From sequence record PX418923.1: a stretch of DNA of 50,008 nucleotides. One strand, given 5' to 3'. Source of the stretch: a phage. A program made the position numbers and the translations under genes. Positions 1 to 50,008 of this stretch are shown one piece after another; positions within the stretch are counted from its first letter, which is position 1, and each line of letters starts with the position of its first letter. Below the pieces are notes generated by a model. That model had not been told where the DNA came from and searched no databases. It saw only the letters and a list, made by a program, of their open reading frames with translations.

Positions 1-128
1 AGTAATGAAAGCATTGGTGAATGTCCTGATTGTGGACATGAAGCTGTAGTTACAACATATGTAAATGGTGAGCAAAGTTTTGCGGCCACTTATGGGTGCA
101 ATTACTCACCACTAGATTGCCCGACTTG
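1..128. repeat. Terminal duplication: bases 1-128 are identical to 49881-50008 (window wraps a circular or circularly permuted genome of about 49880 bp)
   Basis: Direct comparison of the first and last 128 nt of the window; the duplicated segment lies inside a small coding sequence. Confidence 0.9.
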
Positions 129-159
129 TGGCTCTAGACCATGTGACCTTAGCTGCTAA
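1..159 (+). CDS. 3' part of a small Cys-rich zinc-ribbon protein (duplicate of the gene starting at 49846)
   Basis: Open frame from position 1 to TAA at 157-159; CPDCGH and CPTCGS motifs; continues the ORF beginning at ATG 49846. Confidence 0.4.
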   Translation, partial: SNESIGECPDCGHEAVVTTYVNGEQSFAATYGCNYSPLDCPTCGSRPCDLSC

Positions 160-172
160 TAAAGGAGAATAA

Positions 173-655
173 ATGGGACAAACCCTAGTTAAGATTTTGG
201 AGGAGGCAAAACAAGTTGAAGATTTGCCTAACATATATGTAACTCCTGAGGGCAGAGTGTTTAAAGTCCAGGAGCTGGCTTATAGCGATAATGGCAACGG
301 CTATATAACTTTTAAACATATGGTAAATGGTAAACAATACACCAGATACGTACATAGAGAAGTTGCTAAACTATTCTGTGAAAATCGAGACGATTCAAAA
401 ACAGTGGATCATATAGACGGAAATAAGTCTAATAATCACTATAAGAATCTCAGATGGTTTACGTTAGCTCAGAACGTCAGAGCGTACTTTAAAAAAGATT
501 ACGCCATATTATCCCCAAGAGGAGTACCATATTACTTTAGTAACATAAGAGAGTTTGCTGAGAAAAATGAGTTAGATTCTTCTTCTCTAACAAAAGTTCT
601 AAAAGGAAAACTTAGACACACTAAAGGTTGGAGGGCCTTACCAAAAGATGAGTAA
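173..655 (+). CDS. HNH homing endonuclease
   Basis: VDHIDGNKSNNHYKNLRW HNH motif; AGGAG RBS before ATG; C-terminal region resembles nuclease-associated DNA-binding modules. Confidence 0.7.
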   Translation: MGQTLVKILEEAKQVEDLPNIYVTPEGRVFKVQELAYSDNGNGYITFKHMVNGKQYTRYVHREVAKLFCENRDDSKTVDHIDGNKSNNHYKNLRWFTLAQNVRAYFKKDYAILSPRGVPYYFSNIREFAEKNELDSSSLTKVLKGKLRHTKGWRALPKDE

Positions 656-2363
656 TACTCTTGTCAAGATCGGGCACGAATGTGGCACTCGTGATGGCCT
701 ACAAGTCTTTGAACGTGAAGACGGAGGCGTAGATGGGTATTGCTATTCGTGCAAAACTTATGTACGCCACCCGTTCGGAGACGAGCGAAATGTAAAAGAC
801 ATTCCTGTTAAGCAACGCATCAAGAAAACTAGGGAAGAAATCCAAGCAGAGATCAAAGAGATTGCTGACTATGGTGTTGTTGACCTAGTTGATCGTAGGC
901 TTCGTAAAGATGTACTAGAGCTTTACGGTATTAAAATTGGTGTTAGCGAAGAAGATGGTAAGACACCTAAGTTCCATTACTACCCATACTACAAGAATGG
1001 TGAACTAAGAGCCTACAAGGTACGCTTCGTAGAGAACAAGCGAATGTGGACTATTGGCGACCAGACAGATGTTGATTTGTTCGGCTGGGAAGTAGCTAAG
1101 AAGTCTGGAGCTAGGCGTCTGATCATTACTGAAGGTGAGCTTGATGCTGCTGCCCTTCATAAAATTTTGGAAATGTACACGCCAGAGCAATACAAGGACA
1201 ACACCCCAGCAGTGTGTTCTTTGCCTCATGGTGCTTCAGCCGCTGGTAAAGATATTGCCAGGCTGATGCCTGAGATTAGAAAATATTTTAAGGAAGTTAG
1301 TCTAGCTTTTGACAATGATGATGCTGGTCAGCGTGCTGTAGAAGATGTGTGTAAGATTTTCCCAGACGCTACAGTAATCAATCTCCCAGGTAAAGATGCT
1401 AACGAATGTCTCATGTCAGGCAAGGGGAAGGCAGCTCACAAGGCTTGCACCTTCAATCACCAAAAGGTTAAGAATACCAGACTAGTCTTTGGTGAAGACT
1501 TGCATGAAGAGGCTCGTAAGCCTGCCGCTTATGGTGAACTTACTTGGCCGTGGGAACACATCAATAAGAAGACTAGAGGCATTAGGTTCGGGGAAACTAT
1601 TTACATCGGCGCTGGTGTAAAGATGGGTAAGTCTGAGCTACTCAATATGTTGGGGGCTCACTTCGTAAAAGAGCATGGCGTTAAAGTATTCATGGCTAAG
1701 CCAGAAGAAGCTAACGCTAAGACATACAAACTCATGTGTGGCAAGATTGCCAAGAAGGTGTTCCATGACCCTGAGAGAGAGTTTGACTTTGACGCTTATG
1801 ATAGGGCTGGAGAAGTCCTTAAAGACAAGCTCGCAATGGTTAACCTCTACCAGCACCTTGGTTGGGAAACGCTCAAAGCAGACATTTATGCTGCTGCGGC
1901 GTGGGGTGCTAAGGTTGTATTCATTGACCCTATCACCAACCTTACGAACGGTATGGCAGCAGCAGACGCTAACGTCAAGTTGCAAGAGATCGCTCAAGAG
2001 ATTTCGGCTATGGCTCTTGATCTTAACATTGTCGTATTCCTCTTCGCTCACCTTAAAGCGCCTGAAGGTAACCTCAGTCTTGATCAACGCCAGAAAAAAT
2101 ATAAAGATGGCAAGTTCTATGGATTGGGCAACTGTCCTCATGAGCTTGGGGGTGACGTTGTTAGTTCTCAGTTTGCTGGTAGCCGTGCTATGATGCGTTC
2201 TTGTAACTTGATGCTTGGCTTGGAAGGTAACAAAGACCCAGAGCTTCCTGAGCATGTGCGTAATCTACGTAACCTACGTTTGTTGGAAGATCGTGAGTTT
2301 GGTGGTACAGGTAACTACCCGCTCTTTTGGAACAAAGAAACAACTATGTTTGAGGAAGTATAA
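648..2363 (+). CDS. T7 gp4-like bifunctional DNA primase/helicase
   Basis: N-terminal Cys-rich zinc-binding segment, TOPRIM-like EGELDAAA, Walker A GAGVKMGKSE, 571 aa; start overlaps upstream stop. Confidence 0.9.
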   Translation: MSNTLVKIGHECGTRDGLQVFEREDGGVDGYCYSCKTYVRHPFGDERNVKDIPVKQRIKKTREEIQAEIKEIADYGVVDLVDRRLRKDVLELYGIKIGVSEEDGKTPKFHYYPYYKNGELRAYKVRFVENKRMWTIGDQTDVDLFGWEVAKKSGARRLIITEGELDAAALHKILEMYTPEQYKDNTPAVCSLPHGASAAGKDIARLMPEIRKYFKEVSLAFDNDDAGQRAVEDVCKIFPDATVINLPGKDANECLMSGKGKAAHKACTFNHQKVKNTRLVFGEDLHEEARKPAAYGELTWPWEHINKKTRGIRFGETIYIGAGVKMGKSELLNMLGAHFVKEHGVKVFMAKPEEANAKTYKLMCGKIAKKVFHDPEREFDFDAYDRAGEVLKDKLAMVNLYQHLGWETLKADIYAAAAWGAKVVFIDPITNLTNGMAAADANVKLQEIAQEISAMALDLNIVVFLFAHLKAPEGNLSLDQRQKKYKDGKFYGLGNCPHELGGDVVSSQFAGSRAMMRSCNLMLGLEGNKDPELPEHVRNLRNLRLLEDREFGGTGNYPLFWNKETTMFEEV

Positions 2364-2863
2364 TGGTTGATGTGAAAGCTCGTAACCTGATTATGGACAG
2401 GTTCTTTAAGAACAACTACAATGAATTGGTAAAGCGTGTGTCGTTCCGTGCTGGTACTCCTGAGAACGCAGAAGACATTGTTCAAGAAGCTTTTGCCAGA
2501 GCATTGAAGTATTGGAACTCTTATGATCCAGAACGAAAAGAGTTGGGAGCTTGGTTCAATTCCATTCTCAATAATGCCCTTCGAGACTTTAAAAGGGACG
2601 AACGCCGGTATGGCATGTGTGAAGAATTCGATGAGGAAGAAATAGATGGAGTGGCACTCTCTCAAACTGAAAGTGGTCTACGAAAGTTTATTGACAGAGC
2701 TATCACCGAGCGTCCATCAAACGTTGCTGATATTCTCCATCTGTATTTTATCTTGGGCTATAAGCCTAGGGAAATTGTAGAAGTAACTGATGCTGACGCA
2801 GCTTTTGTTAGCCGCATGGTGTACAACTTTAGAGAAGAGTTGAAGGGACAAGTCAATGAGTAA
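2363..2863 (+). CDS. Sigma-70 family (ECF-like) sigma factor-like protein
   Basis: Region-2-like DIVQEAFARALKYW and C-terminal HTH-like region-4 segment (LGYKPREIVEVTDADAAFVSRMVYNFR); 166 aa. Confidence 0.5.
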   Translation: MVDVKARNLIMDRFFKNNYNELVKRVSFRAGTPENAEDIVQEAFARALKYWNSYDPERKELGAWFNSILNNALRDFKRDERRYGMCEEFDEEEIDGVALSQTESGLRKFIDRAITERPSNVADILHLYFILGYKPREIVEVTDADAAFVSRMVYNFREELKGQVNE

Positions 2864-3026
2864 GGTATATGTCCTATTTGAGGAAAGAGGGTTTGAATCT
2901 CCAGTCATAGTCGGTATTTATAAGAACAAAGATAAAGCCCAGGCAGAAGCTGATAAATGTAATGATAAAGCGCAATACCATTATGAACCGTATCAATATG
3001 TTAGGGAGCATGACCTAATTGATTGA
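2856..3026 (+). CDS. Small hypothetical protein (56 aa)
   Basis: ATG overlapping upstream stop; ends overlapping DNA polymerase start; below ORF-track size cutoff. Confidence 0.3.
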   Translation: MSKVYVLFEERGFESPVIVGIYKNKDKAQAEADKCNDKAQYHYEPYQYVREHDLID

Positions 3027-4875
3027 CATTTTTGACATTGAAGCTGATGGCTTGAAGCCTACTAAGATTCATTGTCTTTCTGTCATGAAGAATGGTAAAC
3101 TCTTTTCAACCACTGACTACGATAAGATGAGAGCGTTCTTTAGAAACGCTAAGATTATTGGTGGTCACAATATTTACAGGTATGACATTCCAAATATTGA
3201 GAGATTGTTAGGTATCAAAGTAAAGTGTAAACTTGTTGATACGCTACCACTCTCTTGGTATTTGGAGCCAGCTAGGAAGAGGCATGGCCTAGCTGAATGG
3301 GGTGAAGAGTTTGGTGTTCCTAAGCCGAAAGTCGATGATTGGGAAAACCTAGCCGTAGAGGAATATATACATCGATGTGAAGAAGACGTAAAGATTAACA
3401 CCAAACTGTGGGAACGCCAATGGAAACAACTCTTCAAGTTGTATGGTGAGCCAGATAAAGTTTGGAAGTTCATTGACTACATCATGTTCAAAATGGATTG
3501 TGCTGCTGAACAAGAGCGTAGTCGATGGAAGTTAGATGTAGTGCATTGTAAGACCACTTTAAAGAAACTAGAAAAGTTAAAAGAAGAAAAAGTAGAAGAG
3601 CTTAGATTGGCTATGCCTCCCGTGCCAGTAATGGCAAGTAAGGAAAAGCCTAAGAAGATGTATCTAAAGAATAAGCCAAACACTTTAAGCGAACAGGGGA
3701 AAGCTTGGGTTGCGTTGTTGAAAGAGCAGGGGCTGCCCGAAGATTACGAAGGAGTAGTTGAGTATATTAAGGATTGGAAGGAACCTAATCCTGGCTCACA
3801 CGAGCAAATTAAGTCTTGGTTGTACAGCCTAGGTTGGGTGCCAGAGACTTTTGCATATAAAAGAAACAAGGAAACTGGGGAAGTTAAGAAGATTGAACAA
3901 GTACAGCAAGATAAAACTCTTGGTCCTGGCTTGTGTGCTAGCGTTAAGAAGCTCTATGGTAAAGAGCCAAAGCTAGAAATTCTTGATGGACTCTCGATTC
4001 TAACTCACCGTATCTCCGTTCTAAACGGGTTCTTAAACAACGTGGATGATGAAGGTTATGTCCAAGCCAAAGTGCAAGGACTCACCAACACGTTGCGATT
4101 TAAGCATGAGGTGGTGGTCAACCTTCCGGGTGTTGACAAGCCTTATGGCGCTGATATACGTGGTTGCCTGGTTGCTCCTGAAGGTTATGAGCTGGTTGGT
4201 AGTGATATGAGCAGCTTGGAGGACAGATGTAAGCAACATTACATGTGGCCTTATGACCCTGAGTATGTCAAGGAGATGATGACTCCAGACTTTGATCCTC
4301 ACATTGACTTAGCGGTGTTTGCCAAAGCTCTAACTAAGCAACAAGCTGACGCTCATAAACGAGGGGAAGAAAACCACAAAGGCGTAAGGAAAACCTACAA
4401 GGCAGTTAACTACGCCGCCGTATATGGAGCTGGTGGTCCACGTGTGGCCATCACTGCTGGGGTAACCACGGATGAGGGGTACAAACTGGTAGATGCGTAT
4501 TGGCAACGTAACTGGTCAGTCAAACGTATTGCTGAAGACCAGATAGTTAAGGTGTGCAATGGAATGAAGTGGTTGTTCAATCCAGTTAGTGGATTCTGGT
4601 ACAGCTTACGTCATGAAAAAGATAGGTTCTCAACACTAAACCAAGGTACGGGAGTTTACTGTTTCGATACATGGATATGCAATTTTAGAAAGAAGCGACC
4701 TCAACTAACTGGTCAAATGCACGATGAAGTTATTTTGTGCATTAAGAAGGGTTACAGAAAGCAAGCTGAAAAGCTTCTTCGTGACGCAATTGAAGAGACA
4801 AACAAACAACTTAAATTAAACAGAGAGTTAGATATCTCCGTACAATTCGGTGATAGATACTCAGACATTCACTAA
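3019..4875 (+). CDS. Family A DNA polymerase (T7 gp5-like)
   Basis: N-terminus MIDIFDIEADG...KIHC resembles T7 DNA pol exonuclease motif I; polymerase motifs DMSSLEDR (A), RKTYKAVNYAAVYGAG (B), HDEV (C); TTG start directly after in-frame stop. Confidence 0.9.
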   Translation: MIDIFDIEADGLKPTKIHCLSVMKNGKLFSTTDYDKMRAFFRNAKIIGGHNIYRYDIPNIERLLGIKVKCKLVDTLPLSWYLEPARKRHGLAEWGEEFGVPKPKVDDWENLAVEEYIHRCEEDVKINTKLWERQWKQLFKLYGEPDKVWKFIDYIMFKMDCAAEQERSRWKLDVVHCKTTLKKLEKLKEEKVEELRLAMPPVPVMASKEKPKKMYLKNKPNTLSEQGKAWVALLKEQGLPEDYEGVVEYIKDWKEPNPGSHEQIKSWLYSLGWVPETFAYKRNKETGEVKKIEQVQQDKTLGPGLCASVKKLYGKEPKLEILDGLSILTHRISVLNGFLNNVDDEGYVQAKVQGLTNTLRFKHEVVVNLPGVDKPYGADIRGCLVAPEGYELVGSDMSSLEDRCKQHYMWPYDPEYVKEMMTPDFDPHIDLAVFAKALTKQQADAHKRGEENHKGVRKTYKAVNYAAVYGAGGPRVAITAGVTTDEGYKLVDAYWQRNWSVKRIAEDQIVKVCNGMKWLFNPVSGFWYSLRHEKDRFSTLNQGTGVYCFDTWICNFRKKRPQLTGQMHDEVILCIKKGYRKQAEKLLRDAIEETNKQLKLNRELDISVQFGDRYSDIH

Positions 4876-4886
4876 GGTGATATAGT

Positions 4887-5051
4887 ATGACAAAACTTAC
4901 TGAGGAAGATGTAGAGCTGCTTAGAGCTTATGAAAACGGAGAACTAGAATATTGGGACAGTGGTAACTATGATGACGGTTTCAAAATGGGAATTAATGTT
5001 GGCTATGCACTCGCACTAAGAGAAATGGAAGAAGAAGGAGAACAAAACTAA
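4887..5051 (+). CDS. Small acidic hypothetical protein (54 aa)
   Basis: AAGGTGA RBS then ATG; stop overlaps next start (TAATG). Confidence 0.35.
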   Translation: MTKLTEEDVELLRAYENGELEYWDSGNYDDGFKMGINVGYALALREMEEEGEQN

Positions 5052-5773
5052 TGGCACTTAAAGCACGTAACATTCCGAAAGCTGGTGGCAAGGGTAGTGG
5101 TATGCCCAAACAACCTACTATGGAGCCGGGAACTTATCCGTCCCGTGTAGTACAAGTAATTGATATGGGCCTGCAACCACAGCGTCCTTATAAAGGTGAG
5201 CCAAAGAATCCGGCTTATGAGCTGATGGTCACGTATGAATGTCTTGATGAGTTCTGCGTAGATGAGAACGGTGTTGAAATGGAAGATAAGCCTCGTTGGA
5301 TTAGTGAGACTTTCCCTCTTCATAACATCGAAGCGGACCTTGCTAAGTCCACTAAACGCTACAAAGCTCTTGACCCTGACATGGTATATGATGGCGATTG
5401 GGGTGAAGTAGTAGGCACTCCGTGCATGGTTACCACCGTTAACAATGTTAGTGGTGATAATGTATACACCAACGTAGCTTCTGTCACTAGCATGCGTGCT
5501 CGTGATGCAGCTAAAGCTCCTGAGCTTATTAACGAGCCCAAGGTGTTTAGTCTTGATGAACCTGATGTGGATGTGTTCCGTTCCTTCCCTCAATGGATTC
5601 AGGACAAAATCAAAGGCAACCTAGAGTATGATGGTAGTGCCCTTCAGAAAGCCCTGGAAGGGGCTCCTAAGCAAGAAGAGAAGAAGGGTAAGGCTAACCC
5701 TAGGGTGGAGGAAGAAAACGCTCAGGAAGACTTCGTAGACGACGTACAAGGGGACGAGGACGTACCATGGTGA
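5051..5773 (+). CDS. Putative ssDNA-binding protein (gp2.5-like, acidic C-terminal tail)
   Basis: Position between polymerase and exonuclease; strongly acidic C-terminus ending in an aromatic residue (EDFVDDVQGDEDVPW); function inferred. Confidence 0.4.
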   Translation: MALKARNIPKAGGKGSGMPKQPTMEPGTYPSRVVQVIDMGLQPQRPYKGEPKNPAYELMVTYECLDEFCVDENGVEMEDKPRWISETFPLHNIEADLAKSTKRYKALDPDMVYDGDWGEVVGTPCMVTTVNNVSGDNVYTNVASVTSMRARDAAKAPELINEPKVFSLDEPDVDVFRSFPQWIQDKIKGNLEYDGSALQKALEGAPKQEEKKGKANPRVEEENAQEDFVDDVQGDEDVPW

Positions 5774-5940
5774 TCTATGTATGGCCTGATGGCTATTGGT
5801 TGTACGAATGGGCAGTAGAGGATAATGCCAGTCTTGCGAGGCTGGCTAGTCCTCACAAGAAGATTGATCTAGACAATCATCTAGACTACAATCTCACTGT
5901 AGATGAAATTAACGCATGTATTGAGGCATTGGATGAGTAA
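5767..5940 (+). CDS. Small hypothetical protein (57 aa)
   Basis: ATGGTGA start-stop overlap with upstream gene; ends at TAA 5938-5940. Confidence 0.3.
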   Translation: MVIYVWPDGYWLYEWAVEDNASLARLASPHKKIDLDNHLDYNLTVDEINACIEALDE

Positions 5941-6244
5941 GAAAATTGTTAATGTTGGTGACTTCGTAGAGGTATTGGATAGCAGCTTTGTTGAACATGG
6001 CGTCAAGAAGGGTGACTTCATTTACATTGCTGGTGACAGTATCGTAGCTGTTAGTGAGAAAGACCCTTACCAACTTCGTCGGCTGTTCGTAGCTGCATTC
6101 ATGGAAGATGGTCACATCTTGGCAGATCGTAAACCTTTCCTTATTGATGGTAAGCGTTGTAAGCCTGTTTCTGAAGCTAAACAACAGAAGTTTGCAGAGA
6201 AGATGAAACAAGATTTCGGTGAAAAGAATGAAGCCTCTAATTGA
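5933..6244 (+). CDS. Hypothetical protein
   Basis: ORF-track ORF 5903-6244; internal ATG at 5933 has GAGG RBS. Confidence 0.45.
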   Translation: MSKKIVNVGDFVEVLDSSFVEHGVKKGDFIYIAGDSIVAVSEKDPYQLRRLFVAAFMEDGHILADRKPFLIDGKRCKPVSEAKQQKFAEKMKQDFGEKNEASN

Positions 6245-7100
6245 TGGTGACATTCTTCTATACGAAATTGGAAACAGTGCGGAGTATATTGATGAGAACG
6301 GTGAGAAAGTTATTCGTGACTTTGAGTTTGCTGGCAATCTTATCGATCAAAAGATCAAAGAAATTTGTGCCGAAGTGTGGGCTACTGAAGAGCCAACTAT
6401 CTTTATCACCAACAATCGTCGCATCCACAAGAAAGTCAATAGGCAACGTAAGTCTGAAGGAAAACCGCTTGTCGAATATGTTCCTAACTTTAGAGAAAGC
6501 ATAGCTAAGAAAAAGGAATATAAAGCAGGTCGTAACCCTGAGAAACCTTTTCACTATGACAATTTGTTAGTCTATCTATTGGCTAACTATGAATGTGAGA
6601 TGGCTTTCGGTATGGAAGCTGACGATCTAATGTCCATCAAGCAATGGGGGAGAGTAAAGGATGGTCATCTAGACACCATCATTTGTACCCGAGATAAGGA
6701 CCTACGGATCACCCCAGGTATGCACTTTGGATGGGAGTGTGGTCGTCAAGTCCAATATGGTCCAGCTCGTGTCACTGAGCTGGGTGAGATTAGAATTACC
6801 AAGGATAAGAAAAAGATAATTGGCAATGGACTTAAATTCTTCTATTCCCAACTTGTCACAGGAGATTCTACAGACAATATCCCCGGAGTACCAGGAGGTG
6901 GTCCTGTCACTGCTTTCGAATCCGTTCATGACGCCGAAAGCGAAGTTGAGTTGTTTGAGAGAGTGGGAGCACTATACAAAGATAAGTATGGGGACAACTG
7001 GGAAGCAGAAATGAGGGAGCAAGCTGACTTGCTTTGGATGGTAAGAGAGCTTAATGAAGACGGCTCTCCTGTAATGTATAAGTGGCCAGAGGTAAATTGA
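6228..7100 (+). CDS. 5'-3' exonuclease (T7 gp6-like, FEN/PIN fold)
   Basis: LIDGDILLYE, EADD, TRDKDL and GVPGGGPVTA motifs typical of flap/5'-3' exonucleases; ATG at 6228 with GGTGA RBS. Confidence 0.8.
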   Translation: MKPLIDGDILLYEIGNSAEYIDENGEKVIRDFEFAGNLIDQKIKEICAEVWATEEPTIFITNNRRIHKKVNRQRKSEGKPLVEYVPNFRESIAKKKEYKAGRNPEKPFHYDNLLVYLLANYECEMAFGMEADDLMSIKQWGRVKDGHLDTIICTRDKDLRITPGMHFGWECGRQVQYGPARVTELGEIRITKDKKKIIGNGLKFFYSQLVTGDSTDNIPGVPGGGPVTAFESVHDAESEVELFERVGALYKDKYGDNWEAEMREQADLLWMVRELNEDGSPVMYKWPEVN

Positions 7101-7525
7101 TGGCAGGAAGACCAAGCGGAGATAAAACTAGATGTGACGGTCAGTGGACAGAAGCGAAATTTCGATCATTCATTAAGAATAACCTAAGAGGTACGTCCAG
7201 AAAGTGGGCTCCTATTCAGAAGTGTAAGAAAAATGCTAATGTCTCTAGAGGTCTTTACGAGTGTGCTGAATGTAAAGAGCATGTACCTCCAACCGTATAT
7301 GATGAAGATAAACGTAAACGCGTAACCAACATCTTCGTAGATCACATCGAACCAATTATTGACCCAGCGGTGGGGTGGGTAAGTTGGGACAGCACAATCG
7401 ACCGCATGTTTTGTGACTCAAGTAACCTACAACTTCTTTGTAGGAAATGTCACAGTATTAAGTGTCAAGAAGAAATTGACATTACTAAAGAACGACGCCA
7501 AAAGGAAAAGAATAGTGAAGAATAG
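7100..7525 (+). CDS. HNH endonuclease
   Basis: VDHIEP...NLQLLCRKCHSIK HNH motif; ATG at 7100 overlaps exonuclease stop. Confidence 0.75.
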   Translation: MAGRPSGDKTRCDGQWTEAKFRSFIKNNLRGTSRKWAPIQKCKKNANVSRGLYECAECKEHVPPTVYDEDKRKRVTNIFVDHIEPIIDPAVGWVSWDSTIDRMFCDSSNLQLLCRKCHSIKCQEEIDITKERRQKEKNSEE

Positions 7526-7595
7526 TTTTAAAGGTAACAGTCTGTTTAATGATGTACAAGACCCAGCCCTGCGTACATGGAATCGTGCTGCTGTG

Positions 7596-7781
7596 ATGTT
7601 TAATCTAACTGCTGATCGTGGTGTGGAGGTAGCTCGTCAGTATATGGAAAAGCTTGATGATGTTAGTAAGAAACAAGTGTACGCTATGCTTAATGTTGTT
7701 GCTGCTCAAGGTTATGAAAAGACTAAACAGAAAGTAATCAATGGAGAGTACTCTAAGGTAGAGGGCAATATTAATGCCTAA
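7596..7781 (+). CDS. Small hypothetical protein
   Basis: First ATG after the HNH stop within ORF-track ORF 7413-7781. Confidence 0.25.
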   Translation: MFNLTADRGVEVARQYMEKLDDVSKKQVYAMLNVVAAQGYEKTKQKVINGEYSKVEGNINA

Positions 7782-8541
7782 TATCTACATCATTGACATT
7801 GAGACAGCACCTAAAGTAGCTTACGTCTGGCGTTTCTTCAAGGAAATGATTGGAGCTAAACAAGTTCTTGATCATGGTCATATCATGTCCTTCGCGGCTA
7901 AGAAGTTGGGGAGTGATGATATCATCTATGTCGAGAATAGGAAAGATGATGATAAGTACATCACCCAAGAACTGATTAGAGTACTGGACGACGCTGATAT
8001 TGTTGTTGCACATAATGGTGACAAGTTCGATCTTCCAACAATTAATGGCCGTGCTCTTGTACACGGCCTTAAGCCGCCGTCTCCATACAAGACCGTAGAC
8101 ACTCTCAAGGTAGCTCACAGAGAGTTTAAGTTTGAACGTAATAATCTGGAGTATCTGGCACACGTTCTTGGCTGTGCCCCTAAAGGAGGTCATGCTAAGT
8201 TCCCAGGGTTTGAGTTGTGGCTTGAGTGTCTTCGACAGAACGATGAAGCTTGGGCTGAAATGAAGGAATATAACATTCAAGACGTTCTAACTCTCGAAGA
8301 AGTATATCTTAAGATGAGACCTTGGATTCGTAACCATCCTAATGTAGGAGTGCTAGAAGAGAATGCTGCCCATACCTGCCCGAAATGTGGTTCAAAACAT
8401 CTTGTCAGCAGGGGTTATACCACAACTTCGGTTGGAAAATTCCAGCGATACAGGTGCTCAGATTGTGGCGGTTGGTCTAGAGCTCGATACACTGTCTACC
8501 CCAAAGACAAACGACAAGCTCTGCTCGTCAACGCGGTGTGA
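7774..8541 (+). CDS. DnaQ-like 3'-5' exonuclease with C-terminal zinc ribbon
   Basis: Exo motifs IIDIET, HNGDKFDLP, YNIQDV; C-terminal CPKCG...CSDCGG. Confidence 0.7.
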   Translation: MPNIYIIDIETAPKVAYVWRFFKEMIGAKQVLDHGHIMSFAAKKLGSDDIIYVENRKDDDKYITQELIRVLDDADIVVAHNGDKFDLPTINGRALVHGLKPPSPYKTVDTLKVAHREFKFERNNLEYLAHVLGCAPKGGHAKFPGFELWLECLRQNDEAWAEMKEYNIQDVLTLEEVYLKMRPWIRNHPNVGVLEENAAHTCPKCGSKHLVSRGYTTTSVGKFQRYRCSDCGGWSRARYTVYPKDKRQALLVNAV

Positions 8542-8542
8542 T

Positions 8543-8770
8543 ATGAATAACTTTGAACATTACTTTAAACGGTTGCCGACTGGACTCACACATGTTGATG
8601 TGTATTGGGTGCTAAGATTGTTTCGTGTAAATGACCCATGTATACAACATGCAATCAAAAAACTGTTAGTGCCAGGAAAGCGTGGATCTAAGAGTGAGCA
8701 CAAGGATGTTGAAGAAGCAATTGCTTCCTTGCAACGCTTCTTGCAAATGGAGAAGGAGGATGTGTTTTAA
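8543..8770 (+). CDS. Hypothetical protein (75 aa)
   Basis: ATG immediately after exonuclease stop, in frame with ORF-track ORF 8363-8770. Confidence 0.4.
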   Translation: MNNFEHYFKRLPTGLTHVDVYWVLRLFRVNDPCIQHAIKKLLVPGKRGSKSEHKDVEEAIASLQRFLQMEKEDVF

Positions 8771-9117
8771 TGAGGCTAATAATCGCCGGGAGTAGGGATA
8801 TAACCCCATTGCAATTCGAAGAGGCTTTGCAAGAAATCCGACAGGATTTTGAAATGGAAGTAACGGAGATTGTTTCAGGAAATGCCAGGGGAGTCGATAA
8901 ATATGGCGAACAAGTTGCTAAAGAGAATTCATTGGCGTTGACAGTTTTTAAGCCGGACTGGTCTAAAGGTAAGTCAGCAGGCATGATCAGGAATAAGGAA
9001 ATGGGTGATTATGCTGACGCACTGTTCGCAGTGTGGGATGGTCAGTCAAAAGGGACCAAGCACATGATTGATTATATGATTGGGTTGGGCAAACCTGTGC
9101 AGGTAGTAATCAAATGA
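8770..9117 (+). CDS. SLOG/DUF2493-family Rossmann-like protein (DprA/LOG-like)
   Basis: GSRD...SGNARGVD...RNKEM...AVWDG.SKGT pattern recalled for DUF2493; ATGA overlap with next gene. Confidence 0.55.
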   Translation: MRLIIAGSRDITPLQFEEALQEIRQDFEMEVTEIVSGNARGVDKYGEQVAKENSLALTVFKPDWSKGKSAGMIRNKEMGDYADALFAVWDGQSKGTKHMIDYMIGLGKPVQVVIK

Positions 9118-9788
9118 CACAGATTGAGGTTAAACTTGTAGATAGTATGGGGGACGATTTACGTGTCTGTAACGCTGCCCGCGTCTCCTTCAATAAATGG
9201 AAAGAAGAGCTAGACGAGGGTGATGTTGGTCTTATTAATTACCTTGCTCGTCATGAACATTCTAGTCCTTTCCGTCATACAGCAATTACCCTTAGTTGTA
9301 AGGCTCCGGTCTTTCTTGCTAGGCAACTCGGCAAGCACCAAGTTGGGCTCTCTTGGAACGAGGTATCACGTCGCTACGTCGATGCTGGTATTGAATTCTT
9401 TGTTCCTGATAATTGGCGTAGTCGCCCTGATGGTTCCGTAAAACAAGGTAGCGGTGATGCCATCATTGATGAGTACACTGGTACAGATCAGGACGGAGCA
9501 TATGCTGGTTCTGTTAAGCAAGACTATAGATATGTCTTAAGCTATTTGATGCAAGTGTATGATGAGTGGATTAAGCATGGTGTAGCTCCTGAAATGGCGC
9601 GTATGGTTCTTCCACAGTCTATGATGGTTGATTGGATTTGGACTGGAAGCCTACCTGCCTTCTTCCATGTATGGCGTCTACGTATTGATAGCCACGCTCA
9701 GAAAGAAGCTCAAGAGTTTGCACAGAAGCTGGAAGAAGTTGTTCAACCCATTTTCCCACATTCTTGGAAGGCCCTTAAAAATGCTTAA
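9114..9788 (+). CDS. thyX: Flavin-dependent thymidylate synthase ThyX-like protein (divergent active-site motif)
   Basis: AARVSF...RHEHSSPFRH...SWNEVSRRY matches ThyX core, but the canonical RHR motif position reads GKHQ. Confidence 0.7.
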   Translation: MTQIEVKLVDSMGDDLRVCNAARVSFNKWKEELDEGDVGLINYLARHEHSSPFRHTAITLSCKAPVFLARQLGKHQVGLSWNEVSRRYVDAGIEFFVPDNWRSRPDGSVKQGSGDAIIDEYTGTDQDGAYAGSVKQDYRYVLSYLMQVYDEWIKHGVAPEMARMVLPQSMMVDWIWTGSLPAFFHVWRLRIDSHAQKEAQEFAQKLEEVVQPIFPHSWKALKNA

Positions 9789-10428
9789 ACCAACTAAAAT
9801 GCACGAGTTGTATGACCTTGCTCTACATGACCGCAAGAACATGCCTGTAGTGGCGTATGGAAGCGCTGGGACAGGTAAGACATATGGTGCTATTGGTCGA
9901 GCTGTATCGTGGCTAGAAACTAACCGTAAGAGCCGTGTAGTGATTGCCAGACCTAACGTCTCCTTCGCTGATACTAACGGGTTTCTGCCTGGCACTGAGC
10001 GAGAGAAGTTGGAGCCTTGGATTAGGCCCCTGCAACAAAACTTTATTGAACATGGTATTGGCATCCGGCACCAAGAAGACCTTGAGAAAAACCATCGTCT
10101 TCAATACTACATGCTTGAACACATTCAAGGGCTTACCTGGGATGACTCTCTCATCATTGTAGATGAATGTCAGAACATGTCCTTCGAACAGATTAAAGTG
10201 TTGGTTACTCGTGTAGGTGAGTACAGCAAACTTGTATTGTGTGGGGACATTGCTCAAACCTCTCCACTGTTTAAAAACTCTGGACTTGCGAGATTTATTG
10301 ATATGGTCGGTAGATATAACTTGCCTGTCCATACTATTCACTTCACTGTAGATGATGTTCTTCGTAGTGAAACTTGCAAGATGTTCATCCAAGCTTTTGA
10401 GGAAGAAGAACATGATCGCGGCATTTAA
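9781..10428 (+). CDS. phoH: PhoH-like ATPase
   Basis: Walker A GSAGTGKT, Walker B IIVDECQN; ATG 9781 overlaps thyX stop. Confidence 0.85.
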   Translation: MLKPTKMHELYDLALHDRKNMPVVAYGSAGTGKTYGAIGRAVSWLETNRKSRVVIARPNVSFADTNGFLPGTEREKLEPWIRPLQQNFIEHGIGIRHQEDLEKNHRLQYYMLEHIQGLTWDDSLIIVDECQNMSFEQIKVLVTRVGEYSKLVLCGDIAQTSPLFKNSGLARFIDMVGRYNLPVHTIHFTVDDVLRSETCKMFIQAFEEEEHDRGI

Positions 10429-10537
10429 TGCACTGCTTGAGTGTTTCGTAACAGGCTTATTCACAGCCCTAATCTTGCTAAGGCAGCACGTCTAGGCTAT
10501 ATGCCTATGTTAATGGTTGTTCAACAAGAGGAAAAGA

Positions 10538-10786
10538 ATGAAGAAGATGACACTGTTGAGCGCTAATTGGTGTGGACCATGTGGCGTAATCAAAGAATGT
10601 ATTGGTCGTAACGAGTATCAAGTAGAGGTTATCGACATTGACAAAAACCCTGCGGCTGCAAGAGAGTTCGGTATCAGAGGTATACCTACTCTAGTAGTGT
10701 TCACTGATGAAAAACCTGAGCTTGTAACAGGCGTACATAACATCCTAGTTAAGATGAAAGAGGTAAGTAATGCCCAGACTGCTTGA
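10538..10786 (+). CDS. Thioredoxin
   Basis: WCGPC active site; AAGAGG RBS 6 nt before ATG 10538. Confidence 0.8.
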   Translation: MKKMTLLSANWCGPCGVIKECIGRNEYQVEVIDIDKNPAAAREFGIRGIPTLVVFTDEKPELVTGVHNILVKMKEVSNAQTA

Positions 10787-11085
10787 GCCTAAGTATAGTT
10801 ATACCTTTGACTATCCTGAAGCCATTCAGTTTGCTAAGGTACAGTCATCTATCTTCTGGACTGATGACGAGATTAACGTAGAAAAAGATATTCAAGACAT
10901 TCGTGTAAACATGACAGAGGCGGAGGCGCATGGAGTCATTACAACACTTCGTCTCTTTACTTTGTACGAACTGGTTGCTGGTCGTGACTATTGGCTTGGT
11001 CGTGTCCTCAAAACTTTCCCTCGTCCTGATATTGAGAGGATGGCAGCTACTTTTGGGTTCTTTGAACTTAATGTTCACGCTCCGT
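10770..11085 (+). CDS. nrdB: Ribonucleotide reductase small subunit NrdB, exon 1
   Basis: N-terminal R2 homology through the iron-ligand E..H region (FFELNVHAP); unspliced frame stops at 11093. Confidence 0.7.
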
Positions 11086-11900
11086 CAAAATAGGGCGGCC
11101 TTTTCAAGAGATTGAAATTGAATAACTAACCTAAAAACGGGGAAGGGTTACTGACCTAATCCCGTGCTAACTCGCTATGAGATGTGTAACGACTATGAAA
11201 ATTAAAGACAAAAAAGAACTAATTAAGCTCATTTCCTTCATCACCATGGGTGATGGGTCTGTCTATAGGAACCGTGGTGCAGGCAACTGTCTGTTCTCCT
11301 TTTCCCAAACTGAAGACCACAAAGACTTCGTAGATTATGTGGGTTCCATCATCTCCAATATCACGTCTTACAAGGTTGTGGTAGATGAGAGAGAGGCACC
11401 AAGGAAATCTCTGCTTAAGTTGTGCACTCCTGTACATCCATACTTCAACAAACTGCGTGACCGGATTTATGTAGACTCCTACAAATCCATTGATCCACAT
11501 GCGTTGAAGATGTTAGACTTTGAAGCGTTAGCTATTTTGTATATGTGCGACGGTTGTTTGGGTAAGAGTATGAATTCGAACGGCTCTGTTGCTCGAACAG
11601 TGACACTTAACTTGTGCAGACTCTCCTACGGAGACCAGCTTCTACTGAAGAAGGCTCTTAAAGAAAAGTTAGACCTGGAATGGAACGTCGTTAAAACTGG
11701 TGGTAAATACCTGACTTTGCGTTTGCGGATGAAAGATTTCGACAAATTCATGCATGGTATCGAGCCATATATGCAAGAAAGCTTCCGATATAAACTTGAA
11801 ATTCGTACGGTTAGCCCCGAGAAATCGGGTGGTGAGATAGTCTGATCTATGTGGCAACACATAGGAGCCTGGCAGAAATGTCCAGGACATGAACGATATG
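11086..11900 (+). mobile_element. Group I intron in nrdB carrying a LAGLIDADG homing endonuclease ORF
   Basis: 5' exon ends in U (11085), intron ends in G (11900); the splice restores frame (codon T+TC=Phe) giving a 322-aa NrdB; intron contains P3-P7-like AAACGGGGAA...AAUCCCGUGCUAA and 3' GAGAUAGUCUG plus GNRA hairpin. Confidence 0.6.
11177..11845 (+). CDS. LAGLIDADG homing endonuclease (intron-encoded)
   Basis: Two LAGLIDADG-type motifs (LISFITMGDGSV and LAILYMCDGCLG). Confidence 0.8.
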   Translation: MRCVTTMKIKDKKELIKLISFITMGDGSVYRNRGAGNCLFSFSQTEDHKDFVDYVGSIISNITSYKVVVDEREAPRKSLLKLCTPVHPYFNKLRDRIYVDSYKSIDPHALKMLDFEALAILYMCDGCLGKSMNSNGSVARTVTLNLCRLSYGDQLLLKKALKEKLDLEWNVVKTGGKYLTLRLRMKDFDKFMHGIEPYMQESFRYKLEIRTVSPEKSGGEIV

Positions 11901-12553
11901 TCTACAATAAGATTAATGAAGCGCTTATGCTCAATACGGACGAGTTTTATCTTGCTTATGTTAACGATCCCATTCTAAAAGAACGTATGGAGTTTGTTGA
12001 CAGTTTGGTTGAGAAAGATGACCCACTGTACAGTCTTGGCGCTTTCTCTATGGTAGAGGGTGCTGTTCTGTACTCAAGCTTTGCTTTCCTTAAGCACTTC
12101 CAAGCTAAAGGTAAGAACAAACTGATGAACGTAGTGAGGGGTATTAACTTCTCTGTACGTGATGAGAACCTGCACTGTGAAGGTGGGGCTTGGTTGTTTA
12201 ATACTTTGAAGCAAGAGATTAAAGCTGAGGGTGGATACATCAACCCAAACCTTGAGTATGACTTGGCTAACTGTGCCAGAACTATTGCAGAGCATGAGTT
12301 CCGTATTGTTGACATGATCTTTGAGAAGGGTGAAATGGAAGGCATCACTGCTGAACAAATGAAAACCTTTGTCAAGTCTCGCGTTAATATTTGTCTTGCT
12401 CAGCTTGGTATTGATCCGGTGTTTGATGTAAGTAACAACATCATTGCTGAATGGTTCTATGACGGAATTAACGGAGTTATGTTCCATGACTTCTTCTCTG
12501 GCATTGGTAATAGTTACAACCGCAGTTGGGATGAGAAAGGATTTAGTTGGTGA
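11901..12553 (+). CDS. nrdB: Ribonucleotide reductase small subunit NrdB, exon 2
   Basis: Continues R2 homology (YNKINEA..., second iron-ligand motif RDENLHCEG). Confidence 0.7.
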
Positions 12554-14241
12554 GTACAATTTACGAGAAACTTTCCCAAGAGAGGAAAGAACTTCAAGCA
12601 CAAGGTCTTGTACCTGAATGGATGACTACTGGTGGATGGCAACTCTTTAAAGAAAAATATTTGTGGGAGGCGAGAGGACTTAAAGACACATACGAGCGTA
12701 TCGCTAAAACTGCTGCACAACATACTGACGACCCTGACAAGTGGGCCGCTAAGTTTTTTGATGTTCTTTGGCGCGGCTGGCTTGCTGCCTCTACTCCTGT
12801 TCTTAGTAACATGGGTACAATCAAAGGTATGCCAGTAAGCTGCTCTGGTCAATATATTGAGGACAGCATTGATGGATTCTATTCAGCCTACCACGAAACG
12901 GCTATGCTTACAAAGAATGGCTTCGGCACGTCGGGCTATCTCGGCGATATCAGACCTCGTGGAAGCATCATCAGTACCGGAGGAAAAGCTTCAGGTACTC
13001 TGCCAATCTTTAAGCATTTTGTCCAAGACATGCGAGATGTTGCACAAGGAACTTCTCGGAGAGGAGCATGGGCAGGGTATCTGCCTATTGACCACGGAGA
13101 CTTCTACGAAATCGTAGACTATCTAAAGAACTTCCCAGACGACCTTAACATTGGCTGGAACCTAAGCCAAGCGTTTATCGACCGTCTAGAAGCAGGTGAT
13201 GTAGACGCTGTACAACGCTTCCAGAGAGCAATGTATGTTAAGGCTATCACTGGTAAGGGCTATTTCTTTAAGCCTGACACAGTGAACGCTATGAACCCAC
13301 AGGTGTATAAAGACAGGGGGCTTGAAGTTAAAGCCTCTAACCTTTGCACTGAGATTACATTGTTTAGTGACGAAGACCATACCTTCACTTGTGTGCTCTC
13401 GTCTATGAATCTGGAGAAGTATGATGAATGGAAAAACACAGATGCAGTGTTCGTGTCTACAGTGTTTCTTGACTGCGTTGCACAAGAGTTTATCCGACTC
13501 GCCAAGGGACAAAAGGGTTTTGAAAAGAGTGTTAGATTCACTGAGGCAAGCCGGGCTCTTGGGCTTGGAGCCCTTGGTTTCCACACCTATCTGCAAGCTA
13601 AGATGATCCCACTTGAGTCTTTCGAGGCTCATATGACCAACCTAGAAATCTTCCAACATCTACATGAGGAGGCCACTCGTGCTACAAAGTGGATGGCGAA
13701 AGCTTGGGGCGAGCCTGAGTGGTGTAAAGGTTATGGTGTTAGGAACACTCATCTACTTTCTATTGCCCCTAACACATCTTCTGCTCTTATCTGTGGGGGC
13801 GTCTCCCAAGGTATTGAACCGGTGGTTGCAAATCTGTACAATCAACCAACCTCCGCAGGGGAAATTTACAGAGTCAATCCTGTCTTTCTTAACCTGGCAA
13901 AGAAACGTGTTGGGTGGACTGACGAACTCGTTAAAGAACTGACTGAAACTGAAGGTAGCGTACAACATCTTGATTGGCTTAGTCCGAAAGAGAAAGCTGT
14001 ATTCAAGACGGCTTATGAGGTGGATCAAGCAGCTCTGGTTAGATTAGCAGCAGCTCGACAGCCTTACATCTGTCAAGCACAGTCACTTAATTTGTTCTTT
14101 GACGCTGATGAAAGTGAAACCTACATTGCTCAAATCCATAAAGAAGCTCTACTCAATCCACAAATCAAGTCCCTCTACTACATGCGAACCAAAGCAGGAG
14201 TGCAGGCAAGTAAGGGGGAGTGTGAAGCGTGCAGTGGATAA
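12547..14241 (+). CDS. nrdA: Ribonucleotide reductase large subunit NrdA (class I, no ATP cone)
   Basis: ASTPVLSNMGT, NLCTEITLF active-site region, C-terminal CEACSG; TTG/GTG start overlapping nrdB stop. Confidence 0.85.
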   Translation: MVSTIYEKLSQERKELQAQGLVPEWMTTGGWQLFKEKYLWEARGLKDTYERIAKTAAQHTDDPDKWAAKFFDVLWRGWLAASTPVLSNMGTIKGMPVSCSGQYIEDSIDGFYSAYHETAMLTKNGFGTSGYLGDIRPRGSIISTGGKASGTLPIFKHFVQDMRDVAQGTSRRGAWAGYLPIDHGDFYEIVDYLKNFPDDLNIGWNLSQAFIDRLEAGDVDAVQRFQRAMYVKAITGKGYFFKPDTVNAMNPQVYKDRGLEVKASNLCTEITLFSDEDHTFTCVLSSMNLEKYDEWKNTDAVFVSTVFLDCVAQEFIRLAKGQKGFEKSVRFTEASRALGLGALGFHTYLQAKMIPLESFEAHMTNLEIFQHLHEEATRATKWMAKAWGEPEWCKGYGVRNTHLLSIAPNTSSALICGGVSQGIEPVVANLYNQPTSAGEIYRVNPVFLNLAKKRVGWTDELVKELTETEGSVQHLDWLSPKEKAVFKTAYEVDQAALVRLAAARQPYICQAQSLNLFFDADESETYIAQIHKEALLNPQIKSLYYMRTKAGVQASKGECEACSG

Positions 14242-14282
14242 TGCAATGCTCAATGACGTGAATTTCTGCTAGAAAAATTTTT
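14242..14282 (+). promoter_or_regulatory. Conserved repeated element, copy 1 (AATGCAATG...GAATTTCTGCTAGAAAAATTTTT)
   Basis: One of four copies of a 21-bp core with a shared upstream AATGCRATGGGCAATGG-like half; lies just after nrdA stop. Confidence 0.4.
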
Positions 14283-14294
14283 GGCAAAAGAAAA

Positions 14295-14309
14295 GGGGCC
14301 TTTGGCCCC
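14295..14309 (-). terminator. Rho-independent terminator at the convergence of plus and minus gene blocks
   Basis: GGGGCC-TTT-GGCCCC hairpin; on the minus strand it is followed by TTTTCTTTTGCC and sits 6 nt after the last minus-strand stop. Confidence 0.5.
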
Positions 14310-14315
14310 TGCTCT

Positions 14316-14594
14316 TTATCTCTCTAACTTACCTTCCAGTCTAGCTACGTTCTTACTCAGACTATCTACGCTATCGGACAGTTTGCCTAACACTCTAATA
14401 GTTTCAGCTTGTGTCTTCTCAGCGTTCTCTAGCTTAGTTTCAAGCACTTGTGTTTGAACAACAAGCCCCTCACTTTTGGCGGCGCCATGTTTAATGTCTT
14501 GAACATCGGCGTACAATATCCCTCCGCCAAACACTAAACTCCCTACAGTAACTACGGTTTGAACACCAGTACCAATCTTATCTAATAGTGCCAT
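14316..14594 (-). CDS. Small membrane protein, lysis-associated (holin/spanin-like)
   Basis: N-terminal hydrophobic segment then coiled coil; last gene of late operon next to holin-like and lysozyme genes. Confidence 0.4.
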   Translation of the reverse strand: MALLDKIGTGVQTVVTVGSLVFGGGILYADVQDIKHGAAKSEGLVVQTQVLETKLENAEKTQAETIRVLGKLSDSVDSLSKNVARLEGKLER

Positions 14595-14953
14595 TAGCGC
14601 TTCCTCGTAGCGAAGATATCAGTCACCTTCTTGATACCGAAGGAGGCTGCGAAGACTACGCCAATAAGATATTGATACCACTCTGGACATTCGGACAGGT
14701 TCTTAAACCCAGCCTCGACAATACCATCAGCCCCAGGGATAAACGCCAGTACCATAGGTACAGAAATGAGGATGGTAAGCCACTCATCTTTCCAACTAGA
14801 CTTACTAGCCTCTGCTTGGATGTTATCCCAATTAGCATCATTATTAATCTGCGTGACTTGCTGATTAATCTGAGCCTCTTGAATCTTCTGCTTACCTTCC
14901 AACCAAGTCTTACCTAGCCCAGCTAGCCCTCCTATTACATCGACAATCCACAT
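14594..14953 (-). CDS. Putative holin-like membrane protein
   Basis: Two C-terminal hydrophobic segments; adjacent to lysozyme; purine-rich RBS. Confidence 0.4.
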   Translation of the reverse strand: MWIVDVIGGLAGLGKTWLEGKQKIQEAQINQQVTQINNDANWDNIQAEASKSSWKDEWLTILISVPMVLAFIPGADGIVEAGFKNLSECPEWYQYLIGVVFAASFGIKKVTDIFATRKR

Positions 14954-14982
14954 TTCATTTCTTCCCCTTCTTTAACGGCATG

Positions 14983-15420
14983 TCATTCTCCAAGGAATTG
15001 TTTACGTTCTTTGGCCCGCCTATTAGCAAGACCCTTAATCACAACAAGCTTCCCATCTACTCGGCCTTTGTTCCACACTAGGAACTGACCAGCCGCTCCA
15101 ATATAATCTCCAGCGTTAAGCTTCTTAAGCAACGTCGAGGTCTTGAAGTTAGTAGGACCAATGTTGTACACCAAACTCACCAGAGCGTCGAACTGATGCT
15201 GTTTGAGTGGAACCTTGACGTAGGTATTGACATACCCTTCAAACTCCACCAGACGCTTCCTAAGACGCTTCTCGGCCTCTTCTTTGGTGATGGTAAGGCC
15301 TTTAACTACATCAGGGCCAGTATCACCATAACCAATGGTCCATACACCTACAGAATCGAGGTAGGCTACAAGACGTAGCCCCTCGTGCTCTTTAATGGCG
15401 TCGATATTATTCGTTCGCAT
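14983..15420 (-). CDS. Lysozyme (T4 e-like, GH24)
   Basis: EGLRLVAYLDSVGVWTIGYGDT catalytic region; ATG at 15420 with GAGGAGGAG RBS. Confidence 0.8.
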   Translation of the reverse strand: MRTNNIDAIKEHEGLRLVAYLDSVGVWTIGYGDTGPDVVKGLTITKEEAEKRLRKRLVEFEGYVNTYVKVPLKQHQFDALVSLVYNIGPTNFKTSTLLKKLNAGDYIGAAGQFLVWNKGRVDGKLVVIKGLANRRAKERKQFLGE

Positions 15421-17185
15421 TATTCTCCTCCTCTCCAATACCAAACAAAGCTTCGTAATTCTTCTGCCAAGTAGACCGATAGTCAGTGTTACCATCCAAG
15501 TGAGCAGACATACGGATGAGCCTGTTCAGCACAGGAGAGACACTCTTGTTCAGGTTTTGAGCTTTCCTACGGATGGCGAGAGAAGCATCAGGCTTGGCTT
15601 GGAACACTACACCACTACCAGTAAACACAGGTTTGATAACATCAGTCGGATTGATAACAGTATAAGTAGCTTGACCTCTCAGTGCTCGACTAGGAGTAGC
15701 TTGAAGACCAATGATACGAGCTTGTTCATACTCCTTCTGAATGAGGGGGATGACAGCTTGTTCGTATTGTTGACTCAGTACGTTCTTAGCCGCTACTGCT
15801 GTGTCAGCAGGGACACCACCACGAGCACTGGTATACTTACCAAATTGAGGATCAGCCAGGAAGTCAACAATCTGGTTGAAGTCTTGAGGACGCTCAGTGG
15901 CAGGACCATAAGCATTAATACCTTTCAGCATTTGACTAACGTGTTGATCAAGCTCACGCTCAGCAAGCTGATCACCATTCATACGACCACCATTGAAAGC
16001 AGTCATACCTTCTTTAACCATAGACAGGTAGCTTTGATTGGACTGTTTCTCGTTGTCATTGTCTGGCATAACATCAACAGGCTTACCGCCAGTTTGGCTA
16101 GGCATGTTCTGACTAATCTTATCCACTACCTTCCTGTCAATTACTTGCAGGAGGTTAGGGGAAGCGTATTGGAACATACTGGAGGTAGCTACTACACGAG
16201 CCACTTCAGGGTCACCAAGTAGGTTGAGCTTCTGCTGAGCGAGGATGTTCTCGTTCTTATTCTTCAACACTTCGTTATCAATCTTACCACTTACATAGTC
16301 AAGAGCAGTTTGATAACGTAGCTTCATGGGGTTAGTGATGTTGTTAACGTACTCGGACGGTGCATCAGAGCCGATCTGAGAGACAGTCTGCTGAATGATG
16401 GCGTATTGTTGGTTGACCATCATAATGGCATCTTGCTCACTAATCTCACCACGATCCTTACGAGCCATAATCTCTTGCAGATCATTGTTGAACTTGTAGT
16501 TGTAACTATCAGCAAGATTGCCTACAGCCACTCTAGAACGCTCAGCACGCTCTCTTTGTACGAGGCCTAGCCTGGCACTATCCCTGGAGTAAACAGCCGT
16601 CTGTTGGTTAATCTTGGCCGTTTGCAGGGCTACTTGACGTTGTTGCATCTGCAAGTCTTCTTGTGCACGCTTGAAGTTCAGATAGTTCTGAGTGGCTTCA
16701 AGTCGTTCACCCTCTCCTTTAGCACTCGGTGGCACCCAACCATTCAGAGTAGCTTCCTTCTCGGCAGCCAGCCAAATCTTTTCCTTATCAGTACCATCAG
16801 CTACAACCTTACCAAGACCAGAAGTAGAGACAAGTTGTTTCTGCAACTCTGCGAAATCACCAACCAAAGCGGGGCTGTTAGCCACCGCCTCAGTATAGTT
16901 TTTACGCATACGCATACGTGCTTCTTGGCTGGAGATATCCCCCATGTCCACAGCGTCTGCTAGTTTAAGTTGGGTTTGTGCAAAGTTGCTAAGGGCTTGG
17001 TTCTTCATCTGCTCAAGTTCAGCTTTCTGTCTAGCAACTTGAACCTTGAGCAACCCAGGCACTACGGCCTGGGCTATGTCAGAGAATGCGTCAAGAGTCA
17101 CAGAAGAAGATCGGTCAACCACCGGAGGCATGGGAGTGGTTGCACTCCCAGCCAGAGGTTGGATACCAGTATTGAATTCAGCCAT
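15407..17185 (-). CDS. Internal virion/ejection protein
   Basis: 592 aa, Q- and A-rich, in late operon between large virion protein and lysozyme; function inferred from position. Confidence 0.45.
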   Translation of the reverse strand: MAEFNTGIQPLAGSATTPMPPVVDRSSSVTLDAFSDIAQAVVPGLLKVQVARQKAELEQMKNQALSNFAQTQLKLADAVDMGDISSQEARMRMRKNYTEAVANSPALVGDFAELQKQLVSTSGLGKVVADGTDKEKIWLAAEKEATLNGWVPPSAKGEGERLEATQNYLNFKRAQEDLQMQQRQVALQTAKINQQTAVYSRDSARLGLVQRERAERSRVAVGNLADSYNYKFNNDLQEIMARKDRGEISEQDAIMMVNQQYAIIQQTVSQIGSDAPSEYVNNITNPMKLRYQTALDYVSGKIDNEVLKNKNENILAQQKLNLLGDPEVARVVATSSMFQYASPNLLQVIDRKVVDKISQNMPSQTGGKPVDVMPDNDNEKQSNQSYLSMVKEGMTAFNGGRMNGDQLAERELDQHVSQMLKGINAYGPATERPQDFNQIVDFLADPQFGKYTSARGGVPADTAVAAKNVLSQQYEQAVIPLIQKEYEQARIIGLQATPSRALRGQATYTVINPTDVIKPVFTGSGVVFQAKPDASLAIRRKAQNLNKSVSPVLNRLIRMSAHLDGNTDYRSTWQKNYEALFGIGEEENNANE

Positions 17186-20100
17186 TAGGGCTCCTTATAA
17201 CTATCAATAAAATCAATGGTATTTTGGATTTGGCTGCGTTGCTCTTCTGTAATGTTAGGCATACCGTTAACCAAATTCTTAAGTTCATCTTTGCTCATAA
17301 TGCCAGTCATGTTGAGCAAGTTCTTGTACATACGATTGTCACCACTCTCAAGGTCCTTTCTCAGGAGTTGGTCGATAATCTGCTTGGCTTTGAAATTGTC
17401 ATTTCCCCACACACGCCAAGCTTCACTGTAAACCTGAAGGATGTTGTTGTACTCTTCAGTCGATTTACCAGAAGCGACCATGTGTTGTTTCAGACCCCTA
17501 TACCATTCAGTTACGTCCTTCTCGAAAGATTTAGATTTTTCGTAAGTAGTGTTGCTCACCCAATAACGTTGAGCTTCATCCAAGGTGCCGAAGCCAAGGG
17601 CTTGTGCCATAGCTTCAGGAGTGGACACACGACTATCAGTTACGCCACCAAGGGTGTTAACCTTGTTACCATACTCCATAGCATAAGCTGCTTTGTACGC
17701 GTTAGAGAAACCAGACGACAACTTACCAAACTGCAAAGCCACTTGGCTAAACGTAGTTGGGTCTTCATAATCATCAATCAAGTTGAAGTAACGAGCAGCA
17801 GTCTTAGCAAAGTTGGTAATACGAGGGTTGTTACCAAACAGGAGCTGACCACTAGGAGTGGAAGCCAGGATGGTGCCAACATCAGTAGTGAACAGGCTGT
17901 GAATGAAGTCCATAGTTCCATACAAATTAAAGGGACTCAATCCGCTCCAGTCAATACGAGTTTCCTCGCCAGTAGCCAAAGACAACAGCTTGTTGAGCAT
18001 AGCCCCTTCAAGACCGTTAACCACAGCATCCCGAGCTACAGGGTCATTAGGCAGAATACTACCAAACCAACTATACATAGCAGCCGGTGGTAGAGTATAC
18101 ATCACTGCGTTAAACCCTAGCAGTCTCAACTTCTGTTGAGGAGTGAGTACACGGTTAGTAGTCATAGTGGTCAATGCTTTATGCGGAACTTGCATAAACT
18201 GGAAGACAGCAGCCAAGAAGTTCTGGTTGTACGGCATGTCACCAGCAGCGTTCATGTTGTAGGTGTAGTTACGTGCCAAAGCTGAAATTTCTTCCAGAGT
18301 GTCTTTAGCGTGTACGTCCTTACCTGCACGAATAGCTGCGTCACGATGGGCTAACCAAGCAGTCTGCATGTTCACGTTTTCACCAGCATCAAAACCAACT
18401 CGACGGAAGAAGGTCAACGGAGCAAAGTCTTTCTTAGCGGCTTGGTCAGCCAGACTAGCCATAGCACCACGGATTAGGTTTTGCTTGTCAATGGAAGCTA
18501 CAAGACCAGAGGCGTCAAACTCTTTAAACATCTGACGAGCTTCATCCAAAGTCATACCTGCTGCTTTAAGCAGGGCTTTGTTTGGAGCAATGCCAAGTTG
18601 GAAAGAGGTGAGGATGGTAATCTGAGGAGTAGCCAGTCCACTCATAATCCAACGGGGAAAGTTAGCGAAGAGTTGCACAGCTTGGTGGCTCTGCACTACC
18701 AATTGACGAAGTGGGTTAAGAGCTAGATACAGGTTGAACGCAATGTTCTTACCCATAGCACTCAAACCTCTTGCTTCACCTAGCCAAGTAAATGCCTTCT
18801 CAGTTTTAGTCAGTCCAGCATTACCAGCAATGTCTGCAATGGTTTTCAACGTAACTTTAATGCCATCATCAATGTGATTGATATAACCATCTTCCATGTA
18901 ACGCAGATAGGAGAAGGTAGTTCTAGCGTCAGCCAGTCTCTTACTATCCGGGGTGTGACCACCATAGTAACGAACATCATCAACCTTGCTCGGGAAAGTA
19001 GGTCTACCAAATTGATCTTTAGGCAGATACTCTCTGAACTGATTGACAAAGCGCTCTTTAGTAACTTCCAGATAGTCACGCATGCTCACACGGTTAGCAA
19101 TGCTACGAGCAGACAAGATCATACTATCTACAGGACCAAGGATGTTAGCCTGACTAGGGCTGCTCAAAGTAGAGGTGGCATCTTCCAACCTCTTACCACG
19201 AATCTTCTGAGCGCTACGACCTCTAGCAGATTGCAGGTCCCAATGATCATCACCTCTAAACCCTTCCTTCTTAAGGTCAGGACGACGATAGAAACCACTG
19301 GCACTGTCTACCGCTTTCATCCTACGAACCATCAAGTCTGCGTCTTTGACGTTGCCAGCAGTCGCTACAGCCTTCTCATACAATACATTGCCACGCTTAT
19401 CCTTCACCACTTTAACAATGAATTGCGGGTCTTTGTAATGTACAGAGTAGTAACCTCTGCGGTAGTTCAAGACTTGACTACTATCATTCAAAGCTCTCAG
19501 GTAACCTCTACCTGCCGCTTGCTCAGAAACAATAAACTCAGCCGCATCATCGCCCCTTTGTACGGGCTGACGCAATTGTGCTATAGTTCCATTACGTTGG
19601 TACAGATCAGTCAACTCTTCATTACTGAGAACTCTAATCTCATCATTGATATGGTCATACACCTTAGCTGAACGACCAATACGTTGACGGCTAACAGGGC
19701 GGGCAAACAGCCTAGTGTCATAAGCTTCGTCTACAAACTCTTGATAACCACGAGCACGGAGGGTGCGTGCCATGTCTTTATTCTCAATCCAATAGGCCGT
19801 GTCCCAATAGTGTTTCCAACTACGAAGAGTATCCATCTCGGCTTTGGTCAAACCGTCGGCTGCCATCTTGGCATAATCAAAATTTAAGCCTTGATCATTA
19901 GCTTCCTTGATGATATTGTTCAGCAAAGCTTGTCTTTCTTTAGGCAGCTTAGTGAAGTTATCAGTGAAGGTTTTACCTACGTCCAATAGTTGCTTCTCAA
20001 GGCTCGCAGCTTTGTCTACAGCGACGTTTGCACCCTTAATAATGGTAGGGTGAAGGGTAGAGGCAAAATCGAGCACATGAGCTTGTAGAGAGCCTGCACC

Positions 20101-21849
20101 AGCAGCGCCATTGAAAGCAGGGATACGGTCGAAGATGTTGTACTTAACATCGGCCTCAGCCCACTGAGCTACATCCAGAGGGGAGAACTTATACTCATGA
20201 TCAACCATAACCAAGAAGTCTGGTTGAGTGCGAGTGATAGACATACCTCTAGCGCCACCTGGACCACCTACGATAACATCCTTAGCCAACCTAATATTAG
20301 CTTGCTCGTCAGTTACAGCGTAATAGTTAGGGCCATCACGTTGCATGAGAATAATATTTTTATCCTCAACACCATAATCTCTCAGCGCCCACTTAGCCAT
20401 TTCCCTAGCTTCTTCAGCCGAGCTAAAGCCACCCTGAGCAGGTCCGTACATAGCACGAATCTTAACGCCATCGGGCAGGTCTTCTACTTGGAACATTTCC
20501 TTGCGGGCATTCATGCCATGCACTTGTTCAAAGTCGTTAACTACGTCTGCACGAAGTTGACGCTTCTCAGCTTCCCAATAGTGGATGGCTCCGTTATTGT
20601 TAACGAAGTCCATTAGTTCTGCTGGAGGGGTGATTTGTTGGTCGTACATTGCACCAGCATTTCCCACTTTAGCTTTGACACTATTGTCTACACTGCCAAT
20701 CTGAGGGGCCAGATCGTGTACAATAGCTTCTTCTCTCGAAGCACCGTACAGGGCTTGAGAAGCTTCACCAGTGAGGTCAGATGCAGCAGCTTCGTGTACA
20801 GCTTGTGCTTTAGCTGGGTTGGTGTCTTTATAGTTCTGACTAATAGTGGTCGGCTGTACACGGTTAACAACAGACTCACGTCTAATGTTTCGTGCAGTGT
20901 CTTCACTAATCCTAGCAGCCCTAGTGACACCACGAGCCACACGACCTACAAAAGCACCAAGACCTACGATGTTCAGAATAGAGACTACGTTATCCACCCA
21001 CTTAAAAGTGTCATTGTAATAACCCTCTTCCAAGAACGAACGGAGATAGTCGACTTTAGCAAAATCATTCTCGTCCACCATAACGATATTCTTGTTAGCG
21101 TTAACGGCGTTTACAACGGCCTGTGTGAAGCCGATACGTTGCTCCGGTGGGATGCTATTGATCATGTCCTTAATATCCATCTTAGCGTTTCCCAGCATAG
21201 CTGTGGCTTGGATATAGGCATGACCATCACCATTCTTAAGATCATCTAGAATGGTGCCAGCAAATTTGCTCTCTACGAACGGGATGAAATACTGAAACAC
21301 ATCAGCAAAAGCTGTCATAGTCTCAGCGTCTACAGCAGCTACTTGACCATTGAGTATGGCTTGAGCTTCCCTCTTATACTCGTTTACAGCTTGAACACTA
21401 TCAGCAAGATTAACACGAGTAAACTCCATTTCACTGTTCTCTTTACCAGAGGGTGCAATGATGGCGTTAGTGGAGAGAGTGTTACGAATATTGTATCTAC
21501 TATCTTGCCAATCGAGAACTCCAAGAGCCGCTTTCTTTTTCTCTTCATCAGAAACATTAGGGTCCACCAGAAGATTTACAAGGGCTTGTTTTTGTTGATT
21601 GAAAGATTGTTGCTTAGCAGTGTCAAAGATTGCTTGGGCCGCTTGCGACTTACCCTCCAACGACATTTCAGAGAGAGAAGTGTTGTAAGCGTCCATTACT
21701 TGCTGTGGGTCTTGGACAAGTGCAGCAGAGTGAGCGGCTAGGTTCAAGTTGGATGCTTGGTTGCTAACCGGTGCTGTTTGATTCACCCCAACTTGGAACT
21801 CACCAAGCTCCGGGGTAGCAGTAGAATTAAATTCTTGAAGACTAGCCAT
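17185..21849 (-). CDS. Large internal virion protein (gp16-like, 1554 aa)
   Basis: Size and position in the T7-like late gene order; function inferred. Confidence 0.5.
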   Translation of the reverse strand: MASLQEFNSTATPELGEFQVGVNQTAPVSNQASNLNLAAHSAALVQDPQQVMDAYNTSLSEMSLEGKSQAAQAIFDTAKQQSFNQQKQALVNLLVDPNVSDEEKKKAALGVLDWQDSRYNIRNTLSTNAIIAPSGKENSEMEFTRVNLADSVQAVNEYKREAQAILNGQVAAVDAETMTAFADVFQYFIPFVESKFAGTILDDLKNGDGHAYIQATAMLGNAKMDIKDMINSIPPEQRIGFTQAVVNAVNANKNIVMVDENDFAKVDYLRSFLEEGYYNDTFKWVDNVVSILNIVGLGAFVGRVARGVTRAARISEDTARNIRRESVVNRVQPTTISQNYKDTNPAKAQAVHEAAASDLTGEASQALYGASREEAIVHDLAPQIGSVDNSVKAKVGNAGAMYDQQITPPAELMDFVNNNGAIHYWEAEKRQLRADVVNDFEQVHGMNARKEMFQVEDLPDGVKIRAMYGPAQGGFSSAEEAREMAKWALRDYGVEDKNIILMQRDGPNYYAVTDEQANIRLAKDVIVGGPGGARGMSITRTQPDFLVMVDHEYKFSPLDVAQWAEADVKYNIFDRIPAFNGAAGAGSLQAHVLDFASTLHPTIIKGANVAVDKAASLEKQLLDVGKTFTDNFTKLPKERQALLNNIIKEANDQGLNFDYAKMAADGLTKAEMDTLRSWKHYWDTAYWIENKDMARTLRARGYQEFVDEAYDTRLFARPVSRQRIGRSAKVYDHINDEIRVLSNEELTDLYQRNGTIAQLRQPVQRGDDAAEFIVSEQAAGRGYLRALNDSSQVLNYRRGYYSVHYKDPQFIVKVVKDKRGNVLYEKAVATAGNVKDADLMVRRMKAVDSASGFYRRPDLKKEGFRGDDHWDLQSARGRSAQKIRGKRLEDATSTLSSPSQANILGPVDSMILSARSIANRVSMRDYLEVTKERFVNQFREYLPKDQFGRPTFPSKVDDVRYYGGHTPDSKRLADARTTFSYLRYMEDGYINHIDDGIKVTLKTIADIAGNAGLTKTEKAFTWLGEARGLSAMGKNIAFNLYLALNPLRQLVVQSHQAVQLFANFPRWIMSGLATPQITILTSFQLGIAPNKALLKAAGMTLDEARQMFKEFDASGLVASIDKQNLIRGAMASLADQAAKKDFAPLTFFRRVGFDAGENVNMQTAWLAHRDAAIRAGKDVHAKDTLEEISALARNYTYNMNAAGDMPYNQNFLAAVFQFMQVPHKALTTMTTNRVLTPQQKLRLLGFNAVMYTLPPAAMYSWFGSILPNDPVARDAVVNGLEGAMLNKLLSLATGEETRIDWSGLSPFNLYGTMDFIHSLFTTDVGTILASTPSGQLLFGNNPRITNFAKTAARYFNLIDDYEDPTTFSQVALQFGKLSSGFSNAYKAAYAMEYGNKVNTLGGVTDSRVSTPEAMAQALGFGTLDEAQRYWVSNTTYEKSKSFEKDVTEWYRGLKQHMVASGKSTEEYNNILQVYSEAWRVWGNDNFKAKQIIDQLLRKDLESGDNRMYKNLLNMTGIMSKDELKNLVNGMPNITEEQRSQIQNTIDFIDSYKEP

Positions 21850-21859
21850 CTATTCCTCG

Positions 21860-22417
21860 TTATTGAAACAAATTAAGTGTATACGGATTTGATACAGTTG
21901 ACGGGGACATTGAGCCAGCAGCTACCCCAGCAGAACCAGTACCGATGCCAGGATTTGCTGCTGCTGCGCTGGCGGCCCCAAAGCCACTGTACAGACTCAA
22001 CCCGGTCATAGCCAATTGAGTAAATTGTTGACCGCTCTGCGCCCTTACCTGAGCGTCAGAGGCTTTCTGTTGGTAGTAACCAATGGCCAAGTTAGCCTGT
22101 TGTTCTGACGTAATGTTAGAAATGTTCTGGCCTACTTGAGTATTGATAGCTGATTCAGCCCCAATCTGGCCAGAACTGGCAGCTACGCCCGTGTTCTGAG
22201 AAGACTGCTGAATCTGTGCCCGCCTAACACGTTCTTGTCTAAGTTGTTGTCGTTTAGTTTCTAGGTCCCTATTCATCCGTTCGTTTTGAGCAGTGGAGGC
22301 TGCCTTCCTTTGCGCTTTGGCAGCATCTTCCATAGCATCTTTCTGAGTGATGATATCATTAGCTTTACTTGCTGCTGTTACGGCAGCGATAGTGATGGAG
22401 ATCGGATCAGCTCCCAT
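21860..22417 (-). CDS. Hypothetical virion protein (Gly/Ala/Gln-rich)
   Basis: GGAGG RBS before ATG 22417. Confidence 0.45.
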   Translation of the reverse strand: MGADPISITIAAVTAASKANDIITQKDAMEDAAKAQRKAASTAQNERMNRDLETKRQQLRQERVRRAQIQQSSQNTGVAASSGQIGAESAINTQVGQNISNITSEQQANLAIGYYQQKASDAQVRAQSGQQFTQLAMTGLSLYSGFGAASAAAANPGIGTGSAGVAAGSMSPSTVSNPYTLNLFQ

Positions 22418-22707
22418 CTAAGTACCTCCAATTTTTCTCCGTTAACCTCTATAGTATCTAGATGATCAAAAGAATTGTCTAGCACCCTACAGAATTTTAT
22501 ATTAGGTGTATATGTATGGATGTAATCAAAACCAGAAATATACGCTTCCTCTTTGATTATAGCCCACCAAGTTTTCAATTTTTTCATGAGGTAAATACTA
22601 GGCTCTGCTTTAATGTAGCAGTGACAGAACAAGAGGCCATCTCTGACCTCTGCCCCGACTTTTACTTCAGAGTCTTCACATACCACTACTTCATTAGACT
22701 GTTCCAT
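22378..22707 (-). CDS. Hypothetical protein
   Basis: ORF in late operon; 3' end overlaps next gene. Confidence 0.35.
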   Translation of the reverse strand: MEQSNEVVVCEDSEVKVGAEVRDGLLFCHCYIKAEPSIYLMKKLKTWWAIIKEEAYISGFDYIHTYTPNIKFCRVLDNSFDHLDTIEVNGEKLEVLRWELIRSPSLSLP

Positions 22708-25009
22708 TCACATCCACCAACATAGACCAACCATAAATGTGAAGATTCTTCTTAGGTTCTGTGGTGATATACAGAGACAAAACTTTACCACTCCCCCTTA
22801 GTTTACTCTTAGTCTCGACGACAGAGTTACCATCATCGAACCTATTCTCAATAGAGTCAGGGAAGAAGTGTCTTCTAAACCTGTACGCTTGCCACGTCCT
22901 ACCCCATTTGTTGGAGACAGGTGAGTTAGTCCAAGCCCATTGACTTTGTACTAAACAAGAAGACTGATTGGTTGGCACCCAATCACCTTCCCCATCTTCC
23001 AAAAATCCATCTTCAGTCTTTCTGAAATGGAACGTGATGTAGGGGACATACTTTTCTCTTTGATAATCAGCCCCGGATAAATAGCCAGTTAGCAAGTAAG
23101 CTGTTGCATCAACACCTACTCCATCTACTGTTCTCCAATCAGTAAAGGTGTCGTCTGTATACGAACCGAACGTGATTTTAATGGAGGGGTACAGATCAGT
23201 GACTATAATGTACTTAGTCTCCCTAATGGCTGTCGATCTGGTAGTGACGCTAACTGTTACATTATCGCCATCTACAGTAACGATCTCACCTTGTACGGTG
23301 ATGTCATCATCGATTTCCATAACCCTGTACGGCGGGATTTTTACTGATCCAACTGGCATAGGCAATCTGTTAGCTGCCACACTGCCAATTTTAGCTGGGT
23401 AGAAAGCTCCTAACGCTAAGTCAAAGACAAGCTCTACAACCGGTTCATCCCTGTTGTCCAGAACGGTGTTATACAACCACTTAACTTTCTTGTCATAACT
23501 GTCGTAAAATCCAGAAGCATTTATGATGGAATCGGATGGAATGCTTTCATAATACTTTTGAATGGTCTTTTCAGTTAAGTTGTTAGCAACATAATCACCA
23601 TATTGGTTCCTAGCCAAGTGGTAAATGCCATCTGCTCCCCAATACATGAAGGTGTTATCGATAACAACTACGGAGTTTGGAGAAGAACAACCTCTGTCAC
23701 TAATTTTGGTGACCAAATAGTTAGTAGCGGTAAATCCGTAGTCACTACCGCCTTGGATCATCCACACACCATTTGCTGCAACAACCATTACAGCACTGCC
23801 AACATTGACCAGTTTGATTATGTCATAGGCACCTTCAATTCGGATGAACCCGCCATCAGTATCTAACAGTTCAGGCTCTTCCTTGCTGGTAGGGTCTCCA
23901 TCTTGGTAGCAATTGACAATATCAGCAGGGCTATCAACAAGTTGGCTGAACAGTACATAAGAGACCATTCTTGGAGATTGATCATCACCACCAATGATTT
24001 GACCGGAGAACCCAGCGTACCAAACACGGCCTGCATACTCACACACCACAGAAGCCCCACCAGGGGTCTCATCTTGCGGCAGAGACGAGACGCCATACCC
24101 AAGGGAGGGGTACCGTTGTTTAAGCTTTGCAGCCTCTTCTAGGCGGCTTTTACCACGAGCCATAGCATCGATAATAAAGAATCCACGAGCCGTTTCAAAT
24201 GTGCCGACTGGGTTGAGCACAATGTCTTCAGCCCTAAATCTGTCAGTGGTGCTCGGCTCAACGTCTGCCCTCTTAGACAGGGCTAAGTTAACCGAGTCAG
24301 AGTTGGAGGGGAATTTGTTAGAAGCAGCCACCCTAAAAGTAGAGATAGGGTCAGATGGTTCGTTACTATGCCAAGTTGCCCTTGGTACGCCGAAAGTTTG
24401 GTTTCGTAGGTTATAGATATGGGCGTCAGTTTGAATGGTAGGTCTAGTGGCGATATCATTACCTTGCCTAAGATCAACTCCAGCAACTATGTCTTGAACG
24501 CCGAACAAATCTCTTACCAACAACTTCTTAGTAGATACAGATACCACCCCATTTTCATAATCGAAAATGTATATGTCTCTACCACCATTTACCACTACCA
24601 ACAGGCCATCTACTACAGCATAAGACAACTTTTGAGTTACGTCCATGCTAGAGAAGGTGTAAGTAAAGAAGTTACCAGTAGATACTTGTTGATTGTTAGT
24701 TTGGAAGAATTTCAACTCCCTACCAACTTGCACTACGCTAATCCACCTACCAACCTCACCTCCAGCGTTCTCCCAGTTCACAGATGTTATAGCGGTCAAC
24801 CCTTGATCAGAGACAGGAGTGTTGCAAGTTACTTTGACATAGCCTTCTTCAAAGTCCATGCCGTTTCTTCTGTTACGAGAGCCGTCCCTATTTAGTACGA
24901 AGTTAACTTCATCTAGAGACGCATTTTGAGGAAAAGTAAGGGGGCTAGCCTCAGTGATTAAGCCCCCGACAAAAGTATTGAACTCCGCTGCATTAGTCGT
25001 CTTTGCCAT
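22694..25009 (-). CDS. Tail tubular protein B-like (gp12-like, 771 aa)
   Basis: Size and position after the tail tubular A-like gene. Confidence 0.5.
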   Translation of the reverse strand: MAKTTNAAEFNTFVGGLITEASPLTFPQNASLDEVNFVLNRDGSRNRRNGMDFEEGYVKVTCNTPVSDQGLTAITSVNWENAGGEVGRWISVVQVGRELKFFQTNNQQVSTGNFFTYTFSSMDVTQKLSYAVVDGLLVVVNGGRDIYIFDYENGVVSVSTKKLLVRDLFGVQDIVAGVDLRQGNDIATRPTIQTDAHIYNLRNQTFGVPRATWHSNEPSDPISTFRVAASNKFPSNSDSVNLALSKRADVEPSTTDRFRAEDIVLNPVGTFETARGFFIIDAMARGKSRLEEAAKLKQRYPSLGYGVSSLPQDETPGGASVVCEYAGRVWYAGFSGQIIGGDDQSPRMVSYVLFSQLVDSPADIVNCYQDGDPTSKEEPELLDTDGGFIRIEGAYDIIKLVNVGSAVMVVAANGVWMIQGGSDYGFTATNYLVTKISDRGCSSPNSVVVIDNTFMYWGADGIYHLARNQYGDYVANNLTEKTIQKYYESIPSDSIINASGFYDSYDKKVKWLYNTVLDNRDEPVVELVFDLALGAFYPAKIGSVAANRLPMPVGSVKIPPYRVMEIDDDITVQGEIVTVDGDNVTVSVTTRSTAIRETKYIIVTDLYPSIKITFGSYTDDTFTDWRTVDGVGVDATAYLLTGYLSGADYQREKYVPYITFHFRKTEDGFLEDGEGDWVPTNQSSCLVQSQWAWTNSPVSNKWGRTWQAYRFRRHFFPDSIENRFDDGNSVVETKSKLRGSGKVLSLYITTEPKKNLHIYGWSMLVDVNGTV

Positions 25010-25181
25010 TAGAGTCTACCTTCTTGCTCAGGAAAGTATCAATAGCTACCTTAGCAATACGGTCATTAGTGAACTTACCCCGCAGGGACATGTGTACTGA
25101 ACCCTTGCCAAGAGGTTTAATTTCTTTGAAGCCATAAGTTCCGTCATTGACGATCTGATAGCCTTTGTATTCTACGCTCAT
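24993..25181 (-). CDS. Small hypothetical protein
   Basis: AAGGA RBS; 62 aa. Confidence 0.4.
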   Translation of the reverse strand: MSVEYKGYQIVNDGTYGFKEIKPLGKGSVHMSLRGKFTNDRIAKVAIDTFLSKKVDSNGKDD

Positions 25182-25190
25182 AATTTTTCC

Positions 25191-25994
25191 TTAAGGTGTG
25201 GGTTTCTTGTTGTGTTTATCGAAGTAGGGGGAGCTTTGATACTTCATGCTGTTCCTACCATAGTTGGGATATTTGATACCACCGTTCACTCTCCAAGCTT
25301 TTCGACTCAACCAAGCTTGCTGACGCTGTGCTTCTTGTTCAGCCTTCTGGTTAGCCATCTGCTTAATGGTGATAAATGCCCTGCTCTTGGCTTCTTCAAG
25401 AAGGGCAGCACGGGCCTCTTCTGGAATTTCTGGGATGAAATCATCATCCAGCAAGAACACAGGCATAACATACGCCATAGCTTGAATCTTGGATTTTTGC
25501 AGTGTATCATCCACTGCCTTATCATAAGAATCGAAAATAAGCGTAGTATCATCAAAAGAGGTGTAGTATGTCGGGGCTAAATCATTTCTAATCAACAGCT
25601 CTACACCAGAGGGATCAATAATAACATCAATGTTATCTTGATCATTGTTTCTCTTACTAATGGAGCGGAGGAAGTCATCAGGTTCAGCCCACTTCATAGT
25701 CCTGTATCTCTTACGGGTTTCCCCATCTTTAACACAGTCATAGTTAATGAAGCACATTTCCTTAATGGGAGTTTGCAACTTCATGTGGGTTGGATAAGCA
25801 TCATCACCAGACGGTTCAAGCTGAATAAGCTTTCTTTGATGTGGCCAATTCCTATTGCTCATCATAGACATGTAGACAGATTTTACAATCTGGGCTACTT
25901 GCATAGACTCAATAGTGTCGTTGATGCTGTTGACTTCATCACTGCTCATTTCAGAGAGTATGTCTTGCACAATATCGAGCAGTGTCTTAATCAT
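25191..25994 (-). CDS. Tail tubular protein A-like
   Basis: Position upstream of tail tubular B-like gene; AGGAAG RBS. Confidence 0.4.
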   Translation of the reverse strand: MIKTLLDIVQDILSEMSSDEVNSINDTIESMQVAQIVKSVYMSMMSNRNWPHQRKLIQLEPSGDDAYPTHMKLQTPIKEMCFINYDCVKDGETRKRYRTMKWAEPDDFLRSISKRNNDQDNIDVIIDPSGVELLIRNDLAPTYYTSFDDTTLIFDSYDKAVDDTLQKSKIQAMAYVMPVFLLDDDFIPEIPEEARAALLEEAKSRAFITIKQMANQKAEQEAQRQQAWLSRKAWRVNGGIKYPNYGRNSMKYQSSPYFDKHNKKPTP

Positions 25995-25995
25995 A

Positions 25996-26646
25996 TTAAC
26001 TTCCTGAGAATTTGCTCACAATGATAGTTGCAGAAGGGCTGATATTCCAACCAGATAAGATTGGGGTTGCAGCTAGCAGGCCACCACTGTTATTTCCAGA
26101 GCTGTCCCTCATAATCTCCATCGCCAGTGTGGTGCCAGGTGTGACATTAAAACCTAACGTTGCAGAGAAGGGTATAGTAATACTAGTATTGTCAAAACTG
26201 CAAGTGTTAGTATTCAACCCTTGCAAACCGTTAAGCAAAATTCTATTCAAAATGACTGAGGTGCCAGCACCACCAGTACGTCCAAATCGTAGGAAAAACG
26301 TGACAATATAATTACCAGCAGTGTTAAATGTTACTGTGCCATTGCTGGCTAAGTCCACGTCAGTAGTGGTTTGAGCACTGCCAAAAGTAACTTGAAGAGG
26401 TGTGTCTACTGATGCTGGCTGTTGGTTAGCTCCACTAAAGGACGACAGTACAAACTCATATCCATCAATGACAGGTACGTTAGCGATGTTAGAGTAGTCC
26501 ACAAATTTAAAAGTGGTAGTTCCATCGCCATCAGAGTGCAAAACAGTGTTCAACGTAGCGGTACTGGCACCCTTAACTTCATGGCGTTGGCTATCGGGAA
26601 TGCTTACGTGTTCCAATATAATTCTCCAATAAAAAGGGCCGGCCAT
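25996..26646 (-). CDS. Hypothetical virion protein (Thr/Ser-rich)
   Basis: ORF-track ORF 25996-26751 trimmed to internal ATG (MAGPFYW) downstream of the preceding gene. Confidence 0.4.
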   Translation of the reverse strand: MAGPFYWRIILEHVSIPDSQRHEVKGASTATLNTVLHSDGDGTTTFKFVDYSNIANVPVIDGYEFVLSSFSGANQQPASVDTPLQVTFGSAQTTTDVDLASNGTVTFNTAGNYIVTFFLRFGRTGGAGTSVILNRILLNGLQGLNTNTCSFDNTSITIPFSATLGFNVTPGTTLAMEIMRDSSGNNSGGLLAATPILSGWNISPSATIIVSKFSGS

Positions 26647-26668
26647 TTCTGACCAGCCCTTAGCCCAG

Positions 26669-26935
26669 TTAGGTAACAATAGTACCTGCTGCCCGAAGGC
26701 TAGCGAGGAGGGCATTGAGTTGAGTGACAGCAGAAGCTTCGTCAGTAGCATTAGCTACAGCAACGCCTTTCTTAACGCCACCTACAACAGAGGTGGTTGC
26801 AGCCGGGACAGGATCACCAGCACCACCCTCTAGTTTTTGTTCATAGTAAATTGCTTCCAAGTCTGCAATGGCGGCAGTGTCGCTGCCAGTTACAGATTGG
26901 AGATACGCACGTTTAGCATCAACTACGGAAGTCAT
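26669..26935 (-). CDS. Hypothetical protein (88 aa)
   Basis: Strong AAGGAGG RBS. Confidence 0.45.
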   Translation of the reverse strand: MTSVVDAKRAYLQSVTGSDTAAIADLEAIYYEQKLEGGAGDPVPAATTSVVGGVKKGVAVANATDEASAVTQLNALLASLRAAGTIVT

Positions 26936-26944
26936 ACAACCTCC

Positions 26945-27301
26945 TTAGACTGCTACGTTTCGGAAACGAATTACCAGAACACCACCAGTACCACCAGTTT
27001 GAGCAAGCACGCCAGTGTTGTTAGCAGCAAGCATAACCGGGGAGGCTTCAGTGGCAGCGAAAACAGCTACACCACCAATGGTCACAGCAGAGACAGTACC
27101 TTCAGCGAAGGAGTCATCTACAGCAACTACCTCTACACCGCCCGGATAAATCGGGAATTTAAACGGCAGGCCGGTGTCTTCAAGGTTCCATACGAACTCG
27201 TATTGATAACCTTCGGTCTTGAACACGCCACGAGTACCACCCGTGCCACGAGGGCCGTAGTGGTTACTGACGTTCAGACCAGTGTTGGATTCATAACCCA
27301 T
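26945..27301 (-). CDS. Hypothetical virion protein, possible capsid decoration
   Basis: ATG at 27301 preceded by AGGAG, directly after capsid gene. Confidence 0.45.
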   Translation of the reverse strand: MGYESNTGLNVSNHYGPRGTGGTRGVFKTEGYQYEFVWNLEDTGLPFKFPIYPGGVEVVAVDDSFAEGTVSAVTIGGVAVFAATEASPVMLAANNTGVLAQTGGTGGVLVIRFRNVAV

Positions 27302-27314
27302 TATTATTCTCCTA

Positions 27315-28256
27315 TTAGTAAGCGGTTGCAGAAGTAGCCAGGAGACCCAGAGTATCCAGACGTTGGATACCAAAGCCATAGCGGCAACGAACTACGTGTT
27401 CATCACGAGCACGATCTTTGTTACGCTCACCTTCGGATTTGGGCATACGACGCCATGCACCCATGATCGGCTTGGTTTGGTCGTCCAGAATACACATGAA
27501 CAGGTTACCAACATAACCATTGCCAGTGGTGGTGCCATCGTTGTAGTTAGCTACATGCAGACGGTTGGAAGTGAGGATATCCCAGCCGTACAGGTTCATG
27601 ATGAAGCGTTGACCACGAGCCATACCGCTTTCGAGAATCATCTTACCGAACTCGGTTACGTCGTGGGTGATGGTTACCAGACCATTCAGAGTGGCCTCAG
27701 CTACCGGGTCAACAATGAAGACACGGCCTTCAGCCGGAACGTTAGCCTTATCGAAGGCTAGACGCATAGCGATGAGGTGCTTCAGTGCAAAGACGCCATT
27801 GGTCTCAGCGGAGACAATAACGTGCGGGAAACCGTTAACATTGTGAGGACCAGGGTTAGCTGCGAAGTACTCAGCACCAGTCTTCAGGAAGTCGGTTTCG
27901 AAGGTTTCTTGGATAGCACGAGTGGACTCAGCAGCACGCTCTGCCATCAGACGGTCAATATCAGTACCATCTTCACGCAGGTCGTCAGTCACATACCAAG
28001 CATCGCCTTTGTATTCGGTGATTTGGAAAGTGATCTCGCCAGTCTCAATCGGGTTGTAAATCAGCGGGGTATCTTCTTCTGCTTCTTGCAGAGTTACCGA
28101 GCCGATGGTTTTGATATGCAGGGTCTCGCCCGAGCCGAAATCAGAAACGTTGCGATAGAAAGTTTCCGGCAGCAGACCATCATGCAGGTTCAGAAGAATG
28201 AACTTGCTATATTGTTCACTCTCGATAAACGCACGGGTATTAGAAGTAAGTTGCAT
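27315..28256 (-). CDS. Major capsid protein
   Basis: 313 aa, directly after scaffold-like gene; AAGGA RBS; call by position and composition. Confidence 0.6.
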   Translation of the reverse strand: MQLTSNTRAFIESEQYSKFILLNLHDGLLPETFYRNVSDFGSGETLHIKTIGSVTLQEAEEDTPLIYNPIETGEITFQITEYKGDAWYVTDDLREDGTDIDRLMAERAAESTRAIQETFETDFLKTGAEYFAANPGPHNVNGFPHVIVSAETNGVFALKHLIAMRLAFDKANVPAEGRVFIVDPVAEATLNGLVTITHDVTEFGKMILESGMARGQRFIMNLYGWDILTSNRLHVANYNDGTTTGNGYVGNLFMCILDDQTKPIMGAWRRMPKSEGERNKDRARDEHVVRCRYGFGIQRLDTLGLLATSATAY

Positions 28257-28266
28257 TTCCTATTCC

Positions 28267-29025
28267 TTATTGTGTAATGCCATGCTGTGCGTACACTTCT
28301 TCTCGAATCCTACGCATGAACTCAGCCTGTTCTTTAGACGTGGCCCCTTTCAGTAGAGACTTCTCGGGACGCTGTAGAGGCGGACGCTCAGGAGCATTGA
28401 GTTGAGTGTTATAGCTAGTGGCAGTGTTAAGTTTGACCGAAGTGGTCGAGGTATTGAAAAGTGCCAGTACCATTGCTGGATTCCGGCTAGCAAGTTCTCC
28501 TAGTTCTTTAGGAGTAGTCCCAAGTTCTTTAGCTTTCGCTGCCATAACTTCAGGAGCCTTCTCGCCAAATTTCTGGAGGAGAGTATTATTTACTTGTGCC
28601 TTGTTTTGTTCAGCAGTCATTTGGACCTTCTCTTGAACAAGAAGATTACGCACAAGTTCAGTAACTGCTTGCTGATCAAGACCACTAGCTGGAGATGGTG
28701 TTTCTGCTGCCGGAGGTTGATTCTGGTTTTGCAGTCGTTCAATGATTTCTTCTACCGATTGAGTTTGCTGAAGCTTCGCTTGGAGTTCGGCAAGAGCCGC
28801 TTCCTTCTCTTGCAGTTGCTGCTTGAGTTGAGGAATGTATTGTTGAGCGTTAGCCAGCCCTTCGAGAGCTTTAGGCAGAGAATCATATTTCGGTTGGCCT
28901 TGCTCATTCTTGATAGACGCCAGCAGGTCCGCATAAGACGCATCAGGAGCAGAAGCCGGATTGGAAGCCTCCGGGGTTACCGGAGTAGGTTGTTGTTCAC
29001 TAAATACATCAGGCTGGTCAGCCAT
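28267..29025 (-). CDS. Scaffolding protein
   Basis: Q/A/E-rich predicted coiled coil, between portal and capsid genes. Confidence 0.55.
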   Translation of the reverse strand: MADQPDVFSEQQPTPVTPEASNPASAPDASYADLLASIKNEQGQPKYDSLPKALEGLANAQQYIPQLKQQLQEKEAALAELQAKLQQTQSVEEIIERLQNQNQPPAAETPSPASGLDQQAVTELVRNLLVQEKVQMTAEQNKAQVNNTLLQKFGEKAPEVMAAKAKELGTTPKELGELASRNPAMVLALFNTSTTSVKLNTATSYNTQLNAPERPPLQRPEKSLLKGATSKEQAEFMRRIREEVYAQHGITQ

Positions 29026-29147
29026 AGTATACCTCTAAGTAATTAATGTTAATTAATATATAATAATATTATTAATTATAATATTACTAATATATATATA
29101 TAAATATATTATACACATAGTATATACTTTTTTTAGAAGATAATCTC
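29026..29147. promoter_or_regulatory. AT-rich intergenic tract with TA repeats upstream of scaffold/capsid genes
   Basis: About 120 bp of almost pure A/T including (TA)n and TAGTATATACT, inside the late operon. Confidence 0.35.
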
Positions 29148-29405
29148 CTAACTATCGGTAGATTTATCATTCAAAAGATCTAATACTTCTTGTATAGCGC
29201 GTTCGTAACCTCTAGCGTCCGCTTGAAGCAGAGCCCAGTTAGGATTATCGTAGGATGTGATAGAGCGTCCGTTTCTTACAGAGGCGTCAATCTTCTTCTC
29301 AAGAAGTTCAAGAAGCCTCCGTCTCATAACCAGAGACTCCTTGAAGTTAGCTCTAACATCCTTGGCACGTTCTGGCTCTAAGCCTTGAGTCCAAGATTGT
29401 CTCAT
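29148..29405 (-). CDS. Hypothetical protein
   Basis: ORF between portal and scaffold genes; start overlaps portal stop. Confidence 0.45.
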   Translation of the reverse strand: MRQSWTQGLEPERAKDVRANFKESLVMRRRLLELLEKKIDASVRNGRSITSYDNPNWALLQADARGYERAIQEVLDLLNDKSTDS

Positions 29406-31159
29406 TAGATAGCACCCTCAGCAGGCATTTGAGCTTGAAGTTGCAGGTCTTCTTGTGCTTGTGCAACAAGCGATTGAGTCTCTGCTTGCTCTGCTACTGC
29501 CACGTTAGGTCTAAAGATTTCGTAACCTTGCAATCCAGTTACATCATCTACGAAAGTAGCCAATGCCTTGCCACTAGTATGAGGAAGAATCATCTGTCCG
29601 ATTTGACTATTGAAGATTCCTACTAAGTTCTGCAAGTCTTGTGCCTGCTTACCGAAGTGCCTAGCGCCAATGGGTCTAATCTTTCCATTAGCAGTAATGT
29701 CTTCACGAGTAACAGACATGAACTCTTTAACGCCAAGATCAGTATCCATAACTCGAATAACATCACTACCATCCATGTTACGAGTAGCGGTTTCCAACAT
29801 AGCGTTCAGCACAGGCTCCAGCAGTTCTACTTCGAACGTAGTGACCTTCTCTTGGAAGATTCGACCAGCAGCATTACCGAGCTGTTGTACTTCAAATGCA
29901 GTCTTTTCACCAGGAGTACGAATGCCCATAGCCTCACGAGGAGCGCCAGCATATAGCTCCATACGATCTTCTAGCATTTGAATTTGGTTGTCTGCGTTGA
30001 TGATGTAGTTAACGTTCTTGGCAACCTCTTGTACATCACCACCTTGGTCCAGATGAATCTCCGCACCAGGACCCCATACAAACTCCTCTACCTCACCAAG
30101 AATCTTCAGCGGGGGTTGAATGATAAGATCGACAGCATCAGCCTTGGCATTCTCAAGATGGTCAATTCGATATTGCATACCTACCAGATTGTCCAGAGGC
30201 CCCATGGCCCACAGATTGTCTGGGCGGAATCTCCAGCCTACATGATAAATTGGGGCAGAGCCGAACCAAGTTGGAATGGACTCATTACGAACTTCGGTTG
30301 ATCTATCTACTACAGTAATAATTCTATTGGTTTGAAGTTCACCAGTTTCTTTATCGTGGTAGTCTCCGTAGAACTCCAGGATTTCTACCCAGTCGCTCAT
30401 GTAGTATTCGTACAAGTTACCGAACCCATCTACATCGAATCCAGCAGCCTTATCGAAGTCCTCTACAGAATAACCCCCTAGATGCCTGCAAATCTCTTCT
30501 CTACGCTTCAAAGCCTCTAGCCAATAGGATTGCTCGGGCTCATCTTGAGCGAGCCTCATAAGCTCTCCTTTGGTCTTTACAGAGCGTACAATTTTAAAGG
30601 TATCAGAGATAGAGGTTGCAAGTGGATTAAACACAATGTCCAGTGGACTAATGCGTACAAGTCGTGGACCAATGTAGTCAGGTACCAGAGTGCCATCAGG
30701 CATTTCTTTGTACTTAGCTTCGAAACTTACAGTGGCAAACGCATTACCGTAATCAATATAATCATAGATTAGTTTACTAACCTCAGTGCGGAAATGACTC
30801 TCTCTGCACTTATTGCTCATGTAAGCTTGGATGGCTTTGGCTTTAGTCTTAGTGCTATCACCTTTACCATAACCTACCCAACGAAGCCAATCGTCATTAG
30901 GGAACAGAGATGAGAAATAGTTAGAGTGAAGGTTGTCCCTAATCTGACAAAGCTTGGGTAGGGTAGTAGAGTTCTTCCACGGAAGACCTTGGTTAGAAGT
31001 GGTAGTAGTGTCTGTTGCGAATACATAGTTACGCAACTCTTTCCACTCTTCAATTTTCTGGCGTCGTTGATTATTAAAACGATCCCAGAGATAGGCTACC
31101 CATTGGGCAGAACTATCACGTACCAGCAAGCTATTAAGCTCAGCTACTTTAGTTGACAT
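29405..31159 (-). CDS. Portal protein
   Basis: 584 aa directly downstream of terminase large subunit; GGAG RBS. Confidence 0.65.
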   Translation of the reverse strand: MSTKVAELNSLLVRDSSAQWVAYLWDRFNNQRRQKIEEWKELRNYVFATDTTTTSNQGLPWKNSTTLPKLCQIRDNLHSNYFSSLFPNDDWLRWVGYGKGDSTKTKAKAIQAYMSNKCRESHFRTEVSKLIYDYIDYGNAFATVSFEAKYKEMPDGTLVPDYIGPRLVRISPLDIVFNPLATSISDTFKIVRSVKTKGELMRLAQDEPEQSYWLEALKRREEICRHLGGYSVEDFDKAAGFDVDGFGNLYEYYMSDWVEILEFYGDYHDKETGELQTNRIITVVDRSTEVRNESIPTWFGSAPIYHVGWRFRPDNLWAMGPLDNLVGMQYRIDHLENAKADAVDLIIQPPLKILGEVEEFVWGPGAEIHLDQGGDVQEVAKNVNYIINADNQIQMLEDRMELYAGAPREAMGIRTPGEKTAFEVQQLGNAAGRIFQEKVTTFEVELLEPVLNAMLETATRNMDGSDVIRVMDTDLGVKEFMSVTREDITANGKIRPIGARHFGKQAQDLQNLVGIFNSQIGQMILPHTSGKALATFVDDVTGLQGYEIFRPNVAVAEQAETQSLVAQAQEDLQLQAQMPAEGAI

Positions 31160-31171
31160 TATATCTCCAAA

Positions 31172-32779
31172 TTATCTGTAAGCGACGCCACCAAAACGAG
31201 AACGTTTGGAGTTGTCAAAAAGAAAGTCTTGAATACCACTGTTGAAGCTTTTTGCAGGAGGAGTGGCAATAGAAACAGCACTAGCCAGGGCGTCTTTGAT
31301 ATCGTCATGAGGTGGCCTAGAAAGCACCAACTCTTCTTCTAGGACGCTTGTCCAACCACCCTCGTGGTGCCATACCTCTAGGTTATCATATCGATGTTCT
31401 AGGGCCGCTGCAATGCGTTCTTCCTTAGAACCTTCAGCCCTGCTCGGCCTATACTCTTCTACTGACAACCTCAACCCATCTTTCTTCACATAGTCCTTAA
31501 TCCCATTCACAATAACTTTCTGAGCTACTGTTACTTCAGCCTGGAGTTTGTTGAACACCCATTTGGAATGTAGAGCTTTAATGTGCTGGAAATACTCCAG
31601 AGTTTTATCTGACTTGAATCTGTCGATATCGACGACATAGATATTACTATCACAATCTATGCCAATGACGACAATAGCTGTGTAGTCCGCTTGCCTAGAA
31701 AGGCTAAACGCAAAGTCCACAGCAGCATAGATATTAAGCCTACGACCATTATACGTCCACCTAGAGCCTTCCTTCTTCAACAGTCTGGGATTGTAATATT
31801 GGAACTTGTCTCTAGAGATTCGATCACTACCTGGATCGTTAGGGTCATTGTAATACTGAGCAAAGAACTGCACCCTGTCAGAGTATTCTGCCTTAATCCT
31901 AGCCAACACCCTAATGTCAAACCCAAACGCCTTACCGTCCTCTCGAATAGTTCTGGGCCACAAGAAGATGTTATCTTTCTCTACAGCATACTCCTTAATC
32001 TCCCAAACTGGATGCTCATCAATCTTCATACCTTCATCATCGAAGATATCGTATTTCTGACTACGCCAAGTAGCATAAATATCAGACGGATGGTAACGAG
32101 TACCGCAGGCCATAGTAAATCCACCAGCGTTACGAATAGAGGTGAACTGAGAGGATTTCTTCTGCACGCTCTCACGGCCATCTTCAGTGTAGGCGTTCTC
32201 AGGAACTACTAAGTCGTCCGCCACAATAATGTCAGCGTGCCATCCAGTGGTGTTAGTAGTTAGGCCGGCAGTGGCAATGGTAGCATCTCGAATACCCTCT
32301 TTCTTACGCTGTACGTGGTCAATCGACATTGCGTTAGATGACCACTTCTCCCTCTTACCTTCTTGAGGATGGATGTATTCCGGGAAGTATCTATTGTAGA
32401 CACTAGAGGCCAGAATGTTCTTTACAGCATATAGCTGCGTCTCGGCCAATGTTGCAGTTGCAGAAATATAGAGGATAGTTACTTCTGGATGCTTAGTGAT
32501 AATCCATGCACACCATGTAGCTACCATGTGGGATTTAAGGTGAGCACGAGGTAGCATAATAAGTTTGTTACTAGTGAGATCACTACCCCTGCCAAACAGC
32601 GTATAGTCTTGCATCCAGGCAAAAATTTCTCTATGTACCTCACCGTACACATACCCAGGGTTCACAAGCTTAGCGAAGAAATAGAGGTCTTCTAGGGCAC
32701 GCTCTCTTACTTCCTTAGCCTTTTCAGGCATTCGCTTAAGCTTTTTCTCTGCCTCTATCAGCCAATCTTCTTCTTGCAT
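31172..32779 (-). CDS. Terminase large subunit
   Basis: 535 aa, N-terminal ATPase-like region, position upstream of portal. Confidence 0.7.
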   Translation of the reverse strand: MQEEDWLIEAEKKLKRMPEKAKEVRERALEDLYFFAKLVNPGYVYGEVHREIFAWMQDYTLFGRGSDLTSNKLIMLPRAHLKSHMVATWCAWIITKHPEVTILYISATATLAETQLYAVKNILASSVYNRYFPEYIHPQEGKREKWSSNAMSIDHVQRKKEGIRDATIATAGLTTNTTGWHADIIVADDLVVPENAYTEDGRESVQKKSSQFTSIRNAGGFTMACGTRYHPSDIYATWRSQKYDIFDDEGMKIDEHPVWEIKEYAVEKDNIFLWPRTIREDGKAFGFDIRVLARIKAEYSDRVQFFAQYYNDPNDPGSDRISRDKFQYYNPRLLKKEGSRWTYNGRRLNIYAAVDFAFSLSRQADYTAIVVIGIDCDSNIYVVDIDRFKSDKTLEYFQHIKALHSKWVFNKLQAEVTVAQKVIVNGIKDYVKKDGLRLSVEEYRPSRAEGSKEERIAAALEHRYDNLEVWHHEGGWTSVLEEELVLSRPPHDDIKDALASAVSIATPPAKSFNSGIQDFLFDNSKRSRFGGVAYR

Positions 32780-32782
32780 TAC

Positions 32783-33286
32783 TTATTTCCTAAAGTCGTC
32801 TAGTCGAGCGATATCAGCACTGAACTCGTCTTGTAGTTTTTCTTCAATAGCTTGATATCGTTCTTTCTCAGCTTTGCTGGGGCGTCCAGCAGCTCGTTTC
32901 TCCCAACCCCTATCCGCCAGATATTTAGCCGCACTGAAGTTACCAGTTTCGCTAGCACAAAGGTTAAGCATCTCTCTTACACCCTGTGAGCGCAGTTTAA
33001 GTTCCAACTCTTCACGCCACTGATCAATCTGTTTACGGATGATTTTATTCTCTTGTAGTCGCTTCCAATGTTGCCACCCAAGTAGGTGTTTTTCAGCGAA
33101 GGTGTATTCAATTGGGTCTTCCTCCTCCAAGTACAATCTCTTTAGAGAAGGGTAATGACTGCCTTTATAAGCGTAATCCCTATCTTTAAAAGTATAAACG
33201 GCAAACTCACTATAGCCAATTTCTAAAAACAAACTTTGAGTGAGCGGCCTGCCCATACTATCTACTAATCTAGATTTGTCAATCAT
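32783..33286 (-). CDS. Putative terminase small subunit
   Basis: Immediately upstream of terminase large subunit; ATG at 33286 with GGAG RBS; function by position only. Confidence 0.35.
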   Translation of the reverse strand: MIDKSRLVDSMGRPLTQSLFLEIGYSEFAVYTFKDRDYAYKGSHYPSLKRLYLEEEDPIEYTFAEKHLLGWQHWKRLQENKIIRKQIDQWREELELKLRSQGVREMLNLCASETGNFSAAKYLADRGWEKRAAGRPSKAEKERYQAIEEKLQDEFSADIARLDDFRK

Positions 33287-33335
33287 ATAATATTCTCCAA
33301 CCCTTCCTTCCTTGGAGGGGTATAAAATTATCTTG

Positions 33336-35099
33336 TTAAGATACAGTAACAATCGAGCCTGCTTTGTTCGTGACCCGGATTTTCACATTGATTGGCGATG
33401 CAGTCCCGTTATTGAATGTAACGGTGAAAGCCGCACCAGACGGTCCGTCCCCGTAGGTCGCAGATAGACCAGCAGAAATGATCGTCCCTGTGACGTCCCG
33501 CGCCTTTGAGCCAGTAGGGTTGCCATACGCAACTACATTCTGGTGCCCGCCAAACCCGTCGTCATATGCAACGTCAGCATTCAACACAAACGATCCGCTC
33601 ACGTTGAAAGTTTTTGTCAGGCTGCCAGATGCTGGAATCGTTCCGCTAAAGTCAACGACGTTGACATATTCTGGCGACCCAACTTGACCGCCATTCATGA
33701 GAACATCCACGTACCTACTAGCGAAAATAACAGCACCAGAATCAATTGCAGGTAAAGCAGTTTCCCCAAATGCCTGACCCCTCTCCCAATTTCCATTGAT
33801 CATTACATCGGTGTGCCCTACATATCCAAGCGGACTTCCAGCGAAGTTTCCACCGCCACCAGTAGGGCCGTACAGCCCGCAGAATTCTCTATTGCAAGAA
33901 TTGAAAACTGCCGTGTTACGTTTCGTGGAAGATGTCAACCCATTGGCCGTATTCATAATCCCCCAAATCGATTCGAACACACAATTGCTGAACGTTACAT
34001 CTACGTTACCGCCAGTCCCACTAACCGTCTTTGTCAGGAAGATGGCTTGCGACGAGAGATCAAAGAGGAGACATTCATTCAGGAATAGATGATTGTACGT
34101 GCAATCCTGAAGATGCATAGCGGTCCCACACTTATAGAAGTACACACGATTCAACGAAGTTGGACCAACGTAGTTATAGGTCGGCAACCCTGTTGCAACC
34201 CCAATAGTTTTCACAGCGTCTTGATAGCTAACGAAAGCAACATCTTCAAGAACGTTGCCAGTTATGTATCTGTTACTGCTCGCATCAGGATTGCCTTTCC
34301 TGATTAGGATTGCAGGATTTGGATTCACAGGAGTACCGGCTGGATAGAACGAAGTATCTACGAATGCCACCCCACGGATATCAAAGTTTTCGTTCCTAAA
34401 GTCGTTGAACGAAATATCCAGGGCACTGTTTCCATTGGTGTAGATCAGGCTTCCAACTCTACTAACCACATAACCAGCAGCTACAGCACCTGTCTTAAAA
34501 GTACCTCGAATTTTCACAGACGAAAAAAGTGTATCAGCTCCATCAAGGACGGCAGTGGAATTAATCCTAACTACGCCATCAGGAAGTTGAAGCTCTTTAT
34601 TTGCTGACAAGCAATACTCAAGTGCTGCTTTAAACGAAGCGGAAGAGTCCACAGATTCACTTACAACACCACCGAAGTCTTCCAACCTTACTTCGTCGGA
34701 GACACGTACCCAACAACCACTGACCCCAGGAGAGGTTTCTCCAGCTCCAGATAGGTACGCATTCAGGGTGCTATAAAGCCCATCCCAGGGGACAGTGGGG
34801 CTAATGATAGTCCCGCCATTGTGGTTAGAACGTGCCACTGTGGGGTCAAATTTAAAAAACCCACCACCTTGTTTGGTTCCAATCGTATGTTCTTTAGCAT
34901 AGAACAGTTGGTTATAATTTTGTCTAGCAGAACTTAGCTCTGACAAATTATTAATTACAACAGCACCCCTACCAATTAACCCAGCCCCATTTTGAGGAGA
35001 GCTAGTGTCGCTTAGGTTGACGCTAGTGAGGATATCTTCTAGATTAATAGTAAAGCTATTATCTGGTTTTTGTAGAGTGTCTACTCTCAACGTACTCAT
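33336..35099 (-). CDS. Tailspike/tail fiber protein (possible beta-helix depolymerase)
   Basis: 587 aa, Gly/Asn/Thr/Ser-rich repetitive composition; adjacent to tail fiber-like gene. Confidence 0.5.
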   Translation of the reverse strand: MSTLRVDTLQKPDNSFTINLEDILTSVNLSDTSSPQNGAGLIGRGAVVINNLSELSSARQNYNQLFYAKEHTIGTKQGGGFFKFDPTVARSNHNGGTIISPTVPWDGLYSTLNAYLSGAGETSPGVSGCWVRVSDEVRLEDFGGVVSESVDSSASFKAALEYCLSANKELQLPDGVVRINSTAVLDGADTLFSSVKIRGTFKTGAVAAGYVVSRVGSLIYTNGNSALDISFNDFRNENFDIRGVAFVDTSFYPAGTPVNPNPAILIRKGNPDASSNRYITGNVLEDVAFVSYQDAVKTIGVATGLPTYNYVGPTSLNRVYFYKCGTAMHLQDCTYNHLFLNECLLFDLSSQAIFLTKTVSGTGGNVDVTFSNCVFESIWGIMNTANGLTSSTKRNTAVFNSCNREFCGLYGPTGGGGNFAGSPLGYVGHTDVMINGNWERGQAFGETALPAIDSGAVIFASRYVDVLMNGGQVGSPEYVNVVDFSGTIPASGSLTKTFNVSGSFVLNADVAYDDGFGGHQNVVAYGNPTGSKARDVTGTIISAGLSATYGDGPSGAAFTVTFNNGTASPINVKIRVTNKAGSIVTVS

Positions 35100-35689
35100 G
35101 GTTGTACTTCTCCGTTAGCAATAGTCCAGAACGAATTGTCGCCAATAGTAACTACTTGACCCGCATCAATAGTCATCGTAGGTCCAAAAGACCAAGCGTT
35201 AACATTGTCTGGTATGTCAATACTATTTGTTACATGCTGTCCGTGCCAACTAATAACTGAGAAAGCACTTCCCATTGGTGGGTTGGTTCCATTAAGTTGT
35301 TCTTGTAAAGAAGCATCACCGGCTGCTCTAGCAGCAGCTTCTTCATCAAGCTCTTGTTTACGTACTGCTTCAGTAGGAGCTGTAGCCTTACGTAGGTTAG
35401 TCATACGCTGTTGCCCAGCGTTAAAGGTTCCCTCTAATGTATCCCCCTTAATGTTGTAATAGCGTACATCACCATCAGCAACAGTAAGAAGACTATCAGG
35501 GTTGGTTACATCTGTCTTAACATTAAGCAAAGCATAAGAGTTCATGTCCAAATCTTGGAGCATGGTGTTGTTACCACCCTTCAAGTGAAGAACATCCTCA
35601 TTAATACTTTGCTCAATAACATCGAAGTTATAATTAATCTTCGTGACATTGTAACCAGACGTAATGTTTTGTAACGTTATGTCGGTCAT
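35096..35689 (-). CDS. Tail fiber/adaptor protein (first gene of late operon)
   Basis: ATG at 35689 with AAGAG RBS after a structured 5' leader. Confidence 0.4.
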   Translation of the reverse strand: MTDITLQNITSGYNVTKINYNFDVIEQSINEDVLHLKGGNNTMLQDLDMNSYALLNVKTDVTNPDSLLTVADGDVRYYNIKGDTLEGTFNAGQQRMTNLRKATAPTEAVRKQELDEEAAARAAGDASLQEQLNGTNPPMGSAFSVISWHGQHVTNSIDIPDNVNAWSFGPTMTIDAGQVVTIGDNSFWTIANGEVQP

Positions 35690-35870
35690 AAGAGTCTCTT
35701 ATTATTCTTAACGCTCACTTGCGTGAGCAACAATACCTTTAGCATTAAGTGCCGAAGGCGTATAGTCCTCTCACATGTTAGTATGTTCTCCTCTTCATGA
35801 GAAGAACACCTACATAGCAACTCCCTGTCACTACATGAGGAGAACCTTAAGGCCCACTTTTTAGTGGGAG

Positions 35871-35891
35871 GAATTTCTGCTAGAAAATTTT
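35871..35891 (+). promoter_or_regulatory. Conserved repeated element, copy 4 (GAATTTCTGCTAGAAAATTTT), coordinates approximate
   Basis: Same core as copies at 14260, 39131 and 43232; preceded by CCCACT-TTTT-AGTGGG hairpin and followed by GGGTCAATGCAACTAATG. Confidence 0.4.
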
Positions 35892-36293
35892 AAGGGTCAA
35901 TGCAACTAATGAACCCCCTCCACTAACCCCCTGGCCTACCCCTATAGGCAAAATCTATGAGGAGGTGGGGTGTAATATACTCCCACTATCACCACCACAT
36001 TTTGCCTCACATGTAAATAGGCCTCTAAGCCTAGTGGCACTAGGGGTACAGGCTTATACGCTGGCAAGCCAGCACATGTGCTTATGTGTATGTGCGACTA
36101 CCGTCGCGTATAGGCTTATAAAACGTGCTAACAGCACACTCATACCTGGCATGCATCATGCTACGCATACAGGTACGCTTCTATGCACGTGAACAAGCTG
36201 TATAAATAACCAGTTGACTGTCACCGACACCCCATGGTTGAATGGCCCCACTGTTTGATATCGCCCAGCAACATGGCCAGTATCAAACAGGGG

Positions 36294-36322
36294 TTGACAA
36301 GCTAAGTCGAAAGGCATAGCAT
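36294..36322 (+). promoter_or_regulatory. Sigma70-like promoter P1 (TTGACA-17-TAGCAT), coordinates approximate
   Basis: Perfect -35 TTGACA, 17-bp spacer, -10 TAGCAT; preceded by inverted repeat CTGTTTGATA/TATCAAACAG. Confidence 0.45.
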
Positions 36323-36476
36323 GTGAATCGTAAGTCGGAGCCGACAATAATCGTTGGTTCTGATGTAACGGAGCCAACAATCTTGTTCTCCAGTCTACGG
36401 ACACAATGGGGAATGACACGATAGGTTCTAGGGCATGAGCCAGTTAGTGTAAGGCCGGCAGGCATCTAGTTGGGGA

Positions 36477-36505
36477 TTGACAAGAGTTAGCGAAGTATGT
36501 AACAT
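36477..36505 (+). promoter_or_regulatory. Sigma70-like promoter P2 (TTGACA-17-TAACAT), coordinates approximate
   Basis: Perfect -35 TTGACA, 17-bp spacer, -10 TAACAT; flanks GGGGATTGACAAG...ATGTAAGTC conserved with P1. Confidence 0.45.
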
Positions 36506-36726
36506 GTAAGTCAGTCGGGAAGTAAGGGACTAGGACAAACCTAGCATTGCTAACCTAACTCGCCAGCTACGGGGCTGGACTAGCCGGGATACCGACCGGG
36601 AGACGAAGGCAGTGTAACGTTAGCCTCAATAGCGTTACTGACCGGCTGAAAGCAGCCACAATGTAACAAACGTTCTTTAACAATATGTCTAGTGTGCTGT
36701 AGTGTATCCACATAGGAGGCACTACC

Positions 36727-36948
36727 ATGCGAATCAATCCGAACGACTATGCTATCAATCCGGCAATCATCCTGGCTGGGGTAGCTTGCAGCAATGGTAT
36801 GCGTATGCTAGCTAACGAAATCTTGAAGGCTAGTCCGGCAGCTAAAAGAGAGATTGAACACTTTCAACAAGTGGACAGTTCTCTAAGAGGCATGCTTAGT
36901 ATCCATGTAGCTGCTACAATAGTCTATCGCATGAATGTCGCGTATTGA
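36727..36948 (+). CDS. Hypothetical early protein (73 aa)
   Basis: Strong AGGAGG RBS; flanked by about 35-bp repeats. Confidence 0.5.
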   Translation: MRINPNDYAINPAIILAGVACSNGMRMLANEILKASPAAKREIEHFQQVDSSLRGMLSIHVAATIVYRMNVAY

Positions 36949-37043
36949 AAAATACGCTACACTACAGCACATTAGACATATGTTCTTTAACAATGTGGAT
37001 CAGTAGGCATTAGTAGACCCTCATCTTATACGGGAGAACTACT

Positions 37044-37193
37044 ATGCGTAATGAACGTCAAGCCTACCTTGCCCTTAAGAGCCAGGAAACTGTAGCTCAA
37101 AAAGTGGAACGTATCAGCAAGATGGACAAGCCTTTTGCTTTCAGACTGGCAGCCATCATTGCATGTGACACTAACAAAGGTAAGGTTTGGTGA
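37044..37193 (+). CDS. Small hypothetical protein (49 aa)
   Basis: GGGAG RBS then ATG; below ORF-track size cutoff. Confidence 0.3.
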   Translation: MRNERQAYLALKSQETVAQKVERISKMDKPFAFRLAAIIACDTNKGKVW

Positions 37194-37774
37194 GGCACTC
37201 GAAAGAGTGTCTACTAATGTCTACTGGTCTACATAGCCTAGCCACTCAGGCGTCGATAACGGGAAATGCGATGCTGGCCGGCTTGAGATTCCCTAAGAAA
37301 ATTTTAGGGCTTGACAAAGCGACAGAAAGTGGTAATATGGCTCCCAACAAAGGCAAACGGGCCTGGAGGCTTACAAAGCTCAAACAGTACGTCCCGACAG
37401 GGGGCGGCCTAAGTAAGTAAAGCGCTAGCTGGCTTCGGCCTCAAGGTGAGCGCATGAAAGCGGACGGTACAAAGCGTGGAAGGTTTGTAGAACACGCCAG
37501 TAATGCCTACTATACAGGCATCCGTATCGGGCTCTAGGATAGTTAGAGACGGGCTGTAGCTTGCAGCCATAGCAGGGGAGGATTAGTAGCGTCTGACAAA
37601 CGTGAACCGCCAGAACTGTAAGCCGGAGCAGCTAGCAGGGTGCTACCCTCCGAAGTCCCGCGAAGGGCAAAGTCTTTTTAGACTTAGGTGAACGTTCTGT
37701 ATTACCAATGCAGCGCACTGATAAAGCGTATAGTGCAGAGCAGAACGTTCAACCTAAACCTAGGAGGAACTAAT

Positions 37775-38047
37775 ATGGCCTTCCAAGCTAAGAATCACAA
37801 GCGTCAGCCTGACACTAGAATGAGCAACAAAGCCAAAATTGCACGGCGCGAAGATAAGATAGCTGCACTTGCTGCTGAGAAAACACCAGAGGCACGGAAA
37901 GTGCGGAAGGAAATGAACGATGTTGTATATCGTGGGACCCGTACCAACCTTAATGATTTTTGGAACCCAAAAGGAAAACGTCTCGCTAAAGGTAGTGGCG
38001 TAAAAGCTACCAAAATTAATCGAGCACTCAAAGCAAAAACCAACTGA
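37775..38047 (+). CDS. Small highly basic protein (possible nucleic-acid-binding)
   Basis: TAGGAGG RBS then ATG; Lys/Arg-rich 90 aa. Confidence 0.5.
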   Translation: MAFQAKNHKRQPDTRMSNKAKIARREDKIAALAAEKTPEARKVRKEMNDVVYRGTRTNLNDFWNPKGKRLAKGSGVKATKINRALKAKTN

Positions 38048-38128
38048 GGAAACACAATGTTGGCGCTCGATGAGTACCCGCATTCTACGTTTCAACCGTA
38101 AAACCCTTGAGTTTGTAGGAGTAGTGAA

Positions 38129-38674
38129 ATGAAAGCTATCAAATACATCACCGCTAAAGATGCTGCTGAGCTGGAAAAGATTCAGGCCACCGCTATTAAG
38201 TCGGTACAGAAAGCACGTGTGTTGGTACAAATCGCGGCAGTAGCAACCATTATGCACGCTCACAAGCATGGTGACTGGACGTACGCTCAGAAGCTCGTCG
38301 ATGGTTTGGGTAACACTGTTAATGGTACTGCCCTTGTCGAATGGTTCAAGTTGTATGGTGGACTGAACACTGATGACAACGGATTCATCGGCTGGTCCGG
38401 AAAGGATTATATTGAGAAACACTTTGAGGAAGCTAAAGCCACTATGTGGTGGGAACTCAAAGTTAAATCTCCTTTCAAGGGGTTTGATCTCGAGGCAGCC
38501 TTGCAAAAAGTGATCAAGGATCATAACGCCATGAAAGAGAAAGTGGCTGGCCTTACGCAGGGAGATCAAGAGAAAGTTAACTTCAAAGTTAACGATGCTA
38601 CTATCCAAGCCGTGTTGAAGTTGTGTAACTTCGAAGCAATCATTGAAGAGCCTGTTGTCGAGGAAGCTGCTTAA
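38129..38674 (+). CDS. Hypothetical protein
   Basis: AGGAG RBS; 181 aa. Confidence 0.55.
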   Translation: MKAIKYITAKDAAELEKIQATAIKSVQKARVLVQIAAVATIMHAHKHGDWTYAQKLVDGLGNTVNGTALVEWFKLYGGLNTDDNGFIGWSGKDYIEKHFEEAKATMWWELKVKSPFKGFDLEAALQKVIKDHNAMKEKVAGLTQGDQEKVNFKVNDATIQAVLKLCNFEAIIEEPVVEEAA

Positions 38675-38817
38675 TATATATATATATATATTACTAAGGG
38701 TCGGAGTTGGTTGGTTTACTTCGTACCCCAACTCCTCCCTCTTAGTATATATACTAATAGTTATACGTTAGTATACTACTTAAAATAAAGACGTTTCTCC
38801 TAAATCGGAGCGTAATC

Positions 38818-39009
38818 ATGAGCGTACAGGCAGTGACTATTGGGGACGATAGCGTCCAATACCGTGTCATCGTAGGGCAAGGGACACTAACCGTCGCTGT
38901 CAAGCACATAGAGATGTTGACCACTCTTGTGTGGCGTAATGGTAAGCACGAGTTCGCGTCTCAACCACACGAAGTGGTAACTCACATTGAAGGTAGGGAC
39001 TGGCGGTGA
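38818..39009 (+). CDS. Hypothetical protein
   Basis: GGAG RBS; 63 aa. Confidence 0.45.
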   Translation: MSVQAVTIGDDSVQYRVIVGQGTLTVAVKHIEMLTTLVWRNGKHEFASQPHEVVTHIEGRDWR

Positions 39010-39090
39010 ACAGTGATGTTTTCTTTATGCGTATGCTGGTAGTAGTGTACGCTATTTTTATTGTCTGCAAAATGGCAGACCTAGCCAGCT

Positions 39091-39142
39091 AAGCTCGAAT
39101 AATGCAATGGGCAATGGCTGGCTTTTATATTAGAAAAATTTT
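39091..39142 (+). promoter_or_regulatory. Conserved repeated element, copy 2 (AAGCTCGAATAATGCAATGGGCAATGG...TTAGAAAAATTTT)
   Basis: About 80 percent identical over roughly 60 bp to copy 3 at 43202; immediately precedes RBS and ATG 39156. Confidence 0.4.
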
Positions 39143-39155
39143 CGAGGGTTTGGCT

Positions 39156-39464
39156 ATGCGTAAACCATATTTTCATGTTGGTGAAGAAGTCATTCTACAA
39201 AGTGTTGATCGACCAGACTTGAATGGTGAATACACTGTAAGACAAGTTTTAGTTGGCAGAGAAACTTACATTTGTCGAGCTACTGGGGAGAAGGTTCGCA
39301 CATACCCAGAAGGTTTTTATTACATCTTAGAAGAAGTGATCCTACTCACCCATGACGGATTTGAAATGAATTGGAATGAAAGTGCCTTAAGGAAGAAGCA
39401 TAAACCTTCCGATGACAGCTTTGAGCAAATTATGAACAAATTGAAGGAGAAAGAGCATGTTTAA
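39156..39464 (+). CDS. Hypothetical protein
   Basis: GAGGG RBS 7 nt before ATG 39156. Confidence 0.5.
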   Translation: MRKPYFHVGEEVILQSVDRPDLNGEYTVRQVLVGRETYICRATGEKVRTYPEGFYYILEEVILLTHDGFEMNWNESALRKKHKPSDDSFEQIMNKLKEKEHV

Positions 39465-39852
39465 ACTCCCTAAAGCAAAAGCTGGTAATGAGTGGACGGA
39501 ATGGAAAGGTGGTGCATGCCCCGTCCCCAAAGGAACTAAAGTAGATGTTATCTATCGTGATGGCTATAGAACACAGTGGAAAGTAGGCAATATTGATTTT
39601 ATGTATGATGACCTCGCCGATGGCGTATGGGGTCATCTAGGTGATGAGAGTGATATTGTAGCCTATCGCCTTTCATGGGTACGCCATCGTGGCGGTAAAC
39701 ATCCTGGTGAACCAGGTGACAAGTTTGTTGTGCGCTTTCGTGATGGCAGGGTAGTGGGAGTGATCATCATGGATAATGACAGAGACAACAATATTACATG
39801 GCGACACTTCAACAACCGATACGATATTATGGCATACAAGCCCGTCCTGTAA
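39457..39852 (+). CDS. Hypothetical protein
   Basis: ORF with start overlapping upstream stop. Confidence 0.5.
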   Translation: MFKLPKAKAGNEWTEWKGGACPVPKGTKVDVIYRDGYRTQWKVGNIDFMYDDLADGVWGHLGDESDIVAYRLSWVRHRGGKHPGEPGDKFVVRFRDGRVVGVIIMDNDRDNNITWRHFNNRYDIMAYKPVL

Positions 39853-39922
39853 CTACCCTATAGGGTGGCCTAGGGTATAGGTCAAACGTGCGTTATACGT
39901 CAAATCTGGAGGTTATAGAGGC

Positions 39923-40207
39923 ATGATTAGGCTCAACATGGACTTTCTTCTGCTCACTAGAGCAGCACAACAAGTTAAAAACTTTTGTAAACACACTGGA
40001 CTTGACGAAGGCGTCATTATGGAGACGCTCAGAATGCGTTGCGAAAGTCAATGGATTAAGCGGGAAGAAGATGGGAAGACTGTCACCTATGATGGTGAAG
40101 GTTGGATAGTTGATGACGATCCACACTTCATTGACATCGACAAGGCTTTAATCTGGGACAATACGCCAGAGGGCCACAACTATTGGTCTACTATCAGTCT
40201 TTATTAA
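39923..40207 (+). CDS. Hypothetical protein
   Basis: GGAGG RBS. Confidence 0.5.
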   Translation: MIRLNMDFLLLTRAAQQVKNFCKHTGLDEGVIMETLRMRCESQWIKREEDGKTVTYDGEGWIVDDDPHFIDIDKALIWDNTPEGHNYWSTISLY

Positions 40208-40215
40208 ATGAATGA

Positions 40216-40298
40216 GCGGGAGTAGCCCCGTCAGTCTTCTAAACTGATAAGGGTAATTGGAGCTGAAAATGTGAGTTCGAATCTCACCTCCCGCGCCA
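40216..40298 (+). tRNA. tRNA-like element with canonical T-arm, acceptor stem and encoded CCA but no recognisable D-arm
   Basis: 5' GCGGGAG pairs with 3' CTCCCGC; T-arm GTGAG-TTCGAAT-CTCAC; discriminator G and CCA at 40296-40298; internal hairpin TCAGT-CTTCTAA-ACTGA could be an anticodon arm (TCT). Confidence 0.4.
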
Positions 40299-40319
40299 CC
40301 CTACAAAATGGAGAACAGA

Positions 40320-40547
40320 ATGAGCGACTTCAAGAACTGGATAGAGGATGTAGGTATCGGCAAGTGCGGTAACGGATATTTTGTCCGAATTGATGGATGT
40401 GACATCTTTGAAAGTGTCAACCAGTACGGATGCAAGGCCCGCAGAAGCCTATCTATCGCAGAGTGTCTTGGTAGTAAGGAAGAAGCTAAAGCATCTGCCA
40501 TCGAATGGCTGGAGAAACAGCTAGCAAAGGTAAAGGCCACCGACTAA
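40320..40547 (+). CDS. Hypothetical protein
   Basis: Second ATG preceded by GGAGAA; the same AAATGGAGAACA..ATG cassette recurs at 40557. Confidence 0.45.
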   Translation: MSDFKNWIEDVGIGKCGNGYFVRIDGCDIFESVNQYGCKARRSLSIAECLGSKEEAKASAIEWLEKQLAKVKATD

Positions 40548-40568
40548 TCGGTATAAATGGAGAACAAC

Positions 40569-40769
40569 ATGAAATTTCTTGTATGCTTTTTCGTCTTTAT
40601 CTTTAGCATGCTAATGCTAACTGCCTTCTTAGTAGAAGGTAGGACAGAAGCTATGGAGGCTGAGGGTGAACACGTAGGTGGCAATATCTTTCGATACAAC
40701 GATAAGGAAATGGGTATTGTCTGCTACAAAGTTCGTGGAGAAGCCCTTAGTTGTGTACGAAATAGGTGA
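40569..40769 (+). CDS. Small membrane protein
   Basis: N-terminal hydrophobic segment FLVCFFVFIFSMLMLTAFLV. Confidence 0.45.
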   Translation: MKFLVCFFVFIFSMLMLTAFLVEGRTEAMEAEGEHVGGNIFRYNDKEMGIVCYKVRGEALSCVRNR

Positions 40770-40848
40770 GTCAACATGATTGCACTGATGTGCGTCTTCG
40801 TCATTGGCCCATACATCGCGTAGAAGCGCAAAGATTGGAAGGTGTAGT

Positions 40849-41121
40849 ATGCTTATCAAAGAACATTCCATACATGGCGGGATACAAAAAATATACCGCT
40901 TCGATAACAATCGTGGCGCCAGCGTAACCAAGCACGATGGTTCTTATGGAGGAGATATAGATTTGTGGGAACTCGGGGTTATCAGGTTCTATGATGATAC
41001 CCAAGATTGGCATCTAGACTACACCACCCCAATTACGGAGGATGTACTAGGGTATCTGACCTGGGAAGATGTAGAAGAGCTATTGGCTAGGATCTCTAAG
41101 TTAGAGAAAGTAGAGGTGTAG
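40849..41121 (+). CDS. Hypothetical protein
   Basis: GGAAGG RBS before ATG 40849. Confidence 0.45.
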   Translation: MLIKEHSIHGGIQKIYRFDNNRGASVTKHDGSYGGDIDLWELGVIRFYDDTQDWHLDYTTPITEDVLGYLTWEDVEELLARISKLEKVEV

Positions 41122-41122
41122 T

Positions 41123-41251
41123 ATGCTCATCCTCACTGGTCTTATCCGCCATGGTTGGAAGATGGACAGGCAAGAGATTAGTCTTATTGCTTGGTTTGGT
41201 TTCTTCGAACTGGCAATAGAGGTGGCAATCATCAATCTTATTCTGGATTAA
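41123..41251 (+). CDS. Small hydrophobic hypothetical protein (42 aa)
   Basis: Same AGGTGTAGTATGCT initiation sequence as the gene at 40849. Confidence 0.25.
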   Translation: MLILTGLIRHGWKMDRQEISLIAWFGFFELAIEVAIINLILD

Positions 41252-41255
41252 TTAG

Positions 41256-41423
41256 ATGAAACAATATCAAGTGAAGTTTGTTTGGTTGCTTCAACCAGAC
41301 TATAGCACTCGTGTCTACGCAAAGGACAAGAGTCATGCTTATAAAATTGCCCTTCTTAATGCTGAGGCTGATGGTTGGCGCTATGAAGGCCCGTCTGAAA
41401 CTAAAATTGAGGAACTCAAATAA
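41256..41423 (+). CDS. Small hypothetical protein (55 aa)
   Basis: ATG to TAA overlapping next start. Confidence 0.3.
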   Translation: MKQYQVKFVWLLQPDYSTRVYAKDKSHAYKIALLNAEADGWRYEGPSETKIEELK

Positions 41424-41653
41424 TGCGTGGGACCAAAGCTAAACTTTTTCGTAAGATTGCATACAACGATACCTTTGCCACTCAAACAACCTACACTAGT
41501 AAGTTGCACAAGCCCAAGGAAATTTGGACTGGTAAGCTGAATGATGATGGCACTAAGAAGATGACTGTCATTCAAATGTCCACCATCAAGCTTGATGAGA
41601 ACTGTGCTCGTAAAGTTTATAAAGAACTGAAGACTATTTGGAAAGGGAAGTAG
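41423..41653 (+). CDS. Hypothetical protein
   Basis: ORF with overlapping start/stop. Confidence 0.45.
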   Translation: MRGTKAKLFRKIAYNDTFATQTTYTSKLHKPKEIWTGKLNDDGTKKMTVIQMSTIKLDENCARKVYKELKTIWKGK

Positions 41654-41654
41654 C

Positions 41655-42590
41655 ATGAAACGGGAACACTACCAAATTGCCCTTAAGGCTCGTAAAGTCT
41701 TTCGTGAAATTCTTGTAAAAAAGAAAAAATATAATGGCCTGTGCTGTGTCCGTGACGGCGCGATGGCTTCTGTAGCTGCCGTATACCTAAATGATGAGGC
41801 GTACAAGAATCACTTGTTGATTAGCACTAACCAAGCTTGTCATGCTGGTCTACAATCACTACACACCGGCTCTGTCGCTGTAATTAGTGGCCTGCAACCA
41901 AAATACAAAGGCAACTTGATTGATAAAGAAGAGGGTGTAGCGTTCCTTGATTGGCTGCTTAATCGTAGCCCGTATAGCGAGGTGTTTGTCACTAAGTCTG
42001 CTAAAGACGCAATCAAGAACAGTTGTATCATTGCAGACTCTAACTATCCATCTAATCTACTGGCGGCTGGTCTTGTCGCTTCCCGTCGTCTTTGGGAGTA
42101 CAGCGAGATTGTTATTGTATGGTATGACTTGGTGAAGGCTGGTATGAATGAAGACCTAGCCTACTGGGTTGCGCATAAAGCTCAATGCAGAAGCAACAGA
42201 ACAGGAAACATTAGTTTCACTGGTTGCCAGTCTGGCCACTGCTCTATGAATCCGAACCTTTTTGATAGAGAAGCACTTAAAGCATGGCTCAATCATAAAG
42301 TAGTAAATCCCAATCAGACTTACAGTCAATCAACACATTACAATTACTATGATAGGATGTACTCTAATCTTGGTAAGTTGAAAGGTGCGGGCTATTGGAT
42401 GGGGACACCTGAAGACAGCATTGGTTATTGGTTAGATAACGATTTTGATCCAAAGAAAAAAGATGGTGTGAATAACAACCCGTTTATTAAGGCACTTCCG
42501 AAAGTTAAAGGTGCTTGTAAATACGCCGATGGCATTAAAGCTATGGCTGAATTTGAAAAGAAAATTATGGAGGAAGTAAATCGTGCCTAA
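41655..42590 (+). CDS. Hypothetical protein (311 aa), possibly part of the downstream amidoligase cluster
   Basis: Stop overlaps the start of the class-I amidotransferase-like gene. Confidence 0.5.
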   Translation: MKREHYQIALKARKVFREILVKKKKYNGLCCVRDGAMASVAAVYLNDEAYKNHLLISTNQACHAGLQSLHTGSVAVISGLQPKYKGNLIDKEEGVAFLDWLLNRSPYSEVFVTKSAKDAIKNSCIIADSNYPSNLLAAGLVASRRLWEYSEIVIVWYDLVKAGMNEDLAYWVAHKAQCRSNRTGNISFTGCQSGHCSMNPNLFDREALKAWLNHKVVNPNQTYSQSTHYNYYDRMYSNLGKLKGAGYWMGTPEDSIGYWLDNDFDPKKKDGVNNNPFIKALPKVKGACKYADGIKAMAEFEKKIMEEVNRA

Positions 42591-43203
42591 AGTACATATC
42601 ATCAACAGTAGTGACGAATACGTGCACATGTTTGGTAAGATGGGTTGGGAAGTTGTTGGCATCAAAGACTTCTTCAATGCTGATCTCATCCAATTTACTG
42701 GCGGTTCCGACGTAACTCCCATGCTGTATGGGGAAAGCCTGCACCCCAAGACTTATTGCAGCCAACGTCGTGATTTGGAAGAAGCAGGCTACTTTGCATT
42801 TGCTCAACGTTGCTCCATTCCTATGGCTGGCCTCTGTCGAGGCGGTCAGTTCCTTAACGTTATGAATGGTGGTAAGATGTTCCAACATGTTGATGGGCAT
42901 GCCACTGGTCGAAACCACATTCTGTTTGATCGGTTCACTAACAAGTCTTGTAATGTAACCTCTACTCACCATCAAATGATGATCCCACATTATAGTGGTG
43001 AAGTCATTGCAATCGCACATGAGGCTAAAGTCAAGGAAAGTTATGGCACTACCTTCCCCAGCGGTGGTGATGATGTAGAGGTAGTATATTATGACAAAAC
43101 CAAATCGTTGTGCTTCCAACCACACCCCGAGTTTTATCACGCTGACAGTACTCGTGACTATTACTTTGAACTTCTCGAACGTTATTTGGGGCTGTCCGCA
43201 TAA
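42583..43203 (+). CDS. Class-I glutamine amidotransferase-like / peptidase C26 (gamma-glutamyl hydrolase-like) protein
   Basis: Catalytic Cys motif G-L-C-R-G-G-Q and C-terminal HPE; GTG start with GGAGGAAG RBS. Confidence 0.6.
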   Translation: MPKVHIINSSDEYVHMFGKMGWEVVGIKDFFNADLIQFTGGSDVTPMLYGESLHPKTYCSQRRDLEEAGYFAFAQRCSIPMAGLCRGGQFLNVMNGGKMFQHVDGHATGRNHILFDRFTNKSCNVTSTHHQMMIPHYSGEVIAIAHEAKVKESYGTTFPSGGDDVEVVYYDKTKSLCFQPHPEFYHADSTRDYYFELLERYLGLSA

Positions 43204-43254
43204 GCTCGAATAATGCGATGGGCAATGGTTTGAATTTCTGCTAGAAAAATTTTT
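43202..43254 (+). promoter_or_regulatory. Conserved repeated element, copy 3 (AAGCTCGAATAATGCGATGGGCAATGG...GAATTTCTGCTAGAAAAATTTTT)
   Basis: Lies between the C26-like gene stop and the GGAGG RBS of the next gene. Confidence 0.4.
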
Positions 43255-43266
43255 GGAGGTTTATTT

Positions 43267-43458
43267 ATGCACAGTGGTTGTGATGGGGAACACACCCTAT
43301 TACTATTGTGTAGGCAATGTCAGTGCAAGTTTTATTGGGGCACTGTCTATCATGGAATCAGTGAGCTAACTAAATGTCCAAACATTGTTTGCAAAGCGAG
43401 CGGAAGTAAATCTTTCATAATTCAACAGAGAATCCATAACGGAACTTTGGTTAAATAA
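43267..43458 (+). CDS. Small Cys-rich zinc-ribbon protein
   Basis: CDGEH...CRQCQC...CPNIVC; GGAGG RBS. Confidence 0.45.
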   Translation: MHSGCDGEHTLLLLCRQCQCKFYWGTVYHGISELTKCPNIVCKASGSKSFIIQQRIHNGTLVK

Positions 43459-43493
43459 CTAAGCAACCTCGTCGAGGTTCGGAGGATAAAATT

Positions 43494-44825
43494 ATTTGCG
43501 GTCTAGTTGGCGTTGCTGGCGGTATTACTTTTAACTTGGAAAAGGTTTTTAAGAACCTTCTTCAACTCGATACTATTCGTGGTCCTCATAGCACTGGTGT
43601 GGCTATGGTTCGAACTAATGGTGACAATAAAACTGTAAAGAAGTTGGGCACCCCTTGGGAAGGGCTGTTCGACAGTAAGGATTTTGAAGAGTATCTGAAA
43701 GGTGGCTCTTTTAACGTATTGCTTGGACACAATCGGTGGGCGACTAAAGGTAAAATCAATGCCAAGAACGCTCACCCGTTTGACTTCGATACTTTGGTAG
43801 GCGCTCATAACGGTACTCTTCGATCTGTTCGTGATCTGGACGATCATGAGAAGTTTGAGGTAGATAGTGAAAATATCTATCATCATATGGAACGTAATGG
43901 TGTTGCAGACACTATCAAACTCCTTGATGGTGCGTTCGCACTAACTTGGTATAACAAAGAAGAGAGTACGATTAATTTCATTCGCAACAATGAACGTCCT
44001 CTTTACTATTGCTTGACCGAGGATAGGAAAGCCATCATCTGGGCAAGTGAAGATTGGATGATTGAAGTTGCTTGTGGTATGGCTGGTCAGAAGTTTGGTG
44101 AAATTTTCTCTCTTCCGATTGGTGTTCACTTCACTTTCGACATTACACTTGGCTCACCTTACCAGTACAAACCTCTGGAAAAATGCCGTACTCGAAAGTT
44201 GGAGCTGCGTCAAAATTTTCAGAAAGCCGTAGTGGCATCTACTACCTCTACGGCTACTAACAACGTATTCAAGTCGTCCGAGTCTTCGGTGGGAAAGTCC
44301 GTCCCGGCAGCAGGTTTCATGGAGTACCAGAGGTTTGTAGGAAAGTCGTGCGACTTTTACGTCGACAGGGTAGCGACTAACAACTATAACCAAAAGTATC
44401 TGCAATGCTGGGCTTGTGACAACGACTTGGTCTCTATTCGTTGTTATGCCGGTGAAGGTAGTGAGCTTTGGATGAAGATGGTTAACTCTGCTAACTTCTT
44501 CAGAGCGCATGTTAAATCTTTCAGCACTTCTGAAAAAGGTTATTTGACTATTGATCTTCGCACAGTAGAAGAGCTAGCGGAGAAGGAAGAAGAGGAACCT
44601 ACAGAACAAACTGATGATACTCCGCCTGAAATGTATGTTGTGTATGGGGGAGAAGTGGTAAGTCGTGTTGTCTACGAGCAACGCACGGAGAAATGTTGTT
44701 CATGGTGCAGCAGTCCTGTAGATGAGACAGACGCAAATGATCTTGTGTGGCTTGATAAACACACTTTTGTTTGCGGTAGTTGTAAAGAGTTTTCTGAAGT
44801 TAAACAATATCTTAAACTTGCATAG
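43494..44825 (+). CDS. Class-II glutamine amidotransferase (Ntn-hydrolase) domain protein with Cys-rich C-terminal domain; probable ATT start
   Basis: (M)CGLVGVAGG N-terminus, HNRWATKG, GAHNGTL, DSE, LDGAFAL; GGAGGA RBS 7 nt before ATT 43494; no synthetase domain. Confidence 0.65.
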   Translation: MCGLVGVAGGITFNLEKVFKNLLQLDTIRGPHSTGVAMVRTNGDNKTVKKLGTPWEGLFDSKDFEEYLKGGSFNVLLGHNRWATKGKINAKNAHPFDFDTLVGAHNGTLRSVRDLDDHEKFEVDSENIYHHMERNGVADTIKLLDGAFALTWYNKEESTINFIRNNERPLYYCLTEDRKAIIWASEDWMIEVACGMAGQKFGEIFSLPIGVHFTFDITLGSPYQYKPLEKCRTRKLELRQNFQKAVVASTTSTATNNVFKSSESSVGKSVPAAGFMEYQRFVGKSCDFYVDRVATNNYNQKYLQCWACDNDLVSIRCYAGEGSELWMKMVNSANFFRAHVKSFSTSEKGYLTIDLRTVEELAEKEEEEPTEQTDDTPPEMYVVYGGEVVSRVVYEQRTEKCCSWCSSPVDETDANDLVWLDKHTFVCGSCKEFSEVKQYLKLA

Positions 44826-44834
44826 GTAAATAAA

Positions 44835-45698
44835 ATGAGTCTGAACATTCTGGTTGGCGCTGATCCGGAAATCTTCATGATGAAAGACGGCAAATACGTA
44901 TCAGCACACGGTGCTATTCCTGGCAATAAGAAGGAACCTTTCAAAGTTGAGAAAGGTGCTGTCCAAGTAGATGGCATGGCATTGGAGTTTAACATTGATC
45001 CTGCTAAAAACGAAAAAGAGTTCGTACGTAACCTCACTACGGTAATGTCTACCCTCAAGGGTATGGTGCCTGGATTCGAATTGAATCCCTCTCCGGTTGC
45101 TGAATTCGGTTTCGATTATATCAAGGGTCAACCTGATGAAGCGAAGGAGCTTGGGTGTGAGCCTGACTTCAACGCTTATGAAAACGGTGCAGCTAATCCT
45201 CGTCCCAATGCTGAAGTAGACTTCCGTACTGGTGCTGGTCACGTACACATTGGTTGGGGAAATGACATTGATATCAGTGATCCTGACCACATTGAGGCGT
45301 GCTGCATGGCAGCAAAACAACTCGACTATTACCTTGGGTTGCCCAGCCTTCTTTATGATAAGCAAGTTAAGCGTCGTACTCTTTATGGTGCTATGGGAGC
45401 ATTCCGTCCTAAGCCGTATGGTGTCGAGTACCGAGTGTTGTCCAACGCTTGGTTGAAAGATGAAGCACTTATGAAGTGGGTATTTAAAAACACTGTGCTT
45501 GGCATCAAAAAACTCCTTGAGGGTAAGCCTGCTTACGATAAGGACTATGATACCACTGTTAGGGAGCTTGGCGTGTCAGCTAAACCTAATGAATACCACC
45601 TAGCGTGGCTCCTTGGTAAAAACAAAATCCCTATGCCGCCTGGATTTGTATTGGTTGAAGGATGCTTCCCTGGGGATTATGTTATCAAGCAGGTGTAA
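44835..45698 (+). CDS. Amidoligase-like protein (glutamine synthetase-like COOH-NH2 ligase), paralog A
   Basis: GADPEIF, GAGHVHIGWG and R...YGAMGAFRPKPYGVEYR motifs, parallel to the protein at 46245. Confidence 0.5.
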   Translation: MSLNILVGADPEIFMMKDGKYVSAHGAIPGNKKEPFKVEKGAVQVDGMALEFNIDPAKNEKEFVRNLTTVMSTLKGMVPGFELNPSPVAEFGFDYIKGQPDEAKELGCEPDFNAYENGAANPRPNAEVDFRTGAGHVHIGWGNDIDISDPDHIEACCMAAKQLDYYLGLPSLLYDKQVKRRTLYGAMGAFRPKPYGVEYRVLSNAWLKDEALMKWVFKNTVLGIKKLLEGKPAYDKDYDTTVRELGVSAKPNEYHLAWLLGKNKIPMPPGFVLVEGCFPGDYVIKQV

Positions 45699-45699
45699 C

Positions 45700-46248
45700 A
45701 TGAATATGTATGGTGATGATTGGCAATATGCAGACTCCCGACTTAACAATACTATTGTTAGGCATGAAGGTAAGGGAGTCCTTGTTAACAAGGTGATGAA
45801 GAAAGGAGCCCTGATCACTTCTCTTCGAGGTGGTGACGGTAATGTTGTTAACCTTGATGACCTAGACTTGACTCCTGTAAAGCTAGGTTTTGCCAATATT
45901 GGCAATACAATCTCTTACCTTACTCGTATGCCAATGCGTAGGGATTGGAGACAAGGGCTCCGAGTTGGGAACTTCACTTCAGTATACGGCACTCCTGCCG
46001 GTCTAGTTAACTACAATGCGTTAGCAGATACTATTGAAGGCATCTACCCAACTTTGCAAGAGTGTGTTGATTCGTCAGCTAGAGTATTGAAAGCTTGGTG
46101 TAGGGAGTGGGCTGTCGGTAATAGTAAGTTGAAAAATAACAGACCACTCATTTACAAAAACCTAATTGTTGGTTGTGTGAGAGACGGTAATCCAGAACTG
46201 AGCGGTGAGTTCATGTTTCTTCGAGAAGCACTACAGGAGGTGCTATGA
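45700..46248 (+). CDS. Hypothetical protein within the amidoligase cluster
   Basis: ATG right after upstream stop; overlaps next start. Confidence 0.45.
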
Positions 46249-47192
46249 AAACTGTAATGCAGTGGTTCGGCATTCAACTACCTACCAAGGGTGACGTTGG
46301 TGTCGAGATTGAGGTGGAGGGCAAGAATTTGCCCAAAGCTTTTGATAGATATTGGCGAGTAGAGGCTGACGGTTCTCTTCGTGGTGAAGATAACGCAGAG
46401 TATGTCCTAGAGAAGCCTATGACTCTTCGTCAAGTTAAGCTTGCCCTAAGTCACCTTAACATGCAATACAAGAAGAACAATTCAGTTGTTGATGACACGG
46501 TACGTGCTGGTGTTCATGTACATATCAACGTTCAACAACTGAACATTGTAGAGCTTTATAACTTTATGACGCTCTACCTTACTCTTGAGGAACTTTTGGT
46601 TAAGTTCTGTGGTCCATATCGAGAAGGTAATTTGTTCTGCCTCCGTGCTTGTGATGCAGAATGGTTGTTGTTCAGACTGTCAGAGGCAGCACGGACTCGA
46701 CAGTTTAGACGCATTCTGACTGATGATAATCTTCGCTACGGCTCTATGAACGTTAAGGCTTTGGGTACGTATGGTAGTCTTGAGTTCCGTGCTATGCGTG
46801 GCACTCGTGATTTAAACCTCATTCATAAGTGGGCTAATATTCTTGTTGATCTTCGTGAAGCTGCTAAGAAGTTTACTGATCCTAAAGATATTATCAACAG
46901 CTATTCTGAGGGTGATTATGTAGCGTTCCTTAATAAATGTCTTGGTGAGCATGTAGAGTTGTTTAAGGACTACGACAACGTACCCAAGATGTTGAACGAT
47001 GGTATGCGACGAGCACAGGACATTGCTTTCTGTTGTGATTGGCAACAGTTCTTCCAAGAAGAAATTGTTCCGCCTGCCCCAGCACCGAGAAAGAAAGTTC
47101 TTAACTATGATTTTGATCCCATTGCGTTCTTTGGTGAAGTACCAAAAGAAATCTTCCCACCGATTTGGGTTGAAGAAGGAGTGCCGTTCTAA
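46245..47192 (+). CDS. Amidoligase (glutamine synthetase-like COOH-NH2 ligase), paralog B
   Basis: [42 protein letters not shown] motifs; GGAGG RBS. Confidence 0.55.
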
Positions 47193-47944
47193 TGTTTATC
47201 TATGCGTACAATAATGCCAGCAAGGCTGGTAAGCAAATCAGGGACATGCTTAATGTAAAATTTATTAAGCATAAAAACTCTAAGTTCAAAGGCTCCCCAG
47301 ATAAAGTGGTGATTAACTGGGGTAGTAGCAATCTTCCAGAAGAAGTTCTTAAGTGTACGGTTGTTAATGCCTCTGTAGCCGTCTCCAGGGCCGCTAACAA
47401 GCGTTCTTTCTTCGAGGCAATGGTAGGGCATGCCCGTACACCAGAATTCACTACAGACAAAGCTGAGGCCCTTAAATGGGTGGATGGTGGAAACACTGTA
47501 GTGTGTCGTACTTTGCTAAATGCAAACAGTGGTAAGGGTATTGTACTTGTAGGGCCAGGTGATGGTGAGCTTGTCGATGCACCTCTGTACACTAAGTATG
47601 TGCCCAAGAAACAAGAGTGGCGAATCCATGTGTTCCGTGGTGAGTGTGTAGACATTCAAAGAAAAGCACGTAAGAAAGATGTTCCTGATGAAGAAGTGAA
47701 CTGGAAGATTAGGAACATTGGTGGTGGTTTTATCTTTGCACGCAACGAAGGAATTAAACCTCATGAAGACATTATTGAACAAGCTATTAAGGCTGTTGAA
47801 GCCTGTGGACTTGACTTCGGCGCAGCAGACGTCATCTTCAATGAGAAAGAACAGAAAGCCTACGTGTTGGAAGTCAATACAGCTCCGGGAGTTGATGGCA
47901 CAACGCTCGAAGGTTATGTCAAAAGATTTAAGGAGTTGAAATGA
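47192..47944 (+). CDS. ATP-grasp ligase (RimK-like)
   Basis: WRIHVFRGE and C-terminal YVLEVNTAPG motifs. Confidence 0.65.
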   Translation: MFIYAYNNASKAGKQIRDMLNVKFIKHKNSKFKGSPDKVVINWGSSNLPEEVLKCTVVNASVAVSRAANKRSFFEAMVGHARTPEFTTDKAEALKWVDGGNTVVCRTLLNANSGKGIVLVGPGDGELVDAPLYTKYVPKKQEWRIHVFRGECVDIQRKARKKDVPDEEVNWKIRNIGGGFIFARNEGIKPHEDIIEQAIKAVEACGLDFGAADVIFNEKEQKAYVLEVNTAPGVDGTTLEGYVKRFKELK

Positions 47945-48198
47945 GCAAGCACATTAACAGCACTAAACTCACAGAAACTCTAACACTCTCGGAGTGCAGA
48001 GACGGATTTTGGCTATATGACTATACTCGCGGCATGAACCTAAGCATGCGAGCAAAAACGCCACAGGATGCCTTCGTAGAGTGCATTTCCTACTACCAGA
48101 AACGACTCGCCGAAGTAGAAAGTGAATACCGTGAACTAACGGCCAAGGTAGACGCCTTTGTAGGCCAGTTTGTTGAAGACTGTGAGGAGTGGAGATGA
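47941..48198 (+). CDS. Hypothetical protein
   Basis: ATGA overlap with ATP-grasp stop. Confidence 0.45.
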   Translation: MSKHINSTKLTETLTLSECRDGFWLYDYTRGMNLSMRAKTPQDAFVECISYYQKRLAEVESEYRELTAKVDAFVGQFVEDCEEWR

Positions 48199-49112
48199 GC
48201 AAGGAACTGGACAAGGCACCGGTAAGGCAGGCAGGCGGAGATGCGCGCAAACTGTCAGACCTCGGTAACGAATTGCACAACCTTTCGTGCTCGATCATTC
48301 ACGAAAACGAGGAATGGGCTGAACAGATCGGCGGCACTGGCGAAGCCGATTCCGGTGGCGTCCGCCCATGGGGAGAGCCGGTCTTGATCCCCTGTGACTG
48401 CGAGACAGAGCAGGCAGAGCCGGAACTGGAGCCGCATATACCTGCACAGAACATCGCTGAGGCCGCAATAGAGCAGTTGATTAAGTCTGGCGCCAAACAC
48501 TATCAGGAATTCCATTTCGACCTCCACCTTGATGGTCAGGAAGGGGCACGCCCTGTTGTCGTGACAGTAGCGTTTTCTGATGGGCCGTCTGCGCACGAAC
48601 TACGCATGAAAGCAGAGCAAGAGCGCGACGCCGCTCTGGCCGAAGTCGAGCGCCTGCGTGAGTCAAAAGGTGACCCTGTTGGCAGCCTCGAAAAGTGCAT
48701 GAAAGTGATGTACGAGCGCGACGAAAACGCTAAGCGGCTGGAAGTCGCCCTGGCCATGGCCGAGGCCGCAGCAGCAAAGGGAGATGCTGCTCGCCAGCAA
48801 TGCGGCGGAATGGAGAGGGAGATCGAGGAACTTCGCGCCGAGGCCCAGGCGCTGGGGCGCATCGTCGACAAGCTGACGCAGTACAACGAGAGTCTTTACG
48901 AAGAAAATACACGACTGCTTGCGGATTGTGAGAAGATCGACAGGGAAGTCGCAGCACTGCGCGCAAAGTTATCAGACCTGCCCGGATGGTTACGGGTTGC
49001 TTACTCGTGGGGTTACATAGGTGGGCAGAACAACCCTAACGGGTACCTTGACGAGGAGAATCGTGATAATTGTGTCAATGAAATCCTTGTTCGTAACCAC
49101 ATCATTACATAA
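48195..49112 (+). CDS. Coiled-coil protein in a compositionally foreign high-GC segment
   Basis: GC-rich codons (GCC, CTG, CGC) unlike the rest of the genome; Ala/Glu/Arg-rich heptad-like sequence; ATGA overlap at start. Confidence 0.5.
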   Translation: MSKELDKAPVRQAGGDARKLSDLGNELHNLSCSIIHENEEWAEQIGGTGEADSGGVRPWGEPVLIPCDCETEQAEPELEPHIPAQNIAEAAIEQLIKSGAKHYQEFHFDLHLDGQEGARPVVVTVAFSDGPSAHELRMKAEQERDAALAEVERLRESKGDPVGSLEKCMKVMYERDENAKRLEVALAMAEAAAAKGDAARQQCGGMEREIEELRAEAQALGRIVDKLTQYNESLYEENTRLLADCEKIDREVAALRAKLSDLPGWLRVAYSWGYIGGQNNPNGYLDEENRDNCVNEILVRNHIIT

Positions 49113-49164
49113 GGAGATTGTATGAGAAACAACAGTAGTAATAAGTCCCAACATAAGGAGAGTT

Positions 49165-49464
49165 ATGAAAGTATTGATTGAGAGTATCAAACGCTGGGCT
49201 AGTGACAGAAATTTGGTTGAAGGCAGCACGCCTAAAGATCAATGCCTTAAACTCATTCAAGAAGTTGGAGAGCTTAGTGACAGTTTGTGTAAAGGTAAAC
49301 CAGCCATTGACGACATTGGCGATTGTATGGTGGTACTAATCATTCTAGCTGAGCAACTTGGATTGTCTGTAGAGGATTGTCTGTATCATTCCTATCAAGA
49401 AATTAAAGACCGTAAAGGTCGAATGATTGATGGCGTATTTGTCAAGGAGCAAGATTATGTATGA
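49165..49464 (+). CDS. mazG: MazG-like nucleotide pyrophosphohydrolase
   Basis: EVGEL and DIGD acidic motifs of the small MazG-like all-alpha NTP-PPase family; GGAGAG RBS. Confidence 0.6.
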   Translation: MKVLIESIKRWASDRNLVEGSTPKDQCLKLIQEVGELSDSLCKGKPAIDDIGDCMVVLIILAEQLGLSVEDCLYHSYQEIKDRKGRMIDGVFVKEQDYV

Positions 49465-49563
49465 AGTGTATCGTGAAAACCACGGAGAGTCTAAGAAAGT
49501 AGTTGGCTATACTTCTAAAAAGACGCAGAAGAGTGTGTACAACTTCTGAATGAAGCTTGGGAG

Positions 49564-49782
49564 TTGATTAACAGACCTGATATTACATACAAAATTAAAT
49601 ATGTAAAGCCAGATTATATTTACGTTGTCGAAGGCGACGGTAAGTATCTACTTACAACTAAAACTAGGCAGTTCGCTCGTAGGTATGTTTCGATGGTCAA
49701 GAAGTTTGGTGCAGATATCAATAAAAAATACACTATCACTCAGATTAATTTGAATAATGTTGAAGGGAAAATTGTACGATGA
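49564..49782 (+). CDS. Hypothetical protein
   Basis: ORF-track ORF with TTG start; start codon uncertain. Confidence 0.3.
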   Translation: MINRPDITYKIKYVKPDYIYVVEGDGKYLLTTKTRQFARRYVSMVKKFGADINKKYTITQINLNNVEGKIVR

Positions 49783-49845
49783 AACTCCCTAAATATGTAT
49801 ACCTCATTTATGTTAATGGCCTATATGAAGAATTCGGAGAATAAT

Positions 49846-50008
49846 ATGTGCTGTGATGGCTGGTTGATAGGTCCAGAAGACAGTAATGAAAGCATTGGTG
49901 AATGTCCTGATTGTGGACATGAAGCTGTAGTTACAACATATGTAAATGGTGAGCAAAGTTTTGCGGCCACTTATGGGTGCAATTACTCACCACTAGATTG
50001 CCCGACTT
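49846..50008 (+). CDS. Small Cys-rich zinc-ribbon protein, 5' part (runs off the window end; continues at 1-159)
   Basis: GGAG RBS 9 nt before ATG 49846; CDGW...CPDCGH; the reading frame continues into the duplicated first bases of the window. Confidence 0.4.
   Translation, partial: MCCDGWLIGPEDSNESIGECPDCGHEAVVTTYVNGEQSFAATYGCNYSPLDCPT

Follow-up and report, generated by a model that had tools for sequence, protein, structure and literature searches.

A phiEco32-type amidoligase module in a PA11/TC6-like Pseudomonas podophage, with predicted stepwise amide ligation and gamma-glutamyl removal

What phages make with clustered enzymes of amide-bond formation is the question raised by the source of our window (the whole 50,008-nucleotide stretch of DNA analyzed here), a PA11/TC6-like Pseudomonas podophage (Zobellviridae, Paundecimvirus). 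Judged by its protein families, the region from 41655 to 47944 is a copy of the phiEco32-type phage amidoligase module, an already-known kind of locus that is widespread in phages. Its members are seven co-oriented genes, tightly packed or overlapping, located immediately 5' of the replication genes. They encode three predicted ATP-dependent carboxylate-amine ligases (two of the GS/GCS superfamily and one RimK/MptN-like ATP-grasp enzyme), a predicted Ntn glutaminase with Cys1 and no synthase domain, a predicted Cys-His-Glu hydrolase of the C26 type, and two conserved proteins, X and Y, without a catalogued family. The Pfam name of PF14395 is "Phage phiEco32-like COOH.NH2 ligase-type 2," and both PF14395 and PF12224 (Amidoligase_2) have their source in Iyer, Abhiman, Burroughs and Aravind 2009 (Mol Biosyst). 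The initial annotation had noted that such families are associated in comparative-genomics work, and the association is this very module, a comparative-genomics prediction of Iyer et al. 2009 as cited in PMC10580990. We found no experimental characterization of the module in the literature, the phiEco32-type system being a prediction only, and the module product is not nameable from sequence.

The two GS-like ligases are distant relatives. The phiEco32-type COOH-NH2 ligase (CNL; 44835 to 45698, plus strand, 287 aa) belongs to the GS/GCS carboxylate-amine ligase superfamily by its matches to COOH-NH2_lig PF14395 (3.4e-10, 40 bits versus a cutoff of 25) and phrog_3815 (9.2e-95). Its invariant residues include D10-P11-E12, Q44, D46, E51, GC.PD, R131-T132, H136, H138, R180, Y184-G185, R191, E198, and R200, and it occurs in 318 phage records and in all 80 of the related loci retrieved from IMG/VR. 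The Amidoligase_2 GS-like ligase (AL2; 46245 to 47192, plus strand, 315 aa) matches PF12224 (1.9e-7, 31.7 bits versus a cutoff of 22) and phrog_7469 (1.5e-127), is invariant at E21, E23, E25, DGSLR, E52, H91, H93, R126, N169, E180, and R182, evolves at a dN/dS of 0.02, and is found in 79 of the 80 loci. The parallel motifs reported earlier (GxHVHI and R..YG...G..E-x-R) are indeed conserved in both proteins. The two had also been called paralogs, but they fall in different Pfam families and a profile-profile comparison was not significant, such that they are better described as distant superfamily relatives. No solved or characterized relative of either family was detected by profile. AL2 ends in a Pro-rich, acidic C-terminal tail that terminates in Phe, and we note that acidic, aromatic-ended tails are frequent in Amidoligase_2: the last residue is F, Y, or W in 93 of the 120 nearest AL2 clusters and, across the 80 loci, is aromatic in 36 of 76 AL2 proteins versus 22 of 469 other module proteins. 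The tails differ among themselves, and no clear covariation was seen with the basic loop of Y or with the tail of the phage SSB.

The third ligase is a RimK/MptN-like ATP-grasp protein (47192 to 47944, plus strand, 250 aa). It matches phrog_2599 (3.1e-100) and the NCBIfam models MptN (8.4e-11) and rimK_fam (6.8e-5), the NCBIfam matches lying far below equivalog cutoffs and those to Pfam ATP-grasp models also below cutoffs; Pfam R2K_2 scored 21.7 bits, short of its cutoff of 26.2. Nine homologues keep the D...ExN motif (AADV...LEVNTAPG) with LEVNTAPG invariant, and together with the profile matches this motif upholds the original assignment as an ATP-grasp ligase. Of the 80 loci, 73 have the gene, at a variable position.

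The glutamine amidotransferase begins at an unusual codon. A stand-alone class-II (Ntn) domain is joined to a family-specific C-terminal domain that ends in a four-Cys zinc ribbon (GAT-II; 43494 to 44825, plus strand, 443 aa). Profiles identify it (GATase_6, 2.9e-16; phrog_18128, 4.6e-250), and alignment to the GlmS glutaminase (5e-14) places Cys1 on Cys1 and keeps RWAT, HNG, and D-S-E. The family and the absence of a synthase domain stand as first described; the N-terminal Cys, however, requires that translation begin at ATT 43494, whereas the automated listing begins the frame at TTG 43536. The start region (43481 to 43499, plus strand) consists of a GGAGG Shine-Dalgarno sequence, an 8-nt spacer, the ATT codon (43494 to 43496), and the Cys1 codon TGC (43497 to 43499). 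No in-frame ATG, GTG, or TTG lies upstream of the ATT, and relatives have TTG or ATG at exactly its position. Among 74 family members, the start is ATG in 44, ATT in 15, ATC in 7, TTG in 6, and GTG in 1; in about 30% of family GAT-II genes, an AUU or AUC start thus immediately precedes the codon of the catalytic Cys. Among 1.84 billion representatives, just 156 clusters matched the C-terminal 243 aa; nearly all are about 350 to 500 aa long, with the match at the C-terminal end. C402, C405, C427, and C430 are invariant in this part, and no Pfam domain was found there in 40 members. GAT-II has a dN/dS of 0.05 and is present in 79 of the 80 loci.

Removal of gamma-glutamyl groups would fall to a class-I GATase/Peptidase C26-like gamma-glutamyl-amide hydrolase (C26; 42583 to 43203, plus strand, 206 aa, GTG start), the gene of which overlaps that of X by 8 nt. 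The protein matches Peptidase_C26 (1e-15, 58.6 bits versus a Pfam cutoff of 20.5), GATase class I (5.5e-5), and phrog_7218 (5.9e-68), and the Cys-His-Glu triad motifs GxCRGxQ (here GLCRGGQ) and HPE are conserved, in agreement with what had been read from the sequence. Among solved structures, its best relatives are 3fij and 7d4r, the latter (match at 3e-4) showing a "probable glutamine amidotransferase" of P. aeruginosa, and NCBIfam gave weak matches to gamma-glutamyl-CDP-amidate hydrolase and PuuD (0.008 for PuuD). The gene has a dN/dS of 0.12 versus TC6 and is found in 72 of the 80 loci. Moreover, C26 and/or GGACT, both of which cleave gamma-glutamyl amides, occur in every IMG/VR locus not cut upstream, and CW02 encodes both.

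The remaining members are proteins X and Y. Protein X (41655 to 42590, plus strand, 311 aa) is a conserved member without an assigned function that is present in 60 of the 80 loci. Protein Y (45700 to 46248, plus strand) is conserved, non-enzymatic-looking, and found in all 80 loci, always between the two GS-like ligases; it was rightly listed as a frame of unknown function, but its true start is ATG 45700, giving 182 aa. Y has a KOW/Tudor-like fold of tandem SH3-like barrels with a basic loop. Neither X nor Y matched a catalogued enzyme family, and in other phage lineages they are recognizable only via structure or weak profile similarity. A 63-aa Cys-rich, zinc-ribbon-like frame (43267 to 43458, plus strand), preceded by a GGAGG ribosome-binding site ahead of its ATG, is embedded in the cluster but lies outside the conserved module. 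It matched no family in any profile library searched, and no equivalent family recurs among the 80 loci. The region from 43204 to 43490 matches PPAT and FBPa8 only, and PA11/TC6-type relatives carry different frames there. Thus, while all seven frames of the initial annotation are present on the plus strand at the coordinates it gave, with gaps of 1 to 10 nt or overlaps of 1 to 8 nt, and their enzyme families are backed by profiles and the quoted motifs, the boundaries drawn for the module took in a lineage-specific insert confined to the closest relatives and left out X, a core member.

How firmly the genes belong together is indicated by their distribution. All 80 related viral contigs keep the order X, C26, GAT-II, CNL, Y, AL2, with individual members sometimes missing, and so the arrangement is not due to chance. 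Downstream of the module, the 80 loci carry primase/helicase, sigma factor, DNA polymerase, and SSB-like genes. No conserved carrier, precursor-peptide gene, or other recurrent family was found inside the module in these loci, and purifying selection acts on all module genes (dN/dS of 0.02 to 0.20). LUZ24-like, phiEco32-like, 7-11-like, and crAss-like phages share this enzyme set; the carriers are strictly lytic phages of hosts with very different envelopes (Pseudomonadota and crAss-like phages of Bacteroidota), and amidoligase and GATase families have been reported in a putative archaeal virus. Expression is documented in the phiEco32-like phage SU10, where mass spectrometry detected the ATP-grasp protein, GAT-II, the YtfP/GGACT-like protein, and a hypothetical protein of 23 kDa as early products (PMC4281155). 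An accessory role is suggested by a P. aeruginosa phage of which two lines, evolved independently, gained missense changes in its amidoligase and GAT-II genes (PMC11450229). Finally, the propagated isolate FBPa8 has an in-frame deletion in CNL that removes the catalytic C-terminal half, and because a phage with a deleted ligase gene is viable, the module is accessory.

The best explanation as a whole, which we hold tentatively, is a module for stepwise amide ligation and gamma-glutamyl removal with a macromolecular target and a conditional benefit. At the level of enzymology, we are fairly confident of stepwise ligation based on glutamate or glutamine, amide chemistry by GAT-II, and then gamma-glutamyl removal. 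The ligases would convert carboxylates to acyl-phosphates and build amide bonds stepwise with glutamate as a building block. L-Glutamate would most likely be added by the ATP-grasp enzyme, an analogy only, since that protein falls below every curated family cutoff. GAT-II may feed one of the ligases with ammonia from glutamine or, in the manner of EgtC, hydrolyze an N-substituted glutamine. C26 (in other lineages GGACT, additionally or instead) would then cleave the gamma-glutamyl group to leave a free amine, making gamma-glutamylation a transient activating or protecting step. The initial proposal of ATP- and glutamine-dependent amide formation coupled to a gamma-glutamyl-hydrolase-like step, to build or edit a peptide-like or gamma-glutamyl conjugate, therefore remains the best general reading, backed by C26 or GGACT in every complete locus and by the RimK/MptN-like nature of the ATP-grasp protein.

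Known systems resemble parts of this scheme. The phiEco32-type neighborhood has the same four families (COOH-NH2_lig, Amidoligase_2, GAT-II, ATP-grasp), and orthologues in phiEco32-like, LUZ24-like, and 7-11-like phages keep the same relative order upstream of a helicase gene; the Zobellviridae version, however, has C26 in place of an AIG2/GGACT cyclotransferase, GAT-II ahead of the ligases, and shorter GAT-II and ATP-grasp proteins. In butirosin side-chain synthesis, the ATP-grasp enzyme BtrJ gamma-glutamylates and the gamma-glutamyl cyclotransferase BtrG deprotects. The logic of a ligase that adds gamma-glutamyl and a GGCT/AIG2-type enzyme that later removes it may apply to the many lineages with GGACT in the module, but the phage module lacks an acyl-carrier protein, PLP decarboxylase, and acyltransferase, and removal here would be by C26. 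Ergothioneine synthesis pairs a GCL-type ligase, EgtA, with EgtC, a stand-alone class-II GATase that is a gamma-glutamyl amidohydrolase. The phage likewise pairs a GCS-superfamily ligase with an Ntn GAT-II bearing Cys1 and no synthase domain, but it lacks EgtB, EgtD, and EgtE, and its GAT-II has its own C-terminal domain of about 240 aa with the four-Cys ribbon. RimK, LysX, and PafA are relatives that act on proteins. The phage ATP-grasp protein is of the RimK/MptN type, as in the RimK/S6 system. As in PafA/Dop/Pup, two GS-fold ligase genes lie close together, and the best structural matches of X, though weak, are PafA and Dop; no cluster protein matched Pup_ligase in Pfam. Unlike PafA/Dop/Pup and LysX/LysW, however, the phage cluster has no Pup-like or LysW-like substrate gene, and the 63-aa zinc-ribbon frame, which is not conserved and has no acidic C terminus, is unlike such substrates.

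Whether the product might instead be a free compound or part of the envelope has a history. A free peptide-like compound, or a cytoplasmic peptidoglycan or polysaccharide precursor bearing gamma-glutamyl or free carboxylate groups, that is built or amidated could alter the envelope and, for example, block superinfection. It is well established that carboxylates of peptidoglycan can be amidated at the expense of glutamine (MurT/GatD, LtsA/AsnB1), and the closest annotated types are cell-wall or cofactor enzymes: a GlmS-like glutaminase, a Ddl/RimK/MptN-like ATP-grasp protein, and a C26 protein like PuuD or gamma-glutamyl-CDP-amidate hydrolase. Small gamma-glutamyl amides are moreover the normal substrates of C26 and GGACT. 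According to PMC10580990 and PMC11706807, cell-wall modification was also the role that Iyer et al. 2009 originally proposed when defining the module. We nevertheless consider an envelope or small-molecule pathway unlikely: the hosts' envelopes are too different (and the putative archaeal virus has two of the families), no transferase, flippase, or sugar-nucleotide gene lies alongside the module in the 80 loci, the genes sit in the replication module rather than in a lysis or envelope module, and X, Y, and the AL2 tail are left unexplained.

A universal small amine such as a polyamine would suit the very broad host range, and its gamma-glutamylation and de-glutamylation might neutralize, sequester, or remodel polyamines (in DNA condensation or in evading polyamine-based threat sensing) or salvage nitrogen. 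A GS-superfamily ligase paired with a C26 hydrolase, as seen here, is the hallmark of the Puu/Pau (E. coli PuuA/PuuD, Pseudomonas PauA/PauD), gamma-glutamylanilide, and isopropylamine pathways, and C26 weakly matches PuuD and 7d4r. All of these similarities are far below family cutoffs, however; CNL and AL2 (PF14395/PF12224) are not of the Gln-synt_C/PuuA type, three ligases and GAT-II exceed what is needed, X and Y are further extras, and no oxidase, dehydrogenase, or transporter for oxidative steps is linked in the 80 loci, all of which makes this role improbable. A shade less probable still is the attachment of glutamate- or ammonia-derived groups to a base of phage DNA, or to an RNA such as tRNA, for nuclease protection. 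Replication genes always adjoin the module, GAT-II has a zinc ribbon, the KOW/Tudor-like fold of Y includes a basic loop, and the phage's SSB-like protein has an acidic tail with an aromatic end (...GDEDVPW) that the AL2 tail resembles. Genes for amidoligases, amidotransferases, and thymidine hypermodification are found together on metagenomic contigs (PMC8989533), and CmoY is a precedent for an ATP-dependent amide ligase acting on DNA (PMC12783734). The nucleobase hypermodification raised at first nevertheless finds no supporting gene in the window, where the enzymes that could put a handle on a base (dUMP/dCMP hydroxymethylase, 5-HMUDK, aGPT-Pplase, DpdA, TET/JBP, and CmoA/CmoX) are absent and ThyX, which makes ordinary dTMP, is present. 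Moreover, DNA from phage tf, a carrier of the module, is a substrate for both cutting by HaeIII and joining by T4 ligase (PMC3517423), there is no covariation between the AL2 and SSB tails, and FBPa8 is viable with CNL deleted.

Returning to stepwise ligation with gamma-glutamyl removal, its weakest step is the substrate, for which we suggest, with considerable doubt, a macromolecule, in the first place a protein (from the infected cell or from the phage) acted on in the replication phase. A macromolecular target is suggested because X and Y are conserved partners without a catalogued enzyme family, because the AL2 tail is specific to AL2, and because the module contains no conserved carrier or precursor-peptide gene. 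In the same direction, RimK, LysX, and PafA are directed at proteins, and the known substrate of GGACT is epsilon-(gamma-glutamyl)-lysine. On the other hand, C26, GGACT, and GAT-II typically act on small molecules, which favors a metabolite, and X and Y could be mere scaffolds of a metabolic complex. Host-protein modification was proposed for phage ATP-grasp enzymes of the R2K.2 family by Burroughs et al. 2015 (PMC4431377), although the protein here scores below the R2K_2 cutoff. On a macromolecule, X and Y, the latter through its tandem SH3-like barrels and basic loop, may serve as specificity or scaffold subunits, and the AL2 tail may be a docking peptide. Ultimately, the benefit to the phage would be conditional, either host- or condition-dependent fitness or counter-defense, with basic propagation possible without the module.

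The amide-bond gene cluster of this phage belongs to a conserved module, and profile searches together with homolog alignments show an inventory of predicted enzymes with intact catalytic residues. The initial annotation claimed seven tightly packed ORFs between 42583 and 47944. All seven are real, each family named found support in profile searches, and the motifs it listed occur in the proteins and are conserved among homologs: GxCRGxQ and HPE; HVH and R..YG..G.E.R, both of them in both ligases; and LEVNTAPG. The extent of the cluster was misjudged, however, as the gene for protein X (311 aa, 41655-42590, plus strand), which overlaps the next gene by 8 nt and is conserved with the cluster, was missed. 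Moreover, a 63-aa Cys-rich ORF (43267-43458) was counted as a member, but the segment 43204-43490 is common only to the related Pseudomonas phages PPAT and FBPa8, and other relatives have no counterpart. The ORF of unassigned function, here called Y, is a conserved member, but its start had to be corrected to ATG 45700, which gives 182 aa (45700-46248). Modules of this kind were already known from a 2009 prediction, and the cluster is a further member. In the literature, we found the module only in genome descriptions and in predictions of the Aravind group, including that of 2009; no functional, biochemical, or genetic study was found.

The module recurs in many phages. CNL, the phiEco32-type COOH-NH2 ligase, was found by tblastn in 318 of 50,697 deposited phage records, including 121 from Pseudomonas phages, 94 from Escherichia phages, and 22 from Vibrio phages, with others from phages of Aeromonas, Proteus, Salmonella, and Cronobacter and from one crAss-like phage. 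Orthologs of CNL, the stand-alone class-II glutamine amidotransferase GAT-II, and the ATP-grasp ligase occur together in Zobellviridae (TC6, GP100, CVT22, Pecta, and CW02) and in LUZ24-like, phiEco32-like, 7-11-like, and crAss-like phages, the GAT-II match in crAss-like cr108_1 being weak (1.3e-5). An ortholog of AL2, an Amidoligase_2 protein, is present in all lineages with annotated neighborhoods except cr108_1, where a 486-aa protein matching Pfam Amidoligase_2 stands in its place. The CNL profile also matched at least 587 IMG/VR stretches, and 80 contigs fetched with it were scanned with home-built HMMs. Comparison of these gene neighborhoods bore out the noted association of such enzyme families in phages: the same order of X, C26 (a Peptidase_C26/class-I glutamine amidotransferase), GAT-II, CNL, Y, and AL2 was fixed in the 80 loci, all module matches lay on one strand, and the ATP-grasp gene alone moved or was duplicated. 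Y and CNL were detected in 80 loci, GAT-II and AL2 in 79 each, ATP-grasp in 73, C26 in 72, X in 60, and GGACT, an AIG2-type gamma-glutamyl cyclotransferase, in 13. Clustering of all other ORFs in the 80 loci yielded no extra recurrent partner family and no precursor peptide inside the module, and no fusions between module families were seen. Recurrent neighbors were primase/helicase (71 loci), DNA polymerase (71), sigma factor (55), and an SSB-like protein (50).

C26 or GGACT was present in every locus not truncated upstream. The window carries the CNL, AL2, GAT-II, and ATP-grasp components of the phiEco32-type module but lacks GGACT, as tblastn with two GGACT proteins gave no match below an E value of 0.6; C26 is there instead. 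With 13 occurrences among the 80 related loci, GGACT is not strictly required in the Zobellviridae version. GGACT was present in those phiEco32- and LUZ24-like loci that were read, and no C26 homolog was detected in them. That the two are strict alternates is ruled out, as both occur in the Salinivibrio phage CW02. The module is at its most complete in CW02, with C26, GAT-II, CNL, Y, AL2, ATP-grasp, and GGACT at 235-7521; a tblastn search placed an X homolog at the other end of the linear record (48515-49348).

The two predicted GS-like ligases share parallel motifs. CNL (44835-45698) scored 40 bits against PF14395 (cutoff, 25; E, 3.4e-10) and is orthologous to the phiEco32-like protein Bas91_0081 (4.6e-33). 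AL2 (46245-47192), whose gene is the second after that of CNL, an arrangement seen in 79 of 80 loci, scored 31.7 bits against PF12224 (cutoff, 22; E, 1.9e-7). Homolog alignments gave invariant residues E12, E51, H136, H138, R180, E198, and R200 in CNL and E21, E23, E25, E52, H91, H93, R126, E180, and R182 in AL2, and the metal- and phosphate-binding Glu, His, and Arg constellation of the GS/GCS superfamily is conserved in both. They had been described as paralogs, but profile-profile comparison of CNL with AL2 was not significant, nor was that of X with either ligase. Profile searches of solved structures gave no match for CNL, AL2, or X, and no characterized relative of CNL or AL2 was detectable. 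The ATP-grasp assignment (47192-47944) held for the general fold and not for any particular family. The protein matched phrog_2599 of PHROGs at 3e-100 and a phiEco32-like homolog at 1.3e-41, its ExN motif is conserved, and its NCBIfam match at 8e-11 was to MptN/RimK-type glutamate ligases, but Pfam and NCBIfam scores fell under the family cutoffs (R2K_2, 21.7 versus 26.2; RimK, 15.5 versus 21; rimK_fam, 22.4 versus 143; MptN, 41.5 versus 350). Thus, it is of the general R2K/RimK type, with membership in no named family demonstrable.

The class-I assignment of C26 (42583-43203) stood, with 58.6 bits against Pfam Peptidase_C26 (cutoff, 20.5; E, 1e-15), and the GxCxGxQ and HPE contexts of its Cys-His-Glu triad were conserved in six of six aligned homologs. 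GAT-II (43494-44825) matched GATase_6 at 2.9e-16 and is homologous to phiEco32-like and LUZ24-like proteins (2e-36 to 2e-38) and to 7-11-like proteins (1e-32), with conserved RGPHSTG, NRWAT, HNG, and VDSE motifs. It was said to have no synthetase domain, and the protein contains none of the known synthase domains; its last 240 aa make up a domain peculiar to the family, with a 4-Cys ribbon. One of the ligases may be its acceptor partner. The N-terminal Cys aligns with Cys1 of GlmS and the glutamine-binding residues are kept, but the claim of an N-terminal nucleophile requires that translation start at ATT 43494.

The ATT codon lies 8 nt after a GGAGG and directly before the catalytic Cys codon (43481-43499, plus strand). 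There is no canonical in-frame start upstream of ATT 43494, and the mechanical ORF start, TTG 43536, would drop the nucleophile. Among 74 family members, the codon before the catalytic Cys was ATG in 44, ATT in 15, ATC in 7, TTG in 6, and GTG in 1. The 22 genes with ATT or ATC included 17 with no canonical start upstream and 21 with a Shine-Dalgarno motif, and GAT-II of the Escherichia coli kuravirus Bas91 likewise has ATT at this position. Apparent ATT starts in other module genes were an artifact, as each had a canonical ATG two codons downstream. We conclude that recurrent AUU/AUC initiation, as predicted from these alignments, is specific to the GAT-II gene. Standard gene calling picks a downstream start and thereby deletes the active-site Cys from GAT-II annotations; in FBPa8, for instance, the annotated GAT-II gene begins at the downstream TTG. 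Apart from the module itself, the recurrent AUU/AUC start of this glutaminase gene offers a case of noncanonical initiation that can be tested. We note that a perfect palindrome, AACCTCGTCGAGGTT (43465-43479), sits directly upstream of the GGAGG; FBPa8 has it too, and O4 has its 3' arm.

X and Y are conserved proteins with no catalogued enzyme family. X is modeled well (pLDDT, 85; pTM, 0.88), its invariant positions include Cys62-His63, His195, and a number of Arg, Glu, and Trp residues, and Foldseek against viral models linked it to uncharacterized proteins of module-bearing Aeromonas, Proteus, and Cronobacter phages. Comparison by hhalign of X and Y with position-equivalent proteins of the phiEco32, LUZ24, 7-11, and crAss lineages was mostly negative. 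Y gave a weak match to a LUZ24-like protein (probability, 26%), and its position equivalents of about 200 aa in other lineages are weakly Y-like. Many marine or metagenomic relatives have long X variants of 450 to 670 aa (maximum, 671 aa) with N-terminal extensions of beta-rich repeats and a GDxVxV-like signature, on which Pfam found nothing significant. The beta-rich segments appear reminiscent of SH3/KOW barrels and hence of the fold of Y, which is SH3-like with a basic loop.

AL2 ends in a variable, Pro-rich, acidic tail (47157-47192, plus strand) that often terminates in F, Y, or W, as in relatives ending ...PLPLPPVWIDEVPF and ...EFPNEPLEDY. The last residue was aromatic in 93 of the 120 nearest AL2 clusters, and aromatic ends were about ten times more frequent in AL2 (36 of 76 loci) than in other module proteins (22 of 469). 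A similar end is found on a 240-aa protein (5051-5773; phrog_862, "unknown") encoded between the DNA polymerase/endonuclease genes and an exonuclease gene. It ends ...DFVDDVQGDEDVPW (last residues, GDEDVPW), and its homologs have an aromatic end in 35 of 48 loci, mostly after an acidic run and Pro (D/E-rich-x-P-[WYF]). The protein is probably the phage SSB, and a few records name the family a putative ssDNA-binding protein. The AL2 tail might serve in docking, either to the SH3-like proteins Y or X or to a partner that binds SSB tails. No convincing covariation of the AL2 tail with either the SSB tail or the Y loop was found.

At approximately 50 kb, the window appears to be an entire, permuted genome. 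Cluster DNA matched Pseudomonas phages only, with approximately 95% identity to PPAT and FBPa8, 94% to PP21, and 90% to PA11 and TC6, the last classified as Zobellviridae, Paundecimvirus. The plus strand from 0.6 to 14 kb encodes primase/helicase, a phage sigma factor, DNA polymerase, exonucleases, ThyX, PhoH, and RNR; small early ORFs stand ahead of the cluster, and the minus strand holds structural and lysis genes. Three homing-endonuclease genes, two HNH and one LAGLIDADG (173-655, 7082-7525, and 11177-11845), are inserted amid replication and nucleotide-metabolism genes, and the LAGLIDADG ORF lies directly upstream of the RNR small-subunit ORF. The latter aligns with just the last two-thirds of the Pfam model, and thus the gene is apparently split. 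Downstream of the ATP-grasp gene, an 85-aa ORF and a 307-aa coiled-coil (SMC-like) ORF occupy 47941-49112, a variable region outside the module. It is GC-richer, with numerous overlapping ORFs on both strands, and TC6 has one 449-aa gene instead. PADLOC found no defense-system similarity, Rfam and tRNA scans gave no match, and a promoter/terminator scan showed no enrichment over shuffles.

Module genes are maintained by selection and are of mixed ancestry. The dN/dS ratio against TC6 was 0.02 to 0.20 for all module genes, indicating purifying selection, with the synonymous sites of X saturated in this comparison. Nucleotide identity to TC6 is 64% for X and 73% for C26, versus 91 to 96% from CNL through ATP-grasp, and DNA similarity to PA11/TC6 starts exactly at the GAT-II start codon. 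The jump in divergence and the edge of similarity indicate that the module is mosaic, and the sequences suggest a recombination junction near 43490. The phage FBPa8 has been isolated and propagated. Its genome falls approximately 5 kb short of the genomes of its relatives, and an internal, in-frame deletion in its CNL gene (165 aa versus 287 aa; FBPa8 3753-4250 versus window 44835-45698) takes out the catalytic C-terminal half, including R180, E198, and R200. In directed evolution of a P. aeruginosa phage, two lines each acquired missense changes in the amidoligase and GAT-II genes (PMC11450229), and mass spectrometry of phage SU10 early products detected ATP-grasp, GAT-II, a GGACT-like protein, and a 23-kDa hypothetical protein (PMC4281155). 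Taken together, purifying selection, FBPa8, the evolved lines, and the SU10 products indicate that the module is expressed, under selection, and dispensable for basic growth.

What the enzymes do may be outlined by analogy. The inventory suggests a pathway centered on glutamate or glutamine, in which the GS-superfamily and ATP-grasp ligases would make acyl-phosphates and then amides. The ATP-grasp enzyme would most likely add L-glutamate, judging by its nearness to RimK, MptN, and CofF, while GAT-II could either provide ammonia or hydrolyze an N-substituted glutamine like EgtC. C26 and/or GGACT would then cut a gamma-glutamyl amide and free the amine. Such transient gamma-glutamylation is the logic of the Puu/Pau and butirosin pathways; gamma-glutamylation of an amine as the purpose of the module seems to us improbable. 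We lean, tentatively, toward a macromolecular target, probably a protein, on the grounds of X and Y as conserved partners outside any catalogued enzyme family, the AL2-specific tail, the lack of a conserved carrier or precursor gene in the module, and the constant position of the module within the replication-phase gene block. A cell-envelope or metabolite pathway, the original idea in the form in which PMC10580990 cites it, is rather unlikely.

Two known amide-ligase systems differ from the module. Pupylation (PafA/Dop/Pup) pairs a Pup_ligase-family enzyme with a disordered Pup ending in GGQ or GGE, a combination not found here, and the LysW/LysX system places a conserved zinc-ribbon carrier with an acidic Glu tail beside the ATP-grasp gene, which the module does not. 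A LysW-like role was considered for the 63-aa Zn-ribbon ORF and rejected, as the protein ends ...NGTLVK with no acidic tail and is missing from most relatives. Were the macromolecule a nucleic acid, a base-activating enzyme might be expected, but no pyrimidine hydroxymethylase, 5-HMUDK, aGPT-Pplase, TET/JBP, or CmoA/CmoX was found among the larger plus-strand ORFs and those small early ORFs that were scanned. Most of the larger plus-strand ORFs are assigned: to primase/helicase, the sigma factor, DNA polymerase, the SSB-like protein, exonucleases, homing endonucleases, ThyX, PhoH, and RNR (the last partly through TC6 annotation). Moreover, DNA of the module-bearing phage tf behaves ordinarily in restriction and ligation (PMC3517423). 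Nucleic-acid modification is, we think, distinctly improbable. Perhaps, as a speculation that we consider quite unlikely in full, the module is a novel type of replication-phase modification machine. AL2 would dock by its tail to Y or X or, in the manner of SSB, to the replisome, and the ligases would attach a glutamate-derived adduct, trimmed by the C26/GGACT enzymes, to a replisome-associated protein or to nucleic acid. The whole would act as a widely distributed, condition-dependent counterdefense, with the glutaminase dose set by the AUU/AUC start.

A 50-kb phage that keeps seven or eight conserved genes for one module invests heavily in it. The module is common across unrelated phages, including therapeutic P. 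aeruginosa phages (PA11-like and LUZ24-like), E. coli kuraviruses, Salmonella 7-11-like phages, and a crAss-like gut phage. Practical handles are at hand in a tractable host, a natural ligase-deletion relative in FBPa8, and clear catalytic residues to mutate. Knowing the product would show what two orphan ligase families and two orphan folds do, and it would bring to light a new phage metabolite or else a new modification of a macromolecule.

Follow-up and report, generated by a model that had tools for sequence, protein, structure and literature searches.

A non-AUG start codon probably exposes the catalytic cysteine of a phage class-II glutamine amidotransferase

Introduction

Ntn-type amidotransferases require a cysteine as residue 1, where it is exposed after removal of the initiator methionine. 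A predicted enzyme of this class, encoded in a 50,008-nucleotide stretch of Pseudomonas phage DNA (sequence record PX418923.1; the whole stretch is called the window and provides all coordinates), raises the question of where its translation begins: the sole ATG, GTG or TTG start in the gene's frame is TTG 43536, with a product of 429 aa that lacks the cysteine. A previous sequence-only reading had pointed to this missing canonical start, which the list of open reading frames and our reading of the codons bear out, and had proposed initiation at ATT 43494 with a longer, autoproteolytically processed precursor as the alternative.

The predicted enzyme and its conserved cysteine

The gene belongs to a cluster with the following members:

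42583 to 43203, plus strand: upstream gene, Peptidase_C26 / class-I GATase-like
43494 to 44825, plus strand: full coding sequence of the predicted class-II (Ntn) glutamine amidotransferase, 443 codons including the initiator
44835 to 45698, plus strand: downstream gene, phiEco32-like COOH-NH2 ligase, our start-codon control
46245 to 47192, plus strand: Amidoligase_2 gene of the same cluster
47192 to 47944, plus strand: R2K-clade ATP-grasp gene of the same cluster

The protein matches the Pfam families GATase_6 (E = 3e-16) and GATase_7, and its AlphaFold2 model (pLDDT 87) has the GlmS glutaminase domain 1xff (E = 4e-13, TM 0.71 over the target) and PurF as its best Foldseek matches, with EgtC matched as well; the modelled structure shows the four-layer alpha-beta-beta-alpha glutaminase fold of Ntn hydrolases. 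In an alignment of 37 homologues the cysteine is invariant, as are R29, G30, H105, N106, G107 and D124. It occupies position 2 of the PHROG 18128 profile, and the family profile aligns it with residue 1 of GlmS (1xff) and PurF (1ecb), while the conserved glutamine-site residues of the family align with the RG and HNG motifs of GlmS. The cysteine encoded by TGC 43497 is therefore the catalytic nucleophile as predicted from alignment and model. The C-terminal part of the protein comprises a linker and a domain with four invariant cysteines.

Layout of the translation start region

Window positions 43480-43540 read cGGAGGATAAAATTATTTGCGGTCTAGTTGGCGTTGCTGGCGGTATTACTTTTAACTTGG, with the gene-frame codons GAG GAT AAA ATT(43491) ATT(43494) TGC(43497) GGT CTA GTT GGC GTT GCT GGC GGT and the translation ..EDKII|CGLVGVAGG. 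The elements around the start are:

43452 to 43454, plus strand: TAA, upstream stop in the amidotransferase reading frame
43465 to 43479, plus strand: stem-loop AACCTC-GTC-GAGGTT, folding at -5.8 kcal/mol
43481 to 43486, plus strand: Shine-Dalgarno (SD) sequence GGAGGA, anti-SD duplex of -9.5 kcal/mol
43491 to 43493, plus strand: ATT at codon -2, another near-cognate codon and probably part of the spacer
43494 to 43496, plus strand: ATT, proposed initiation codon at -1 relative to the catalytic cysteine, from homologue comparison
43496 to 43534, plus strand: out-of-frame TTG overlapping ATT-TGC, start of a 12-codon ORF closed by TAA 43532-34
43497 to 43499, plus strand: TGC, predicted catalytic N-terminal nucleophile, invariant and aligned with Cys1 of GlmS and PurF
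43536 to 43538, plus strand: TTG, first canonical in-frame start, product without the cysteine, start chosen in GenBank relatives

The frame had been described as open upstream back to a TAA, and so it is, but the TAA within GGAGGATAAA (43487-89) is out of frame. The in-frame stop, TAA 43452-54, leaves 14 open codons before the cysteine (ATA ACT AAG CAA CCT CGT CGA GGT TCG GAG GAT AAA ATT ATT), none of which is a canonical start. GGAGGA lies exactly 7 nt 5' of ATT 43494, as already noted in the sequence-only reading; taken as GGAGG and an 8-nt spacer before the ATT, this is an aligned spacing of 16. The arrangement of SD, ATH and cysteine recurs in independent phages, which is more than chance, and among the real genes of the window the amidotransferase alone has it; three other candidates in the window are shadow ORFs opposite a minus-strand gene block.

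These 14 open codons would leave room for a longer precursor with a start further upstream, ATA 43455 for instance, and autoprocessing of the kind known from the B. subtilis PurF propeptide; propeptides do occur in some class-II amidotransferases. We give this reading next to no credence. In phages K4, O4, Ty and IME180 (ATT-ATC-TGT), an in-frame TGA interrupts the would-be extension seven codons upstream, without any canonical start in between, which largely refutes a precursor, and in-frame stops 4-7 codons upstream of the cysteine are found in many loci including other ATT/ATC loci. By contrast, the codon directly before the cysteine is always start-capable, and the would-be extension consists of the hairpin and the SD sequence, which are conserved as nucleotides and not as peptide. 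B. subtilis PurF and glutamate synthase must likewise expose Cys1 but have a canonical start and an autoprocessed propeptide, whereas the phage gene has neither a canonical upstream start nor a conserved propeptide and relatives carry stops there. We also rejected a frameshift or coupling that would involve the 63-aa ORF upstream: its frame differs, it terminates 35 nt short of the ATT and PA11-type phages lack it.

Translation from TTG 43536, the only canonical in-frame start and the choice of automatic gene callers, would make a Cys-less, catalytically dead amidotransferase-like protein. It is extremely improbable in our view because no SD sequence precedes this codon, the leucine at its position is not conserved among homologues, relatives with canonical starts begin with M-C-G, and C2, G3, G6 and G9, all encoded ahead of it, are invariant family-wide. 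Moreover, the 13 codons upstream of TTG 43536 differ between the window and PA11 by 7 synonymous and 2 conservative differences, a pattern indicating that they are under purifying selection.

The codon before the cysteine across the family

If ATT 43494 is the start codon, homologues should begin at the same place, and an alignment for a conserved M-C-G start had indeed been suggested as a check: gene calls begin with M-C-G in about 73 of the 120 best homologues. The closest relatives are the most telling. L091, with a 99%-identical protein on another contig, reads GGAGGTTTATTT-ATG-TGT at the homologous position, and PA11, PP21 and TC6 read GGAGGTGCAAT-TTG-TGT (annotated so in NC_007808), so that in near-identical relatives the codon matching the window's ATT 43494 is ATG or TTG, in support of initiation there.

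Among 83 distinct loci, the codon at -1 is ATG in 40, TTG in 11, GTG in 1, ATT in 21 and ATC in 10, with no others; about a third of relatives thus have ATT or ATC before the cysteine, and ATA and all other one-step ATG mutants are absent. Most of the ATT/ATC loci analysed (22/31) have no canonical in-frame start before the cysteine. The predicted non-canonical start at this position is family-wide and extends beyond the window's gene. The adjacent COOH-NH2 ligase gene, by comparison, has a canonical start available in 69/69 loci (Fisher p = 1.3e-10 for amidotransferase versus ligase start codons, in a test that ignores kinship).

The second near-cognate codon, ATT 43491, would as a start give fMet-Ile-Cys..., with a two-residue leader to be removed by Ntn-type autoprocessing or a peptidase; methionine aminopeptidase, by its established specificity, does not cleave Met-Ile. 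This codon follows GGAGG after 5 nt, at an aligned spacing of 13 that is the usual optimum (PMC9841429), and tandem ATY-ATY is enriched in ATT/ATC loci, where codon -2 is ATT or ATC in 19/31 compared to 7/40 ATG loci, an enrichment that weighs against a start at ATT 43494. However, codon -2 is AAA, CAA, ACC, CCC, GCT or ACT, i.e., not a start, in the 12 other ATT/ATC loci, which have the same geometry between SD sequence and codon -1. The ATG or TTG of canonical-start relatives is always at codon -1 and never at -2, and ATT, ATA or ATC at -2 precedes ATG starts as well (13/40), as expected for an AT-rich spacer. Initiation at ATT 43491 is quite improbable on this evidence, and we retain ATT 43494 as the start.

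The codon at -1 varies together with its upstream context. Mean SD duplex energy is -8.3 kcal/mol for ATT/ATC loci versus -6.5 kcal/mol for ATG loci (p = 1e-4), and the aligned spacing peaks at 15-16 versus 13-15 (p = 5e-4), both p values ignoring kinship. GGAGG, 8 nt and ATH are common to loci L014, L025, L033, L067, L080 and L082, to Klyazma and to the K4 clade, and L061 has the same geometry with a CGAGG core; overall, the window's SD-to-start geometry is found in at least 9 other lineages. A plain 5' end of SD sequence and ATG or TTG alternates with the ATT/ATC arrangement among relatives, and in the close pairs examined the codon switch accompanies replacement of the whole upstream segment.

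Every Met-Cys start yields an overlapping NTG codon at offset +2. In the window this is the out-of-frame TTG 43496, intrinsically a stronger start than ATT, which could capture many ribosomes. The length of the NTG ORF was dropped as an explanation for the choice of start codon because it is 8-12 codons in all start-codon classes without difference.

A hairpin adjacent to the Shine-Dalgarno sequence

The stem-loop at 43465-43479 lies 1 nt upstream of the SD sequence, with its 3' end 14 nt before the ATT start. Such an SD-abutting hairpin is present in 17/33 ATT/ATC loci compared to 0/66 canonical loci (p = 2e-10, ignoring kinship), while shuffled upstream sequences averaged 1.5 and never exceeded 5; by the criteria applied, about half of the ATT/ATC loci are without it. 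The hairpins sit at a fixed distance of 12-15 nt in ATT/ATC loci only, and their stems of 5-7 bp differ in sequence across loci with compensatory base changes. In an alignment that was fitted to the covariance model's structure, 95.8% of cells are paired, compared to 22-54% in slid controls, and 6/6 pairs changed on both sides; what is conserved in the hairpin is the pairing, not the stem sequence. With few exceptions, the covariance model matches the amidotransferase start of ATT/ATC loci only. The exceptions are a relic copy in L042, a weak partial match in the coding region of L014 (E = 2.5) and weak local matches (E >= 0.6) at the canonical-start genes of L099, L100 and L091 and upstream of that of L037.

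Within the window, the 121 nt from 43440 to 43560 fold no better than shuffled sequence (z = -0.5), scanning 42900-43700 for promoters and terminators gave no convincing plus-strand candidate ahead of the gene, no T-run follows the hairpin, and an Rfam search gave only noise matches (E above 4). A window-wide scan for a hairpin followed by an SD sequence returned 28 sites versus 17-37 in shuffles, so the module does not qualify as an element repeated across the genome. Mimicry of the anti-SD sequence by a hairpin arm (AACCUC in the window) fails in most other loci. A literature search on hairpin-assisted non-AUG initiation yielded nothing specific.

These data bear on the view that ATG has decayed near-neutrally to ATT and ATC in a gene whose product is required in trace amounts, with the hairpin acting as a weak terminator, processing site or 5' stabiliser. 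Start-codon state indeed hardly follows phylogeny (78 tips need at least 20 switches, close to the 24.6 expected from shuffles) and the hairpin region is labelled a terminator in one Kuravirus record; stabilisation of phage mRNAs by 5' hairpins is also known (PMC8948821). Yet decay would not be expected to keep ATA and the other one-step ATG mutants out of the -1 position, to couple ATT/ATC to stronger SD sequences with a fixed, extended spacing, or to place a hairpin at fixed distance solely in ATT/ATC loci. The missing T-run argues against a terminator, and the adjacent ligase gene is free of such start-codon decay. On balance we regard near-neutral decay as unlikely.

Proposed initiation mechanism

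We conclude with good confidence, from comparison of the loci, that ATT 43494 is the translation start of the amidotransferase, that the cysteine would thereby become residue 1 and that the start is part of a recurrent initiation module. GGAGGA (43481-86) would position the ribosome at ATT 43494, where initiator fMet-tRNA would decode the near-cognate AUU. Deformylase and methionine aminopeptidase would then strip the fMet, which is removable because cysteine is a permitted second residue, and leave the cysteine of TGC 43497 as residue 1 to provide the nucleophile and free alpha-amine of the Ntn class-II glutaminase. No tRNA genes were found in the window and therefore no phage-encoded initiator is present there. 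In E. coli, initiation from AUU or AUC reaches about 1-2% of the AUG level; for AUC, mass spectrometry confirmed Met at the N-terminus, AUU not being among the codons so tested (10.1101/063800).

The ATT would in this mechanism be no decayed ATG but one element of a family-wide module that consists, in order, of a 5-7 bp stem-loop, a linker of 0-2 nt, a strong SD sequence, a long spacer, AUU or AUC, and UGY for the cysteine. The aligned loci show directly where the N-terminus lies, that few codons are allowed at -1, that the arrangement is specific to this gene and that it goes with SD sequence and hairpin. By inference, the module would keep glutaminase synthesis at a low rate that may be factor-sensitive (IF3-type), with the strong SD sequence and adjacent hairpin partly compensating for, or controlling, the weak codon and the hairpin tuning or regulating weak initiation. 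More tentatively, hairpin, SD sequence and AUU/AUC may together be an ancient element of translational control that selection has maintained in a widespread phage amidoligase/amidotransferase cluster and that, as with the AUU of infC, ties glutaminase synthesis during infection to initiation fidelity (IF3, ppGpp, temperature) or a hairpin-binding factor; we see this as a possibility rather than an expectation. ATA would then be excluded because ATA-TGY makes an out-of-frame ATG.

Comparison with known systems

The translational operators of T4 genes 43 and 32 are small hairpins directly 5' of the SD sequence. The phage module similarly has a hairpin 5' of the SD sequence within the ribosome footprint, but its hairpin is a putative element in which pairing and not stem sequence is conserved. 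Autoregulation by IF3 is established for infC, the gene of IF3 itself. Together with pcnB it makes up the two confirmed AUU-initiated genes of E. coli (10.1101/063800). As proposed for the window's gene, their AUU start is read by initiator tRNA and conserved over evolutionary time, and weak, IF3-discriminated initiation sets or regulates their level (10.1101/063800). Unlike there, the start position of the phage gene is dictated by enzyme chemistry, since the cysteine must become residue 1; its AUU or AUC alternates with AUG or UUG among close relatives, accompanied by an SD-abutting hairpin.

GlmS, PurF, AsnB and YafJ of E. coli have the same fold and a catalytic Cys1 exposed by Met removal, with an AUG-UGY start. 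They share the second, overlapping NTG at offset +2, the AUGUG problem (PMC9841429). The phage protein differs by its four-Cys C-terminal domain and has no sugar isomerase or PRTase domain.

After infC and pcnB, the phage family would be a second, testable case of an AUU start that evolution has preserved. In more than 30 lineages, AUU or AUC stands in place of AUG where enzyme chemistry fixes the start position, while SD strength, spacing and adjacent hairpin shift together with the start codon. Natural series of this kind, which bear on how weak starts are made to work in bacteria and phages, are rare.

Annotation of the gene family

Gene callers that accept only ATG, GTG and TTG cannot call about a third of the family correctly. 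Among the closest GenBank relatives, FBPa8, K4, Ty and IME180 are annotated from the position of TTG 43536, O4 from a still later ATG, and Klyazma also as a truncated, Cys-less protein, while many Kuravirus records have either such a protein or nothing annotated; a predicted active enzyme is therefore misread as a fragment.

Homologous class-II amidotransferases from the same amidoligase gene cluster are phi32_83 of phiEco32 and gp085 of SU10, labelled Kuravirus 'L-glutamine-D-fructose-6-phosphate aminotransferase'. They have ATT directly before TGT, a hairpin AAGGG-TTTA-CCCTT and an SD-like GGTGGA with an 8-nt spacer, but differ from the window's protein by only about 33% identity in the N-terminal domain, greater length and a different host. 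Many of their sister records leave the start stretch of the amidotransferase unannotated. An ATT start is already annotated for phi32_83, for SU10 and on the NCBI metagenome-assembled contig QFPP01000006, where it is the same ATT as the window's 43494.

Start region of the amidotransferase gene

The window comes from a Pseudomonas phage in the Paundecimvirus genus (family Zobellviridae) and is 96% identical to vB_PaeP_FBPa8 over the region examined. Its class-II amidotransferase frame reads TAA(43452) ATA ACT AAG CAA CCT CGT CGA GGT TCG GAG GAT AAA ATT(43491) ATT(43494) and continues from the Cys codon as TGC(43497) GGT CTA GTT GGC GTT GCT GGC GGT, with the following features:

43452-43454, + strand: upstream in-frame stop TAA, from reading the frame
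43465-43479, + strand: stem-loop AACCTC-GTC-GAGGTT, fold -5.8 kcal/mol
43481-43486, + strand: Shine-Dalgarno (SD) sequence GGAGGA, 7 nt before ATT 43494
43491-43493, + strand: ATT, codon -2 (two before the Cys), from reading the frame
43494, + strand: ATT, codon -1 and proposed start, from the start position of relatives
43497, + strand: TGC, catalytic Cys codon, from profile alignment with GlmS and PurF
43536, + strand: TTG, first in-frame ATG/GTG/TTG, from reading the frame

The sequence-only reading had correctly placed the GGAGGA 7 nt ahead of ATT 43494 and named TTG 43536 as the earliest canonical in-frame start (ATG, GTG or TTG). Its open frame upstream also stood, but the TAA within GGAGGATAAA belongs to another frame; the true stop is TAA 43452-43454. 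The ATT-TGC junction also creates an out-of-frame TTG at 43496 that opens a 12-codon ORF with its stop (TAA 43532-43534) one base before TTG 43536, and a Cys-less isoform could in principle arise there by termination and reinitiation. Depending on the last base of the start codon, this overlapping +2 codon is GTG, TTG or CTG in the surveyed loci.

The predicted catalytic cysteine

The product, 442 residues counted from the Cys, matches Pfam GATase_6 and GATase_7 as well as PHROG 18128, in whose profile position 2 is the catalytic Cys. When a profile of 37 homologues is aligned, this Cys falls on residue 1 of both E. coli PurF (1ecb) and the mature GlmS glutaminase domain (1xff), with the RG and HNG motifs in register, and the AlphaFold2 model (pLDDT 87) gives Foldseek matches to GlmS, PurF, asparagine synthetase and EgtC. 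By profile, motif register and model, the Cys encoded by TGC 43497 is thus the predicted Ntn nucleophile, which has to be residue 1 in an active class-II amidotransferase. The 13 codons from the Cys to TTG 43536 are translated and under selection: relative to phage PA11 they carry 7 synonymous and 2 conservative substitutions.

The C-terminal half (window 44300-44825; residues ~270-443) is a separate, confidently modelled domain behind a disordered linker (242-268). Its four invariant cysteines (C402, C405, C427 and C430) suggest a zinc ribbon, unlike the synthase domains of GlmS, PurF and AsnB.

Start position and start codons in relatives

Close relatives carry a start at the same position: A contig with a 99%-identical protein reads GGAGGTTTATTT-ATG-TGT, and phages PA11, PP21 and TC6 read GGAGGTGCAAT-TTG-TGT, with PA11 gp004 annotated from that TTG. 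In K4, O4, Ty and IME180, the sequence upstream is that of the window but leads into ATT-ATC-TGT, with an in-frame TGA seven codons ahead of the Cys and no canonical start between. NCBI contig QFPP01000006 (98% identical) is annotated from the window's same ATT. Among the best 120 database homologues, ~73 are called M-C-G, as the sequence-only reading would have it, and the rest are truncated calls or short "extensions" ending in Ile-Cys that resemble a translated SD sequence.

In 80 IMG/VR loci (L-numbered below) and GenBank relatives, we identified codon -1 from the nucleotide sequence itself. Across 83 distinct loci, codon -1 was ATG in 40, TTG in 11, GTG in 1, ATT in 21 and ATC in 10, and no other codon occurred. 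An open frame devoid of any canonical start before the Cys was found in 22 of the 31 ATT/ATC loci analysed. Codon -2 is a non-start (AAA, CAA, ACC, CCC, GCT or ACT) in 12 ATT/ATC loci and ATT, ATA or ATC in 13/40 ATG loci, and thus behaves as AT-rich spacer. Codon -2 is ATT or ATC in 19/31 ATT/ATC-start vs 7/40 ATG-start loci, and an A stands at position -3 in ~87% vs 52% (hand count from codon lists). The alternative of a longer, processed precursor would give arbitrary residues before the Cys; none was seen at codon -1 in the census, and this propeptide model is very unlikely. Initiation at ATT 43494, exposing Cys1, is well supported by these comparisons and we consider it very probable.

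In E. coli, starts at AUU, AUC, AUA or CUG work at ~1-2% of the AUG level, and mass spectrometry has confirmed Met for AUC starts (10.1101/063800). Following this literature, ATT 43494 would be decoded as fMet. The Met would then be removed before the Cys, as expected from known methionine aminopeptidase specificity.

An ATT start exposing Cys1 is not in itself a new claim because it is already annotated for homologues in phiEco32, SU10 and one metagenome-assembled contig. For the window phage's nearest relatives it amounts to a corrected annotation: In ON857932, MW929175, OQ555403, NC_031274, MF788075, OP125547 and many Kuravirus records, the gene is called from a downstream TTG/ATG, which drops the catalytic Cys, or its 5' part has no feature; full-length calls exist in PA11, phiEco32, SU10 and QFPP01000006. 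To our knowledge, neither the use of ATT or ATC at a chemically fixed position by ~37% of a large phage gene family nor its link to a conserved hairpin-SD module has been described before.

A hairpin-SD module associated with ATT/ATC starts

Start codon, SD, spacing and hairpin vary together. Mean SD duplex energy is -8.3 kcal/mol at ATT/ATC vs -6.5 kcal/mol at ATG loci (p = 1e-4), the aligned spacing mode is 15-16 vs 13-15 (p = 5e-4), and at least 9 lineages other than the window have precisely the arrangement GGAGG + 8 nt + ATH. ATT/ATC loci are further set apart by a small stem-loop next to the SD: A qualifying hairpin (≥5 bp, ≥2 G-C pairs, loop 3-6 nt) ends 11-18 nt before the start in 17/33 ATT/ATC vs 0/66 canonical loci (p = 2e-10), and shuffled upstream sequences average 1.5 and never exceed 5. 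In five further ATT/ATC loci it ends 19-27 nt before the start, and no canonical locus has one nearer than 20 nt. Stems vary by lineage (AAAGCC/GGCTTT, GAGGTC/GACCTC, GCCCT/AGGGC, GTAGCC/GGCTAC; AAGGG/CCCTT in phiEco32). On a covariance-model alignment, 95.8% of cells are paired vs 57.5% in shuffles and all six stem pairs change on both sides, figures that lean towards the model because the alignment was fitted to its structure; sliding the partner columns lowers pairing to 22-54%. Six ATT-start loci (L056, L065, L063, L074, L028 and L062) show a second form of the module: their hairpin stops 19-23 nt short of the start, and after it come first a GGAT or GGAA element and next GGAGA-TTTTATY-ATT. 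This may be a bipartite or duplicated SD.

Over ~374 kb, the significant matches of the covariance model fall on amidotransferase starts in ATT/ATC loci, except for a relic copy in L042, one weak and partial match within L014 coding sequence (E = 2.5) and local matches, also weak (E ≥ 0.6), at the canonical-start genes L099, L100 and L091 and ~100 nt upstream of the L037 start. An Rfam search returned no family for the hairpin, and a scan of the window did not show it to be a repeat in this genome. The start is specific to this gene: The downstream COOH-NH2 ligase has a canonical start just ahead of its conserved ILVGxDPE motif in 69/69 loci vs 31/78 ATT/ATC starts for the amidotransferase (Fisher p = 1.3e-10), and no other real gene in the window requires such a start.

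Possible role of the module

IF3 discriminates against AUU and AUC. A strong SD, together with a hairpin that could stack on or insulate its helix, would keep the 30S subunit in place for as long as selection of a near-cognate codon takes. Where start codons overlap, extended spacing favours the more 5' one (PMC9841429), a preference that matters because an NTG at offset +2 comes with any Met-Cys start. ATA and CTG are absent at codon -1 in the census, and the absence of ATA fits this picture because ATA-TGY would create an out-of-frame ATG. We favour, tentatively, reading the module as a deliberately weak, possibly regulated initiation site; that it is regulatory we rate as less likely than not. 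The hairpin could instead be an mRNA 5' stabiliser, processing site, weak terminator or protein operator, and one GenBank record does label the region a terminator.

TTG far outnumbers GTG as alternative canonical start in the census (n = 83), the reverse of the usual bacterial ratio. GTG-TGY would form an ambiguous GUGUG context as described in PMC9841429.

Evolution and gene neighbourhood

On a neighbour-joining tree of N-terminal domains (78 tips), canonical and ATT/ATC states interchange at least 20 times, close to the random expectation of 24.6. Near-identical proteins differ in start state (window/L091, L068/L069 and L076/L080), and within each pair the difference spans the entire upstream segment rather than one base. 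Among 16 cultured phages sampled from other genera, 13 have ATG, CVT22 has TTG, Klyazma ATC (annotated truncated) and SU10 ATT. Type Kuravirus phiEco32 is annotated ATT-TGT, and 97 Kuravirus records share this start region, many leaving it unannotated.

At L042 1254-1520 (IMGVR_UViG_3300008050_000183), a relic hairpin-SD-ATC-TGT module (CAGCT-ATA-AGCTG, TAAGGAAC, ATC TGT GGA TTA GTA GGT GTT GG) opens an unrelated ORF of ~70 aa, and the amidotransferase restarts ~210 nt downstream (GAGGA...TTG TGT GGA TTA GTG GGT GT). The arrangement suggests that an insertion at the very start of the gene has duplicated its first seven codons.

The amidotransferase clusters with four enzymes: a Peptidase_C26-like class-I amidotransferase, a phiEco32-type COOH-NH2 ligase, an Amidoligase_2 and an R2K-clade ATP-grasp. 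For this combination, synthesis or attachment of peptide-like modifications has been predicted, with host proteins as possible targets (PMC4431377). The TTG ORF listed at window 45613-46248 overlaps the last part of the ligase gene; its PHROG 11055 match begins at ATG 45703, which is therefore probably the true start.

Follow-up and report, generated by a model that had tools for sequence, protein, structure and literature searches.

A GC-rich gene of a Paundecimvirus phage appears to be an in-frame mosaic allele of a hypervariable accessory slot

Introduction

How does a gene much richer in GC than its surroundings come to lie in a nucleotide-metabolism/replication operon of a low-GC phage, and was it acquired as a single piece? 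We addressed this question in sequence record PX418923.1, which comes from a PA11-like Pseudomonas aeruginosa podovirus of the genus Paundecimvirus with a GC content of 44.6%. The whole stretch of 50,008 nt is referred to here as the window. An initial annotation had singled out an island of about 0.9 kb between the amidoligase cluster and mazG, overlain by many antisense ORFs and encoding an Ala/Glu/Arg-rich coiled-coil protein, and had taken it for a recent horizontal acquisition. We examined the composition, boundaries, relatives and possible role of the gene in this island, ORF307. Neither publications on the genus (TC6, PPAT/PPAY) nor a recent survey of anti-defence genes discuss this gene.

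Results

A GC peak confined to one gene

With a GC content of 0.564, ORF307 (48195-49112) is the maximum of the 50-kb window, whose mean is about 0.447 (sd 0.025 in 924-nt windows; z=4.6); the runner-up region, near 27031, reaches 0.516. In 300-nt windows, GC runs at 0.557-0.613 from 48100 to 48999 and at 0.36-0.49 in the flanks. ORF307 also has the highest GC among 60 non-overlapping ORFs (mean 0.445, sd 0.035), and only two ORFs, of 60-72 aa, have a higher GC3 than its 0.613 (ORF mean 0.438, sd 0.071). The annotated GC peak was thus confirmed, and the island proper could be narrowed to 48195-48966: the terminal ~135-145 nt of the gene fall to 0.467, and this step, at about 48967, lies where the DNA shared with other phages ends.

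The encoded protein is rich in Glu (13.4%, against 6.5% genome-wide) and Ala (11.8% against 7.6%), as had been proposed, while Arg is only slightly raised (6.6% against 5.1%). On the antisense strand, nine ORFs of 40 aa or more overlie the island, some of 113-116 aa, in keeping with the many that had been reported; the four largest have no PHROG match. Checks with Rfam, for promoters and terminators and of the antisense ORFs found no element on either strand besides the + strand gene.

The GC excess might simply follow from the amino acid composition of an old resident coiled-coil gene that was never transferred. A GC1 of 0.68 and the enrichment in Glu and Ala would fit such a gene, but its third codon positions would not, GC3 being 0.61 in ORF307 and 0.40 in the neighbouring genes. 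ORF307 moreover shares 92-98.6% nucleotide identity with SM1, a P. aeruginosa prophage, JBD44 and FBPa19; outside ORF307, the loci fetched from these have no match in the window, and the GC content falls where this shared DNA ends. We give this explanation almost no credence.

ORF307 is coupled to its neighbours and preceded by a second extra gene

Profile scans placed Amidoligase_2 and R2K ATP-grasp genes upstream of the island and a MazG gene downstream (Table 1). This agrees with the annotated position, except that an 85-aa ORF at 47941-48198 had gone unmentioned. Nothing in the other Paundecimvirus loci compared corresponds to ORF85 at the nucleotide level. Its relatives in tblastn searches, nearly all from large E. 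coli/Klebsiella phages (phi92, PBECO4, 121Q), share just 50-63% amino acid identity with it, and it matches phrog_19040 (E 1e-34). ORF85 is an extra gene of enterobacterial-phage type inserted in the slot, and the two copies of the direct repeat that flanks it, AGGAGTTGAAATGAGCAAG and AGGAGTGGAGATGAGCAAG, are identical at 17 of 19 positions.

ATG 48195 is the correct start of ORF307, because a Shine-Dalgarno (SD) sequence and an ATGA overlap accompany it and the conserved family N-terminus MSKEL(N/D)KAP begins there. The surrounding 48183-48248 is 80-91% identical to the ATP-grasp end and gene start of TC6, PA11, Ty and DMTU_1. At the other end, the arrangement of the 3' boundary is kept in HHBS10_2, O4 and contig L012, and in TC6 the 44 nt between the TAAGGAGA repeats are missing. 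ORF307 is present in a single copy in the genome and is translationally coupled (ATGA) within its operon; consensus scans of 47700-49400 for a promoter or terminator of its own found no promoter-like or terminator-like site on the + strand, with counts at the level of shuffled sequence.

Table 1. Coordinates of the features at and around ORF307 in the window
Feature	Position	Strand	Description
Amidoligase_2	46245-47192		Upstream neighbour of the island; profile scan
R2K ATP-grasp	47192-47944		Upstream neighbour; profile scan
Imperfect direct repeat	47931..47949 (left), 48185-48203 (right)	+	19 nt, flanking ORF85; RBS + ATGAGCAAG
ORF85	47941..48198	+	Separate foreign gene that shares the slot and precedes the island; 85 aa; GC 0.47
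Translation start of ORF307	48184..48198	+	SD GAGGAG (48184-48189), ATG 48195, ATGA overlap with ORF85 stop; read from sequence
ORF307	48195..49112	+	Chimeric modular accessory gene; 305 aa from ATG
Start module S	48195..48246	+	MSKELDKAPVRQAGGD; ends in EQAGGD-type linker (junction 0)
Module A	48220..48339	+	Type of SM1 gp62 aa 111-150; 97.5% nucleotide identity to L003 2999-3118
Junction 1	48331..48336	+	6-nt microhomology GCGGCA; 324 nt deleted in frame compared with SM1 gp62
Half Cys knuckle, small alpha/beta module and family core	48331..48759	+	Nucleotide match
Family core module	48619..48765	+	ERDAALAEVERLRESKGDP...MYERDENAKRLE; most widely shared piece
Junction 2	48750..48756	+	Microhomology CTGGCCA; 'gene 1' core fused to 'gene 2' module D
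Modules D and E	48750..48966	+	D, AAKGDAARQQCGGME.EIEELRAE; E, heptad coil; nucleotide match
Junction 3	48944..48968	+	'VAALRAKLS' linker; C-terminal domain exchange site; match ends
C-terminal domain F	48967..49112	+	LPGWLR..YSWGYIGGQNNPNGYLDEENRD...; GC 0.47; genus-resident
3' backbone boundary	49110..49167	+	Stop TAA; TAAGGAGA twice (49110, 49154); mazG ATG 49165
MazG	49165-49464		Downstream neighbour; profile scan

ORF307 is assembled from segments shared with unrelated phages

Segment by segment, ORF307 joins at least four donor-type stretches, in frame, to a Paundecimvirus-type C-terminal domain, and its breakpoints are resolved to 6-25 nt. The start module shares 90% identity with the beginning of JBD44 gp59 (over 48196-48246) and ends in the EQAGGD motif, which occurs in only two nucleotide versions at eight loci. 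The counterparts of 48220-48759 in SM1, an unrelated 93-kb phage, are two non-adjacent parts of gp62. The deletion at junction 1, where these parts meet, takes out the CxxC half of a Cys knuckle that is complete (KCxxCGGTGEADSGG...IPCDCE) in P0011, P0012 and P0045. From there, 48331-48759 is 98.6% identical to SM1 (L003 3434-3862) and 97.9% identical to a P. aeruginosa prophage (L011 8260-8694). The family core, present in 226 phage records, is 94.6% identical to JBD44 gp59, 82.8% to gp72 of the Pbunavirus SN and 82.4% to DMTU_1.

Junction 2 is in frame, though SM1 gp62 and gp63 occupy different frames. Beyond it, identity over 48750-48841 is 95.7% with SM1 gp63 and 89% with JBD44 gp57; the temperate phage FBPa19 matches 48750-48966 at 92.2%, and contig L012 (P0006) matches 48750-49200 at 92.7%. 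At junction 3 the FBPa19 match stops (48966) and matches to TC6, O4 and IME180 begin (48944). Its VAALRAKLS motif has 94% nucleotide identity across loci and includes a 25-nt exact match to PP21, in which a different C-terminal domain follows. Domain F, which has 19 invariant columns in its alignment, is confined to Paundecimvirus-type loci (HHBS10_2, O4, TC6_046, IME180_b, Ty_28, FBPa8_31 and P0006), and a search of 5.8 billion proteins added one hit.

The donor-type loci have a GC content of 0.57-0.59, like 48220-48966 and unlike the backbone (0.445). Recent horizontal acquisition of 48220-48966 is strongly supported by the nucleotide matches, so that the annotated origin holds for this interval, as a mosaic of in-frame pieces and not as a single foreign gene.

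Assemblers can switch templates on short sequences shared by phages, which is where the junctions of ORF307 lie, and the exact chimera and both junction sequences were not found in INPHARED, IMG/VR, the JGI metagenomes or the 5.8-billion-protein database. Reads of a co-cultured high-GC phage or an induced prophage might then have been joined to the backbone in the sample or the assembly. Against such an artefact, ORF307 stays open in frame from end to end as a single ORF, both of its boundaries (5' and 3') are native, two of its joints are deletions inside donor-type sequence and not switches between donor and backbone, and the same kind of high-GC mosaic occupies the same slot in 12 independent Paundecimvirus-type records. 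An artefact is very unlikely. A 19-mer junction query gave 15 hits, which are chance matches in unrelated contigs of 57-69% GC.

The slot is conserved and its content is not

We compared this slot across 13 Paundecimvirus-type loci. In 12 of them, a high-GC member of the same family lies between the ATP-grasp gene and mazG, which makes a high-GC gene at this slot a regular feature of the genus. Gene 1 versions have a GC content of 0.54-0.61 in host loci of 0.42-0.48, and the alleles differ throughout the 13 loci, PA11 and PSA11 being the sole identical pair. In the remaining phage, PPAT, whose record is fragmentary and marked 'UNVERIFIED', all that is left of a PP21-type locus is its first ~20 and its last ~45 nt, a remnant that points to loss and not to an empty site. 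Conservation and synteny among relatives thus extend to the family and the slot, but not to the sequence: the recent part is the content of the ORF307 allele, in a slot that is itself syntenic.

The island is one allele of a hypervariable accessory slot for a cassette of 'gene 1 + gene 2'. This two-gene cassette also occurs in SM1 (gp62/gp63), JBD44 (gp59/gp57), the prophage L011 and TC6 (047/046), and the first 45 aa of gene 2 of L011 are 95.6% identical to TC6_046.

A large modular family joined at DNA-identical linkers

ORF307 matches phrog_5310 (E 5.1e-18), phrog_20462 (E 7.2e-17) and phrog_3956 (E 2.1e-14), and in the PHROG scan the families matched by ORF307 and its relatives carry no functional annotation. 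Members of these three families, listed as 'hypothetical proteins' (SM1 gp62, JBD44 gp59, SN gp72, TC6_047, PA11 ORF009), have the same core, module D, start module and half Cys knuckle, but ORF307 alone is a fusion of gene 1 and gene 2 with two internal deletions and a Paundecimvirus-type C-terminal domain. A family search returned 617 hits, whose 90% clusters are nearly all singletons, and representatives at 50% identity number 3,457, 1,325 and 702 at E <= 1e-3, 1e-10 and 1e-30, respectively. Every named member comes from a P. aeruginosa phage or prophage. These lineages are unrelated podo-, sipho- and myoviruses of one host species, both virulent and temperate, and the GC content of this pool (~55-61%) is retained in the Paundecimvirus slot.

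Between the structured modules lie linker motifs (EQAGGD, ALAQPSP, AERPE, TVAQH, AQHSVPE, VAALRAKLS and AAPGKE) in fixed order, which combine into 66 motif architectures among 120 proteins. The linkers have 92-100% nucleotide identity across unrelated phages, even at synonymous sites (3-8 occurrences per motif), and all the joints of ORF307 fall on short motifs conserved to synonymous sites. This identity could reflect recent shared ancestry instead of a role in recombination. The core module of ORF307 spans aa 143-187 (RDAALAEVERLRESKGDP..MYERDE.AKRLE); among 120 relatives, 69 carry ESKGDP and 75 carry MYERD[EK]. Of the framework S-L1-L2-L3-core-L4-T, ORF307 carries only S, half of Z, the core and D; in the motif comparison L1, L2, L3, L4 and the terminal AAPGKE tail (T) were all missing. 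We conclude that ORF307 is, to judge from its motifs, a truncated or fused derivative and not a canonical family member.

The predicted protein is elongated and only partly coiled-coil

The annotated coiled-coil character applies to about aa 133-260, some 40% of the protein, and not to the remaining ~60%. In the AlphaFold2 (AF2) model, a single long helix (164-260, pLDDT 85-96) coincides with the heptad score peak (169-266), while aa 1-83 are mostly disordered and followed by a small alpha/beta unit. The model is elongated and its pLDDT is 61 without and 70.8 with an alignment. A Foldseek search with it against the PDB and BFVD gave nothing at E < 0.1. A long single helix can yield no meaningful match in a fold search. 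Sequence searches of the PDB, run with ORF307, with SM1 gp62 and with a C-terminal block profile, also came back empty.

Pfam, NCBIfam and PADLOC, the last of which covers defence systems only, returned coiled-coil noise alone for ORF307, the other Paundecimvirus alleles, SM1 gp62 and 120 homologues; over 121 proteins, Pfam added a weak DnaJ-type zinc-finger signal and nothing else. A DUF550/MazG-like identity for the C-terminal module of SM1 gp62 (WTPEHDD...AEIERLDR) was not confirmed by Pfam. PF26207 ('Phage_phiTE_015') is flagged on some relatives, and our local Pfam copy gives no detection.

Alternatively, ORF307 might be homologous to lambda Ea22 (Ead/Ea22) and act in phage development as Ea22 does. 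In temperate relatives (JBD44 gp59, prophage P0004) the gene lies between exo/YqaJ and int, as does lambda ea22, the layout of N-terminal part, coiled coil and variable C-terminal domain is similarly tripartite (PMC10834534), and one paper mentions an 'ea22-like gene' for that JBD44 operon. In the window phage, a PA11-type podovirus whose relative TC6 has been described as lytic (PMC6209634), the gene sits in the nucleotide-metabolism/replication operon. The Ea22 profile PF13935, however, matched neither ORF307 and the Paundecimvirus alleles at E <= 0.1 nor any of the 121 proteins at E <= 0.001, although it recovered lambda Ea22 itself (1.1e-28); its weak JBD44 hit is gp50, not gp59 or gp57. 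BLASTP of ORF307 against lambda Ea22 gave E=3.1. The family is also found in strictly virulent phages, in which a pro-lysogenic role would be senseless. Since profile and BLASTP were negative despite a working control, we rejected the Ea22 identity, which we regard as highly improbable.

Evidence for and against a working gene

We then considered whether ORF307 is a decaying, functionless remnant of recombination, which would persist as junk in a slot that tolerates insertions and be held open as a by-product of high GC and hence few stops. The half Cys knuckle lost with the 324-nt deletion, together with codon changes relative to SM1 that are non-synonymous in 10 cases and synonymous in 2, would fit a relaxation of constraint. 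The antisense ORFs of 113-116 aa are likewise open, the usual linkers L1-L4 and the terminal T motif of the family are missing, and PPAT grows well without the gene, forming plaques with a burst of 953 (PMC9348578). Yet all three internal joints are in frame, including the fusion of genes that occupy different frames in SM1, and codon differences from SN in the core (13 synonymous, 10 non-synonymous) indicate purifying selection at longer distance; the joints and this synonymous excess both speak for a translated product. The strong SD and the coupling through ATGA are also kept, the invariant columns of domain F hold across the genus, and a family member is kept in 12 of 13 Paundecimvirus-type loci. 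We consider the remnant explanation unlikely.

Family relatives are transcribed early in JBD44: gp59 and gp57 rise by log2FC +2.85 and +3.94 from 2 to 5 min and afterwards fall (log2FC -2.4 and -2.3; PMC11898732, Table S1). The plaques formed by PPAT with only a remnant indicate that the gene is dispensable in at least one phage.

Discussion

Overall, ORF307 is probably a patchwork allele of the slot, drawn from the P. aeruginosa phage/prophage pool by linker-guided exchange. About 0.75 kb of DNA of this pool makes up an in-frame fusion of gene 1 and gene 2, joined to the genus-resident C-terminal domain. Linkers would serve as homology patches of 15-27 nt at which cassettes are exchanged, lost or fused by recombination, either between co-infecting phages or with a prophage already resident in the host. 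Compared with an SM1-like gp62-gp63 layout, the window carries two deletions at microhomologies, both in frame, one of 324 nt and one of 943 nt; these may have arisen after import or already in the donor.

Several known systems resemble this locus. Mosaic exchange at conserved boundary or linker sequences is an established concept for lambdoid phages and tail-fibre genes. The joints of ORF307 likewise lie on short conserved sequences common to otherwise unrelated phages, but its linkers are within one ORF, in fixed order, and recur across podo-, sipho- and myovirus lineages. Morons, reportedly discussed by Juhala et al. in 2000, are GC-deviant accessory insertions between conserved genes. ORF307 resembles them as a GC-deviant, dispensable extra gene between conserved neighbours, present or absent among relatives, whereas it has no promoter or terminator of its own and is operon-coupled, and its unit of exchange is a module smaller than a gene and not a whole transcription unit. 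The polyvalent proteins of phages and conjugative elements, which Iyer et al. are said to have described in 2017, also string small modules combinatorially on one polypeptide with arms-race-like diversity; no recognisable enzymatic or anti-defence domain was found in the 121 family proteins scanned, which are small (170-670 aa). Ea22 shares the early-left (exo-int) position in temperate relatives and mosaicism among related phages (PMC10834534; PMC7093339), but the ORF307 family lacks sequence or profile similarity to it, occurs in virulent phages and has a much larger repertoire of modules. Altogether, ORF307 is an ordinary case of phage mosaicism, if a clean one.

What the protein does can be addressed tentatively. 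Its model would be an elongated molecule with a disordered N-terminus, a small alpha/beta unit, a coiled-coil helix of ~100 residues and a small C-terminal domain. It is possible, though we would not favour it over doubt, that ORF307 encodes a dispensable early protein that oligomerises through its coil and shows exchangeable modules to targets of the host or of rival phages, in host takeover or counter-defence. More speculatively still, the whole family may be a combinatorial toolkit of P. aeruginosa phages, in which an early coiled-coil scaffold carries target-binding cassettes for counter-defence, host takeover or inter-phage competition that are re-dealt at DNA-identical linkers. If so, the GC island would record one moment in the recruitment of new cassettes by a virulent phage from the prophages of its host.

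The ORF307 locus shows at good resolution how DNA of the temperate phages and prophages of a host, a pool of high GC, enters a virulent phage of low GC, and it points to a large, uncharacterised and extremely recombinogenic family. Genes of such a profile often prove to be determinants of host range or counter-defence. Lineages that carry the family (Pbunavirus, Nankokuvirus and Paundecimvirus) figure in phage-therapy work. Should a role in host range or counter-defence hold true, the family would bear on the choice and engineering of therapeutic phages, and on how gene exchange between virulent therapeutic phages and prophages is judged.

An in-frame chimera at the high-GC island

The sequence is an entire genome, in permuted form, from a Pseudomonas aeruginosa podovirus of the PA11 type (genus Paundecimvirus, family Zobellviridae); the ATP-grasp gene shares 95-96% identity with its counterparts in TC6, PA11 and PP21. 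The high-GC island of the initial annotation is real: GC reaches 0.56-0.61 in 300-nt windows at 48100-48999, against 0.36-0.49 in the surroundings. It corresponds to ORF307 (48195-49112, + strand, 305 aa), whose GC of 0.564 (0.447 ± 0.025 in equal-sized windows; z = 4.6) is the genome maximum and ranks first among 60 ORFs, with a GC3 of 0.61 versus a mean of 0.44. The runner-up, a 924-nt window at about 27031-27950 (0.516), is far weaker. As described initially, the gene sits between the amidoligase cluster and mazG, adjoined by Amidoligase_2, R2K ATP-grasp and MazG genes, and antisense ORFs across the island are numerous; the four largest have no PHROG match. ORF307 lies inside an operon; it has a strong SD and overlaps the ORF before it at an ATGA, and no RNA family, promoter or terminator was found to stand out at the island. 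Of the Ala/Glu/Arg-rich coiled-coil protein proposed there, the Glu/Ala richness stands, but coiled-coil character is limited to about aa 133-260, where the product is helical, with one ~100-residue predicted helix (pLDDT 85-96).

By its sequence matches, ORF307 (ATG at 48195) is an in-frame chimera (see table). Its start is also 80-91% identical to the starts of the genes that occupy the same slot, between the ATP-grasp gene and mazG, in TC6, PA11, Ty and DMTU_1. Both SM1-type pieces match non-adjacent parts of gp62 from SM1, a 93-kb Samunavirus, and a 6-nt microhomology (GCGGCA) marks their junction; this equals a 324-nt in-frame deletion that takes out the CxxC half of a Cys knuckle intact in relatives. 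At 48750, a 7-nt microhomology (CTGGCCA) forms the joint to a module that belongs to another gene in SM1 (gp63, 95.7% identity) and JBD44 (gp57, 89%). ORF307 ends with ~145 nt that code for a small C-terminal domain (..EWGYVGGQNNPNGYIDEEDRD..) found in Paundecimvirus-type loci only, with a backbone-like GC of 0.47. Loci of high-GC phages sharing DNA with ORF307 have a GC of 0.57-0.59, and the shared stretch ends at this low-GC domain, so that the GC boundary coincides with the boundary of the shared DNA. All four joints lie at short conserved sequences, either linker motifs or microhomologies, and the reading frame is kept at each. The chimera and its junction sequences were absent from the INPHARED phage collection, IMG/VR, JGI metagenomes and the protein database.

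Features of the ORF307 locus and related coordinates in PX418923.1
Feature	Position	Description
Primase/helicase	648-2360	
19-nt direct repeat around ORF85	47931-47949 and 48185-48203	17/19 identical; RBS+ATGAGCAAG gene boundary
ORF85	47941-48198	Second foreign gene in the slot
Start of ORF307	48195-48246	90% nucleotide identity to JBD44 gp59 start
SM1 gp62-type piece 1	48220-48339	97.5% identity to gp62 of SM1
SM1 gp62-type piece 2	48331-48759	98.6% identity to gp62 of SM1; 97.9% to a P. aeruginosa prophage
FBPa19-type stretch	48750-48966	92% identity to integrase-bearing phage FBPa19
'VAALRAKLS' linker	48944-48968	25 nt; C-terminal domain follows

A second insertion in the same slot

ORF85 is missing from every other Paundecimvirus locus compared, and its insertion is independent of the island. 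It matches the profile phrog_19040, and nearly all of its closest relatives (50-63% aa identity) come from large E. coli/Klebsiella phages (phi92, PBECO4, 121Q), with one match each in a Pseudomonas coronafaciens, a Xylophilus and a Pseudaeromonas phage. The direct repeat on either side suggests that recombination at this boundary sequence brought ORF85 in.

The slot is repeatedly rewritten

We compared 13 Paundecimvirus-type loci (this genome, HHBS10_2, O4, DMTU_1, PP21, PPAT, TC6, PA11, PSA11, IME180, Ty, FBPa8 and a Logan contig with the relative P0006). In 12 of them, a high-GC (0.54-0.61) member of the ORF307 family lies directly 3' of the ATP-grasp gene, and all alleles differ save for one that PA11 and PSA11 share. 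In TC6, IME180, Ty and PP21, this modular gene (gene 1) precedes a small gene 2 (N-terminus type MSEVK..SDYDAL), and the pair also occurs in SM1 (gp62/gp63), JBD44 (gp59/gp57) and a prophage; over the first 45 aa, gene 2 of this prophage and TC6_046 share 95.6% identity. Both genes are fused in our phage, HHBS10_2, O4 and P0006.

In PPAT, whose record is labelled UNVERIFIED, the interval from ATP-grasp to mazG (about 2451-2560 of its locus) is devoid of genes. All that is left there of a PP21-type locus is the ~20 nt that begin PP21_205 and the ~45 nt that end PP21_102, the two ends of the cassette, which indicates a clean deletion of the whole. As PPAT is a productive phage (PMC9348578), the gene is dispensable there.

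Neighboring genes vary as well. PA11 (4942-6030 of its locus) and PSA11 are without mazG and the small genes 3' of it, so mazG too is dispensable in the genus; PA11 ORF009 (292 aa, GC 0.61) directly precedes ORF010, then the primase/helicase. Upstream of mazG, TAAGGAGA (stop codon and RBS) occurs twice, 44 nt apart (49110-49167 in our phage), and TC6 has lost the exact stretch between the two copies. FBPa8_31 (5602-6252 of its locus) joins 48 aa of the slot C-terminal domain (..EWGYVGGQNNPNGYIDEQDRD) to primase/helicase aa 404-571, the latter part 100% identical to PA11, implying that mazG, the small genes and the first 403 aa of the primase/helicase have been deleted. For a 45.2-kb record that is labelled complete, this is a remarkable deletion compatible with viability, or else the assembly is at fault.

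A large and promiscuous modular family

ORF307, the only copy in its genome, falls into PHROGs 5310, 20462 and 3956 as a truncated and fused member. The family is large and uncharacterised, and its promiscuity is unusual; relatives were found in 226 phage records, including Pbunavirus, Samunavirus, Nankokuvirus, temperate JBD-type and FBPa19-type phages, and in many P. aeruginosa prophages. The 617 protein-database matches are nearly all singleton 90% clusters; at high identity, none of them extends over more than half of ORF307, and a profile search recovered 3,457 50%-identity representatives at E <= 1e-3 (702 at E <= 1e-30).

Family members are strings of modules between which linker motifs recur in a set order, with 66 motif architectures among 120 proteins. 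Linkers are 92-100% identical in nucleotides across unrelated phages; EQAGGD is written in 2 nucleotide versions in 8 loci, against 512 possible synonymous versions. Most members carry AQHSVPEG linkers followed by (W/Y)xLVPxEPTxxM, which opens the next module. A nearly fixed tail, ..AAPGKEGV or ..AAPGKEVGHE, ends about 40% of the family (120 relatives, P0001-P0120, with PP21_205 and SM1 gp62) and is lacking in ORF307; such a conserved C-terminal peptide might serve as a tag for docking or degradation. Several members (SM1 gp62, P0003, P0004) share a C-terminal module of ~110 aa (WTPEHDDLY...WPFSAKWWKP...AEIERLDR), which is reminiscent of DUF550/MazG-like domains but has no Pfam match.

Possible function

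Library and fold searches gave no functional lead. ORF307 may tentatively be viewed as a non-essential early scaffold for host interaction or counter-defence. The circumstantial evidence for this reading is the early, transient expression of JBD44 gp59 and gp57, the location of the family gene in an early accessory or replication-proximal region in each lineage examined, its dispensability, the restriction of the family to a single host species and its extreme combinatorial diversity. The main rival, that our allele is a decaying remnant, draws on the loss of half the Cys knuckle and on 10 non-synonymous versus 2 synonymous codon changes relative to SM1; we regard it as unlikely.

In temperate relatives (JBD44, 3719-4057; a P. 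aeruginosa prophage, 6976-7617), a SutA-domain protein is encoded upstream of the modular gene, at a distance of two to three genes; in JBD44 this is gp62 (RNAP-binding domain PF20661, E 2.6e-11). The same prophage has a Lar restriction-alleviation gene two genes downstream.

Like lambda Ea22, the gene has a tripartite layout and is mosaic, and its position in temperate relatives is similar. Homology was rejected at the sequence level: ORF307 has no Ead_Ea22 profile match, while the lambda Ea22 positive control scored 1e-28, and JBD44 has an 'ea22-like' gene, but this is gp50 rather than gp59 or gp57. ORF307 shares the composition and presence/absence pattern of a moron, but has no transcription signals of its own.

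Origin of the allele

The recent horizontal acquisition proposed at first holds in part: about 0.75 kb was recently imported from the high-GC P. aeruginosa phage/prophage pool, but into a resident, repeatedly rewritten slot, and it now forms part of a chimera. The linkers would offer recombination short patches of homology, whether between co-infecting phages or with prophages, and the reading frame of ORF307 would be under selection. While mosaic accessory genes in hypervariable slots are already familiar, this allele is new and unique.
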